DNA of 64,000 nucleotides from Marsupella aquatica (Eukaryota > Plantae > Marchantiophyta): the NCBI GenBank assembly GCA_973895155.1, contig OZ316894.1, positions 8,766,234-8,830,233 on the forward strand. Direction: 5' to 3'. Shown piece by piece: positions 1-64,000 of the stretch (positions are counted from its first letter, which is position 1; each line of letters opens with the position of its first letter). Made by a program: the position numbers and the translations under genes. The notes beneath the pieces were generated by a model. That model had not been told where the DNA came from and searched no databases. It was given only the letters and a program-made list of their open reading frames with translations.

Positions 1-941
1 TTGTGTGCTTCAGAAGCTCTGTATCTTCCGCGGATTCCGTTCAGCTTCGAGCTTCGTTGATGACCGTTGATGACTTGATACCATCCAAGCACTAAGCACC
101 AAGCACTGAACTTTTGCATCTGTATGATTCCTCTCGTCGGTGCCAAATTAATTCTGTGCGGAAGTTTTTACGCTGCTGTCTCGGCCACTCGTAGGTTAAA
201 GCAGTCGAATTAAATATGTTGAATTTGTTTCCATCCGTATCCCGTTGTTTCGTGCGAGGTCCGGGTCGGACGAGCCGTCACGAAACATTACGAGATGGAA
301 TTTGTCCTCTTTGGTCTTAACTGATAGGTACCAGTACTTTGCAGTCTTGAGCTTGAAATCGGGACAATGGAGCTGGATCCTCTTGAGAATAGTTCAGTGA
401 GTCCAACACCTGGCTGAGACTGGCCAGTTTTGCCACTAGTCGCATTGCATCGTCAGCGATGGTCCTCGTTCGATCACTAGACTGCCGGTGGGCCTGAGCC
501 AACAGGATCTTCTATCGATGTTTGTTGTCCTTCGTTGACCAACTTGAATTTCCCTAAGAGAACTCTTCATTGAGTAGGCGGATCACCGTCCCCAGGTTGA
601 GGTGGCAGACTCTCTTCTGAAGATCCTTCACCAATTGCTGTACTTAACGTCGCTTGTGACCTCAGCTTGGAAGATCGACCAAACATTTATGCCCGCAAAA
701 GTTGTGGACGAATCAAATTGTGGTCGTGATTCTTGTAACGAACGGAACTGGTTGTTTTTCACTGCATATTCCGCTTCAAGTAAGTGGCTAAACGAAATCG
801 CTTTCCTTGTGCAGATTCCGCGAGACGGGAAAGTGCAACTTTGAGAAGATGATATAAAATATATTATTGAACTGAGTTTAGGTGAAAACGTGTCCTCGAT
901 TCGACCGGATTAAGAGCATTGGCAGGCGCAAGTATCGATCA

Positions 942-1445
942 ATGATGGTGTTGATGGGTACGCTGAATCCACCATCTTTCTCTCTTTGCAGCCCTTGCCA
1001 AGCCGTGGTGCAGCAGGATGCCCGTGCCATCAATCGGCGATTATGCGAGAACAGGTCGAAGCTTGGGGGAAGTGTTTATCTCCAACAAGTAATAACACTC
1101 AGCCAACAGGGTCGATCTTTGAATTCTTGGCAGACGCGAACAGAATGGCTGAGTCATAGGCCGAAGGGGTTGGGTCGGCAACACAGGTGGGAACTAGCAC
1201 GGTCTAGTGCGGATGAGAACGGCGACACAGACGAGTATCGGAATGAAACAGAGGAAGCTCAGAAAGAGCTGGAGGTTGTCGACTTAGTCACCTCGCAACC
1301 ATCAGTTGAAGCTTTAACTGAAATTGACAGTAGTATTACGGTTACGCGGTCATCATCGTCATCGCCGATTCGTAATCAACCACACAAATCTGGTACTCGA
1401 TTCCCGCAAACGATCACACCCATTCTAGAGCGGTGTCTAGTATAG
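942..1445 (+). CDS. Possible upstream exon (transit-peptide-like then acidic) of the membrane protein gene ending at 2631
   Basis: ATG at 942 within ORF 882..1445; S/R-rich N-terminus followed by an acidic stretch; the downstream conserved exon has no in-frame ATG ahead of its conserved part. Splice linkage not resolved. Confidence 0.3.
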   Translation: MMVLMGTLNPPSFSLCSPCQAVVQQDARAINRRLCENRSKLGGSVYLQQVITLSQQGRSLNSWQTRTEWLSHRPKGLGRQHRWELARSSADENGDTDEYRNETEEAQKELEVVDLVTSQPSVEALTEIDSSITVTRSSSSSPIRNQPHKSGTRFPQTITPILERCLV

Positions 1446-1960
1446 GATACAAAATTCATTGCTAATGCTCCTCTTGCCTGCAAACAAGTATTCATATGGC
1501 ATTCTCCTTCGTGAACTTCAGAGCTGCTACTTGTTTGACAATCTTTTCCTACTAGTTTCCGTCCAGACTGCGATTCATACCTGGCTTCAATTATCATTGT
1601 CTTGAAGTTAGTTTAAGGTCAAAGTCCTTCAATTCATGATGATCACATACTTTGGCAGCATACAGAATACGTATGTTGTAATGCTCTGTTGGCCTCTTCC
1701 ATTGGCGTTAAAGCTTCGTCATATTTACAAGCTTAACGAAATAGCCATCAACCAGTTTGCATTCGCTGAGGTGACTACGGACCAGGCCTGATCATGGATT
1801 CTCGGGTCCAGCGAACTTCGGCAGCTTCGGCACAGATCCTATACACCTCTGGAGATATCGTTGAACCCCAATTACATATTAATAATTCGATTAGATCAGA
1901 TCTAGAAGGTCTGCAGTGGTATAATTAACTGAGATTGCTCTTCTCCTGGACTTCCCTCAG

Positions 1961-2631
1961 GGCGCGGACGTGGAGGTGGAGGCGGATTGCAATGGGTTTT
2001 AGGGCCCCTTGCGCTCCTCATAACGGGGGCCCTTCCTGCGCTGTGGCTGCCATCGCCAGCGCTCTTCAGTGGCTCAGCCACTGCAGGCCTTCTAGCACTA
2101 ACGGGCCTCGATGCCGTATTTAACATGGGAGCCACTGCATTCCTCCTCATGGCAGACTACTCGGCCGGTGGCCAAAGCCAGGACGCAAGCTTGTCCAACG
2201 CGAGTATGATCCCTCTGGGCTACAAGGTGTGGAGCTTTCTAGTGAACCTCGTGGGACTGGCGGTTCCGGTTGCTCTAATGGTGGCGTCTTGGCGAGGAGT
2301 GCTCCAAGTCCAGCCCACTCTGCCGGTGCTGCCAGCAGCTGCGCTTCTAGGGCCTTACACCTTGCTGGTGGTGGTGCAGTGGCTGGCTGAGGCCTTGGTT
2401 TGGCAATGGCAGTCTCCCGTGTGGCCTGTGCTCCCGCTTGTGTACCAAGCTTACCGAGTGTTGCAACTCACCAGAGGCATTGAGCTGGGAGTGGCGTTAA
2501 ATGCTCCAGAGTGGCTTGTAAAAGCCGTCAAGGGGCTCGTTGCTTGGTGGGTGTTCGTCCTCGGCATGCAGATCATGTGGGTGGCCTGGCTGGTGGGAAC
2601 CATCCAAACACGTTACTCCAGATCTGGCTAG
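1961..2631 (+). CDS. Conserved plant multi-pass membrane protein (AT5G63040-like), terminal exon
   Basis: Motifs GLDAVFNMGATAFLLMAD, WQWQSPVW, YQAYRVLQLTRG and GLVAWWVFVLGMQ recalled from this family; in-frame stop at 1930 and candidate acceptor ccctcag ending at 1960 imply an upstream exon. Confidence 0.7.
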
Positions 2632-4405
2632 TCTCCATGCGGGTTTGCTCGAAAGAATTTACACTCCGTGGACTCGTGGAGGCCTGTTTCTCATTGAGGC
2701 TGCATCTGTCTTGTTCCTGGACACTGCAAAGCATGAGTACATTTTCGTCGGAGGACAGGACGATGCTGAACTACAGGGCTGATTCTCACCCATAGCTTTT
2801 AGGCGCGACTGTCGACGTAAGCGACTGCTCTTTGCAAAACTTAAGGAAGATGCACCCCATGGCGACAAGCTCCAAGGCTTACATCGCCAGAATAGCAGTT
2901 GCTGGTTTAGATTGGAGGCTTTCCAATCCAAGTATACGAATTCTCCTTGAAAGCAGGGTGTACAACTATTCGCGCAACTGGGATTTGAACAATTCAGTTC
3001 GGACCGCCTCTGTTCCCAAACTCGAGTAATATCTATTGGAGGTCAAATTTAAGTTGATGAGACATCAGCGCTCGCGGACTGACTACACCGAATTTGAAAA
3101 CCGTCAATCCTCATATCAGCGTAAATGTGACATGTCTTATTATTAGGCTATAGATGAACGTGTGCAGCATTCTGGTGAAACGTAAATGCACGAACAAGGT
3201 GAGGCCTTAATGTAAATATCGGAACATAACATAAATGTGTCATATTTTAGAGCAAGTGTACATAACGTACTGCAATACCTTCGACATAATTTGGTAGTAA
3301 GTTTTTACGGAAGTGCTGGTCATATCTAAATCCTACCCTTTGCAGACCGGAACCATTGTTTATGGACGACTAAGTACTAATCCTTGTCAGACCATATTTA
3401 TTCAGATCATAATTGCCATTGCCCAATGGGCACCCTACGACTGCTCAGTTCAAATAGGGAATCGGCCAATAAGCGGATGAAGTACTAATTGGGCATTGAG
3501 ATTACTCGCTGCACACAGCATAATTTGATTAGCTCCTTATGGAAAGGACTTATTTGGCGAGTGAGACTAGTTTCCTTAGATGTGACCACGAATCCGTACA
3601 TTGCTGTCAAAATATTCGTTAGTGCAAGCATGTCAAACCTGTGCTCCAGGGAGGAGAGAAACGAGTTTTCTGCAGGCTCTGCTCAACCCATATCATTCTC
3701 ATGACCAGGTAAAAAACAGGGAAGGTGTACATCGCATCGAAACATTAGGACAACTTCGCCCGTTACCGTCTCCAATCTAGAAAGACCATTCTGAAAGCTA
3801 ACAAACACCGAATTTAGGCAGCTGAATCTCCAATCCCGAATGTAGCATGTGATGATACCACCATTCCTCTTCTACCTTGCAGAAAAGTGGCATAAAGAAG
3901 CTGGCCGTCAAAAACAGAGGGGCCGCTCTGTACTCCAATACTACCCTTAGTGGCAGAGTATTAATGCAATTCTGGTAGTTGCGCTCTGGCTCAACGTTGT
4001 CACAGACATCCTGCATATACCTAATCACGTTCTTCAAGTCCGCAGGACCAGTCACACCAAGCAGACAACAAGAAACACAGTCAAGCACACGCTTGTGATG
4101 CTCCCATTCACTCCACTGAGCATAGAGAAGTGGAACAGACATGAATGAACTGCTCACCGGAGCTCTCATTCACACAAAATCAGGTCTCACCTCATCACGA
4201 GGGAGATATAGTAAGCTATCCACCTCTTCCCATGAACAACGCCATGAAGGGGCTTAGACCCAAAATTTGGGGAAAAGAATCAATACGTAAAAGGAATTCT
4301 GATTACCTGTTACAAGACAAAGATTACACTTAGCTTCTCTAATTTCACCATGGTGAAGAGCTAATTTGCAGCTGACCAAGACATTCTGCAAGCATAAATT
4401 CACTT

Positions 4406-7400
4406 CTACAAGAAGTATGGCACTCCCGCTCTGGGAGCCATCATGGCGTTATTCTCATCTGTTTCAGTGAAAAATTTTACATCCCTTTCCTGCGAAGCAA
4501 AAGAAACCAAAAATTAGAAACCACATATTTGTCCAACTTAAATAGGTCAGAAAGTTGTCTTCAGTGACAAATTAAGAGCAAAGCAGAACGGATTCGCACT
4601 ATTGCTCAAGGTAACATTGAGGTAATCATCACTTAATATATGCTAGTATCTTAAAAACGCAAACACACAAAGACAGATTAATGCTCCTCAGTGCTGTGAA
4701 CCTTCAAGAGGAAGAAAAGGGGAAGGAAAATGACTCTTCGACAAATTTCTATTGTATCCCTAACTTCACACTTCAAAATTACAATATAGTAAACAATCTA
4801 CAGTAGCAGTAATTGGAAATATAAAATGATCATGGCACAACATTACCATATTTTCATTGAAGCTTAATATAGATGCAACATTGCCGCATCGATAGCAATA
4901 ATTGGGAGCAGACCACACCTGGTGAGGGCCACCCATCATCATTAAGTCACGTCTTGTTCCAATTTTACATTTCCCAAATTACTTCACCGTGTATATAGTG
5001 GAGATCAGGGAGTCTGATAAGTTCACTAGTCAGTCTACAGTATTTCTCACTATTTAGCTTGACTGACAATTCTACAATCTCGGTAGTTTACAAATGCTTC
5101 CGATGCCCCCAACCTGATTGGGTTCCACCAGCCCTTAAAAATGCAGTCATTCTCACTCCAATGTGATACGTCTACCTTCTGAAGATGGTCAAACCAGGTA
5201 CAGAATAATAGGAGAGGAAACTCACAGTTACAAGCCCTTTGTCCGGGAACATGTACTTCAATCCCTCTTGAACAAGCTGGTGAGCTCTGCATACTAGCTC
5301 CAAGCCATTGATGTGGTTAAACTGCAAATATCCAACCCATAAATTCATGGTTATAAAAATTTCGTTGATCACTAATTCGACAATCCACTGACAAAGATCA
5401 CACGTCAAGCGATAAATTTGATAAATAATTGTAAAATTTGCAGTTCCAGTAACTCACCTCAGAAGTAACCCGTGCTCCAAAAAGCCATCCAGCACCCCGA
5501 GGGCTTACTGCCCAAGTCTCAATGTCTTCCGGATCACTCCACATCAAATCACAAAAAGGGCCTTCATGTGGTATTTCGCACTGTCGTTCTATCACTCTAA
5601 TCTGTTCAATGTACGCAGATATAAATTGACCAGTCAGTCCAAAAATATTCAGATGAAAATCTCAAGATACAGTGGCAACCTTCCTTTAAAAATTCCGGAA
5701 TCCTAGGTATCATACCTGATCCACTGCACGAATATCTGGGGAGAGTCCTCCATGTACACATAGAACCTGCAGTCAAAAGCAAACAGGCTTACATTTTGGA
5801 AGTGACTTGGCTTCACCATTGGCAAAAACTCTCTGGGAACAGACACATCTATGGAGAGGACCCCAGTATCTTCTTTAGTGCAGGGGAGTGATACTGACGC
5901 CAGCTCATGCATTATGCCCAAGCATACATCCCTGAGGCCCTTAGTTGGAATCATGCTCTTTGATAATATAAATTCAGGTCGAAGTCTGCCTACATGTCAG
6001 CGAGCAAAACTCCGATTCTATATAGAAAATTGCAGCAACATCATACTTACTTTTCCATCAATAATGGCTGACAATGTCAAATAATCGAAGACATCTGTGC
6101 AATACCGCCATGCATTTGGATTCCCATATTTTCTTTGACATTCATCATAGAATCCATACACCTGAGAAAACATACATGCATCATCCAATGTGAGGATGTG
6201 GCGGACAATATGGGGGCCTACGTTAACACAACGATCCGCTGACACAAAGGTGACAGCAACCACTTGCATAAGCCACGTAGAGCAGAAGTACAGCCGGATT
6301 CGTTTCGCAATAGTTGCATGGGGAAATACCAAGTCAAAGACCACACAATCAAACGAAACGAGAGTATTGGATGGGAAAGCATATACAGTACGGCATAAAT
6401 GACAGTATTCGTTACGGACAACCCAATCCACAAGAGAGAATTCATCACAGCAACCTTGTTACATTTCCGAACTGAGAGGTACCTGAGTAATTTGCCTGCT
6501 CTCGTGGTTTCCCCTTAAAAGCGTCATATGAGCCGGGTATCTGAAACAGCAGGTGTCATAGCAGCATTAGGGCACGTCCAGCTTAAATTGAATCGAGAAA
6601 TTAACACTCCGGTTTAATTTTCCAAACCCACCTCTGCTCGATAGACTGACAAACATTAAGATACCTGGATACGACTCAGTGGCCGAATTGTTTAACAAAT
6701 TATTACTTTTAGCTTCTGCTATTGAGCCATATGGAGGATGGAAAGTGAATCACCTTGCTTTCAGTAACAATAAAATGGTGAAAACTTCGAGACTGTTGTA
6801 ACCGCGGTCAACAAAATCACCCTGGTCAGCATTTAGTGAATAGTTAGCGAGCACATTTCTTCCCTAAACGCTACAAAACAGAACCTCAGTTGATTTTTGC
6901 TCTTACTCTTAACAATTCTATTTTACAACCCTAAAACTAGTATAAATAACCAATTGTAATATTTCTGAAAACCTCATTTAAACCCTTGCACCAATATTGC
7001 AAGAACTAACGAGGCAGCCCTTAAAAATGAGAAGACTTGTTTATTAACACGACGGTTTTCAGCATTTCAACGAAAAACTACAATGTTTCCAGGCAAGGTT
7101 CTAGCACAGTGACAATCTTTACCATAAAGATATAATTCGTGTGCGGCACATGACCTCCAGTTTGAAATAGCTTCATCAAGTCATGAAATTGACCGTGGAT
7201 ATCACCACAAACGGTCACTGGGCTGTTCACAGGCTGTACATTTGATTCTTCTACTAATATTTCTTTAACCTGAACAAGCACGTTCAAAACCAATTAGACA
7301 AACCTCTGCGGCCCAGTCGGCACACACAGACTACATTTCAGACCAGGATAGTCGCAGATCCATAGTACGCATGTAGCTGCACACATCGATATAACGTCCT

Positions 7401-8076
7401 CCGCTATAACACAGCCGTCCCGGCAAAATGGGTCACATACTCCCTTCTTTCTTAATATCCTTTAGCTATAATAAAAATTGGATTTTTCTTAATTTTCTAA
7501 TTGCTATTTAAGGTCACCAAAAAAATATTCGACTCTGTCAAGCGAGGAGAAGCTGAATCATGTGACTGACGATCTCCTTGAAATTCAGGATTGAAGCAAT
7601 TGGCAACCATCGGAAGCTCACAAGAAGGAAGCTCAAAGCATCAGTGTAGCGAAGCCCTATCCATACTGGTAACGAATTACGGTACAAGACAAGGTTAGAA
7701 CGTCTAGATATTGTATTAAAATGTTACTATTGAGCAAAATCTTCACACAATCCAATGGGTCGTGAACATCTGCAAAAGCTGCTGCGCCCAAACCGGCTAA
7801 ACTAACTAAGTGAACTGCAACAGCCGTTTCGCGTCAAAAAGAACGAAGCACACAACAAGCAGACGATGAGAAAACTTAGGGTTACCACACAACACGATCA
7901 GTGCGGCATCATATCCGTCACTCTCCAAAAGAAACGCACAAATGCTCGAAAACAGGGTTAAACGAGGCAGCACGAAGTGCGGGCAGCAGCAGTACGTATT
8001 CACAGAGTTGCTTGAGCTCGTCCTCGGACAAATGATGGCCGCCCTTAACATTCTCGATCCACTGGTCCAAGTCCAT
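4406..8076 (-). CDS. FYPP: Serine/threonine protein phosphatase 6 catalytic subunit (phytochrome-associated FyPP type), 10 exons, 303 aa
   Basis: Exons 8076-7996, 7269-7123, 6821-6754, 6540-6483, 6161-6051, 5766-5716, 5601-5458, 5321-5226, 4918-4847, 4489-4406, all GT-AG, total 912 nt. MDLDQWI start, GDIHG, GDFVDRG, RGNHE, SAPNYC, C-terminal VPYFL. Confidence 0.97.
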
Positions 8077-8552
8077 TCTGCCGGCACCAGCCTCTCCTCA
8101 TACACACACTTCCACCCGATTGGATTCGAGCTCAGATCGATCCGCTATACACCAGCCACACGGGGACACCCACTCGCACTACGGAAACCTCAAAAAGCTC
8201 GCTCCCCTGAGAAGCACTCCTCCGCCAGAGCCTCAGCGCTCGAAACACCACCACCACCAACAAGCAAGATCGATCCACCGATGACCGATCGATGGATGGA
8301 TCCAACACCACGACACGATACTTGTGTCTCGCCGACGACGACAACGCTAAGACAGACGAGCAATACAGTCGTCCTCAGTCGAACGCAATGACCCAGGCCC
8401 GCCCCGCAGGACGTGACGGAAATCGATACCGCGGATAACGTGGCACCCAGGCGGACAGGCAGCGAGCGCTCCTTCTCCTCGTGTCTGTCTACTCCATAGT
8501 CTGTTGTGCTCTCGGCTCGGCTCGACTCTACTCGCACAAAAGCTGGATCGAT

Positions 8553-8576
8553 CGTTCGTTCGTTCGTTCGTTCGTT
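8553..8576. repeat. (CGTT)6 microsatellite upstream of PP6
   Basis: Read directly; (GCAA)n and CT/GA tracts follow at about 8660-8885. Confidence 0.85.
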
Positions 8577-9010
8577 GGTTGGTTCCTCCCTTGGTTCTAT
8601 CGGACTGATGGGTTCCGAATCACCACGGCAGGACGGGGCAGGGGCACCGACGATAGAGCAAAGCAAGCAAGCAAGCGATGAAATCGGCCACGCTACAGTA
8701 CTCGCTCGAATGCTCGTCTCCCGTCTTCTCCCGTCTTCTCCCGTTCCTGCCGGCTCTCCCTCTCCCTCTCCCTCCCCTCTCTCTCCCCCTCTCTCTCCCT
8801 CTCGTGTAATCGTATTGCTTTGTTTGGAATGCTACTCTGCGTTTCCTCTCCGCTGACGAGAGGGAGGGGAGGGAAGGGGAGGGGACTGTGGTCCCCGCTT
8901 GAGAGGCGGCAGACGAGGCTACCATGGTGGTAGCTTGATGAGGAGGAGGATAGCCAAGCTACCGTGGCAGCCTGGCTTTTAGGATTTTGGGGAGCAGTAC
9001 GTTATAGAGA

Positions 9011-9410
9011 AGTGGGTGGCACTCGTGATTCTTTTTCACCTAAGCAAAGACCTCTTCTGGGGGGCTTTGTGGGAGGAGGTGGCACTCGTGAATTTGTTTT
9101 TCACCAATGGAAAGACCTTTTGTGGGGGGGCTCACTGGGAGGAGGTAAGGAGGACGTGAGGAGGAGTTTACGAGAAGTGGGGGGCACTTGTGAGATGTTT
9201 TTCCACCCACACAAAGACTTTTTTTTAATGATTTTGGGGAGGCCGGGAGGAGGGCTTTACAAGACTTTGGGGGTGTGATTTGTATTCACCTAAGCAAAGC
9301 TCTTTTGGACTCTGGGAGGAGGTATGGAGGACATTACAAAGAAGTGGGAGGAACTTGTGACCTTTTTTTCAATCCAAGCAAAGCCTTGTTTCTAGGATTT
9401 TTGGGAGGAG
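9011..9410. repeat. Degenerate G-rich tandem repeat (about 5 units of 60-95 bp), probably TE-derived
   Basis: Recurring ggcactYgtga...ttttcacc..a.caaagac...gggaggag units. Confidence 0.6.
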
Positions 9411-9501
9411 AGAATAGGGAGATGATAATTGCCCCCACATGGTGTAAATCCACCCTAAGTCTGCAACTTCTTCCTTGGCCTAGCAGGCACTTTTTGTCAG
9501 A

Positions 9502-9640
9502 GTTGTGTAAGGTAACCCATCCCCAAGAGGGGGTAATGGGATGTAATCCCAGAGGACGCTGAGCCCGAGGGGATTACATCCATTATCCCCAAGTGGGGAT
9601 GAGTTACCCGACGTAAGGCCTGAGTGAATTTTTACACAAC
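9502..9640. repeat. Imperfect fold-back / inverted repeat
   Basis: ggtaacccatcccca (9511) pairs with tggggatgagttacc (to 9608); inner gggtaatgggatgtaatccc pairs with gggattacatccattatccc; outer gttgtgtaa pairs with ttacacaac. Confidence 0.7.
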
Positions 9641-10483
9641 ATTTAGTTCAGTTTGACACAGTTTGACACAGTAAATGTCTGATCCGTCACTGTCTGCCAC
9701 TTGCAGTTACCCTATTTCTCATTCAAATTTCATAAACCCCAGGCCAGGCTGGCCTAGGGGTGGCTTCACCTGGGGGTAATGCCTCATAACCTGGTACACA
9801 GATACAAAGAAAACAATTCACGAGGGGTTTACGCATGGATAGATGAGTACTAGCTGTTAAATCTGGTGACTAGCTCCTTCATCTTGGGGGGGTATTTTGG
9901 CCATTGTACTGCCATATATGTCATATTTTGATGGGTAGTTAGCGAGACCCTACCAAAAGTGCCACCTGCCCAAAATTCGAAAGGAAACCCTGGAGGGAGA
10001 CAGGAAATGGACCACTCCTAGAGTGATAGACTTCGGTTGCCTCACCCCCATTTCCACAATGGGGAAATGGAGTGAATGGAAAGATGATAAATGATGCTAC
10101 CCCAGAGTGGGAGGTTCTACCAATTTCCCTGTGCTTGCCCAACCTGGTAACACCTTTCGAGATGTGCAGCCAAAAATTCTGTCCATTGAAAAGTGAAGGG
10201 GCAGCCACAAGGGTGCAGCTTGGTTTGGGATCGTTCTCAGAGTCATCCCAAGTCCAGCGGGGCATACCAACAGGGGATACGGCTACCAAGGTATTATTAG
10301 CTTGAGAAGAGATCATGGTAGGTGGAACTGCAAAGGCTACCAGGTCAGGCATCCGAGCTATGGAAAAAGAGCTTGATGTACTTACTCGTGAAAATGTTGG
10401 GGCTAGCCAAGGAAGCAAGGTTTTGCTGCAAAACCTTGCCCGAGCCTTTGAATCCAAAACTACCTGCTATTTGGCTCTCGTCG

Positions 10484-10624
10484 ATCAGATCGCAATGGCC
10501 AGTTCTTAGTCTCCATATTTGTGTTGTATGTCCTGCAGTTAGCACCTTCCTTCACAGCATCAGATCGCAATGGCCAGTTCTTAGACTCCATATTTGTGTT
10601 GTGTGTCCTGCAGTTAGCACCTTC
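10484..10624. repeat. Tandem duplication, 75-bp period
   Basis: atcagatcgcaatggccagttcttag...cagttagcaccttc at 10484 and 10559. Confidence 0.9.
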
Positions 10625-11338
10625 ACCTCGGTCCAGCCTGGATCCACCAGGTTGCACCATTTGTAGGAGGCTTGTCCTGACATCATGCTGGAGGTTGGCA
10701 CAAGTAGACGAGGGCAGAAAGTGGATTGTGAAAAAGGGGGAAGTTTGGACAGTTTCCCCTTATACAGTGCTAGTAGTGGTTTAAGAGCCCAGAAATCAGT
10801 CAACGTGCGCATGACATCATCCTGTTCACTTTACATTACTTTAGATGCTACGGGACTTCTTTTCAAAGGACTAACCCTATGCTTCAAATTCACCCTTAAA
10901 TTATATCGACTGGAACTCGCCAAATCCAATACACTCCTTACAAGTGTGAATACCCCTGAAGCAATGCCGGAATTCCACATTGTGGAGAACATCATTCTTA
11001 CTACTCTTAGGCTTCAAAATTGACTACCAACATTTGCAGGGAGCACATGTGACATTTTCCATGCAAGACGAGATTTCTGGGGGAAAATATCCCTTCCTGA
11101 AGCCTACAGTGAAAATTACGAAACTGCCATCTACTGTAGTAGTTCAGAGGCCCCACCCTCAGAGCAATAAGCCGTTCAAGAGTAAAACCTCTTGAGATGA
11201 AGGTTGCGAGCACAACTTAGGCTCATACTTCAACGTTGCTTGCTGCACCCTTTCTACAGTCATCTTTTCCACGTCACAGTTTCAGAAGAAATTCGATAGA
11301 ACATAGCTTCATAGGGCTCCCGCGCTGTGGCTATATAC

Positions 11339-14300
11339 TTAGAGAGCTTGCTGAGCTCTCAGAAGAGCAACTATGGAACCTACTCCAGCACTTTTGAGAA
11401 ACTTGTGCTTCCTGTCCCGACCGGATTTTGGTTGATTTAGGAGTTTGCCACCTTCACTTCCAGCAGCAGCATTCGCCGGCTGCTCAGAAGGCGCTATTTC
11501 ACCTACCGAGGCATTGGCGACTACCACGTCTTTTTGGCAAAGTTCCGTCTTTTTCCTCTCTAACTCGTCTGATAAAAGAGCGTGCAAGGCAGATGCAAAA
11601 GCGGCTCCTTCTCCATCCTCCACACCTATATCACAATCATTTACCCATTGCTCAAACAAGTTGTAACAAAACAAATATTACGACTACCAGGTGATCCCAG
11701 GTACACTTGAATAGATACTTTCCTTGAGGGATCATGCACTAAAATTTTCCTTCAATCACTAAGAATGGTGTCAACAGATGAAAATGGGCTGAACAATGCC
11801 ATCCTATACACCAGAAAATATCAATCGCAAGGTTCCGTAGAAGGTGAGACAATCCCACACAATATAAAAAACAAAGAAATCATTGCTATATTAGAATTAA
11901 GAAAGGTCTGTACCTTGTTGCTCTCCAGAAGGAATGCTATCACCTATATCAGTGACGGGTTCACGATAAGGACTATCAGGTTGGTGAGCGACTGCAGTGG
12001 TCGGATCCAGTTCTGCATGAAGAAATAAACCCCTTGAGTTGATTCTTCTCCATCTACTCTAATTAGGTTGCGCAAAATCTGTCAGAAAAGCAGCACTAGG
12101 TGGTCTATATGCACAAGATCGATGAGAATGTGTTGGTCAGTACCTGTTCCCATCACTACACTTGTACAAGGACCCACTTCATGGTTCTCAGTAGGCACTC
12201 TCTGCATTAGCCGGACTTCCACGAGGGAAGAAAACTCAGTCTGCAATGCGAGCAAATGCATCACTTAGCCAAACATAAATAAAGAAATCACTCAACCACA
12301 GACTTTTCGTTAGCTCTTCCACAAATAAGCTGAATTTATCCGGGTATGTCACCTGTAAGATAATCAGGGGGCAGCTCTCATCAAATGACAGTCCGGGTAT
12401 CTCGAGTTACACTCAACAAGCGGCATCCAGCTCATTTGAGTGTCATTAATCTCAACTTTCACAACAAAGTCGAATCTAGGAATCGTGGTTTTGTGCTGTT
12501 AGCCCAAGGGAGGTAACACAGGCAGGTTCCAAACAGTAAAGATAAGTGAAGTAGCTTAATGTCAAACTAAGCCTAATGTCATAGTACGCAATTGTCATCC
12601 CCTCCGAGCTTAAGTTCATTGTGGAAGACTTCTAAATCACATGAGTAGCAAACAAATGTAGCTCACCTCAAGCACTCCATTTTCATCATATGGACCAACT
12701 ACTTGCATCTCTTCCACACTCCAAAGCTCTTCTTCATCCTCTGAAGAAGCCTTTTTTCCAAGACGTGGATAGTCTGGGTGTGGGTCCACCTTGATCATAT
12801 TAGTGGCATTGTCCCATAAGGCAACTATACCGACCTACATACACCGCGTTATAGTGGTGTTAAGTCGAGACAGTCAATGAACATACTCTGAAACTATTCA
12901 AATACATTCCAATTGATTTAAGTGAACATTTCGTTTAGAACTGAGATGATATTCAACAGTCGTCTAGATTTTCAGATAAGCAGTAGAGGCTGAACTCCAA
13001 ATTCTGGAGCTCAGAAACAGTCTTACTCGGTAAGGCGAGATTTCCGGGGTCCATGATGCAGTTAGCTCCACTAGACGATAGGCCAACACATCACCTTCCT
13101 GAAGTGCAAGTGAACCACAGATTAGCCTGTACTTCCTACAGCAAACCTGTGCCACGGGCTGAGGGTAAATTCCTACATCGATAACAAAAGACATCGCTGT
13201 CCATGATTTGCATCTGCAATAGCTCCTCAGATTTTCCATCAAACGCCAAATCATCCTGCCCACAAATTTGTGCTTTAAGAATGTAGTAATAGACAGTGCC
13301 TCAATTAATAAGCTTTAATGAAGACGCACAGCTAATCCAATCCAAATATACCGTTAGATACAGATACAAGATGTCCTGTACATATGTCGAGAGTAAACCT
13401 GTGGGGAACCATCAAGGGCTGGATGCCTTTCAGGGTCTATTTGATGATCACTTCTTTTGTTGAGCTTTTCATCACCCAACTCTTCAGGAGTTTGAAATAA
13501 GTCGGCGTCAGTTTGAAATCTTTTGCCCTTGTAATTCTCCGTGCTCTTCTCCTGTCCCCAATTTTGGCCTTGTCTCTTAGTCTTCACCTGGTCCCCAAAT
13601 AGGAGCGCAGGCTGCGGGACATCAGTGTGCCAAATACCACATTTCATCACAATCTTCATAATTTGAAATTATTCCATGAATCTTAAGATAAGTGCCAATC
13701 ATTTCGTGAGGCGTTTTAAGCGAACATATTCATCTCAATAATTCAAGCCGTATCCACTCCTGAAGTCTAAATCAAACAGAATGCTTTGGACTTTAACTAT
13801 GCCCAAGAGAGTAAAAAAAGTAAGCAATGACAACCGTTCATGCTTCAGTTCAACGTTCATCTCAAATGTAACAACTTTACACCTTTAAAATCAGACAAGC
13901 CCTGGCATAAGATTGCGGAGAAGGACTTGCACGAGACGGATCAGTCCTTCCACCAAAATTCAAGAAGTAACTTATGAAATATGACATCCATCTCAGCTTG
14001 TGCATTTATCCACAGCAATCATGACACAGTTTTGCTATGGAACCCGTTTCTATCTCCCATCCTAATTGCTTCAAAGTAAAAGTCTTACCACGGAGAGACG
14101 AGATTGATCTTGTCTTTCACCTGCGAGTAAGAACGGAACGGCATTTCTTAGATCTCCAAAAATAATCATTTGGCCATCAAAGAAAACTCTGATATGGCTG
14201 TGAATTAGGATATGTAAGGGGAAGACAGTAAAGATGGCCATACCTATGTCATAAGGTTCAAAACGAATATGACCCGCACGGACAACTACAGGCAGCACTT

Positions 14301-17300
14301 CCTCTTCAGCCTCCACCTCCACCACTTTGTCACGAATAGGTGAGGTGTTCAGCTCTTGCTCTCTGACTTGAACTTTAGACCGCTTGCTTTCCAAAACTTG
14401 GGTTTCAACACCAGTAAGCAGTAGCGCCATCTGCGCTCCAACAAAGAAATTGAGTCGGTTTTGAGTGTTTGTGGTAAAACCTTAGAAATCCTTTGGGAAC
14501 GTTCTATTTTCCAGAGTGCTTCAGCCTCTCTCGACAGCCTCTCTGGAAGAATCCTGTGAATATGATAAACCTTCTCCTAAGTCATACAAACAAGCACAAA
14601 TTTCGTGCTTCACACTCTTAGTAGCAGGAATGCACTCGAATCGGGTGAGAGAGTACCTTTGCTTGCTCTCGTAACCATTGTCTTTTAGCCTTTTTTCTAC
14701 GCGCACTCCTACTTGGCCTCTGCCATATTAAACCACAGTAAGTATCTCACCTTTGAGCCCAATCAACTTCAGCAACTCATCAGTAGGGTTTGTGAAAGAG
14801 AATTTGTATAAGTACTTAGTAATTAGACTGACATCCTAACGAATTGGTCCAGGTAGCTTTGCCCAACCTGAGAAATTCATGTAAGAAGAAACAGCCTTAA
14901 GGCGGTACTGTCTCTCAAACTCAAAAACACACCAAGCTAAAGAACTGTATATACGCATACTTGTTCCTGGATTGGAGCTTTTGTTTCATTCTTTGGTGTC
15001 CTGGCAATTGTGGATTCACCGTTCACCTCACTCTCTGGCGTCCTAACTGGGATTGACCCTTCAATCGCTTTGATCTCTGGAGTCCTGTGTTTGGGGCAGT
15101 AAAAGTTTGATAAAAAGGTTTCAGCTTTGACTTTCGGGATTTCCATTCATAGCAGCAGCGCGAGGATATACTTACAAACACAACATGTAGTCCACAAATA
15201 AGTTATAGCGCATTTTGAAGGAAAACGTGAGCGAACCCATCACCAGTCTTTAGGACAAATATGTCAGGCGTGTAGCATTGACTAGAGAGGAAAGCAAATC
15301 AAGAACTTCAAAGCTTAGGGACGCGTATACCAAAACAATTTTACTCTTGAGTCCAAACTACCTCGGAAACCACTTTACTGTACCTAAACTCTACTGTTAC
15401 TTGTAGCGTCCAACTATATTTTGATGTGATTACCTGTGCTTTTCTGAAGGGGATTCTAACTTTTCTTTTTTTCGTTTTTTCTTTCCTTCAACCTTGTCAA
15501 CGGCCGCTCCCTTCTTCAACATCCCTTCCCTCACTGTACGATTACAAAGTACAATTAGGATGGTCCCCCGAGATTTCCATCGAAGTCAAAGAAAGAATAA
15601 CCTATATATGGCGCTAAATGCTCACACTGACAAGATAACTGCAAACGAACTAATCTTACATCTAGTAGAATCAGTTACCCAATCGGAGTCATTGGGAACA
15701 GACAACGCATCACAACACGAAATCATAGAACTCAAGGAAGTCATTGGAGCTATTTAATAGACAACAGGGCAGCCCTCTTGGTTCTGAAAAAGTAACAAAA
15801 ACAGACTATAGACGGAAACACTACATCCTTGCAACTGAACGGGCCTGTTTATCGACTCCCATTCAAATCTTTAATTGTGTCCAACAACATGCTCAAGTTC
15901 AAACTCTGAAGCAAAGTCTTGAATAGGCTTCATGGCCTCTTCTGAACTGTGTCCTAATAAGTTCCATATCCACAACACGATAATTTGCCTTACTAGGATA
16001 GGTTACTTCAGGTGGAATTGAGATAGAAGTCTTTTAGGCTCACTCACCATCACTTTCATTATTCAAGCCGTTGATGCCTTTTCTTTTTTTCTTTTTCTCG
16101 GACCCTTTCTTCAGCCCATCTTTGCAATCAGCCTCGGCCTTAAATCGCACCTCGTCCATTGTTTCTATTGACGTGAAAGTAGCACCGCCTATGTGTGGCC
16201 CGGAATTATTGAGTTTCTTTCGTTTCACCTTTTGCTCACCATCCTTTCTATCCTCAACGGTGTGGTGCACATCGCTGGACGATGGCCTATCTTCACCTAT
16301 CTGCGGGACTTGGCCCTGCCTGAAGAATAGATACGATAATGCCAGCACTCCCCACCGTCAGTCCTTCCTACAAATCCTTCTCACGAAATTCTACATCTAG
16401 TTCCCATACATCTAAATAATGAACAGGGACAGCAGATTGGAACCAGACGATGCTATAACTCACCCTTCCATGTTCAGTTCTTTTCTCTTGCACTTTTTCT
16501 CAATTTTCTCCTGGTTACTGAGAGTGCTCTGACTGACAGCCTTCACTTTCTTACGACTACGCTTCCGTTCCCCCATAATAACTGTCACAGCTCCATTCTC
16601 TTCCGTTTTATTTGTTCCAGTTTCCTTCTCTAACTCATCCAAAGGAAATATACCCCCAAGACATTGAGATACTCCACAGTTGATAACCGAGTTGCTTTGA
16701 TCCTTGATCTGAACAATCGCAAGCTCCTGTCGTGCTCCCAGATCCTTGGTTTGTCTGCAAGGAGAATGCAGTTCAGACACAGTTAAGTAGATACTACAGC
16801 AATACCTCCACTTTCAAATTACTTTCCATCGCTATCTGGAGATTGAACATATCGTACAAAAATTGACTAAGTTCAGCTAAAACTCAAAAGCTGGAGATTC
16901 ATTATCTTGCACATGAGCGATGTTGTTGTTGAGGCATGACTGCACAAAGATGTCAAAAAAGGAACTCACACTTCTGATGCGACGTTATCGCTTCGTTTAT
17001 GTGTCTTTCCACCTCTATCTTTCCGCTTCCTCCGAGCAGGGGAAGGATGAGTTTCAGTTAAAGGCCCCAGTTCCCCATCCAGAGAGAAATCGGTCTCCAT
17101 CTCTCCTTCCTCTTGTTCACTTTCATATCCTCCAGTTTCTTTCTCAAACTCATCCAAGGCACGAAGTTCAACCCCATGATATCCGTTGAACCTTTGGAAG
17201 CCATTGGCCATCCATTCCTTATCTTGGATATGGTCATGTTTATTCCTTGTTTCGTATGAAAGTTGTCCTTGGATGTCTGTTCTCCGCTTAATTCTGCACA

Positions 17301-18654
17301 GGAGAAAAGTGAACCAACTTGGCATCAACTCTTACTCGCCCAGAAAGGGAAGCCATCGTGCAGTGAAATGTTGCGTTGTAAGCAGGGGCATATTGCCTGT
17401 GCAGACCCATTCCTGAAATGCAAAGCTTAATAAAAGGAGTTTTTCCGTTGATTGGGGACTCCAACAGAAAACCGTCACCCCTGAAATTACTCATTTTCCG
17501 ACAACTTGCTCATGATTATCCCGCAATGAGAGCATTCGTTTATCTAACACGGTTAGCCTCCGGACAAAATGTGGCAGCGCAGGCACTAGGGAGAATCTTT
17601 AGTAGAACAACAATAAATTTAGTGTGCTCGTCATCAAGAAGTCAATCTTATTAAAATTCCAGGGAGTCTTCAAGAGAATCCTTCTTTCTACATTTGCCCT
17701 TGTTAAATCGATCACGAAGTTTCATCAAGAATTCGCCGGGGTAATGTAGTACGATGTTGCGGAGTAGCGGGCCGGGATAAAAGTCGTAAATATTCAAGTC
17801 ACGCATATAGTGAGCTCTAGATTTTCGTATGTTCTCTCGAATGTGAACGAGCGTACATTCCACACATTTCCTGAATTGTTTTCAAGAGAAAGGACGTAAA
17901 TGAAATAAAATACCTGATCAGATCAGAATCCTTCAGAAGACGGGCCGGTTGAGAGGCGGGAAGAACAAATCCCTCTACCTAGAAAAAATCATTCCGTAGC
18001 ATGTCACGTAATGAGCAAAGACGCAAGACCAGACAAACAGAAGCGTATATTGATACGTCCTATCAACGGACAGAATCCTTAAAGAGGAAATCCAATCGAT
18101 GGAAAGCGTTACTACAACACTAGCGCGATGATCTAGTGACAGTAAACCCCATAATTGACCTTCCCTTTGAAGCACCTTCTGACTACAGAGCGTTCATAAC
18201 GCCGCATTCCATGTCTACGAGAGTCCTAGATTTTAATAAACCTCAAGCCCGCGGCAGTAGATCTCAGTGGATTCGTCTCCCTGTCAAGCATTGCGGCTCA
18301 AGCTAGTCTTGAACTACCTCCAGCTGCAGCGCAAATCTAATCCCAAACACGAATTTTCACATTACTAAATTCCTTAAACCCTACATCTAAATTCGAATGC
18401 CAGGCCATCGAGACTGAATGCCGTTCAGTGAATCAGTAGTAAGAAGGTTACCAGACCTCTAAACTGAGGCCATTCGGGCACGATTCCTCGATACGGAAGG
18501 CAGCTCTGATATCAAAAGCGACATCGGCAATTGTGTGAACTTCCTCCAGGACCACCAGGTACCAGCTCTGAGCCAGGCCCTGCTCAATCTGCTGGCTCGT
18601 CAAGATATCAGGGTCCTGGAACTTCAAACGAACTCTGACTCTCGTCGCGTCCAT
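11339..18654 (-). CDS. COIL: Coilin (Cajal body protein), multi-exon
   Basis: Exon 1 18654-18457 (MDATRVRVRLKFQDPDIL...SWYLV); exon 2 17978-17914 (VEGFVLPASQPARLLKDSDLI); K-rich middle exons; VVVRAGHIRFEP; Tudor-like EGDVLAYRLVELTASWTPEISPYR; C-terminal GVGSIVALLRAQQAL*. Internal exon boundaries not all resolved. Confidence 0.9.
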
Positions 18655-18803
18655 CGTTTGCTTTGTTCGGGACAAAACCCTCCCTCCTCGTCCGAATTGT
18701 CAAATCCTCATCGTCGAGTCGAATGATAAGTTTCTCGATCTCAGACGGCATCGCCCAATGAAGCGCACGCAGAGCTCACAAATCGACCGATTGTGAGTTT
18801 AAT

Positions 18804-18897
18804 TTCATCTACCATAGTAGTGTTGTGTTCATCTACCATAGTAGTATTGTGTTCATCTACCATAGTAGTATTGTGTTCATCTACCATAGTAGTGTTG
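18804..18897. repeat. 24-bp minisatellite (about 4 copies) in the coilin promoter region
   Basis: Unit ttcatctaccatagtagtRttgtg. Confidence 0.95.
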
Positions 18898-20391
18898 GGA
18901 CACGGCGCCATGCAACTGCGCAGTTAAATTTGTCGCGAGGTTTTCTAACAGCTGAAACTCCAAAAAACAGAGAGGTTCAGGCCAAGGTCCAAATGGGCTT
19001 CAACTTCTACTGTAGTTCATATTACTTCTTATTAATATTCATGACCCTGAAGCTAGGATGGTCCACTTGTTGGACACAGTGCTCCAGGAGACCATCCTTT
19101 GATGGTCCACTGGATTTTCGGGCCCATAACTTGATGATTGAGTACTAAAATAATTTTTACTTTGGTACTGGCACGGTGACAGATTTTTATGGTCCATGGT
19201 AGTTTGGGACCCATAACTTGATGATTATGAATCCGGAAATAATTCTTAGTTTTGCACCTGCATGGCCACTAGAGAAGGGGAGATATTAAAAATGCAAGCT
19301 TGCCCAGATATTTCATGGAAACACAATGAAATTTAACCCCTCCACATTTTATGATGAAAAACTCAACCATCATGACCAAAAAATCACTATCACTTTGATG
19401 GAGTGTAGCTTATGTGATCCTCTAGCATATTCTCAAAACTAACATATATTGAAATTCTGTATATCAAGTTATTCCAATTGAACTCAAATTTTGGGAGATG
19501 TGGTCAAAGGGGGTTAATTTCAAAGACCAACCTCGTGGTCCATGGGGTTTTCTAAAAGACAGGTTTTCTAAATGACTCAGATTCCAATTCCAACTAAACC
19601 CACAGTTGTACTCAAGTTAAAATTCCCTTTTATTGTAGCATCTTGTCACACATCTTAACAAATAATGTAGCATCATTTTTACAGATCTTATTGGCCAGTC
19701 AAACCTTTTTATTTGTTTCTCAACACTCACAATGAGCATGGCTGGAAACTTTTGCAGAATGTTGCGCATAAAAGACCCCTCTTGCATTGTTGCACTGTGT
19801 TACATAGCACTACCATACTAAGGAGCATCTCATGTCACTGGAGGGATTTTGCAGATCTTTCTTACAATGAGTAGCCTGTTTGCTCTCTTGGGGCGGCGTA
19901 GAAGAAGAATGCAGCACCACACTTGTACTACAGTAAGAGAGATCAGATTTGTGCAAAACTAAATAATTATTGAAATTTTAAAATCTGCAACAAAATATAG
20001 GTAGTGTTTGTCAAACTTGGAAAAAATTCAAAGTCAATATATTAAAAAACTGTACAAGTACTTTAATGTAAAACCACTGATGTATTGTTTTCAGAGTTCA
20101 AAAATTAGATGTGAATAGATTATTTATGACATTGCACTATAATCTGAAAGGTAAAAACGTTGAGTTTTGGCGTGGGGCATGCGAGAACCTAATCATCCTT
20201 ACATGCAGTACTACAACACACTGACATGAAGATGAATGCATAGTGGACCGAGTCATCCCAGCCTACAATACTACTACTACATTGACATTGAGATGACATA
20301 AGGAAGAACATATAATAGGCCAGCATATGATAAAAACTTTACTAATCCTTTTGCAAAGCCCGAGAATGGAAGTGGCCACTCTCGTGGCTAC

Positions 20392-20533
20392 TGACAGGTA
20401 CCAGTAGTAGCACAACCAGCTCCTCTTGAGGACGTGGTGGTATAAGTAGCATTCCTTTTGGATCTCAAGCTATGGCTCACCAAACACTGATGCCGACAAA
20501 GGCCATATGGCAAGCCTTGGCCTAGGCCTGTCA
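20392..20533 (-). repeat. Candidate short 3' LTR (142 bp) with adjacent polypurine tract
   Basis: TGACAGG...CCTGTCA terminal inverted repeat; minus-strand AGGGGGAGG (20545-20537) lies 3 nt upstream. No matching 5' copy found by eye. Confidence 0.45.
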
Positions 20534-20908
20534 GGACCTCCCCCTAGCAGGGTGCGCCTCAATTTGGAAGCCAACCAATATCCTCTAACACTCCCTTTGT
20601 CGTGCGCATACACATCGCTACACAACATACATCGCTTGTCACACATATCCAAGCATAGTCAGAATCTAACGACACAAACCTCAGAGAATGATCTACAAAT
20701 GGAACCCATGTCCATACATGCCCAAAACCCACAATCGCCCCCCTAGCTGGAAGTGAGGTCCCCTAACTCTAGCTAGCCATGAGTTCTACAAGGTTGATAT
20801 ACACCTTTTTAGGTGTGAAGATCAGGAGGCCGGGTGCAAGTGAGCCCCATCGATCACCTACCTGCAATCTATATCTTCCATGAGAACATGAATGATAACT
20901 AGTCGGCA

Positions 20909-22477
20909 TCACCGACATTGAGGACACAACCATGATCCATTGGGAATCATGTGCAAGGGTGGTGTCAAACATAATATGTGCCATCCTCTAGAACACCGAT
21001 CACAAATCAACATAGTAGCTGCTCCCTGAGCAGACCCACACAACATACACTTCAAGCCAGCACGAACATGTGCCAAGCTTGGATCCACAGTACCATCAAT
21101 GTTTGGAAGATGACATGACGCACAATTACGCACATGATCCTTCCAAACCATACCATCACGTCCTTCCAATATAAGGACTCCAGAAGGCAACACTTCACGC
21201 ACACGTAAGATTGTCCGCCCTGCAGTTACATCAAGCGTCGTTGGTGCTGTCTGCTGCAAATAAACATAATCGCCAGGATGAAATCTTCTAATCCTCGTGC
21301 GATAACCTCCTCCACGAATAGTAGCATACCACAAAGTATCACGATGTTGAGCAATAGCAAGGTTGTCAAAGGCCATGGGCATGACTCTCTCAAAAACTCG
21401 TGTCCTCTCTGAACAAACCTTGACCCAAACATCTGGATCATCCAAATCCACAACAGTTGCAGCATCACGACGAATAGCCGTTGGCAAATCTGGTTCTCTA
21501 CCATAGAGCAAGAAATAAGGTGAAAAGGATGCAAGTGATGCTTGTCGACTGAAACGGTAGCCCATAGCTAACCAAGGTAGTTGGAGATCCCAGTCTCCCA
21601 AATGACCAACCTACAAGCCATACTTACGCAATCCTCTCTTCACAGTTTGTACAACCCTCTCTGCCAATCCATCTGCCTCAGGATGATCGCGAGAAGTAGT
21701 ACGATGATCAATCAGAGCTTGCTCACACAAACCCTCAAAATCTCCACGGAATTTTGTGCCCTGATCAGTCAACACCTCAGCTGGTGCTCCAAAGTGACTG
21801 AGTACTCGATCCAAAAATGTGGTAGCCACTCCTCCACTAGCTTTATCTGGCAATGCCACTAGTTCAATCCACTTGGAGAAGTGCTCCACCATAACCAAAA
21901 CATACCGATTGTGACGTTGGGTAAGAGGCAATGGACCAGCAAAGTCCAAACTCCATCGATATCCCAAACCCATGATCGGCAACGGATGCAACTGGGGAGT
22001 GGGAGCATTGAACGATGCTCGCACTCGATCACAAACCACACACTTAGCTATCAATTGCTGGACATCAGTGTGCATACCACGCCACCAATACTGTGTCTGC
22101 AGCAAGCTATAAGTGCGCTTCACACCAAAGTGCCCTAACTCTTCGTGCGCATGTCACACCAAATGTACTCGTTGTGACGGTTTTGGTACAACCAACACCT
22201 TCCCATCACGTAGTACCCTCAAAAGATGGTTTCCTTCCCATCAAAATCTCTTGGCTCGTTGTAGAACCCTATCACGCTCCTTAGCATCAACATTGCCACC
22301 AATGGAGCCAACACGCAAATATTCCAACACTCTCACATCGTTGTGAATATCTTGCTGTCCAAAAACTACATCACCAACATCCATATTGGAAGATTCATCA
22401 TCTCCTCTATCCAATAAGTAGAGTCTACATATCCAGTACATACTGGCACCCAACAAAGGAAAGCAGATGCATGCCAT
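20909..22477 (-). pseudogene. Retrotransposon integrase (HHCC + DDE core) with C-terminal PHD finger
   Basis: HEELGH...CVVC zinc site; WSLDFAGPL, VLTDQG, ADGLAERVVQTVK; C4HC3 PHD CMLC..MLICDRC..WH..CLTPPL..IP.GSWLCPQC (21049-20912); stops at 22241, 22154, 21611. Confidence 0.93.
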
Positions 22478-23988
22478 CCTGGCACCATCTCCTTATCCGT
22501 CTCATCATGCCATCGAGCTCCAGTCTCATCCTCTTGACTGGTACATGGATTGCGGCTCAACCCATCCGCATCCAAATTCACTTTTCCAGGTCTATGCACA
22601 ACCTGAAAATCATACTCCTGCAACATCAATGCCCATCGTGCAAGCTTCCCTCTAAGCTTGTCAGACTCCATTAACCACTTGAGAGGTTGATGATTAGTGA
22701 TCAAGGTGAACAAATTACCAAACAAATAGCAACGGAAATGTGCCACAGCCCACACTGCTGCCAAACACTCTCCCTCATAAGAGCTATACTTAGCCTCTAC
22801 TGAATTGTTGGATCTACTGGCATATGCCACAACAAACTCACTCCCCTCATCATCCTTCTGAGTCAACACTGCTCCAAGTCCTACTCCACTCCAATCAGTG
22901 TGAAGCTGAAATGGTCGCCCTGAAATGGGTCTTCCCAAAATAGGTGTTGACGCCAGTCTTTCCTTCAACTCTTGGAAAGCATGCTCCTGGTCGTCTCCCC
23001 AAATCCACTCTTGATCCAACTTAGTGAGTATAGTTAAAGGTTTAGCAAGCTGGCTAAATCCTTTAACATATCTCCTATAGTAGCTCGCCAATCCCAAGAA
23101 TGCACGAACTCTGCTCACATTAGTACGACGAGGAATCTGTGTAATGGCCTCCACCTTAGTCTGTTGCACACCCAATCCTCCTGGGTAGATAGTGTGGCCC
23201 AAATACTCAATCTTCTCTTGAAAGAACTTACACTTGCCGGGATGGAGCTTCAATCCATGTTCCCTCAATCTCTCAAACACAATCTGCAAATGTCTCTGAT
23301 GTTCTTCCACAGTAGAAGAATAAACCAAAATATCATCAATATAACATCTGACAAAATCCAAACCTGCAAGGATTCGATCCATGACTCTCTGGAACTCAGC
23401 TGGTGCATTCTTCAACCCAAATGGTAAGAACAACCACTGATACAAACGATCTTTGCCATAAGAATCAATTCCCCAGAATGTTGTCTTGGACCTGTCAGAA
23501 TGCCTAATTGGCAACTGATGGTACCCCGCTCTGAGGTCCAACGAACTAAAAATCCTTGCATGCCCCACTGCATCAAAGATCTCCTCCGGTGTAGGCATGG
23601 CATATCGATCAGATTTTGTCTAACGATTAATAGGCCGGTAATCACCGCATATTCGCCTATCCGTGTAATTGCCATGCACATCCTTCTTGGCTGGCATCAC
23701 TGTGGCAGATGCATACTCTCCGTATGAAATCTCCACCAAACCAGCTTCCAACAAATCCTGAGTTCTACTCTGAATCAACGCCCTCTCCATATCACTATAT
23801 CGGTATGGTCGTCGAAAGATTGGCGCATCACTAGCCAATTCAATCTGAATACCAGGGCCCTTCAATGTTCCCAAATCCTTCATGCTAAATGCAAAACAAT
23901 TCCAGTAACTCTTCAAGAATTGATGCATTCGACGTCTCTCACCCCCTGTCAACTTAGGGCCAATTTGTGGCTCCCAACTCTCCATCAA
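22366..23988 (-). pseudogene. Ty3/gypsy reverse transcriptase and RNase H
   Basis: RRPYRYS, CGDYRPIN, LDLRAGYHQ, PFGLKNAP, YIDDIL; RNase H LHTDWS, EGECLA, NLDADGLSR; in-frame stop at 23620. Confidence 0.96.
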
Positions 23989-24033
23989 AGCTGTGATGTC
24001 TTCCTTTGGGGTTGAAGAGATAGTCGGTGGTTG

Positions 24034-25488
24034 CTATTTAGCAACAATTTGAGCAGTCCCAACCTGCTCAACAATCTGTCCTGCCTTGGCCAATCCTGCC
24101 ATAGGTCCATGGACTGTCTGCTCGCCCCCAGCTGTGGTCGCTACTGTCTCAATAGACCGCAAGCTCACCAATGGACGATCAGTAACACCAAAAGAGCGCA
24201 TCCGCAATTGTTCAGCTAATCCCAAGCTGATAATCCAAGTCAAGCAATTCAAATCCATGGCTTGACCAAGGACCTGGCGGCGTGAACTCTCTGACACAGA
24301 AGCAACTGCCGTGGTGCCAGTCAAAAATCCCATAGCACGCTCTCTTTCATCAGCAGTAGGTTCCACTAACTGCTGTAGAGTTGTATCCCAGACAAGTCCA
24401 GGCCCACCTGCTCTGAATGCATATGAAGCAGAATGGCTCACAAAAGTGGGTAATGCATAACGTGGGCAACCAACTATATTGACCACTGCCAATGGAGGTC
24501 TGTCAGGTTGGGTCACACCTTGTGCACGACGCCCTGGATCCAAAATATCATCCACCACCAAGGTTGCTGAGCGAGGAATGCTATCAAATGCTCGCTTTAA
24601 CACCTCACAAGGTAACAAATTAGTCCACCACAAGCGTGGACGATGTGCACGAGAACCCACACGTGCAGCATCCAATAACACAGCAGGTCCAATCCAAGAC
24701 TTAACCTGATGAACACTGGCAACAAGTCGATGATGATCATCACCCAATAATGGCACATTCTCCAAAATGTAGGCAGGGGAATGTGTCTGATGCAACTGAA
24801 GATGACGCAACACCCGTAACATCTCCCAAAACAATGCAGATCTTGGATCATGAAGTCCATGTCCAACTCCAGCTCTAGATTGACCTTGACATGGCCAACC
24901 TGCAATCACCAAATCAATGGGGCCAACGCGATCCAGATGATCCGCCCCCAACAATGAAATATCAGCTGGTAATGCATGCTGATAACCACGAACGGCATCC
25001 ACTGGCAACAATTGTGGGTAGCGTTCGACCAACAATGCCACATGACGTAATGAGACTCTACGTGCTGTCTCATCAGTCTCCACATACAAATAACGACGCA
25101 CTGGAATGCCGGCTTGAAGAACGGCAGCCAATCCAGTGCTAATTCCACCAAATAAATCCAACAAACAAATACCCTCATGTGGATATTGCCATGCAATAGG
25201 AGTAGTATCCAGTGGTGAAAGAGTCACTGGTCCATTTGCAGTTGATTGCTCTGCTCTTGATTGCGGTGTAAAAGCATGACGCCATGCATCATGTATCAAT
25301 CGGGCCGCACTTTGTGGCAAGGCCTGTCCAGTACCCCATACTGGTGTCACAACACTATCAATGGGCAATCCATGCATCAAGTGTTCCTCATGTGCCTCCT
25401 CCACTGTAGAAACATCTGCTGCATGTGCGTTACCCTCAATCAAATCATCAGCTCCAGTAATCAAACTACTGAATGCTGCCAAAGACAA
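24034..25488 (-). CDS. DNMT3-like C5 cytosine DNA methyltransferase domain embedded in the retrotransposon pol frame
   Basis: Motif I LLDLFGGISTG; II YVETD; III ADI; IV AGWPCQG (catalytic PC); V DPRSALF; VI YILENV; VII LDAA; VIII AHRPRLWWTNL; IX ERERAMGF; X RRQVLGQAM. Linear (non-permuted) order; same frame as RT across a single TAG at 24034. Confidence 0.95.
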   Translation of the reverse strand: MSLAAFSSLITGADDLIEGNAHAADVSTVEEAHEEHLMHGLPIDSVVTPVWGTGQALPQSAARLIHDAWRHAFTPQSRAEQSTANGPVTLSPLDTTPIAWQYPHEGICLLDLFGGISTGLAAVLQAGIPVRRYLYVETDETARRVSLRHVALLVERYPQLLPVDAVRGYQHALPADISLLGADHLDRVGPIDLVIAGWPCQGQSRAGVGHGLHDPRSALFWEMLRVLRHLQLHQTHSPAYILENVPLLGDDHHRLVASVHQVKSWIGPAVLLDAARVGSRAHRPRLWWTNLLPCEVLKRAFDSIPRSATLVVDDILDPGRRAQGVTQPDRPPLAVVNIVGCPRYALPTFVSHSASYAFRAGGPGLVWDTTLQQLVEPTADERERAMGFLTGTTAVASVSESSRRQVLGQAMDLNCLTWIISLGLAEQLRMRSFGVTDRPLVSLRSIETVATTAGGEQTVHGPMAGLAKAGQIVEQVGTAQIVAK

Positions 25489-25518
25489 TGGTGCATTCAG
25501 TAGTTTGATTACTGGAGC
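25451..25518. repeat. Perfect 26-bp inverted repeat with 16-nt loop at the gag/MTase junction
   Basis: gctccagtaatcaaactactgaatgc (25451-25476) and gcattcagtagtttgattactggagc (25493-25518). Confidence 0.95.
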
Positions 25519-25531
25519 ACTAAAGACAATG

Positions 25532-27337
25532 TCAGCATATCCGTAGCGGAAATAATGGCATGCGCACTATAGTAGTGGCCGCCCCCAACAGGGTACTTGT
25601 CATCCCTGTCACAACATCACGTGAATCCGCCAACTTCCTCTCACCTGGGTTAGTCCGAACCGGATTCATAGAGGTAGTTTGAACTGCCTCTAACAATGTA
25701 AACGATTGGGGAAGCTTCGTTTGACGACGAATATCCCCTCTCTGAGGATCCAACCCTACCACTGCTCCTCGTGGCTCAAGGGCTTTAACTGCTCCTCGAG
25801 TCAAAGCTGTTGATGCATCAACATGCGTAGTGCCACACATAAATCCCATGGTGGCAAGATCTGCATCAGCTCCATAAGAGGTTGAAGCTCCATAGGATGT
25901 AGAAGCCCCATCACTAGCAGTAGGTCTAACTTGAGAACTAGCCATTGCGGCTAGTTGTTGCTCCAATTGAGCAATCTTTGCATCTTTAGGATCTGTGGTA
26001 ACGATAGGAGCAACATCACCTCCCTGTCTTCCTGCATGTGGCATGCCTCGACCATGTCCACCACCTCTACCTCCTCTTCCCTGATCATACGCACGTGGTC
26101 CTCCCCGTCGTAGTTCAGGATGAAGTACAAAACACCTATCTTTGGTGTGTCCAGAAACTCCACAATGATCACACTGTCGTTGATCAGGTGTAGATGACCC
26201 TCCTTGCCCCCTATTATCCGGGCAATATCTTTGTGCATGATCCCCACCACAAGTCCAACATCCTGATTATTGTCCAGCATAAGAAGGCACAGGTCTCTGA
26301 CTACTAGATTCCCATGTTGTAGGCTTCTCTCTCTGGCTCTTACGTGCAGTAGGTTGCGGTGTGGGCGTCGATGCAACCTTTGGTGCTTCCTTGGCAAATC
26401 CGGAAGTCACCACCTTCTCATTCACCATATTGAGCTCGATGTGCTCAGCAAGTGCAAAAACTATAGCCAATGTGGGATCTGAATCCCTCAATAGAGTGGC
26501 ATCTCTCACTCTACGATGCAACTCCCTATCCAGAATTGCATACCAGAATTGGACCGCTTGGGCCTCTGTCACTCCTTGTGTGACCGTAATCAATCTTTGC
26601 ATACGAGTGTATGCCTCACGTAGGCTCTCTCCAGTCTTGTGCTGGAACTCTTGAAGACCCTTCAACTTATCGGTTCTCACACCCTGATAGTTCTGCTTCA
26701 ATACTTCAAAGAACTTCATCACAGGGTTAAATGTTGGCGCAGCTCCACTCCCAGCCACAATCACACCGGTAGGAGTAGCGGTGGATGCTGATGGAGTGCC
26801 ACTCTGGCTAGTGCTGCTAGAAGAAGCCGCAGCTGTAGCAATGGGTTGGGAAACCGCACTTGTGCCATAAGTGATGGACACATAGTTTGGTGACCAATGC
26901 TGTCTCCATGCCTCAATATCCACTAAATGAGCCTTTCAAAACTCATGGTAGTCATCCATGGGTGGCCCCTCCAAATGCTGAAACAACCCTTTCCAAGCCA
27001 TGAAAGGTGTGAACAATGTGGCATTACGCATTGTCTGCATATCACACCACGTATCAAACTCTTGGATGAAATCATCCAAATCAATTATGCCAACTGCACC
27101 AGAGTATCTCCTCGGCCCTTTCGTGGCCCCATACATCTCTTCCATATCCCACAACAATGGAACAGTCACTTGATATCGAGGAGAAGTGGCTACTAAGTCC
27201 TCGTCAGAATCACTATCTGAAACCCCACTTGTAACCACTAACAATGTCGTCGGCCGAAATTGCACTCCACTCCGAGTGAAACCAGACCGTCGTCCCTCGG
27301 GTAGCCCCGTATCACCAGAGGACTCCGTGATGACCAA
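25532..27337 (-). pseudogene. Retrotransposon gag with two CCHC zinc knuckles
   Basis: One frame broken by stops at 26936 and 26267; LQEFQHKTGESLREAYTRM gag motif; CWTCGGDHAQRYC and CDHCGVSGHTKDRC read directly after the 26267 stop. Confidence 0.88.
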
Positions 27338-27389
27338 TTTTCCCTAAATGGTCACCATCAACTCACCACTATCAATAATCAACCGATTG

Positions 27390-27752
27390 GCGAAATGGTG
27401 TTCCGTGGATACCCATAACTCAATCGCGGAACGGTGTTCCGTAATGCATCACCACCAATCTCCAAGACAATTGACGGAACGGTGTTCCGTCAATTGCTTA
27501 GTTGCGGGACAGTGTTCCGCAACCCTCCATCACCACTAGCCAAGCTAATTGGGGGAACAGTGTTCCGTGGAAAACCAATCTTCCCAAAATTATCACAACA
27601 AAATGGTAATTTGTACCCGATCGTTCTTCAATATGCACTCACGACGGAACAGTGTTCTGTGGAAGACCAATCTTCCCAAAACTACCACGACGGAACGGTG
27701 TTCCGCGGTCAACCAATCTCCAATATGCCCTCTCAACGGAACGGTGTTCCGT
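27390..27752. repeat. Array of nine palindromic units CGGAAC-RGT-GTTCCG with variable spacers in the retrotransposon leader
   Basis: Units near 27391, 27427, 27475, 27505, 27553, 27599 (degenerate), 27645, 27691 and 27737; period 30-48 bp. Confidence 0.9.
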
Positions 27753-29354
27753 GGAAGACCTTCACAACCCTATTGCTGCGAAAACCCCGCCGCAATTCCC
27801 GGACAAAGTCACTGTTCACTCACTTTGTCGTTTTCCTTGTGCCCTAGGTCGCCGCCGCACCTCGCCTCTCCGCGGTGCACTACGTCGCCTCTCCGCGGTG
27901 CGCTATGTCGCCGTAGGGGACACAATTCGTCAACCTTCAACATCACTTTCTTCGAAGGAATGCACTGTCCGTCAACATCAAACTTGATGAATCTCAAATC
28001 CGCAACATACAACTTCAACGATCAACCCCCGATTGGAACCATCCCTAACCAGAATCACAAACAATCACAAGTCCGACCAACTTGCCTTCACAAAACCGAA
28101 GCGAATACTCTTAGCAATCCGCGCATAACAATCGACGGCAACTTCCGATCATCGACCGCACATTCAGTCCTCCAACATGCTACAATGTCGATCGATGCAA
28201 ATCGCAACTCCAAACGCGCAACTCAACAACTCAAAGCTCCGCATCCACTCGAGCTTTCTCAACACCAACTTGTAACAGATCGAGATACCAGCGATCCGTT
28301 CAACAACAAAACCCGATCCGAGATACCACGAATCGTCAACAACAAAACTTCAACGAAATCGAACTTCTATTTGCACGATCCGTACATCAGAATTCGAAGC
28401 TCATCTTTCAATGTAATCTTCTTCAATAGTGCAAATCGAACAACGATCGGTGCTAATCCAACAACGATCCCATCCGACGCGATCACACATGTATGTCAAG
28501 CCCAACGCACCTTGTGCTTCAAGGAATCCACGTTACATGCACACAACTTGGTCAGCCACACCATAGCCACCAAGCTCATGCTCAAAGGCTCAACATTGAA
28601 AGATGAGGCCTTTGCGCCAACACAAGGGGATAACTATCCCTCACACCAACTCAAACTAAACATAGTGCTCATGTAGCACACATACAAACCTCTATACCTA
28701 GATAGTACGATATACTTTACCACCACTCTAAATGGTGTGACACCTTGCTTGTGGTGTGAATCAGTTTGGTGCTTGGTTACTGGTGCTGATCCTTGAATAT
28801 TGATCACTAGTGAGCGCTTGTTCACATGGATCTCTTGTGAGGAAGGGGAACCCAGTCTTACAAAATCCTCATACATATGTTTCTAGGGAGCTGTTATATA
28901 AAGTTGTTGAGACCACCCTTGGTCTCTACTTTGGCCCCAACCAGTTTCCAAAGTCAGTTTGCCATGTTGGGCTCCAACTTAATTAGAAATGCGCAGACTG
29001 ATATAGGTGTTGGAAGCCAAGGGCAAGGGCTATCAAACAAGAGACCAGCCACTGGACTCCAAGGTTGGGGTTGGAAAAGATGGACACATAGCAAGTCATC
29101 AAAAGTTGGTTAGGAATAAGATGAGGGAGAAGATAAAAGAGTACAAAAAGATGTTTTTTCGGGCTCTGAGTGACCCCCTTCCCTTAAAAAAAAGAGTACG
29201 AAAAGAAGAATACTAAGACATAGTATAGAAGGATTAGCAGTGTAGTTAGGGAATTAGGTGACTCCAAGGTATGTTAAAGGGTGAATGCTGTCAACTTTTG
29301 AATGAGTTTTTTCATTCCTAAATTCTTGGAGTCATAGTTTCAACCATGCTATTG

Positions 29355-29522
29355 AGGAAAGTGAGCACAAAGTGTGGGTCACACATCATGTTCTATTTTG
29401 GCTTAAAGCGCCACTGTCCATGACAAAACCTGGATCCAAGGAAAGTGAACACAAAGTGTGGGTCACACATCAGGTTCTACTTTGGCTTAAAGCGCCACTG
29501 TCCATGACAAAACCTAGATCCA
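29355..29522. repeat. 84-bp tandem duplication
   Basis: aggaaagtgaRcacaaagtgtgggtcacacatc...aaaacctRgatcca twice. Confidence 0.9.
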
Positions 29523-32500
29523 CATTCAAGGTTTCACCATTTTTAGTATTTTTTTCCTGAAATTTCGGAGCAAAATCTCACCCTAGAGGAGATGAATGTG
29601 AAAAAAGGAGAAGTATTAGACACTTCTATTTTATATGGCCAATGGTGGTTTAGTGTTTAGGGTCTTTGAAATTAACCTCCTTTTTCTCAACATTTTCATT
29701 CTTCCCAATCTTTTTTGTGTTCTAGAGCCCCAAGAACTCTGAACACTATGCATTCTAAGATTAAGGCTGAAGTTAGTTGTTGCTAATAATGAGAAGGATA
29801 CCATGAGTCCAATTGCAACTTTTTTGTGTCAAAACCAACTCCAAACTTATGAATGATTAAGTTCATAATATCATTCTCAAATTTATAGCAGCATGGACAA
29901 GCCACATGACATGAAACAAAAATTGCTACTAGAAAACTGTTTATCATCCATATTGCTCTAGATAGCTTAATTTGCAGGCTTCATAGACTTTTGATAATTG
30001 TTTTGATACATAAATGAAAAACTACAATGCATCATGCAAGAGGGATGCTGATGAGAAAATATAAGTGTGTTTGCAAATTGGGCTCAAGGTTCACCCCTAG
30101 GATGTTCTTATTGCAACAACCACTAGAGTTTTTTGAATTTCTCATGAGTTCAGAACAAAAGGGCTCTTTGGAAGTTAAAAAATGGATCCTTGTTGGAAAT
30201 TCAACAAAAATTATGTTTAATTCAAAATGTGAAATCTTACAAAGCTCTATCAAACTCAAAGTGCTTTAATCATCAAATTGGAACCATGCATTGATCATCC
30301 ATTTTACAAGTATTTTGTTTAGGACAAAAGACTAAGAAGTGGATACTCTTGCTGTCAAGACCTGGGGCATTATCATCACCGTAACTCTCCAACGGCTTGT
30401 TCTCTCCATGCAAAGTACTACACAAACACGTCCTGGAATATCATGCCCAACAGTTTGGATGTCACTACACGAATGTGCATCCTGCCATTGTGAATACACA
30501 ATGTTAATCATTTGGCCAAAAGTGAGCTGGTGCCAACACGTGGTGTGTGGAACATCAACTTGCTCGACCACACTCACTCCAGGAATCAAGTGAGCCTGTC
30601 TGACCAACCAGGCACGAAACCTATCACATGAAATTTGAGTAGTAGGTCCCTGTTGCAAACCAGCTGGAACGGATGGCAGGCCTAGTGCTACATGTACTGC
30701 ATGCTGATCTGTAACCTGTACCATAACTGCAAAGTAGTCCACTCCAAGCTTTGGGGCAATCTCTTGACACAGCTTCAGTGTCTCGGGGGTGATCAATTCT
30801 CTCACATTGTCTTCCCAAGTAATACGGACTCTCGCCTGATAGAGCACACAACACCCAAAGAAAAGTCTGACATTAAAGTTATCCACAATGTAAAGGGGCC
30901 AAAACCTGGGCCAGACTCTATTCTCAGACCTTTATTGTGTTTCCTTAAGCTTTCCCAAAGTTCCCTTGCAGCAGCATCATTTGGCAAATAAGCAGGAGAG
31001 TTATGGGGTTCACTTTGGTTAGCCTACTACTGTACAGTACCAGGGTTCACATCAATCTGGGGGAGCATCTCGCAGTAGAGGGAAGCAGCTTCTGCGGAGG
31101 GGAGCAGCTCACGAGCTTGGAAAGAACCTTGCATTGGAGGCTTTAGTGGAGTGGAGCAGCCTGATTACTCTCAGCGGCTCACATCAAAGGAGCACACAGG
31201 TCGCAGCCTGATTACTCTCAGCAGATTGCAGCGAAGGAGGGAAGTAGCTCGCAGGGGAGGGGAGAGGGTTGAAGCCTGAATATTTCTCAGCAGCTCGAGG
31301 CAATGAAGGGCCAGAGCTTGAGCTTCCAGCAATGGAGGCAAGGAACGTTGGCTCTGGGCAATGCTCAGTAGCTTGGAGCTATGGAGGGCCTGGGCAGCAA
31401 AGCCCCGACACTATTGTGGAGACAAAAGCACAAGTTTCACCCTGTATCTGGCCCCCAAGTAGTGAAAGTTTCAATTCCGATAAACTTGCCCAATAATTTA
31501 CTACAAGCTGAAGACGAGTCGCCCTTAATCACGCACATAATGGATGACTTTATTGTCATCAGTGGAACACAAAGTATTTTAGATAGTTATTGTTAAAAAA
31601 TTTAAAGAACACAAAAGCTTTTTCAAAAGGGTCATTTAAACCTATGTAGAATTCAAGGATTATGCAAATACACACATACTGACCTTTTGGGTCTTTTTGG
31701 GTTGGCTTCCCTGCTCTCCTTCCATCTGGTCCTGAATTCACACTATCATAATTTAATTAACCATCAGCAGTAACCATGAAAAATAAGATAAAACATATGA
31801 AAAAAGTTTCTAAAGATGGGTCAAAACCTACAACAGAAACAACACTAGCATGACGGGGGGACATTCCCCACATGCCTTTCAAAAGTTTAGATAACATAGC
31901 TTGGCATAATTAGGTCATGACTGAGAGAGCAGAACATTCATGGCAAACCAAAGAGCATCAAAAGTTGATGAAATTTAACTCATGCACCAAGCCATTTAAC
32001 AATGGACAATCAATACTGCAACTCACCAAATTCTATAGCAAATTGATTTCTATAACTCAAATAACCATGGTCTATTTTGAGCCACCCATGTAGCTAGCAA
32101 TTTTAACGGTGTGTACAAAGATCCTACTGTAGATCATCCTGAGCATGGAGGCGGGCTGAATACATGTGGCAAGGAAAACAGCGAAGCTGGTTTAGAGAGC
32201 CGGAAGTAGTGTCCGTTCGTGCAAGAGATGTAACCCACTTTCATATACCGCTACAACGAAAATCAGGCTACGCTCTCCACATCATCGCCACAGACTCTAT
32301 GAAGTGCAACGCAATGCAATGGAGAAATTCAATCTTGCTACACGCACGCAATTTCAGCAAAACAGTTCTCCAGTCTCACCTCGAGTATTTTGTTGGGGTG
32401 ATTCGCTATCGGAAGCCGTTGTGGAAAGCCCCTTGTGGAAGCGTCGTTGCCGATAACCCCTTCGCCAGGGTTTGCGACTGACTTATCTTGGAACGGCGGA

Positions 32501-35500
32501 GCGTGTCAAAGCTTTGAATTGTCCTGCTCGTCGAACTCGAGAAGCTTTGGAACATGCGCCTGCCCAGGAACGGTGAGAAGCAATGCTGGGAGGAAGAATG
32601 TGAGCGCCCCGCACGTTTCAGCAATCCAAGACACTGGTTGCCGAGAACAGACGAAGCTTGTGAGGGTCGGAGGGCCTTCCAAATACAAATTCTCCAATAT
32701 TGAGTGGGACGGATTCTTGCACTGCAGATGTTTGCTTGAGCGAGGATCAGGCGGAAGAGCAAGTGGTAACAGCCCAAGCGGTTTTATGAGAGTTATCGTT
32801 CAAAGGGCTGTCACTCTCGAGGTCTTGCAAGAATTCTGTTTAGGGTTAACGGATCCGAAAGCTGAAAACTTTCGAGGATGATCAGGAAGGAACAGCCAGT
32901 AGAGAAACTGGAAGCCAGTCTACATTCTAAAAATAGAGAAATAGAATCCGCACTCTACGAATGGACAAGTGTTGGAGGTCCCTTGTGTAGCGCGGAACGT
33001 TCTCAAGAAAATTGGGAGACGGGTTCTGGTTGAGGATAAGCCTTGATGTCGGGACTTGACTGGATAGAAAAGAGGGGAATGATAGAGGATGTCATTGATC
33101 GGAGGTTGGAGATTCTGAATCCTCCTGTGGCCATGGTCAATCATCTCATCCTCGTGTTTTGCATCGATTAGCCGCAAATTGATGAAAAGGTTTGGAGCTG
33201 CGTTCTCGTCGAGGTGGAATCGACGGACTTTCCTTTTTCCGTGGTACTGAACGAGGAGGACGTGGTACTGCCGGAGGTGAGTTCTCCAGAGGGAAGACAA
33301 ACCTTTACCAGCTAATAATGTGCTAAAATTACAGCTGTTCCATTTCGGTCAGAAGATGATCGTCTGACGCAAAGCAAGTGAACGCTCTGTGCAAGCGTCT
33401 GCCAACTTCTATGATTCAATTCCAAATTCTGTGAAACCAGAGTTCTTTCTATTCACATACCGACTGAGCAATGGGATTTTACAGACATCATTTCGTTTGA
33501 TGTCGTGCGCATTTTTAGAATTTATCCAAACCCAGTAGCTTCGATAGGTGCAAACTTCAAAAATGAATTACAGCAGTTTATTCACTTCCCTTGTTGGTCA
33601 TCGTGACAGAGTATGGAACACGTCGGTGACCATTTCATAGTCCAAATCTAGACTTTCGATCAGTGCTCGGGGTTGCAGCTAGCTCCAAACTAGCTGTCAT
33701 CACAAAATCACCATTTGTGCGTGACAGCGAGGAACGGATTTCCTCCCTTGTAGACAGTGATATTTGAGGCTCATCAAATAGTATAATTGTTCCAGCTTGT
33801 TCGCTACTCGCAGGAGCGGCTTGCAAGTTGGGGTTATGATCCGGTCCTGTGCGGGATAGCCACATAGCTGGCTCATCCTGCTTTTCTGGTCGCCAGACGG
33901 TCGTGGAAACTGTGAGACATAAGAATGACATATATATCGAGAATCAACGAGAATGGAGTCACTTAAGACGATGAGAATGACATATGTACCGAGAAGCAGT
34001 GAGATTCAAGTGACCAAAATAAACTTTTGGGCCGCTTAAGACAGTCAGTTCTTCGTTGCTATCCACGAACATCATTCGACTGTAGGATCAGAACTAATAT
34101 TGCGGAGCTACTGTGATTGACCGCTGGTGCTATTATTGTATGAATTCCAGGAAGTTTTGGTCTGTGGTGGACTTTGGTTTGTAAATTAGACAACCTTTAC
34201 CTACAGCAATGCTCAAGGAGACGAAATGTGAGGCATTCATTGTGGGAAAATGCTCTCAAGAGCCTATTAAATGCCTTCTGTGTTTTGATTTTAACCAAGC
34301 TTTGAAATTCCTGACAAAACCCAAAGCAAAAGTTGAATTCAGGATGGAGTTCTATGTTTGCCAAAATACTAGGATAGGCTTCTGTCAAGCGGATGGCTTA
34401 AAGTTAAACCCTGTTTTCTGCTCATATGGTACATATCATGCACTTGAATCCAGGATGGACCTCCATGTTTGCCAAATGCTTGGATAGGCTTTTGTAACCT
34501 GCTAGAGTTTGGAATGTAGTGAAAAGCTCTTTCCTGCTCATATGGTACATATCATGCAAATGAGTCAATTATGACATGAAAACCTATCATCCATGGAAAT
34601 TTGTTGGTCTCTCAATTTCCATCAAATTTGATAGTATGGATTCACTGGAAAGATATTCCAATATGACTGTATCTAACTAAGCGAGAAACACTCCATTCCA
34701 TGAAGTGTGGATAATGACCAAGTAATTTTTAGAAATTCCTAGCCCTCAACTCTTCATGAAAATTAGAGAGATTAAACTTGTCGGAAAGATGTTTCCAAAC
34801 TACTTTTAACAGGCAAATTAACTCCACATGCAGTTCAATATTAAGTTGAAATTTTCTTGCTGAAACATGTTTGGAAATGGGAATGATCAATGGAAAACAC
34901 TTCTTGAGAAAGAAAGGGTGTCTATGTTGCTAGGGATATGCATGGTTCACAGGCTGCTTTGATTATGGTGACAGTTTTTCTTACCCATGAGGAGTTTTTT
35001 ATGTGTCCAACTTGCACACTCCTTGAAATCCAGTGAAGGTCAACTCCCCACAGCCTTCACTGCGTCCAACCTGCTATTCTCCCCACAACTCGCACACTCC
35101 TTGAAATCCAGTTGTTGGGTCAACTCCCCACAACTTCCAGAGTGCTTGGCCATCTCACCATTCCACTAACCATCAATTAATATGAACAATACAATACAAT
35201 CTCCAACTTTCACTCAAAATCAACTCTTATGAACAAAACAATCCAACTCACTAACATTAGGATAGTAAATAAATAGAGGAGGGGTTCATCATTTCATAAG
35301 AAATTCTAAATCTTGGGTTTAAGGATTATGCTCAAGGGTTTGGCGCCGAAAATGGACTGGAATTTAAATACAGAAATAACGAAAAGCACGATTCTCTCTC
35401 GCCCTGTCGTTGGGTTCAAATCTGCGACAGCGGTTTGTGCACGCGTTGCTGGTTTGGCCCACCGATATCGTCGCACAATTCCCATTCTCAAGGTAATTGC

Positions 35501-35639
35501 CATACATTTGCGCTCTCCGTTTGTTGAGGACAGGAGACATGTTAATTGCGCCGTTCATGGTTTCTCTCACTGTGCAATCACTATGTGCGCGGGTTAGGGA
35601 ACTGCCGATGTCTTACAGAGTATCGGAGAGCTGGAGCTG

Positions 35640-38600
35640 ATGGAGAATTGGGAATTGGAAGGGCATGATGAAGCAGACGAGAGAACAAGTCACGGAGAAG
35701 AATCTGTGGATCATAGCTTTCGGCAGTCCTTCTACACCAGTGGTACGGACTGGAGTTCTCTTTATGAAGTGGATGATTACGGTGTGCCGTTGAACTTCAC
35801 CTATGCGGAGGAAGAAGAAGGAGCACGCCATGGAGACAATGTGGAAGGTAAGCCTTCAGGCAAGACTATAGGGCTGTCGTTTGCCAGGCTTTTTGAAGGA
35901 TTGAAGCCTGGGAGACTAATGTCGTGTAATTCTGCTTCAGGATTCCGCAAGACTTATGATTCTACGCCTGCTCATCGTGAAAATGTGGATCCTCAGTGTG
36001 CTCCCAGCTCGTCTAATAGACAGGGAACGATAAATATTGTCAAGCCAGCCGTGAACAAGTCAGTCGTGAAGTTTGTTCAGAGTGATCTCTCTAATTTTTT
36101 GGGTATTAAACCCAAGGCAGTTCTAGAAAAGAATACGAATGGGAAGAGATATCGCCAACAGGACGTTGGGGTTCTGCTTGGAATCTCTCCATCGCTGAAA
36201 ACTAGTTCCCCAGATGCGGCAGAGTTTTTGACCAAATTTAATCGGGTTGGTAATCCTGGCGACAAAAGCGAGCCCTGGAAGAACAAAAGCGGGAGGGGCA
36301 AATTTGGGGTCAACGGAGACGGAGAGGCTCAAGCTCCACGGAAATGTCCGTTCTACAAGAAAATACCTGGTATTAATCTTGCTCCATGGAGTTGTCTTTC
36401 TGCAGAGTTCGTCTTAAGGTGGAAAATCTAAAGGCAGCAGCGGTCAAGGTCGTAATATTAAGCCAATCGGGGACTTTTCCTTTGATTTTAATTAGCATGA
36501 ATGAAGTGCACTCTTGTTATATTCCATTTTCCAGCATATAAATCAATGTGTATTTTGAAGGACTTTCTATATCAATAATTTTGCGTAGGCTTGAACGCTT
36601 ATTTGCTCTCCGAACTGCCAATTAATGTTAGAGCTCGAATACAATATTTCTCGAACTTGTTTGAACTTGCTCAAATGCGAAATTACTTTCCATGCACTGC
36701 CTGAATATGCCATGGTTTGAATCAGAGTTTTTTTTCTGATTTTCACGAGGACTTACTGCAAATTAGTGTGCAGGTTCCTTGAGTGATTTTACGACTGCAA
36801 CTTTTCGTCGTTTGAATATAGGATTTAAGGTTTTTTCAAAATGTCGTCAGTTGGTCGACTTGTATTGGATCTCTGTGATACCAGATACTTACTTGCAAGT
36901 GCTGGTCCTTCTCTCTAGCCCGCAAGCATTTTTGGCACTTTAGGGTCGGAGGATTTGCATGATACAGCTAAAATAAGCTTTGCTCCTACAGATACAGCTT
37001 TTACAGTGGATGCCTTTTGTTACGGAGCAGTGGAAGGCTGCAGTGCTTACTTCCTGACACATTTCCATTCTGATCACTATGGTGGTTTAACCAAACGGTG
37101 GTGCCATGGTCCTATCTACTGCACCCCCATCACCGCTCGCCTTGTGGTCATGTGCCTTGGTGTTGATCCTCGGTAAGAGATAAGAGAGACTTTCATTAAT
37201 GTGCCAGTCCCACCATACCCATTTGACGAGGAAAAGCTCATTTGGTTGTTCAATGTTGTATTTCAGATGGATCATTCTTCTACAGCTTGGGGTCACTCAC
37301 ATGATACAGGGCGTGCAAGTGAGAGCGTTGGAAGCTAATCACTGCCCTGGCGCAGCCCTCATCCTCTTCCGTTTTAATTCTGGACACCAAATTCTTCACA
37401 CGGGGGACTTTCGAGCTTGCAAGGACATGCAAAATTATCCTGAACTCTTGAGTGGAAACATTAGTACTCTGTACTTGGACACAACCTACTGCAATGAGAG
37501 ATACAGGTTATTATTACTTTCTCATGTACCTGCTCGTGTGCCTGCCAAATTGGTATGTCATTTTCATTCCACGTTGGAGTTTTATGGAGATTGCTAATGT
37601 GTCTTCAGATAATGTGTTTTGATGGCAAGTATATTTGTAACCAATTTTATGATTTCCAATCAAGAAATCAATGCCTCTCTTGAACTTTTCATAATATTGC
37701 AGGTTCCCTTTGCAGAAAGAAGTTATACAATTTGTGATTAGGCAGACATCGAATGCTCTTGCCAAGAATGCCAAGACTTTGGTGGTCGTGGGTTCATATA
37801 GTATTGGAAAGGAGCGTGTGTATGTCAACATGGCTGAAGCTCTCGGGGTGAGTTTCCTTTTCAGCATAACTATCTTCTCATATGGAAGACCTAGAAATGA
37901 TCTAGTGAAGAGCTGGAGCTTGTCTGCTCGTGGATATACAATTTCCATTTGGTCGAAGCTGATCTAATCTTGGTCTGAAATACAGGTATCAATTTTTGCT
38001 GATAGTCACCGAAGGCGAATCTTGAAAGCTCTTGAGTGGCCAGTTCTAACGACGAGGCTGTCAACAGATCCTGCAAGCACGTTTTTGCATGTCTTGCCTC
38101 TTTCAAATCTGAATCCTCAGGTTGGATACCAATATATTCTTTCTAGAGTTGTTTGTACGATGCTGGGAACTGCGAAATGGAACTTTTCTTCGTGCTGTTT
38201 TGGATTGGTTTGATTTTGGTTTTTTGGTAGAGGATTGCGGAGCCTTTGTAAAGCCAGGGGTGTCAATGCTTGATAAGTCTCCACTGGGGCTAGTGGAAAT
38301 GCCAAGCCTTCATTTCGCAATCCAGCTAGCTTATTCAGTTAGTGTTAATGCAGAAATTGAAGGCCTACTTGCAGAGTCATCACCCCAAGTACAGTGCCGT
38401 TTTGGCTTTCAGGCCGACAGGTAGTAATTTATCAGCAATATCTTCCCTACTACTCATGGGTCTTTGTCGATGGAAGTTCATGACCACTGTTGTCTACCCA
38501 ATTTTTGTATTTACCTTGTTGCGTTGTTGTCCACCTGGATCATAGGTTGGACGTATTCCGAAAAACTTGGTGCAAAATTAGAGTTTTTAAAACCGCAATG

Positions 38601-39071
38601 CAATGGATCCGTCACCATCTACGGTTAGTATGATTCCGCAGAGAGAGTTTTGGTGCAGGGACTTGGTTTTCAGACCAAGATCTGAAATAGTGGAGACGCA
38701 AGTAGATTGTATGTGAGCGAAACAGTTGTTTCTGAGATTCGTGGTAGTTGCCATTTTATGGGGAAGTATTTCCAGGGCAACCTAGTTGACATGTTCTTTC
38801 CTTTGTCGATCTTTCAGGTGTTCCTTACAGTGAACATTCGAGTTTTACTGAACTTCAAGAATTTGTGCAGGTCCGTCCTACGGTACTTTGCCCCTTCTCG
38901 TCATTTGCTTCAAATTTTGTGCCCATTACTTATATTGTGCTTTTCATTTTGATTGGGCAGTTCTTGCGGCCACACAAGATCATACCAACTGTGAACAATG
39001 GAAAGGAAGAACAAAGAGAGCGAATGAAAATAACGTTCAGTAAATGGCTTGGTAGTAAGCCTCACTGTTGA
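35640..39071 (+). CDS. SNM1: DNA cross-link repair nuclease SNM1/PSO2 (metallo-beta-lactamase + beta-CASP), 9 exons
   Basis: Exons 35640-36369, 36992-37172, 37267-37506, 37703-37847, 37986-38120, 38354-38420, 38546-38623, 38818-38870, 38961-39071; [67 protein letters not shown]. Confidence 0.95.
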
Positions 39072-41201
39072 TTCTAAGCTAGGAAGAGCTATTGTACAAA
39101 GGCATCCTTGGTCATTATGCTGTATTGAATTGAAATGAAGTATCTCACTTGGATGAGCACAGCAGTGATTTCCTTGCATTCTCCGAGAGTATTCACAAAA
39201 GTCCTCTCAGTAGTTCTCATAAAATCTGTCCCGTGGCATTTTATCCATTTGCAACGCACATAGAGAACGGTTTCATCATTTGCTTTACTGGCGGGGATGC
39301 TCCTAACAAGCGGAACTTTAGCAGAAAAGGGATCCCACTAGGAAAGAGACAGGGTATAGCCAAGCCGTAGGGAATCAGCAGGAACTACGACATATCAGAT
39401 TCTTACTCTTAGCTCTCTCGACGGAGTGTAGGTATGCATGGAATTGTCTGTATCTGAGAAGTAATCTCACCCGTTCCGCAAGGATCTGAAGACATGTCAA
39501 CCTGCCTGGAACGAAAACATTACCTTCCTGATCGTGCTTGAACCGATTAAGAAGAAAAGCCCAACAACAGTAATCAAGACTGGCTGCAATTCACTTTATA
39601 ACATTGAAGTTTGATGGTTTCAAATAGTCTACCAATATTGGGAAGAGTCGCTGCAGGTTCATCTGAGAAAACTGATACATACCGCTGTTATTTTTGTTGT
39701 AAGTCATGCTATTCATGTGAGCTATCTAACAAGGCTCCATGATGAAGTAATTCGCAGTGACATATCACGTTTCAAGACGATTAACAGGCTAGGATAGACC
39801 AAATCCACAGCTATGAGTATGATTCTGTGAAGCATTGCACACTGATCAGGTGATTCAATCTTTCTTACCCTGCAAGGCTGACAAAAAGTAATCAAGAAAA
39901 TGCATGTGCGAAGTGTCAGTCCTTCCTTGACCACGTCCTTCGTAACGTGCAATGATGACTACTTCATCCGCTCTCGACTGCCGGCACAATAATGTAGACA
40001 ATTGTGCCATTTTCCTCGCTCGTGTGCCCTCGGATGTCGAAAATATTATCATGTCAAATGAATAATTTTCTATACACCCTTTCACCTACAGAATTAAGGC
40101 AGAATTATGTAACTTCAGTTGACATTGTCTGCAAATAACTGGACACATTCAATTGACCTCACTCGATTTTTCCTGGCTTAGAATGGTGACAAAATAATTT
40201 AACTTTCAATGCAATACAGTAACTCCCGTGGTTAGTACCCGGCCGTGGACCTCAAAACACTAAACTACACAGCCCAAACTCCACAGCTCTGATTCTGGCT
40301 TACAAACTCTTAAAAAAAAAGCTACATGAATTACCTATATCTCACAAAATTGCTACTCACCTTTCACTGATGAGTCAGATTGAAGACCATATGGTAGTGA
40401 TCTTTTCTAGGGTATTGTGTCTGGCCAGATAGCTACAATTTGTGACTTGCATACAAGAGACAAGGCACAAAGTCATGCAAAAGTTTATATGTAATAGTAA
40501 CACCTGGGTGAAGTGCTTACTTGTAAGTACTTGAGTCTGAGGGTCAGGAGCCCAAGGTCGAGAAGCTTATGTTGTTGCTACACATATATTCATTGAAGAG
40601 TTTATGTAGAGTAAATACACCTGGGGATGTGCTTGCTTGTGTAAGTATTTGAGATTGAGGGCAAGGAGCTGACAAAACACTAACTAAGCCAAAGATTCTA
40701 AGAGTTTTGTTTTAAACAAACCATTGGATTTCTGTCCCAAGGTTGAAAAAAGGTTACCCCCAGCCCATTTGATCTCAAGTGGTGTGGCCTGATCCTTTAC
40801 CTCCTCTGCCGTGGATGTGCCTCTCAGTCATTTTCCCTTAACCAGGTACCTTTTGCACTTTCCAACCTGGACAGTGTCGCACAAAAGATGTTTGATGTGA
40901 TACAATGCTATGAAGCAATACAAAAACAAATACCAGCAATGTTTACCAAATGGTGGTCAATGAAGGAGATGACAGAAGTTTCAATTCTATCCATAATAGA
41001 CTTCAAAGGAGTACTGATGTCATAATCTATGCTAAATAGTACACACTAGCTTGGATGTTAGAGCTTTGCTCATAAACACATGGTGAGTACCAGGTGCCTG
41101 TTTCCAGTTCCACCCCAACTGTACCTGTGCCCTCAGAGTCACGGTCTAGAGGATTCACTCTAGACCAATGGCCCTTATCTTTGCTTTTGATTGCGCTTAT
41201 T

Positions 41202-44200
41202 TTAGGGGGATTTCCTATGAACCGTTATCCATTGAATGTCAAGGTTACTATCTATCTTATTTATAGGTCCAATTAATATCATTGGGTCTGTAGGAGTAGA
41301 AGGAGCAGACCATGAGGTTGCCCTCCTACGTTCAAATATTTGACAAGGACCCTGTGAGGGAGTTGACGGGGCAGAATTGGATTTCCTTAACTTGAACTTC
41401 TTTAGCCTAGTTGCCAAGCTTGCTGGTTCATAAGAGGTGGGTTGAGATTCAAATTCATCTACACTAGGGATAGAAAGGGTTGAGCTCTCATCTGTGGAAA
41501 CAGCCTCATCTTCCGGAATGACTCGTAGTGGAGTAAGCTTCAAGAATGGAAGTGGGCTCTCTTTTGTTTGACTTAGTAAGTCTACACTACCATTGTTATC
41601 CATTGTTGGAAGTGTTGAATCTGAGGAGGAAGACACTTCAATTTGATCTGGGAATTCTTCATTGAGAGCTTCATTATCTTCACCCCCTTCTTGGAGTTGT
41701 GCCATTTGTTGCTTGACAGTTGCTGGTGTAATATAAAATGACAAAGAGTCTGTAGGAATTGCCTGCCTTTTTGGTGTACTAGGGAATCCACTAGCTTTGG
41801 ATTGGACATTTGGAGGTGAAGGTAATTGGAGAGAGGGGATTTCAAATGGATGCGTTGGTGGGTTTTGGAATTTGTCCTCTTCCTCCTCAGCTAATGAGAA
41901 ACTACAATCCATCAAAGATCTGCCTTGTCCATCAAGACCTTGTTGCGCAGAGTCAAGGTCACTTGACCGTTTGTCCAGCCTTTCCAGTTGTTGCTTTATT
42001 TGAAGTGGTGTAATGTAAAATGACAATGAGTTTTTGGGCAATGCTTGTCCTGTAGATCTTTGATTTCCCAATCCATGTTTAGGTTCAATTGGGTTGCTCT
42101 TTTTCACTATTGACAGTGATGGTGATTGTGATGTAGCAGGTAACGCTACACTATTTTGAAGTGCACCTAGCTTGTGTGTCATTCCCATATCCTTGTGCTT
42201 AATCTCATTAATCTCCACAATGTTGTTAGAGGGAGATTCAATGGATAGCTCATCAGCCCTTAATGTCGGTGCTAGAGTTGGCTTACGTGCTGATATAGAC
42301 TCGCCCACTATCTCCTCCTTTGCATGTGATGACATTAATGGTTGGGTCTCTTCCATGTTCTTTGTGTATCCAACAAATGGCCAATCTGTGCCTCCACCAT
42401 CTTGATCAGGATCATCCTCTATGATGAATTGAGTTGAGAGGGGTCTGCTAATATCTATACTTATTGATGGTTTTTCTTTTGCTTCTGACTCTGCCATTTT
42501 CTGCTTTATTTGCAAAGGAGTGACATAAAATGACAAAGAGTCTGCAGGCATGGTTGCCTTTCCTCTCACTTTTGAACTCCATCTAGGCATGCCTAATGCT
42601 CCCAAGGAGTTAAGATCATGTTGAGATCCTATGCTTACATCCTTTGTTAGTGTTGGATTGGAAGCTACTTTATCTCCAAACACCTTATTATCTTCTTTGA
42701 TGTGCTTACTTGACATCTGTAGATAATCACATAAGTCCTTTGCTCCTTCTTCATTTAACAAAGGTATGTCTGTATGATCTTCATCAAAATCATCCTCTAG
42801 AATAGATTGACTTGAAATGGGTTTATTGGTGGGACCTACACTTATGGGCATGAGTCCTCCCTCTGCTGTCGCTTCCATCTTTTGCTTTATTTGGGAGGGT
42901 GTAATATAGAAAGACAAAGAATCTGTTGGCATGGCTACCTTTTGCTTTCCCCTTGAGCTCCACCTTGGTATGCCCAATGGTCCAATGGCCATTTTAGATG
43001 TGGATGACTGAATCTCTTCCACCATTCCTTTTTGTTTGCTAATAGAAGAATTAATATCTGCTTGATCTTCATCAACCTCTACAATGGATTCTATTGAGTT
43101 AGGTACACCATCACTCTCTACTCCACTAATTGATGTTTGTCCTGATGCGACTAATTGCTCCATTTTTTGCTTCACGTGCAAGGGTGTAATATATAAAGAC
43201 AGAGAGTCTGTCGGCAGTGTTGCCTTTGCTTTTCCTTTTGAGCTCCATTTAGGGCCCAATGCTCCAGTGGAGTGGAGATCATTTTGAGATCCTACACTCA
43301 CATCTTTGGATGTTGTTGTTTTTATTGTTGCTATGGGGGGTGCTTGATTTTCAAGCTGTTTTTCTTCTTTAGGATAGTTACCTGTAGTAGGGTTATTCTT
43401 TGTTCCAACTTTCATCTTTCTTGTTGACAAAGAAGCCTTGGAAATGTTGGAAGTTTGATTGTGCAAGGCCTGTGAAGTTGATGTGTACTTTTCATTCATT
43501 TCTGGGTAAGTAACTACTTGTGATGTGGTATTAAATGAAAGCTCTTTGCTACAGGAATCCATGCCTTCATGTTCAGAGTCTGTTCCTTGTCCCAATGTAG
43601 ACTCATTAATGGATGGCAAATGTGATGGATATTTATCAGTAGATGGCCTTACTAGCTCCAGTTCCTTGAACATACCTTGATCAAGCATATGTGTCATGGG
43701 GTTTTGTGGAAGCCGAGCATCTTCAGATGGCCCAACTGTCCACTGTGGTGTTTGCAATGCTTGTTCACTTGCATTGGATTGTTGTGACAGAGTTCCAATC
43801 AAAACTTTTTCAGAGGGAATCCAAGATGTAAATACAGGCTTTAAACATGCTGGACAGTTAGGTGGCATCCCCATTAATTGCTCATTGTTCCTTGCTATCC
43901 CAGCAAACCCGCAATTGCATCGAATTTCTCTCCAACTAGACAGTTCAAGAGAATTTTGTTCTGTAATGGGTTTCAATGCTGAATTGAAATTTGTTTCAAT
44001 TCTACTTTCAAGATGTTCACAATTTTGGTCTTGGTTAGCTTGAATTTGAGTGTGCTGATGCTCCTTTGAAGAATGGTCAGATTTAGATGTGCTAAGAGCT
44101 TGTCCAAACAATTTTTGCTGCATCTGCATGTTTTGGATTCTAGCTACATTTTCCTTGCATGTAGGACAGTAAACATTGAGAGAGGACCCAAAGGAGGAGC

Positions 44201-45668
44201 ATTGTAGTTTCATTTCAAGGCACTGCAAGTGACTACCATGATTACAATCCCATGGGAAGTGAGCCTCCATAGTTGACATGCCTTCATAGCAAATAATGCA
44301 AGCAATAAGTTTTTGAGTTTGGTAAAGATGCCTATGTGCCAGGTGGAAAGGCCTTACAAGGTTCAAAGAGCACATACCCGTAATTGTATTTGATATTTTT
44401 CTATGTTGTTGCAAGTTTTGATCATTGATGAAGAGACAATTGTTTTCAAGTTTTTGGCTTTCTTGAACAGAAGCAAGTGGAAATAAGTACTTGAGTTCGT
44501 CATCTATTTTTCTTAAATGAGTGTATATAAGTTCTAGAGGGATATTCACAGAGACATTAGAGTCTTGGACCCAAACTTTCAGTCCCCTATGTGATAAACT
44601 CCTTATTCTTGCAAGGAGCCAAATATGTTTATTTGTCCGTACAATCACCAATTCTCCAGTGTAATATTTTGACAAAGGCACTCGTCGTCTAGGAGGAGGT
44701 AGAATATAAAATTGCTGTGGCCTTCCGGAAATGTCATCAACAAGTGCACTTGTATAGTTGAAATTGCCTTTGATGTCTTTTTCATTTGGCCTTGAGGCAG
44801 TCATAATAGCAGAGTGTTGTGAAGAGTTTTGAACTCTCCTATTTCTATTTTCCACTGTTTCCTGTAGATGGGAATTGTATGATCCCTCTCCAGTTTGAAA
44901 GGGTTGTATTTGGCCAATAGATGTAAAGTTGCTTGGGTTAACTTCTTTTGTGGTAATAGCACATTGGGAGTTTGACTTTGCCCTCATATCAAAAGCTTTT
45001 CCTTGGTCAGACAACAAAAACTTTCCCTCGCCATCTTCTGAATGTCCATGGGTGGTCACAATACCATCTGCATTCCAACTACTGCTTGGATGAAATCTTG
45101 TAGATGGTGAAGATTTGGACTGCATTTCCTGACTGTCATGAAATGCATGTTTTATTTGGGACCCTGAGCCATTTTCTAGGGATTCATCTTTTTGCCACCA
45201 ACGGGGCCCGGGTTGTGGTATTGTCTCAGGAGTGCTTTCATCTGTTGAGCTTCGTGTACCCGTGCTAGAGCTATTAAAGCTTGATGTGGATGTTGAGGAC
45301 ACTGGCATCTGCACTTCAAGTTTTGGTCTCCATTTGGGAGAGCTTGATGCCCATTTTAATGCTCTTTCGGGCACCTGCAACTGGGAACTTGGTTGTTGCT
45401 CGGAAGTGCTCTCATGCATTTGGAATTGGAGTCTTGGAGCCGATTTGGGAGGGCTTGATGCTCTTCCTTCCCTTAATTTTTGGCTTTCATTCGTCACATA
45501 TGGTTTCAAGTTTGATGACCCTGACCCTACTTGGGCATTGTTGGCTAGGTATTCACTAGACAATTTTCTTCGTCTATTAATGACATCCATCATCCTTTTG
45601 TTGTTTAAGTCTTCCATGTTGTAAATGCAAAGAGTAAAAACCTCAAGAAACCAAATAGCTTGATGCAT
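41202..45668 (-). CDS. Large single-exon hypothetical protein (1488 aa): Tudor/SH3-like segment, RING-H2 finger, zinc ribbon, five PTDSLSFYITP repeats
   Basis: 4.47-kb uninterrupted ORF; CIIC...CNHGSHLQC...CPTC; CNC...CPAC; alternative start MEDLNNK at 45617. Confidence 0.75.
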   Translation of the reverse strand: MHQAIWFLEVFTLCIYNMEDLNNKRMMDVINRRRKLSSEYLANNAQVGSGSSNLKPYVTNESQKLREGRASSPPKSAPRLQFQMHESTSEQQPSSQLQVPERALKWASSSPKWRPKLEVQMPVSSTSTSSFNSSSTGTRSSTDESTPETIPQPGPRWWQKDESLENGSGSQIKHAFHDSQEMQSKSSPSTRFHPSSSWNADGIVTTHGHSEDGEGKFLLSDQGKAFDMRAKSNSQCAITTKEVNPSNFTSIGQIQPFQTGEGSYNSHLQETVENRNRRVQNSSQHSAIMTASRPNEKDIKGNFNYTSALVDDISGRPQQFYILPPPRRRVPLSKYYTGELVIVRTNKHIWLLARIRSLSHRGLKVWVQDSNVSVNIPLELIYTHLRKIDDELKYLFPLASVQESQKLENNCLFINDQNLQQHRKISNTITGMCSLNLVRPFHLAHRHLYQTQKLIACIICYEGMSTMEAHFPWDCNHGSHLQCLEMKLQCSSFGSSLNVYCPTCKENVARIQNMQMQQKLFGQALSTSKSDHSSKEHQHTQIQANQDQNCEHLESRIETNFNSALKPITEQNSLELSSWREIRCNCGFAGIARNNEQLMGMPPNCPACLKPVFTSWIPSEKVLIGTLSQQSNASEQALQTPQWTVGPSEDARLPQNPMTHMLDQGMFKELELVRPSTDKYPSHLPSINESTLGQGTDSEHEGMDSCSKELSFNTTSQVVTYPEMNEKYTSTSQALHNQTSNISKASLSTRKMKVGTKNNPTTGNYPKEEKQLENQAPPIATIKTTTSKDVSVGSQNDLHSTGALGPKWSSKGKAKATLPTDSLSLYITPLHVKQKMEQLVASGQTSISGVESDGVPNSIESIVEVDEDQADINSSISKQKGMVEEIQSSTSKMAIGPLGIPRWSSRGKQKVAMPTDSLSFYITPSQIKQKMEATAEGGLMPISVGPTNKPISSQSILEDDFDEDHTDIPLLNEEGAKDLCDYLQMSSKHIKEDNKVFGDKVASNPTLTKDVSIGSQHDLNSLGALGMPRWSSKVRGKATMPADSLSFYVTPLQIKQKMAESEAKEKPSISIDISRPLSTQFIIEDDPDQDGGGTDWPFVGYTKNMEETQPLMSSHAKEEIVGESISARKPTLAPTLRADELSIESPSNNIVEINEIKHKDMGMTHKLGALQNSVALPATSQSPSLSIVKKSNPIEPKHGLGNQRSTGQALPKNSLSFYITPLQIKQQLERLDKRSSDLDSAQQGLDGQGRSLMDCSFSLAEEEEDKFQNPPTHPFEIPSLQLPSPPNVQSKASGFPSTPKRQAIPTDSLSFYITPATVKQQMAQLQEGGEDNEALNEEFPDQIEVSSSSDSTLPTMDNNGSVDLLSQTKESPLPFLKLTPLRVIPEDEAVSTDESSTLSIPSVDEFESQPTSYEPASLATRLKKFKLRKSNSAPSTPSQGPCQIFERRRATSWSAPSTPTDPMILIGPINKIDSNLDIQWITVHRKSP

Positions 45669-48600
45669 TGTTATTCCATCAATTCCAGTCTTTCTAATAT
45701 GATCATGAACACTTGTGGTTCAACCAAATCAAAGGTTATAGATGCCGTATAAGCCTTCTTGTTCTTTGTCATCCTGACATTGAACAATGAAGAATCTTGA
45801 TTCTTGCAAGAGTTTATCTGTACAACACTAGGCCAACTTGAAGTGTTGGTTGATAAGCCACCATGAAAGAAGTCCATTATGATTGACAATGTCATCTTCA
45901 GAACAATGTTGAACTCGATAAAGCCAACAAGCAAAAGCACAATCATATCGTATCAATAATGGACAATTGGCAAATGAATCAGGTCATATATGTAGCAGCG
46001 TCCTTCACATAGTGACAGCACATAATCAATATGCAGAACTCTTCAAAAAGAAAGTGACTGACTTAGATATCATCAAGAAAGAGACGTGATGCATAAACCT
46101 GCATCTCGTAATGTGATTATCAACGAATTCTGATAGTAGACGACGTTAGTTCTTTTTTGGTTTGTTCTTGGCATTCAATTTTTTTTCACGGAGGAAGTAA
46201 CCAATACTACGACAACCTTTGAATACTTTAGAACTAATAATTTGCAAATCAAAGCTAGGGTAACACTCTAGCCCTGAACCTAGCTAGTGAAGTCTCTAAA
46301 TCCACTGCAACTCTTCTTATGACAAAGAATCATTTGACAATCCTCTTCTATTTGTGTCCAAAGGACAAATAATCGGGCAAGCCAAAATTAAGGAAAAAGA
46401 TTATCTTCCGGCTAATCAATGCTGATTAGTCTGTGCAATTAGGAGGACAGTGCCAGTGCCCGCCCGTTGCCTGACCTAGAATTACTGTAAATAGTAGGCA
46501 CAAGGCCATCTGGTTGTGAACTGCCCCCAAGCTTTAGTGGGGCAGGGCAGGTCTCAGGCTTGAATCCTCCTGGTGACAGTTGTCTCTTAACACCCATCCC
46601 AATGCACCCTAAATTTAAGGGAATTCTTTCACCCCAAACACTTCAAAAAGAAAATGGAGATAGCCGGAGGCGACAAAGGGCAGCATATAGAAGGCTCAAG
46701 CACCTGTGTATGGGAGCCCATTAATGGATTGCTTTTTGTGCTGAATTAGCCAAATCTCGACATTAACCTTCGCAGGCCAGGGGCAAAGAGCATGCAATCA
46801 TGTGAAGGAGGACATGGGGAGCCACATACCTCACAACATCTGTAAAGTAAAAGGAAGGGTTGCGCCTTTTTTTAAGTGGTTGTCCTTCAAATTTGGCGAG
46901 GCTTTTTGAGTGAAAGAAAAGGGAACTGGAAAAAGAGAAAGAAACATGAAGAAAACAATTATGTTTGGTGTGAACAGGTGTCTCCAAGCAAGAAAAAGAC
47001 AAAGTTTGCCCCCTTTACCCTCCATGCTACACCATGCTCCTCCCTCTACCTTCCATGCTATGCTAATCATGCATACAAAGCGCTCTTCCCTCTACCATCC
47101 ATGCCATACTATGCTCCATGCCATATCATCCATGCATAGGAAGTGCTACATCATCATGAGAGTAGTTTAATTGCAAATATTATATAATCAATAAAATAGT
47201 GCACAATCTTCAATGAGACATTGACAAGAAAAGAAGAAAAATAGTGAAAAAGAAGGAAAAATAAGGGGAAGGGGGGATGGGCCGCCAAGGGTATTCAGGT
47301 TTAAAAAGAAAAATTGACAAAACCAATAAAAAAACAATTCTCATTTTGGTGTACTTTGGTGGTGGTTGTAGCCTCTCTTTGCGTCATGACATGTTTCACT
47401 TGACATTTTTTTTAACGCAATGAGATCTTTCTAAGAGATATATTTTTTGCATCATGATATTTTTTCAGCTACATCTTTAGCACAATGTCATCTATTATGC
47501 ATTGAGGTCTTTTGCAAAATGATATCTTTTAGTAACTACATCTTTTGTGTAATGACATGTCTTTTAATGATATATTTTGAGCAACCACATATTTTACTTA
47601 ACAACATCTTAAATGCAAGTACATATTTACACAACATCTTTTTGTGCATAGCATGGAGAGAGCATGGAGATTGAGTTAGTACTCTATAATAAGTACTAAC
47701 TTACTTAAGAATGCTCTTTGTAAGAGATGACACACCAATGTTGGTTTTTAGGGTTTCCTTTTGCTCACTTCTTTTGTGTTTATTTTGTGTTTGGTTTTGT
47801 CCACTTGGGACCTCTCTTGTTTATTCTTTTTAACTCTATTTGGCCCTTTTGTGTAAAAAGTATGTGTTTTCTTCCAAATGTAGGAGTTACAAAGAATAAT
47901 GATATCCATAAGTCTGGCAAGCTTTCACATTTGGTGGTATAATTGGTCTCGATGTCAACGACGATCTCAACGGTTCCTACTATTTGGGCTCTCCTACTGT
48001 TCCTTGATTGGCCAAGAGTAAGGCAACTGGAATTTATCCTACTAGCTAGCTTGACTGTCCGAGCTTTACTCAGGCCCCAGGGTTGCTTCTCCAACTGTGG
48101 CCTCACTGCCTAATGCCACAGTCTAGAAGCTTCACTCTAGGCCAGGTAGATTTGGGATCACTTGATAAAGCTTGAATGTCCTTTGATATACTGAATTTGG
48201 TCGTCCTCCATGTTTTGGACCATTCCACAAACACTTGGGTAGTTGAAGTGGAAAGGTTTGGATTTTATCCTGTTCGAATTGGAATCATTTCACAAACGCT
48301 TGAATGTCCCTTGACGGGCACAACGTTAGACTGAACCTGAGTTGATCATATTTGCCCATTCTAACAGGCTCCCGTTTCAGAAACAGCTTTAATCAGAGGA
48401 CATTTTAAACATGCCGTTTCTGCATCCAAGCAATGCGCGCAGGTGCATTCGGTTCTGATGCATTCTGATATTGTAGATAATTATTATTTTTCTTGGAAGA
48501 TGAAGCACCCGTTGCAACCTGCCGTTGACATCAGAGGTCCAAGAAATGTGGCTTTCACATTCCTGCAACTCGCACTCTACCTAGCTGCGTGCATGACATT

Positions 48601-49171
48601 CAACAAGTGCAGCTGAATTCGGACATTGAGATAAATTGAGTTTTTTCCTTTCGACGATGAAGCAAGCTCTCGAGCAAACTACCATTTATATCCGTAGCTC
48701 GCTGTGGGGGCACATCGATCCAATAGGAACATCATCCGCAGTCCTGCAACTCACACTCAGCCTTGCTCCGTACATGGCTTTCAATAAGTGCAGCTGTGAT
48801 GGTGTACACAAATTGTGTTGGGACGATGAAGCAAACTGCCATTTATATCCTTAGCTTCAAGAAATGAGGCCGGGGACAACATCATTTACAATCTGCCTGT
48901 GTACATTAATTTGGTTGTGTCATTATGGTCGATCCTTCTCTCAGAGAATTCATGCCACAGATGAGCACTTTCACGAACAGAACTGTGTCATGAGCGGCCG
49001 GGAGAAAACCAATGCGTGCAGCACTCGGTGATGGCACGTCTAAGAGACGGCAGCAGCAGCAGCAGTTGTTTCACGTGCTATCCACTACCTTTCACATAGC
49101 TAGGGATCCATCTTTGCTGTTCCCTGGGCCACCGCTTCACGAGGACCGTGTCTTCCCAACAATGACTTCAA

Positions 49172-49624
49172 TCAACCAAGAGCTCCAACGAGGGGCCCGA
49201 GCCAGTAGACCCGGTTGTTGTGGAAGGCAAGGTTGACAATGGCCGAAGGATGAGCTGGATTCAAAGAAGCTCCAGTGTATGGTACTCCGACGTAGAGGGC
49301 AACTAGCACTGTGAACCCTTCTTGAGGTCCACGGCGGTGGCGTAAACGACGAATACCTAGGGCGAATGTGAGCAGCACCTCCAATGACTAGACCGAAGGT
49401 AGCCTCCGTTCACCTGCCCACCAGAAATGTTGGCGGTGGCTGCGGCGGTGAGGACGATTCCGACACCGTGAACGCATTTCAGATTACAGTTATGGGTTGT
49501 GCGCTTGGGGATCCCAACTTGCATGCGGTGGGGTCGACGCTGCGGATGTATATGTGGATGTACTGAAGTCCGTGGCATCGGTTGTAACGATTGGGGAGCT
49601 TCACTTTCCAAGTGTCATATTCAT
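49172..49624 (-). pseudogene. Tonoplast aquaporin (TIP) pseudogene
   Basis: ANISGGQVN (first NPA broken), EVLLTFAL, frameshifted VFVVYATAVDLKKG, GASLNPA, VYWLGPLVG; deletions and frameshifts. Confidence 0.8.
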
Positions 49625-52600
49625 TGTTGAACGGTCAACCAGAGCACGTCCAATGTTTGTAATGTTCGGGCAGTGTCAATTTCCGAAGGTGCTTTAATTC
49701 TGCTCCCTCCTTGGATGTATCGATCACGTGCAGCCCCTACTGTTGGAACAAGAGTGACCATAGGCATTGGGCTCTATACTGATAGATCCCCCACCTGCCT
49801 GCTCTATTGATGCAGTCGTAGATTACGTATACTGCAGCTTTCCTGCAAATTCAGTCCTGTGGATGAAAATGTGCCTAAGAAGGAATCTCGTTGTAGAGTG
49901 CGCCATTGGTTAAAACTTGTCAGAAATCAAAATAAGATACTTTGCTATTTGTGGAAATGGGAAATTTCAAGTACTTTTGCACAGTTGGCAGATGAACATC
50001 ATTTAAGCCCGTGATTGACAAGCATCTCTAAATTTGAAATCTGAGTGAAAGGGTTTTATAATCATGAGTAAATCGATGAAACCCTCGAGCGTCTTCCTCA
50101 GACCAGATTGTTGAAAATAATCTTGTTTAAGAAAATTAGATTAGATTGCAGGAAGAGAAATTAATGTTTGTGTATGGGAGAGCTCCACCAGGCCAACCCA
50201 GTCTTCCATTTTGGCTGAGAGATTAAGGTCACACCTCCAATTGATAGCACAGAACGGCAGGATGGGAAATTTCGTCTCAGTACATGTATGCTGCTTGATT
50301 GCTTCATGGAGGCCGTGGCGAGTCTAAGTACGTCCACGATCTTCACTGCTGCAAAAATACATATTACGAACTACATCATTCTGTTTGACTGAAAATCCAC
50401 CCAGAGGCAATCATAGAGTAATCATCTGAGGGGGATCTATCGTAGAAGAGTCGAATCAAATACAATGACTATCCGCAAGAACCTTAATTTCCAATAGAAG
50501 TTTCGAGCTTCCTATGTGAAACCACGTAAAATACAAGTGCACGGTAAATCGATCGGACCCTTGCGATTCTTGATTTCGCCTGTATCATTTGGGGTACGGA
50601 ATAAGGTACCACGTTTCGAGTCATCCGGAATTTTTTGCGCACGTCCCGACAGACGTCAATGTTATAGAATTTCTGCATTGAAGACTAAAAGTTCACATAT
50701 TCATTGGTGTAGTTGACGAGGCTTGGAATCTCGTAACCGACCAAAACGATTGAGACACCCAGGAGCAAAAAGCGACAACAGTAACATGGAATTCAGCCAC
50801 TGTAGATTTAGCGACTTTCGTTCCATAAGTCAGTGAATGATACCGTGAAGGAATCGCAAGAAAGCTTCGCAAGTCCGGAGCCCTGAATTTTCCTTGCCAC
50901 AAAGTCACAATTCTTGGAAGAAAATGTGACGTTCTCTACTCCGTCCTTCTGAGAAGTGATATTCATTGAGCCATGGAGTTTACCTGAAATCTTCGAGCAC
51001 CAGCTGCTGAAATACAGTACACTGATTTAACTGGTGACTACTATGGATGAGTTGGCACAGAAGGAACGATTGTCAAATATTGTCATTTTTCAATTCAAAA
51101 CAGATACTCATGATTTGATTTGTTTAACTTGTAACCTGGATCCCAAATAACTTTTTGTGTCAAAGTTGAGCAGTTTTACTCTTAATTGACACTATCCTAG
51201 TCAAATTTTATATTTACATGGACCCCATGAGAATTTAAAAATACTATGCAAAGCAAACTCTTGAAGACCAAAACTGTGACAATTATCTTTATACGATAAA
51301 AAGATACTATCTGAGTTCAAGGCAACATTGAGCTGATGTCTTCCAACATTTTAAAGGAAGCTAGCCATGAGCAAGCACCTTAAATCATTATGATCCGGGT
51401 GCCGACCCCAACCCCTGCGGGCCGATCCCCCAGCCTGACCCGGCCAACCCCCCTACCCTTCTCCCGGCCCGGCTCCACACCCTCCCAGCCCGACCCTGTC
51501 ACCGGGCCGGGATCGACCGGGGCAACATATGTCATTTTTTGTCGCCCCAATTAGCCCTATTTGTCCGACAAGTCCAAACAGGGATTATGATGTATGGCAC
51601 ATGAGTTGTCTGTATTGAGTTCAATTCCTTCCAAACTGAACTACCTGTGCAAACCAGTGGAACTCTTAGTTTTGAATCATGATGTTTCTATCGCAATAAC
51701 AGTGAATCCATCTTCCAATATTTTGTTTTATTGATATTTTTTGTCGTATATTTTTATTTCAATGTGTCTTAACAAGGTGCATCTTTCTTATCATTCTCAG
51801 GCTGAAATTTAAAATATTCTGTTTCATTGGCCATCACCACTTGCAGTATTGCATTTTGGGAGAGTGTTAGCCAGGAAATACTCTACAATAATCTGTATAA
51901 TTAAAAAATAATAATTCTATGACCAGGCATGTGCTTGTATGCAGGGTAAAACAGTAGCCACGTTGGCTAATCTCCCATGATAAGAAAACAACACTGATTA
52001 CACCCACAGTCCCGCTTTGGTCATACCAGGCTGTTATGACCCAAACATGAACTGCATAATGTCATCAAACTGGCAAATGAGACCTGTAGGAAAACGAAAT
52101 ATCTTCTAGGAAAGATTGCATTCTGGTTTTCTCAGGTAGTACAAGAAAATGGGATGCAGAATATTGTGGGAATTTCTCTTTACTTTCCATGTAAGAGCCC
52201 AAGGAGGATTGATTGGAAGGCCTAAAGTAAAAATCATGCTTATTAGTTGTTCAGTGGCATGTAATAGATTGGAAGGCCTTGAATCAAACTTACCACTGAG
52301 ATGATTACATCTTGATTTCAAACTCAAACTGTGCAAGGGTGAGTGCAAGGGTCAGTAAATAGAGCAAACAACTTCAATGTCATAGAGGCCATTCAATGCC
52401 TGTGCAATGGGAAACATAAGACCAAATCTGCATCTGCTGTTAAGTTCCAGGTAATAAGAAAGAGCACTTGTAAATTGATTAAGGAGTAGGTAAAGCTCCC
52501 TAATTTAGCGATGCACCTTCATGTTTTCTCTGGCTTGCCCTCGACATGGCTTTCTTTTTCCTTAATTAATAGAGAGGGTTTTCCCGGGCCCTAAAGCTTG

Positions 52601-52989
52601 GTTGTGGACCTGTTTTTAGTTGTTTAATAAATAATGAAGCAGTTGAAACATATAGAGGTTTCCTTTCCTTCGCCACCATAGATTGTCCTGAGTCATATAC
52701 TGGCCAATGTTTCTGATGCACTGCTATATAATATACTGGCCAATGTTTCTTATGCACTGCTATATATGGCCAATTCACTTGACCTGCTCAGGAGTGTTAA
52801 TTTTCAGGGGTAACTATTTAATTTATAATTTGTTTAGCGGAGTTATTCTTTGTTTTTCCTCAAGTTCTAAATTTAGATAGAACCTCTTTAAACTTTTTCT
52901 TTATTTTTGTAGGAATCCATTTTCAAGTGTCTTCCAGGTTGCAAGAGCACCCCGCAATATAAAGTCCCAATCAAGGCTCTTAAATAGTA

Positions 52990-53056
52990 GACTCGCCCCT
53001 AGCTTTGAACCCCTGGCCTTCTGGCCCGTTGAGCCTGTCTACCACTGTGCTAAGAA
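52990..53056 (-). mobile_element. tRNA-derived SINE-like head (Pol III A and B boxes)
   Basis: Minus strand TAGCACAGTGG (A box) followed by GGTTCAAAGC (B box) at tRNA-like spacing; no full cloverleaf. Confidence 0.4.
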
Positions 53057-53652
53057 GTTCACTTGACCATTTGGAGTATGGAGAGAATTTAGCTTAATTC
53101 AGATTTATGTGAGAGGAGTGCCTTGGCCCCTTTGATCAACACAAAACAGCATAGAGTAGTGTGTAGCACCTTACCTGTTTAGATTACAATCATAATGATT
53201 TGTACCATAGTTCCTGTCAGTTTTCCAACGCCTTTGTTAAATTAATTTTTGTCGCTCTTATCATGCTCTATATTTCTGTATACCTCACTTTTCCTTATGA
53301 GTCATGAAACAAAAGTTAAGCCTGGATGGACCGAGGGGTTTGTTTTGCCCATCCACATGCATGGACTCTGGCACATATGGCTTCATTTTACACGCAAAAT
53401 CAACATGGTCCGACTATCATAAGAAGGACATTATAATTTTGTTGAGGACTCCCCATGCAAGTAGTTTTTTCAGGTGTCTCGACTAAGTGTGAAATGCTAG
53501 TTTCTAGTACACTTGTGCATTTATATAAACAACTTTTGGATCTTTGTTGCAGCTCAAACGTTTCCCAGCATGTTCACTGATGTCCAATCTATTACCTAAC
53601 AAAGTTAAACTTTTTTCTGAAACCATTTGATCCATTGTTGATGAGTGGGAAG

Positions 53653-53997
53653 TGTTAGGATTTACTCTTAGGTCTAGAGTTACGACTGTACCGTAGTTAA
53701 GGCTAACCTTAGTCGCAGACTTGGTTAGGTTAGTTATGCTGTGCACACTCTATACCCAAGCGGTGTTTGCTTGGAGAGTGGGAACTCAGGCTCATTGTTA
53801 CGGAGCTAGTTGAGAGATAGAGAGAGCTTGCGCTGTAGATGCTTGGTATGGCCGGTCGGCCTAGAGTGCAGTAAAGCTCATGTGTGTTCCCGTGGATGTA
53901 GCCTCATGTGGAGGTGAATCACGTATCTCGGTGTGTCGACTCTTGTGCGTTGGATGGTCTATGGGCTTGTCGTTGCGATTGTCGTTTATGCTCAACA
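53653..53997. mobile_element. Solo LTR (copia-like), 345 bp
   Basis: TGTTAG...CTCAACA ends; flanks GGAAG and AGAAG (4/5 TSD); internal cccgtggatgtag...gtgaatcacgta resembles a common copia LTR motif. Confidence 0.7.
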
Positions 53998-54610
53998 AGA
54001 AGATGGTCAAATATTATAAGCTAACCACCAACAGACCCTTCAGTTTTGTGAAGAAAGCCCTCAGTACGTACCAACTTACCACTTTGGGAAAGGATGTTTC
54101 ACTTTTATGAAGGACTTCCTGAATAGTTTGAGTGAGCCACGACTTACAGGTCAACATATGAGTAAAAACTGTAAAAAGTGATATCCAAATAGATTTTAAT
54201 GTTCTGAATCCCAACTCTGGAAATCCATGGCCAGGGGCTTCAGAGCAAATCTCTCGTCCATCCTGACTTTACTTTTGTCATGAAACATTAATGTTTCCAA
54301 ATACATAAGATAAATGTTATATTAATGTTTGATATTGTTCAATAAACTTTTATTTAATGTTTCTAATAAATTAAAACAGGGATGTAGTAGAACTGGCCTA
54401 CTATATCAGGTACTGTAGTGCTCATGTTCCATGCAGAAATTTTTGAAGATGCTATATGGTGAATGCACATTACAGATTTTGTCTGATTCAGATATTCAGA
54501 TCCTGGACGGCCTCCTCACGAAGACGACAAAGACTGCGCCGGCTTGGACGGCTTCTACACAGGGACGGCCGGGACGGCACCCATTTTTTGCCAAGGACGG
54601 CCGACTCCTT

Positions 54611-54811
54611 CCGCGCCGGCCCGCATGAAAAACTCAAGGACGTCTTGGACGGCCTCCACGTAGGGACGTCCGGGACATCCACCCCGCCACGCCCTAACTT
54701 GACGTCCGCGCCGGCCCGCATGAAAAACTCGAGGACGTCTTGGACGGCCTCCACGTAGGGACATCCGGGACGTCCACCCCGCCACGCCCTAACTTGACGT
54801 CCGCGCCGGCC
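54611..54811. repeat. GC-rich 95-bp tandem repeat (about 2.1 copies) within a ggacg-rich TE-like island (about 54500-54880)
   Basis: ccgcgccggc at 54611, 54706 and 54801. Confidence 0.9.
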
Positions 54812-57479
54812 TGACACACTTTTCTACTTTTCTTCAAGGGACGTCCATGGCGGCCAGCAGCAGGGCGCGAGCTTCGACCCTCCTCCTATTACAGTATGAG
54901 ATTAGTATTTTATTTTGTAGACTTTTACTTAGCTTTGACCATTTGACTATCCCTTAGTCAAAGTTGACTTTTACTTTACTTAGTTTAGACTTAGGAAATG
55001 AAGAGGCATGTCTCTTCATTCTCCTTAGCCCGTGGGCGATCTCATGTACTTATTGTGATACCAGTCTCATTTTGAGACAGTGTGGATAGTTATTTGCATC
55101 TCCTCATCTTGGAGTTTTGTCCCTTGTACGTGTAATGCAATTTTGCAAGGAAGATTCGCATACCTTGGAATTTGATTACTTGTGCTAGGAGTCTACCCCT
55201 CCTTCGTATGGTAATGCATGTTGCAATTACCGTAAGAAGTAAAACCCATAAAATACAGTTTGTGGAATGTATTAGAAGATCCGTTGGTCGGTGCCTAATC
55301 CAAACTACAACATTTGTTGTCCAATTCTGTATTTACATGAAGGACTTATCTTTGGAAGATAAGTATTGCATGAAATCAAGAAATAGAAATCTATATGATT
55401 AAGAAGTAGCGACATTCTTAATTCACGGATTTGAAGTACCATTGTGGTATACTGAATGTCCATTAGTTTTTCTTTGGAATTGCGCATCGCTGAAGAAGGA
55501 AACATGTTGCCGGCATTTTAATGACACACTACTATACACACAATCCGAAACTTATCTTGGGTTTTGTGAGCATAGACACTTCTTAAACATAGATTTATGA
55601 TAGAAACCTAGAGAGCAATTATAGCAAGGTTATGTTTGACTTATCAACGTCTCAAATAATGCCATAGCTCTTTCTTAAGACGTGGTGACGGAGTTAAATA
55701 TTGCTAAACTATACCTCTAAAAGCTCTAAGATTCTGTTGTCCAGCAAATGTTACTTTGTTCTTATTTTATTAATTCCTTGTGTTTTTGGTTTAAGATTCT
55801 ATTTTTCTTATAGATGTTGAGTACCATCTCTGAACCACTCAAAACACTTTAAAATATATTTTCATCCCATTCTTGTTCCTCCACGGGAACGGACATCGAG
55901 TTTTTAGCATATATTCGATGATATTTGCTTTTGTTAGCATACGACATGTGTCATGTATTTTCATTTCAATCTGCCTTATCAAGGGGCAGCCTTTGTATTC
56001 TATACATTTTTAATTAATTTTTAGACCCCTTTAGTTTTAGGTATTCTAGAGTGTTTTGAACTTATTTTGGCAGCCCCCTTTCACGGTATGCGTTTTCTTA
56101 GAGATGAAACCAAAGGCTCCACCACCACGAGTGAGAGAAATGATGCTAAAGAACATGAATGCATAGCCTCTTAAGTTCTCCTCATGTTTTTCTTTCCTAG
56201 GTTTATGGTTTTTATTGAAATGAATGTCATTCATAAGGCACCCTGAGTTAAGTGCACACATCCTAGCATCGTTTGACTGTACCTTTTCTTGGTCACTGTG
56301 CTTTCCTTGGCAGACACTTTACTTATATAACAGCACTTCTATGCTCTCATATTTTATTTACTTTCACATCACTACAGGACAAAAAATAAAGCATGTTCCA
56401 TGCAATCTAACAATGATCCCATCTTTAGGATCTTCACGAGCTGTTGCCCATGATTGGTATGGAATGAAGCTTATGGGACATCTCAATATTCTCAATATTC
56501 CAATTTGGAATATTGAGATAGTCTCCCTTCCCTAGGGAATTCCATACTATTTACTTAAGTTATCTTTGCATGAGTATAATCATTTTTCCCTTATTGTTGT
56601 TTATTTTGTTGATTCTCTTGCAATAATTTTTAGATACCAATTCATCTTGAGTCATAATTAGGCTTGGATATTTGGGATCTCCATAGAGACCTTTGACGTT
56701 CTCATGAGATACCAATACTTCAGTATTGATGACAGTTACTCTAAACCTTCTTACAATGGATTACTAGATGTGTAGAAGAGACATCGAACCAAGCAAATTC
56801 ATAGTCCCTATATCGGGCAAGAAAAGTTCCTTGTCTTATCGTCAATCAACAACATTTATTACTGTAGGCGGGGAATCTTATTAATAAAGCGCGAACTGCA
56901 ACTTACTTTTCACAAGCTAGGGTCTAGAGTGAAGCCTCTAGACTGTAACTTTATGGTCATCATGTGCATGGGAAAAACTTATGACATGACTATGATATAT
57001 GTACATGCCAGTTTTATGTGATAATTTTTAAATATTTACATTCAAAACAATAGGTAATATGGCCCCACCACAACATATGTGCATAGAACATGGATGTGCA
57101 TACAAAAAGCATGATGTGCACATCAAGGAGAATGATATATTATATATGACTATTAAAATGATGGGTTTTTTTATCATTTCATTAATTTTCAAAGAATATA
57201 AATAGAGAATATATTTTGATAATTTTTTTATTGTCCTCTCTGATATTCAGGTTCAAAGAGCGGGTAGTCGGGGCTGGTAGACATTATTTTGTACCTGCTT
57301 TCATTATTACTCAGATAAGCTGGAGTGGTTGAGTTGTAAGCTTCTATTTTCCGGCCATGCAATGGGACTCTAACAAAAAATAGGTCAATCAACATGTGTG
57401 CGTACCATGGTACCAAAGGACTAATCGAACAAGTAAAAAGATGTACCATTAATATATACATTATTCATTGCACACCTTA

Positions 57480-57553
57480 TGCATCCTACACCATTTGAAC
57501 CGGTGTCCTTCAACTTAGAAGGTTGTTGCTCTATCCAACTGAGCTAAGGATGC
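57480..57553 (-). tRNA. trnR: tRNA-Arg(UCU), organelle-type, probably a pseudogene (T-stem broken)
   Basis: GCATCCT/AGGATGC acceptor stem, GCTC/GAGC D-stem, anticodon loop CT-TCT-AA, TTCAAAT loop; T-stem ACCGG/GGTGT mispaired. Confidence 0.8.
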
Positions 57554-58530
57554 GGCACATTACTAACTATTTTGCACACAAAAAAATGATTCCAGAGAAG
57601 AAAGAAGGTTTCTTCGCATTGCTTTGGATTTGAAATGCCAGCCTGTATGCTAGTGGAGTTTTGTCCACATCATGCTGAGTATGAGCAGCCACAGGGGGCA
57701 AACTCTTGCTATATGTCAGCTCCAACTTCATCAACTGCCTCCAAGATCACCTGGGAGTTCTTTTTTTTATGAAACAATGGTTTGAATTGAACTTAGGGTG
57801 GCTTTGCAAGACCTTGGGGGAAGTTTGAATGTTTTTACCAAAGCTAATCTATCAACCATTTAACATCCTAAAGATAGAGTGCCAGGGGCTAAATGAGAGT
57901 TTGGAATCATTTTATGGCCCCAAATGTCTTGTAAAGTGAACTGCAGCAAGTGGTGCTAGAATAATTTACTAGGAGACAAGATGGGAACCCAATTCACCTA
58001 GTTCTTTGGCTAGGGCTCTCTTGTTCTCACAACTAAGAGAGCAAGAATATGGGCATACATTTTTATGTAAAAGACTCAATATTTCTGAAAGCAAGACCCA
58101 TAATTGGACCAAGCAGCCAGATGAAGAGAACTCCAAGAGAGGTGGAATCTGGTACAAAAAATGTGCTTCACAATAATTTGGGCCCCACTCTATTCCATTG
58201 GAAGCATAAAGTGCCCACAACTTTTTGTAAGTGAACAGCAGCCGTTTCTGAGTTTCTCCCTAATGGATAGCCCTCATCATATCTTGCAGACCAGAAAAAA
58301 GTTGAAAGTGCCCCTAACTTCTTGTAAAGCCACCCTTAATTCTTGATTTCTCAATAATATCTACTGCTGAATCAGTTTGAATACAGGGTGTGTAATCTTC
58401 AATGTACTCTGGCCATAATTATGGAAAACTGTACTAAGTGGCAAGTGCCCATAGGGTGAACTAATTTTCTATACCACAATAAAGGGATTTGTTTTTTTAC
58501 CACTGAGTGTTGTTCGTTATACATCTCATA

Positions 58531-58692
58531 GCCTCTTGATATGAACTGGTATACTTATGGCTTTTTGATATGCAGTGGTATACCTATCGCTTTTTGATAT
58601 ACAGTGGTGTACTTATCGCTTTTCGATATACAGCGGTGTACTTATCGCTTTTCGATATACAGTGGTGTACTTCTCGCTTTTTGATATGCAGT
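58531..58692. repeat. 29-bp minisatellite (about 5.5 copies) upstream of cathepsin B
   Basis: Unit approximately tggtRtacttatcgcttttYgatatRcag. Confidence 0.93.
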
Positions 58693-59022
58693 TACCACTA
58701 CCGTGTGATATAGTGTTGAGTCCTACACAGGCTTGATTTACAACCAGTAGATGGCTCTACTATCGTATGGTACACGTCTACGTATGGAGTCCCAATACGC
58801 ATTCTCCTCCGACTTACACAAGAGGAGAGAAGTCACAAAAGCTCGAACATTCTTCGGTCCAAATGCGAAGAGCAGCGAGTTTTCTCTACTCATGAATTGC
58901 CCACCCCTCCCCAATTTCAAGCGCGAAAGGTCGAGCATTCCTTCGCATTCTGTGCCAACGGAAGCTCGAGCAATCCGTGCCGAGGTCGACAGCGTAGGAA
59001 AGCTCGAGCGGCTTGAGTAACC

Positions 59023-60120
59023 ATGGCGCCCATGAATTGGAGGCCCTTGATGGGCCTGGCGTGCCTCCTCGTCTGCCTCCGACAAGCTTCACTCGTGGCG
59101 GCAGCACGCGGGGACCTCCCTTCGGATTATCTCGCGCAGAAGCCCGACGACCTGGAGGCGAAGTTGCAGGAGCAGCGGCCAATTCTGCAGCAATCGCTTA
59201 TCAATGCCGTGAACCAGAACAAGCTCTCGACATGGACTGCGGGACACAACCTCCGGCTGGCCGGGCTCACGGTGAAGGACTTCAAGAAGCTCTGCGGTAC
59301 AATCAGGGGGCGTCCGACGGAGCCGATCGGCGCGGAGGAGGAAGTGCAGGTCGTCAAGAGGATTGGGAAGAAGAAGAAGCCGACGCTACCGGCGAGCTTC
59401 GACGCTCGGGAGGCATGGCCTCGATGTGAGAGCATTGGCACGATCCTCGACCAGGGGCACTGCGGTTCATGCTGGGCCTTTGGCGCTGTCGAGTCCCTCT
59501 CGGACCGATTCTGCATCCACGGCTTCGAGAATGTGACGCTCTCCGAGAACGACCTCCTTGCGTGCTGCGGATTCGAGTGCGGCTATGGGTGTGGTGGTGG
59601 TTATCCTTACAGGGCGTGGCAGTACTTCAAGCGGACGGGGGTAGTTTACGCCTCGTGTGACCCTTACTTCGACACCATGGGGTGTGGCCACCCCGGTTGC
59701 ACTCCCGAGTATGACACTCCGAAGTGCAGCAAATCTTGTGTGAGCGATGACCTCTGGTCTGAGTCGAAGCACTACGCCACAAGCGCATATTATGTGGATT
59801 CCGATCCCGAGGAGCTCATGCTGGAGCTAATTACGAACGGGCCGATCGAGGTATCGTTCGAGGTGTATGAGGACTTCGCTCACTACGTTTCTGGCGTGTA
59901 TCAATACACGGCCGGGGAGTATATGGGAGGGCATGCCGTAAAGCTCATCGGATGGGGCACCACCGTGGAGGGTGTGGATTACTGGACTATTGTTAACTCG
60001 TGGAATGAGGACTGGGGAGAGAAGGGGTACTTCCGAATTGTTCGGGGAACTAACGATTGTGATATCGAGAGTGAGGCTACTGCTGGGATTCCATACCTCA
60101 AAGGGAGACTGCAGGTCTAG
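59023..60120 (+). CDS. CATHB: Cathepsin B-like cysteine protease (C1A), intronless
   Basis: Signal peptide and propeptide, [23 protein letters not shown], plant-type occluding loop [23 protein letters not shown]. Confidence 0.96.
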
Positions 60121-62343
60121 AGCTCCCTGCATGCATGTGAAGTGTTGATTTGAAAGTAGTGGTTGGTATGACCTTCTGGTTTGTGGATGGATGGGTGCTG
60201 ATTACTGCGGAGGACGGTTACTATCGGTGGCTATGGATTTGAGTTCTCTGGTGCTACCTATCTAAGTAACTCGCGACCTACGAATTACAGTTGTCGGTTG
60301 GCATTGAATCGTTTGGGTCAGGCTGAGCCACAGAGTTGCGTAATGCCTCTGGATGATGTTGTGCGAGAGCTACTTATTCAGTGTTTCTTTCTGGCAATCG
60401 ATTTGTGGTGATCTATTAATGATTCTGACAGGAACAGCGATAGTGCGACTAGTTATCCATGTAATCAGGGAAGGTTGCTGTACATGGAATTCCATCTGGT
60501 CTACAACCAAAGATGGATGGTTTGGGCCACTCCCTTCATCGTTATGGGGATTGTGTTCCAGGGAAATCTATGTCGGAAGCCGTTGTTTTTAGCATCTAGT
60601 CTAGCGACCAGACCCCCGTCTCAGCAGGGGAAGATCTGTAATTATGTGTATACAACCTCTGAGAACACGAGGAGGTTCCCAATTGTAAATGCAGTTTCTA
60701 ACAAACAGAGATCATGAATTTATACAAGGATCCTTGGTTCCAATTTTCTGCTTTCGTCTGGATGTGGTTTACCTTCTGGCTGATGAGTGATGTCCGTTTC
60801 TGGAGTGTCTGGGAACTGATCCACGAGTTCTGCAGCTTCAGTTTCAGGCCATTCTCGATGCACACATCAGGAGACTTAGTTCTCATTTGTTCTTTCGTGT
60901 TCCCTCAATTCGCTTTAAAACCGTTCGACTTATAATTCCCTTTCGCTTCAAAACGGATTGTGAGGATTGAAATTACGGTACTATATGGGTTATTGAGAGC
61001 GGATTCCGAGCTTGTTCGTGTTTCACTACAACATTGTTTTATCAGACAGGGCTGAGAGCAAAATCCGCTGATTCCATCAATCACGCTTCTGCGATGGGTG
61101 TCCTCTGGGGTCCATAGTCTTTTTGGTGCTACCTCCACAGGGATTTTCATTGTTGTTTACACCACGTCGTTGAGTGATGTTTCATAACATTCTTTAGTGT
61201 GTACGCATCTGCTGGTTCCCGTAGCTGTCTTGGGTAGGCTGGCAGAAGGGTATTCATTCTAGCCGGCTTATGGTGGTTTTAACTTACCATGGAGAGGTTC
61301 GCTCCCAAGTTCATGTGATGAGTGGTTGATTGTTTCTTCATGTTAGCTTTTGATATCTGTTAGGTTAATGGTTTGGCGGGGTTTGTTGGAAGTCTCTGAA
61401 TCCAGGAAAAGGTGGTCTTTGTGCTCGGTCTTCACACAAATCCACTGTTGTCGGTCGAATCTCTCTTTTGGCTTTTCCAATGTCTTTGGAGAATTATCTC
61501 AGCAAAGAGGAATCCAAGTGAATTTGGCACATGGCGTGCGCGGGTCAGAGACGTGTTTCTTGCCAAGGCATGGGAGACCATGAGGTCGGCTGGGCGAATC
61601 ACCCGGCTGACTTCGCGTGCACCCGTCCCGAGGTTAGTCCGTTCAGCTGTAACTCAGGTCACAAATTCCTCGTATTGCTGATGTTGTCAGATGGCTTGGT
61701 TTTCTTTCATTACTATACTCTTTGACTATGGACAATTAAGGAATTCTAGATGTCCCTTCTGTTTGAGTAAAAACCTCTGGCTTTGACAATGCGCCTTGTA
61801 GCTTCATCTCCTGCTTACACAGGACAGTGTTCTGTGCCATCTAATTTCTTGTGTAAATGATGCCGTGTTTTCTCTACTGTTGAGCATCGTCACGATAATT
61901 GGCCGAGGACCACTTCCCGGACGTCTCTATTCCAAGACGCTTCATTATTCAGATTTGCAGAGCAATGGAAGCAAAATTTTCACAGCAAAACCTTCATGGT
62001 TGTGACTCCCTTTCCTTCATCAATGAAACGTTGGTAAGCATCTTAATGTATTGATCGAACAGCAATATCTACATAAGACGTAAAAACCCATTTTTTACTT
62101 CTGCACGACAACAAGCAAATCCTTTTAGCAATGAAAAACGGACGAGTGTCATTAATCCCTGAGCCGTATGTACTGCCTGTCACATGCCAAAATTTTCCAT
62201 CCTGTGCTTCAAGTCTTGCTCCAAAAAGATCTTCACCGTCAATTGTTGTCGACGAATGGCCAAGAGATTAAAATTCCTTTATTTCATTTCTCAGTCAAGC
62301 TCACATGGATGGACAAACTGGGACCTGGACCACGGAGCACGAA

Positions 62344-63529
62344 TTATTTACACAGCTTAAGCTTCTTAAAATATGACGCAACTTCATTTTTGGGGTAGGG
62401 TTTTGTGGCCAAGCATGTTGCATAATTTTCTGGCTGCTCGATCCAGAGTTTGTGAACTATTCCTCCTCCGTCCAACTTTTGAGCCAAATTCCGCAACTGT
62501 GTCTCCCCTTTCACTTCCAAAGTAACCTGCAAAACATGTCCACATCCGAGCCTAGAAGAGTCACGCCAGGCCACCTTCATGAACTACAACAGGACAGTTA
62601 AGATTGAATTTTCCCAGCGGAAGCTATCTCGTTCCAGTTTCTGTTCAATCGCACATTCACCAGTCGAGCAAGAAAGCAAGGAAAGGATTGTCATTGCTTT
62701 CACACGTACAAACACTTAAGAAGAAGTGCGGTCGCCATGAGCCATGAGGATAGAAGTTTAGGGTGGGGGGCAAGCGAGAATTATAAAATAAGAGACGCTT
62801 GAACACATGGAATGCACAACCAGATTTTACCAGTCAGGGTCGCATTTAAGCTCGTGTAAACCAATCCAAGCGCAACATTCGACCTCAACAAATTGAGCCT
62901 ACGCAGAAAGAACACTGCTCTCCACACCAAAAAATTCAAAGATTTTGCAGAGGGGCTGGGAAGAGGAGTACCTTGTGCATGTTATCCAAGCTATCAGGTG
63001 CACAATACTGCCGGGTGACAGGATCATCCTTGTGAAGCCATATGGCTGCCACAGCTGCATGACAGCCCTGGGATATGACACTGCCAAGAGGCCAATTGAG
63101 ACCCTCCACCAAGTCCTTTCTGATTACAATGTACTGAACGATTACATCGTCTCGAGAAGATTCAGGTCCAGTGGCAGTCACTTCTTCGACCGGCACAGGA
63201 CTGGCTGATGATTCGGAGCTCTGTCTGATACCAGCTGAAGTTGACGATGACAGAGACATTCTCCAAACCGAGGATGGAAAAGAAGAGGGTGACACGAATG
63301 TGTTCCTAGCACGTCTCCAGGATTTTAAGGTCCCAGTGGCAATGGCATGGCCAAAGTCACAGGTCTCAACTACAGAACCGGGCACGCGTAGCTGGCGACT
63401 CCGAACAACAGTGAGACCCTTATCGAAAAGAATTCGGAAGGATCCGACAGAGAAACTGACAGTGGATGATGCACACTCTAATGGAAATGTAGATTCCGAA
63501 AACGCTCTGAGAGCAGGTCTAAAATTCAT
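62344..63529 (-). CDS. PTRHD1: Putative peptidyl-tRNA hydrolase PTRHD1 (PTH2 family), 2 exons, N-terminal transit-like extension
   Basis: Exons 63529-62972 and 62526-62344 (GT-AG); VQYIVIRKDL, WPLGSVISQGCHAA, MHKVTLEV, HKLWIEQPEN, TCLATKPYPK. Start codon uncertain. Confidence 0.9.
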
Positions 63530-64000
63530 GAGTGAAAACTTCTCGCACCGGTGTTCAAGCTGACCACCTCTGGTGCTACGACAAACAAACTACCATGGCT
63601 GTCAATCTCGATCAGAAAACCCTTCAAAAGGACTAGTGAGCTGATGTTTAGATTCACAACAGACTGAGCCCATATGGGAAGCTCTCAGTGAAGGAAGCTG
63701 TCATTCGGAGACGGTTAGATCATCACCGAAATTCCGAAAGTTCGATTTCAATCTGTGCGGACTTCGGCATTCCACAAGGAGGGAGCCGTATGAATTTCTT
63801 TCTGTCTGCACATTACTCTGTGTTCGTTTCGAAGCCAGAGGCACGAGGGTTGGCAATTGGAGATCAACCTGACGAATGTGGAAAGGGTGGGATTCCTTCT
63901 TAAACCCTAAGTGCCAATATAATGCGGGAAATGAACAAACAATGATTTGAATGGACTTTAGGAAGAAAAAGGACCAATTCACTAAAACCATTTATTGCTA

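Follow-up and report, generated by a model that had tools for sequence, protein, structure and literature searches.

A decayed liverwort Gypsy retrotransposon from a green-plant clade encoding a DNMT3-like methyltransferase

In land plants, transposons are silenced by DNA methylation. Among the retroelements that encode a cytosine methyltransferase (MTase) of their own, the closest described counterpart of the locus analysed here is KnitGypsy-Dnmt3 of Klebsormidium nitens, in which an intronless, non-permuted DNMT3-like domain under purifying selection lies within the Pol open reading frame (ORF) of a Gypsy element, and whose repeats have a DIRS-like layout according to the legend of Fig. 4c (PMC5890265). 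SymbioDIRS-Dnmt3, from the same paper, also joins a cytosine MTase to split repeats, and its DNMT3 was shown to methylate CG, but it carries a tyrosine recombinase. EpiLTRs (bioRxiv 10.64898/2026.05.21.726589) pair MTases with a chromatin reader, resembling the present element in carrying an MTase and differing from it in their DAM, DNMT4-related enzyme and chromodomain. Tf1/Sushi and plant Tcn1 elements hold in the 5' repeat a stretch complementary to the nucleotides directly after it, with 10 or more nt as the self-priming criterion of Neumann et al. 2019 (PMC6317226). The Gypsy polyproteins of the Chlamydomonas elements Gypsy-7a_cRei and REM1 include a PHD finger thought to bias insertion, a likeness to the present element by description, and no MTase is among the domains listed for Gypsy-7a_cRei (PMC9940879). 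Finally, in plant viruses such as tobacco mosaic virus, a stop codon followed by CARYYA is the context for readthrough (PMC4132726).

The window analysed here, a stretch of 64,000 nucleotides from the liverwort Marsupella aquatica, holds a Gypsy element (Table 1) whose domains run on the minus strand from gag through C5-MTase, reverse transcriptase (RT), RNase H and H2C2/rve integrase to a PHD finger. This order was established by a Pfam scan and reading of the sequence, and agrees, as does the land-plant host, with a preliminary description of the stretch. Pfam matched the C5-MTase (PF00145, E 5.9e-11), the PHD finger (PF00628, E 2.7e-10) and the integrase (PF17921, PF00665), while the two CCHC-type knuckles of gag were read in the sequence, with no Pfam match at E 0.01. 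The Ty3/Gypsy type assigned earlier to the RT is borne out by its closest solved relatives, 4ol8 and Ty3-G Gag-Pol (E 1e-74 and 4e-73, against 9e-53 for the following entry), and the element also has a DDE integrase with an H2C2 domain, TG...CA ends and a target duplication (AAGG, 4 bp) within the 4-6 bp of Ty3/Gypsy elements. From the Ty3/Gypsy order protease-RT-RNase H-integrase, the window retains the last three; the protease lies upstream in relatives, with a D[ST]GA motif in P0001, P0002, P0018 and P0242, and is deleted here. This copy is dead. A deletion of ~700 bp took the protease, gag and MTase stand in different frames, the second of two frameshifts lies near 22415, and six premature in-frame stops (26938, 26269, 23622, 22243, 22156 and 21613) interrupt the reading, so the single polyprotein first proposed does not hold for it.

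Ty3/Gypsy elements have two complete direct LTRs, but a classical LTR-pair search found no direct repeat pair in the window, and the ends are therefore read as split repeats. The element thus has Gypsy enzymes without the canonical LTR layout. Its identity, domain order and decay, together with the family-wide MTase, the conserved stop, the split end repeats and the 4-bp target duplication, can jointly be regarded as close to certain. Two other classes were considered and rejected: DIRS/Ngaro, as no recombinase family was found among eight element ORFs scanned and an rve integrase stands in place of a tyrosine recombinase, and Troyka, which has CG...CG ends and a 3-bp duplication and is described from animals only (PMC12440569), against TG...CA ends and 4 bp here.

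Table 1 Features of the element in the window, listed along the minus strand.
Feature	Position	Strand	Remarks
Whole Gypsy element	20598-28742	minus	wider than the 20909..27337 of the preliminary description
Target-site duplication, left copy, AAGG	28743..28746	minus	sequence
Repeat A, 329 bp, left element end, starts TGTCAC	28414..28742	minus	predicted promoter and R/U5 part of the permuted LTR
Predicted self-primer, 14 nt inside A	28594..28607	minus	perfectly complementary, in reverse, to the 14 nt directly following A
Predicted primer-binding site adjoining repeat A	28400..28413	minus	without the TGG start typical of tRNA sites
5' leader	27146..28399	minus	CpG-rich, o/e 1.28; a short hairpin-like motif recurs eight times at 27751-27405
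gag with two CCHC-type knuckles	25550..27145	minus	two premature stops; tblastn with Marchantia P0002, 51% over residues 1-530
Junction of ~700-bp deletion, aspartic protease removed, frame shifted	25530..25550	minus	704-nt offset jump against locus L058
DNMT3-like C5 cytosine methyltransferase domain	24199..25191	minus	open; catalytic motifs intact
Conserved stop TAG with CAA CCA (CARYYA)	24028..24036	minus	predicted readthrough signal where the Gag-protease-MTase ORF meets RT-RNase H-integrase-PHD
Reverse transcriptase and RNase H, Ty3/Gypsy type	22500..23976	minus	one premature stop; frameshift downstream near 22415
Integrase with zinc domain (H2C2), rve core and C-terminal part	21050..22360	minus	three premature stops
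Canonical C4HC3 PHD finger closing the integrase, then ORF stop	20909..21049	minus	Pfam and sequence
Short polypurine tract adjoining repeat B	20735..20744	minus	same G-run before B in related loci
Repeat B, 137 bp, right element end, ends GCACGACA	20598..20734	minus	B of L058 matches at 74% identity in 68 nt, E 8e-09
Target-site duplication, right copy, AAGG	20594..20597	minus	sequence

The MTase domain is open across 25191-24199 and free of introns, as first noted, and the seven examined of the ten motifs attributed to it (I, II, IV with PCQ, VI with ENV, VIII with RxR, IX and X) are present in linear order. In profile comparison it matched DNMT3A with an E value of 8e-28, against 1e-15 to 2e-12 for DRM and 3e-10 for M.HhaI. 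A structural model built from a 74-row alignment reached a pLDDT of 96 (34 from the single sequence alone) and has DNMT3B as its best fold match (Z 29.4, rmsd 2.6, 273 aligned); DRM is not among the 50 rows listed in a wide fold search of this model, which excludes nothing. With linear motif order and with DNMT3 nearest in both sequence and fold, the MTase is DNMT3-like and not DRM-like as judged from sequence comparison and the model, and the profile E values, PDB matches and fold match bear out the earlier assignment. The element shares with KnitGypsy-Dnmt3 the Gypsy domain set, this intronless, non-permuted DNMT3-like domain, purifying selection and DIRS-like split repeats, a likeness by description, as no named Klebsormidium protein was among the relatives returned. 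It differs in its land-plant host and its C-terminal PHD finger, a word absent from the main text of PMC5890265; no self-primer, 4-bp duplication or internal palindrome was noted there for KnitGypsy-Dnmt3 either. Moreover, the MTase lies outside the RT's ORF, closing the Gag-protease ORF at a stop conserved in land-plant-like copies, and because this stop splits MTase from RT, the element is a variant of the KnitGypsy-Dnmt3 kind rather than a strict member.

At the level of coding sequence, the MTase is under constraint like that on gag and RT, the median pN/pS between the window and related loci being 0.215/0.682 for the MTase, 0.245/0.639 for gag and 0.165/0.645 for RT. The catalytic Cys is kept in 39 of 41 rows and the ENV Glu in 40, and catalytic and SAM-binding residues are conserved among distant relatives. 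There is perhaps an even chance that the enzyme would methylate the element's cDNA in advance, so that new copies may enter as host-like or pre-silenced DNA. The depletion of CpG gives no sign of extra methylation, being no deeper in the coding part (o/e 0.45-0.61) than in the flanks (0.50-0.66). A different job, such as nucleic-acid binding in the particle, RNA methylation or methylation of host DNA around the insertion or in trans, is a less likely reason for the MTase having been kept. A bulk or structural role would fit Gag-level expression of the MTase, and its position in the polyprotein varies by clade (among 64 proteins having both domains, before RT in 5 and after RNase H in 59), but conserved catalytic and SAM-binding residues in distant relatives argue for chemistry. 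The Klebsormidium Gypsy DNMT3 produced no methylation in yeast, which counts for a job other than cDNA methylation; the authors call this result inconclusive, and against it human DNMT3B likewise showed no activity in the same test, while DIRS-borne DNMT3s methylated CG (PMC5890265).

The amount of enzyme made would depend on the boundary with RT. The MTase is indeed in the RT frame with a TAG at 24036-24034 between them, as stated in the preliminary description; that they are separated only by this TAG, and that the MTase is part of pol, was not borne out. A stop followed by CARYY occurs at 46 of 51 family junctions, the motif being absent from five, compared with 5 of 452 decay stops, and in four host runs no variant is listed at 24034-24036, while neighbouring positions vary. 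The stop is conserved family-wide and is not decay, so that the MTase belongs to the Gag-protease ORF and not to pol. CAA-YY after the stop is kept in four subfamilies and full CARYYA in three: a divergent subfamily has TAA CAA TCA and locus L075 has TAA CAA TTA, while the main moss-like family has CAA CCC, short of full CARYYA, with an ATG right behind. The stop motif is missing from 8 of 16 divergent or missed loci, and Closterium P0037 and P0242 encode MTase and RT in one ORF without the stop.

As in the plant-virus UAG-CARYYA context (PMC4132726), the stop is followed by CAR-YYA, although it sits after protease and MTase and before RT, and readthrough is here predicted. The conserved TAG is likely a readthrough signal, judging from its context: ribosomes would probably halt at UAG for the most part and sometimes pass it, giving MTase at the level of Gag and RT and integrase at a fraction of it. 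Alternatively, the stop could be the true end of ORF1, with reinitiation, splicing or an internal promoter giving rise to pol. An in-frame ATG two codons past the stop in the main moss-like family would suit this route, yet the window copy lacks it and RT remains in frame with ORF1; and while the stop-flanking sequence of Candida Tca2 alone gave no readthrough in yeast (PMC2194720), the retention of CAA-YY and CARYYA across subfamilies also makes a true ORF1 end improbable. Taken as a whole, the account given here is fairly probable: a high-copy liverwort Gypsy retrotransposon, present here as a dead copy, belongs to a green-plant clade that encodes a DNMT3-like MTase at the end of the Gag-protease ORF and likely methylates its own cDNA with it in the particle.

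The ends of related elements are laid out as A-coding-B, like the window copy, or as A-coding-B-A-B, as in L050, L057 and L058. In the window, the inner end of repeat A is fixed by an A-to-B joint, 28414/20734, which each of the four host runs contains; host runs also show joints at 20598 and 20734, and both B-to-A and A-to-B joints, including ragged A-to-B variants. Target duplications of 4 bp flank 6 of 6 complete related loci with both ends (5 sites), exactly 2 nt lie between CA and TG/TA at the B-to-A junction in 7 of 7, and A2 adjoins B2 in 5 of 6, with filler in the sixth. As in Tf1/Sushi and Tcn1 (PMC6317226), the predicted self-primer can pair with at least 10 nt following the 5' repeat, here at 14 of 14 positions, a score equalled in 0 of 1000 shuffles, and it is paired in the RNA fold. 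Moss-like loci have an unrelated 11-mer pair ~30 nt after a TATA-like box, with at least 9 of 11 primer pairs kept in only 9 of 17 first A copies. Quite probably, the RNA would pair through its 5' end with the site adjoining repeat A and prime its own copying, as proposed for Tf1/Tcn1 elements, from which the present element differs in its added MTase, in having no matched LTR pair and in ending its integrase with a PHD finger where they have a chromodomain (PMC6317226).

Reverse transcription would then produce an LTR of the form B-nn-A, reaching from polypurine tract to primer site. In a rather likely continuation, integrase would pass over these ends and cut the palindrome GACA-nn-TGTC within the LTR, after which joining of what is left at the ends would yield A-coding-B-A-B; the A-coding-B form of the window would stem from a one-LTR circle or from A-B being lost. 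Were a two-LTR circle cut symmetrically, A-B-A-coding-B would be expected as well, but B precedes the upstream A in 0 of 17 copies, and this count stands against such a cut. The strict asymmetry, with extra repeats at the 3' end only (B-A in 7 loci; 5' end 0/17), could also point to another copying route, either RNA-templated B2 or tandem insertion with recombination, the integrase then using ordinary linear TGTC...GACA ends; tyrosine-recombinase elements show the same layout (PMC5890265), and L034 and L052 are one shared insertion yet differ as B versus B-A-B, so that later deletion or assembly collapse shapes ends. Such a route is nevertheless doubtful, as the polypurine tract adjoins B and the primer site adjoins A, so that standard priming yields cDNA ends of B-start and A-end, the pair joined at A2-to-B2. 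Some copies have this junction ragged or filled, as expected from end joining, and the target duplication surrounds the whole unit and not half of it, which tandem insertion would not give. Split end repeats, predicted self-primer and readthrough context were all absent from the preliminary description.

Named relatives come from Marchantia polymorpha, M. paleacea, Riccia, Calypogeia, Sphagnum and Closterium; the family also has relatives in Scenedesmus. In 58 of 67 loci with room, RT follows the MTase at a distance of at most 3 kb, 37 of 53 have a protease upstream and 25 of 33 a PHD downstream, counts that overstate independence, as the 80 loci largely belong to a single family and include insertions represented more than once; a search with RNase H matched 50 targets, and a search of viral contigs returned no relative. 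No RNA data set was listed as containing the element, a result that carries no meaning for expression. Trees built from 34 rows for RT and for the MTase share one land-plant clade (support 100/100) and agree on an MTase-before-RT clade that includes Closterium (99/99), while chlorophyte relatives carry the MTase after RNase H. The rows included 22 of 59 RT-first proteins drawn at random, P0268 and 5 of 11 eligible loci; both trees are FastTree trees with SH-like supports, and the large MTase tree was run in quick mode. As such supports come without a root test, no donor or order of events is claimed.

The MTase belongs to the element and is neither a neighbouring host gene nor a chimaera, as the preliminary description held. 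An RT family without the MTase, which it had named as the sign of a one-off chimaera, is not what was found: the MTase is family-wide, and the separate trees it called for are concordant for the 34 rows of element proteins and loci. A contig bridges just one flank junction of the two with at least 31 letters to either side, which could still be held to favour a one-off chimaera, a host DNMT3 exon, contamination or misassembly. This is, however, extremely improbable and refuted at family level: the same architecture recurs in many loci and taxa, contigs without any difference span the MTase-RT junction, summed contig depth is alike over MTase and RT (~1000 times the flanks, which is not a copy number), and the target duplication of this copy is intact.

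The PHD finger had been proposed as a reader partnering the MTase, much like the ADD domain of animal DNMT3. ADD, however, is a PHD-like module fused directly before the MTase, whereas the present finger is canonical, sits at the C-terminus of the integrase and is far from the MTase, which makes a writer-reader pair unlikely. Of 83 solved matches to the finger, the 60 best are of CHD4, KDM5, ATXR5, DPF and UHRF1 types. With slightly better than an even chance, the integrase PHD may read histone H3 tails without K4 methylation and bias insertion.

This copy is dead and its kind is already known from Klebsormidium. As in the preliminary description, no land-plant family was found in the literature, the papers retrieved placing Gypsy-DNMT3 elements only in algae, although the supplementary files of PMC5890265 and the bioRxiv paper may hold land-plant members; later papers of the de Mendoza group write 'streptophytes' while citing the 2018 work. 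By title, none of the papers retrieved on split LTRs, self-priming and circle junctions concerns the family. Surveys based on LTR finders, such as PMC6317226, would likely miss it because its permuted ends offer no matched LTR pair. Since a DNMT3-like enzyme is kept under constraint in liverworts and mosses, the question of why an element carries its own silencing enzyme becomes testable in Marchantia; the readthrough context predicts the amount of enzyme made, and the permuted ends lead one to predict a way of integrating that canonical LTR elements are not believed to share. Tentatively, and with less confidence than its separate parts, an ancient Gypsy clade could be envisaged from chlorophytes to mosses and liverworts including Marchantia, packing its particles with a DNMT3-like enzyme at Gag level through readthrough, methylating its own cDNA, normally integrating through a palindrome cut inside the LTR and not by the linear cDNA ends, missed by LTR finders and providing early land plants with a mobile source of de novo methylation. 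A literature search on the Marchantia gene ids of these ORFs found no paper; several of the ORFs are annotated as ordinary genes in Marchantia.

The Gypsy element at 20598-28742 carries, on the minus strand, gag, a C5 cytosine methyltransferase (MTase), reverse transcriptase (RT), RNase H, integrase, and a PHD finger, which is the order claimed in the preliminary description. The single polyprotein proposed there was not found, as gag is in another frame than the MTase, ~700 bp are absent at 25550-25530 compared with the related metagenome locus L058, a stretch encoding the protease in relatives, the frame shifts again near 22415, and gag, RT, and integrase together contain six premature stops. 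This copy of the element is dead. Its CpG-rich leader contains eight short hairpin-like motifs of the ACGGAAC-ACC-GTTCCGT type, an array that possibly has a packaging or regulatory role; the motif was absent in the four moss-like leaders checked.

Features of the element and of the remaining window
Feature	Position	Strand	Remark
Element ends	TGTCAC at 28742 to GCACGACA at 20598	minus	AAGG flanking each side
Repeat A	28414-28742		left end
Repeat B	20598-20734		right end
Leader	27405-27751	minus	CpG o/e 1.28
gag	27145-25550	minus	frame other than the MTase frame
MTase domain	25191-24199	minus	open frame
24-bp tandem array	18780-18921
84-bp pair	29355-29522
Repeated stretch	18901-19702		flanks element
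Repeated stretch	29327-29727		flanks element
Exon-like frame	11339-17331	minus
Exon-like frame	35598-37597	plus
Stop-free frame	41202-45719	minus	1505 codons
tRNA-Arg(TCT) gene	57480-57553	minus
Cathepsin B ORF	59017-60120	plus	intronless

The closest solved relatives of the MTase are DNMT3A/B, both by single sequence (E 1e-12 vs 4e-05 to 2e-03 for DRM) and by profile search (E 8e-28 vs 1e-15). An alignment-based model (pLDDT 96) had DNMT3A as its best Foldseek match (E 2e-21) and DNMT3B as its best VIA-align match (Z 29.4, rmsd 2.6, 273 aligned; M.MpeI 25.7), and the initial assignment as DNMT3-like, not DRM, is borne out by sequence and fold alike. The catalytic residues are intact. For the Klebsormidium Gypsy enzyme, PMC5890265 reports that methylation was not observed in a yeast test, a negative that its authors do not regard as decisive.

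The window's unique flanks were matched without differences in four sequencing runs, which stem from at most two studies and the best of which may be the source sample. In these host runs, summed contig depth is alike over MTase, RT, and integrase at about 1000x flank depth (not a copy number), which shows that the MTase belongs to a large repeat family. Across 80 metagenome loci, mostly of one family and with duplicates included, RT lies downstream of the MTase in 58 of 67 loci with room, a protease upstream in 37 of 53, and a PHD downstream in 25 of 33. Trees built from one set of 34 rows, for RT and for the MTase, agree on a land-plant clade that has Closterium-type elements as its sister group and is separate from most elements bearing the MTase after RNase H, and this concordance indicates that the MTase has long been carried together with this RT. 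The pairing and the trees thus uphold the MTase as a part of the element and no one-off chimaera. Comparing window and loci, pN was 0.215 and pS 0.682 for the MTase, with similar values for gag and RT. Named MTase relatives belong to Marchantia polymorpha, Marchantia paleacea, Riccia, Calypogeia, three Sphagnum species, Closterium, Cymbomonas, and Scenedesmus, with no hornwort or vascular plant among the named matches listed. In a larger MTase tree, the main set of loci groups with named Sphagnum proteins.

MTase matches at E up to 1e-30 formed 248 clusters at 50% identity. In the relative proteins P0268, P0394, and 57 others, including Scenedesmus 'pol' proteins, a single ORF that also encodes a PHD has the MTase placed after RNase H and before integrase, and P0282 additionally has a G-patch. 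Several Marchantia gene models (P0002, P0003, P0006, and others), among them Mp_4g09160 and Mp_8g17980, belong to this family as Gag-protease-MTase ORFs but are annotated as host hypothetical proteins. P0134 and P0049 are labelled bacterial MAG proteins yet nest among these retroelements, and the labels likely reflect eukaryotic contamination of MAGs.

The MTase had been placed in pol, apart from RT by a TAG. The TAG is present at 24036-24034, followed by CAA CCA; the placement in pol needs revision, as this conserved stop closes what we infer from sequence to be a Gag-protease-MTase ORF, from which ribosomes would occasionally read through into RT-RNase H-integrase-PHD. A stop followed by CARYY occupies the same position in 46 of 51 junctions (35 TAG, 11 TAA; window counted), and the combination occurs in 5 of 452 decay stops. 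Divergent or missed loci have it in 8 of 16; six of these carry TAA CAA TCA, and L075 carries TAA CAA TTA. Variants are listed in the host runs at neighbouring bases and none at the three stop bases, the common variant retaining CARYYA, and named Marchantia and Calypogeia proteins terminate at this same site, 94-98 residues past the last MTase motif. The tobacco mosaic virus readthrough signal is UAG-CARYYA, according to PMC4132726. Counting against readthrough, the stop is followed by CAA CCC and then an ATG in the main moss-like family, and Tca2 illustrates that local context does not necessarily cause readthrough at such stops (PMC2194720).

No LTR pair was found in the window. Relatives display the layouts A-coding-B or A-coding-B-A-B, and a 4-bp duplication encloses the whole unit in all six loci with both ends (five sites). 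At the inner B|A junction, 7/7 loci show CA-nn-TG/TA with a spacer of exactly 2 nt, typically as the palindrome GACA-GC-TGTC; the second copies, A2|B2, abut in 5/6 loci, with filler in one. Both joints are present in the host runs, where A|B also occurs in ragged variants, and A1/A2 and B1/B2 have diverged equally, to 91-94%. A polypurine tract directly precedes B, and the 14-nt stretch that follows A is perfectly complementary to 28607-28594 within A (none of 1000 shuffles did as well), the two 14-mers being paired in the predicted RNA fold. Moss-like loci have an unrelated 11-mer pair ~30 nt past a TATA-like box, with at least 9 pairs in 9/17 first and 4/4 second A copies. The predicted self-primer fits the definition of self-priming used in PMC6317226.

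Ordinary reverse transcription from the self-primer and polypurine tract would yield an LTR B-nn-A with outer ends B-start and A-end. As just these two ends meet at A2|B2, and the inserted ends are the two palindrome halves, the integrated form corresponds to a circularly permuted two-LTR circle: integrase would cut the palindrome inside the LTR, and the cDNA ends would be joined. The palindrome route does not account for the absence of the mirror form (0/17). The A-coding-B form could arise from a one-LTR circle or through A-B loss, the latter suggested by L034 (13368-13482) and L052 (7604-8171). These loci represent one insertion (downstream flank in common, 95% identical) ending in B and B-A-B, respectively, a difference due to later A-B loss or assembly collapse.

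The PHD is a canonical finger at the integrase end, nearest to CHD4, KDM5, ATXR5, and DPF fingers among the best 60 of 83 solved matches. H3K4me3-reading PHD fingers have a cage aromatic where this one has Gly, and it therefore likely binds unmethylated H3K4. As the finger would remain on integrase after proteolysis, guiding insertion is a more probable role for it than guiding the MTase; of the proposed writer-reader pairing, the presence of both domains in one element stands and the partnership is unlikely. PHDs are known from Chlamydomonas Gypsy elements (PMC9940879).

The window element is a liverwort member of the green-plant Gypsy-DNMT3 clade. It resembles KnitGypsy-Dnmt3 of Klebsormidium nitens, which has Gypsy domains, DNMT3, and DIRS-like repeats (PMC5890265) and is termed streptophyte in later papers citing that study. 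As the preliminary description had supposed, no land-plant description of such an element was found in the literature searched (most subscription journals and key supplements lay outside reach). The liverwort member combines a conserved, putative readthrough stop with predicted self-priming and a probable internal-palindrome integration route.

Elsewhere in the window, the two repeated stretches flanking the element have raised summed depth in the host runs. The cathepsin B ORF matches a protein from Calypogeia fissa at 80% identity, and Riccia and Sphagnum at 67% and 62%, respectively, which makes a leafy liverwort the most likely host. The two exon-like frames presumably resemble coilin and SNM1/Artemis-type nuclease. 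The stop-free frame has internal repeats of about 285 bp, a very low CpG o/e of 0.19, and, by eye, a Cys-rich RING-like stretch.
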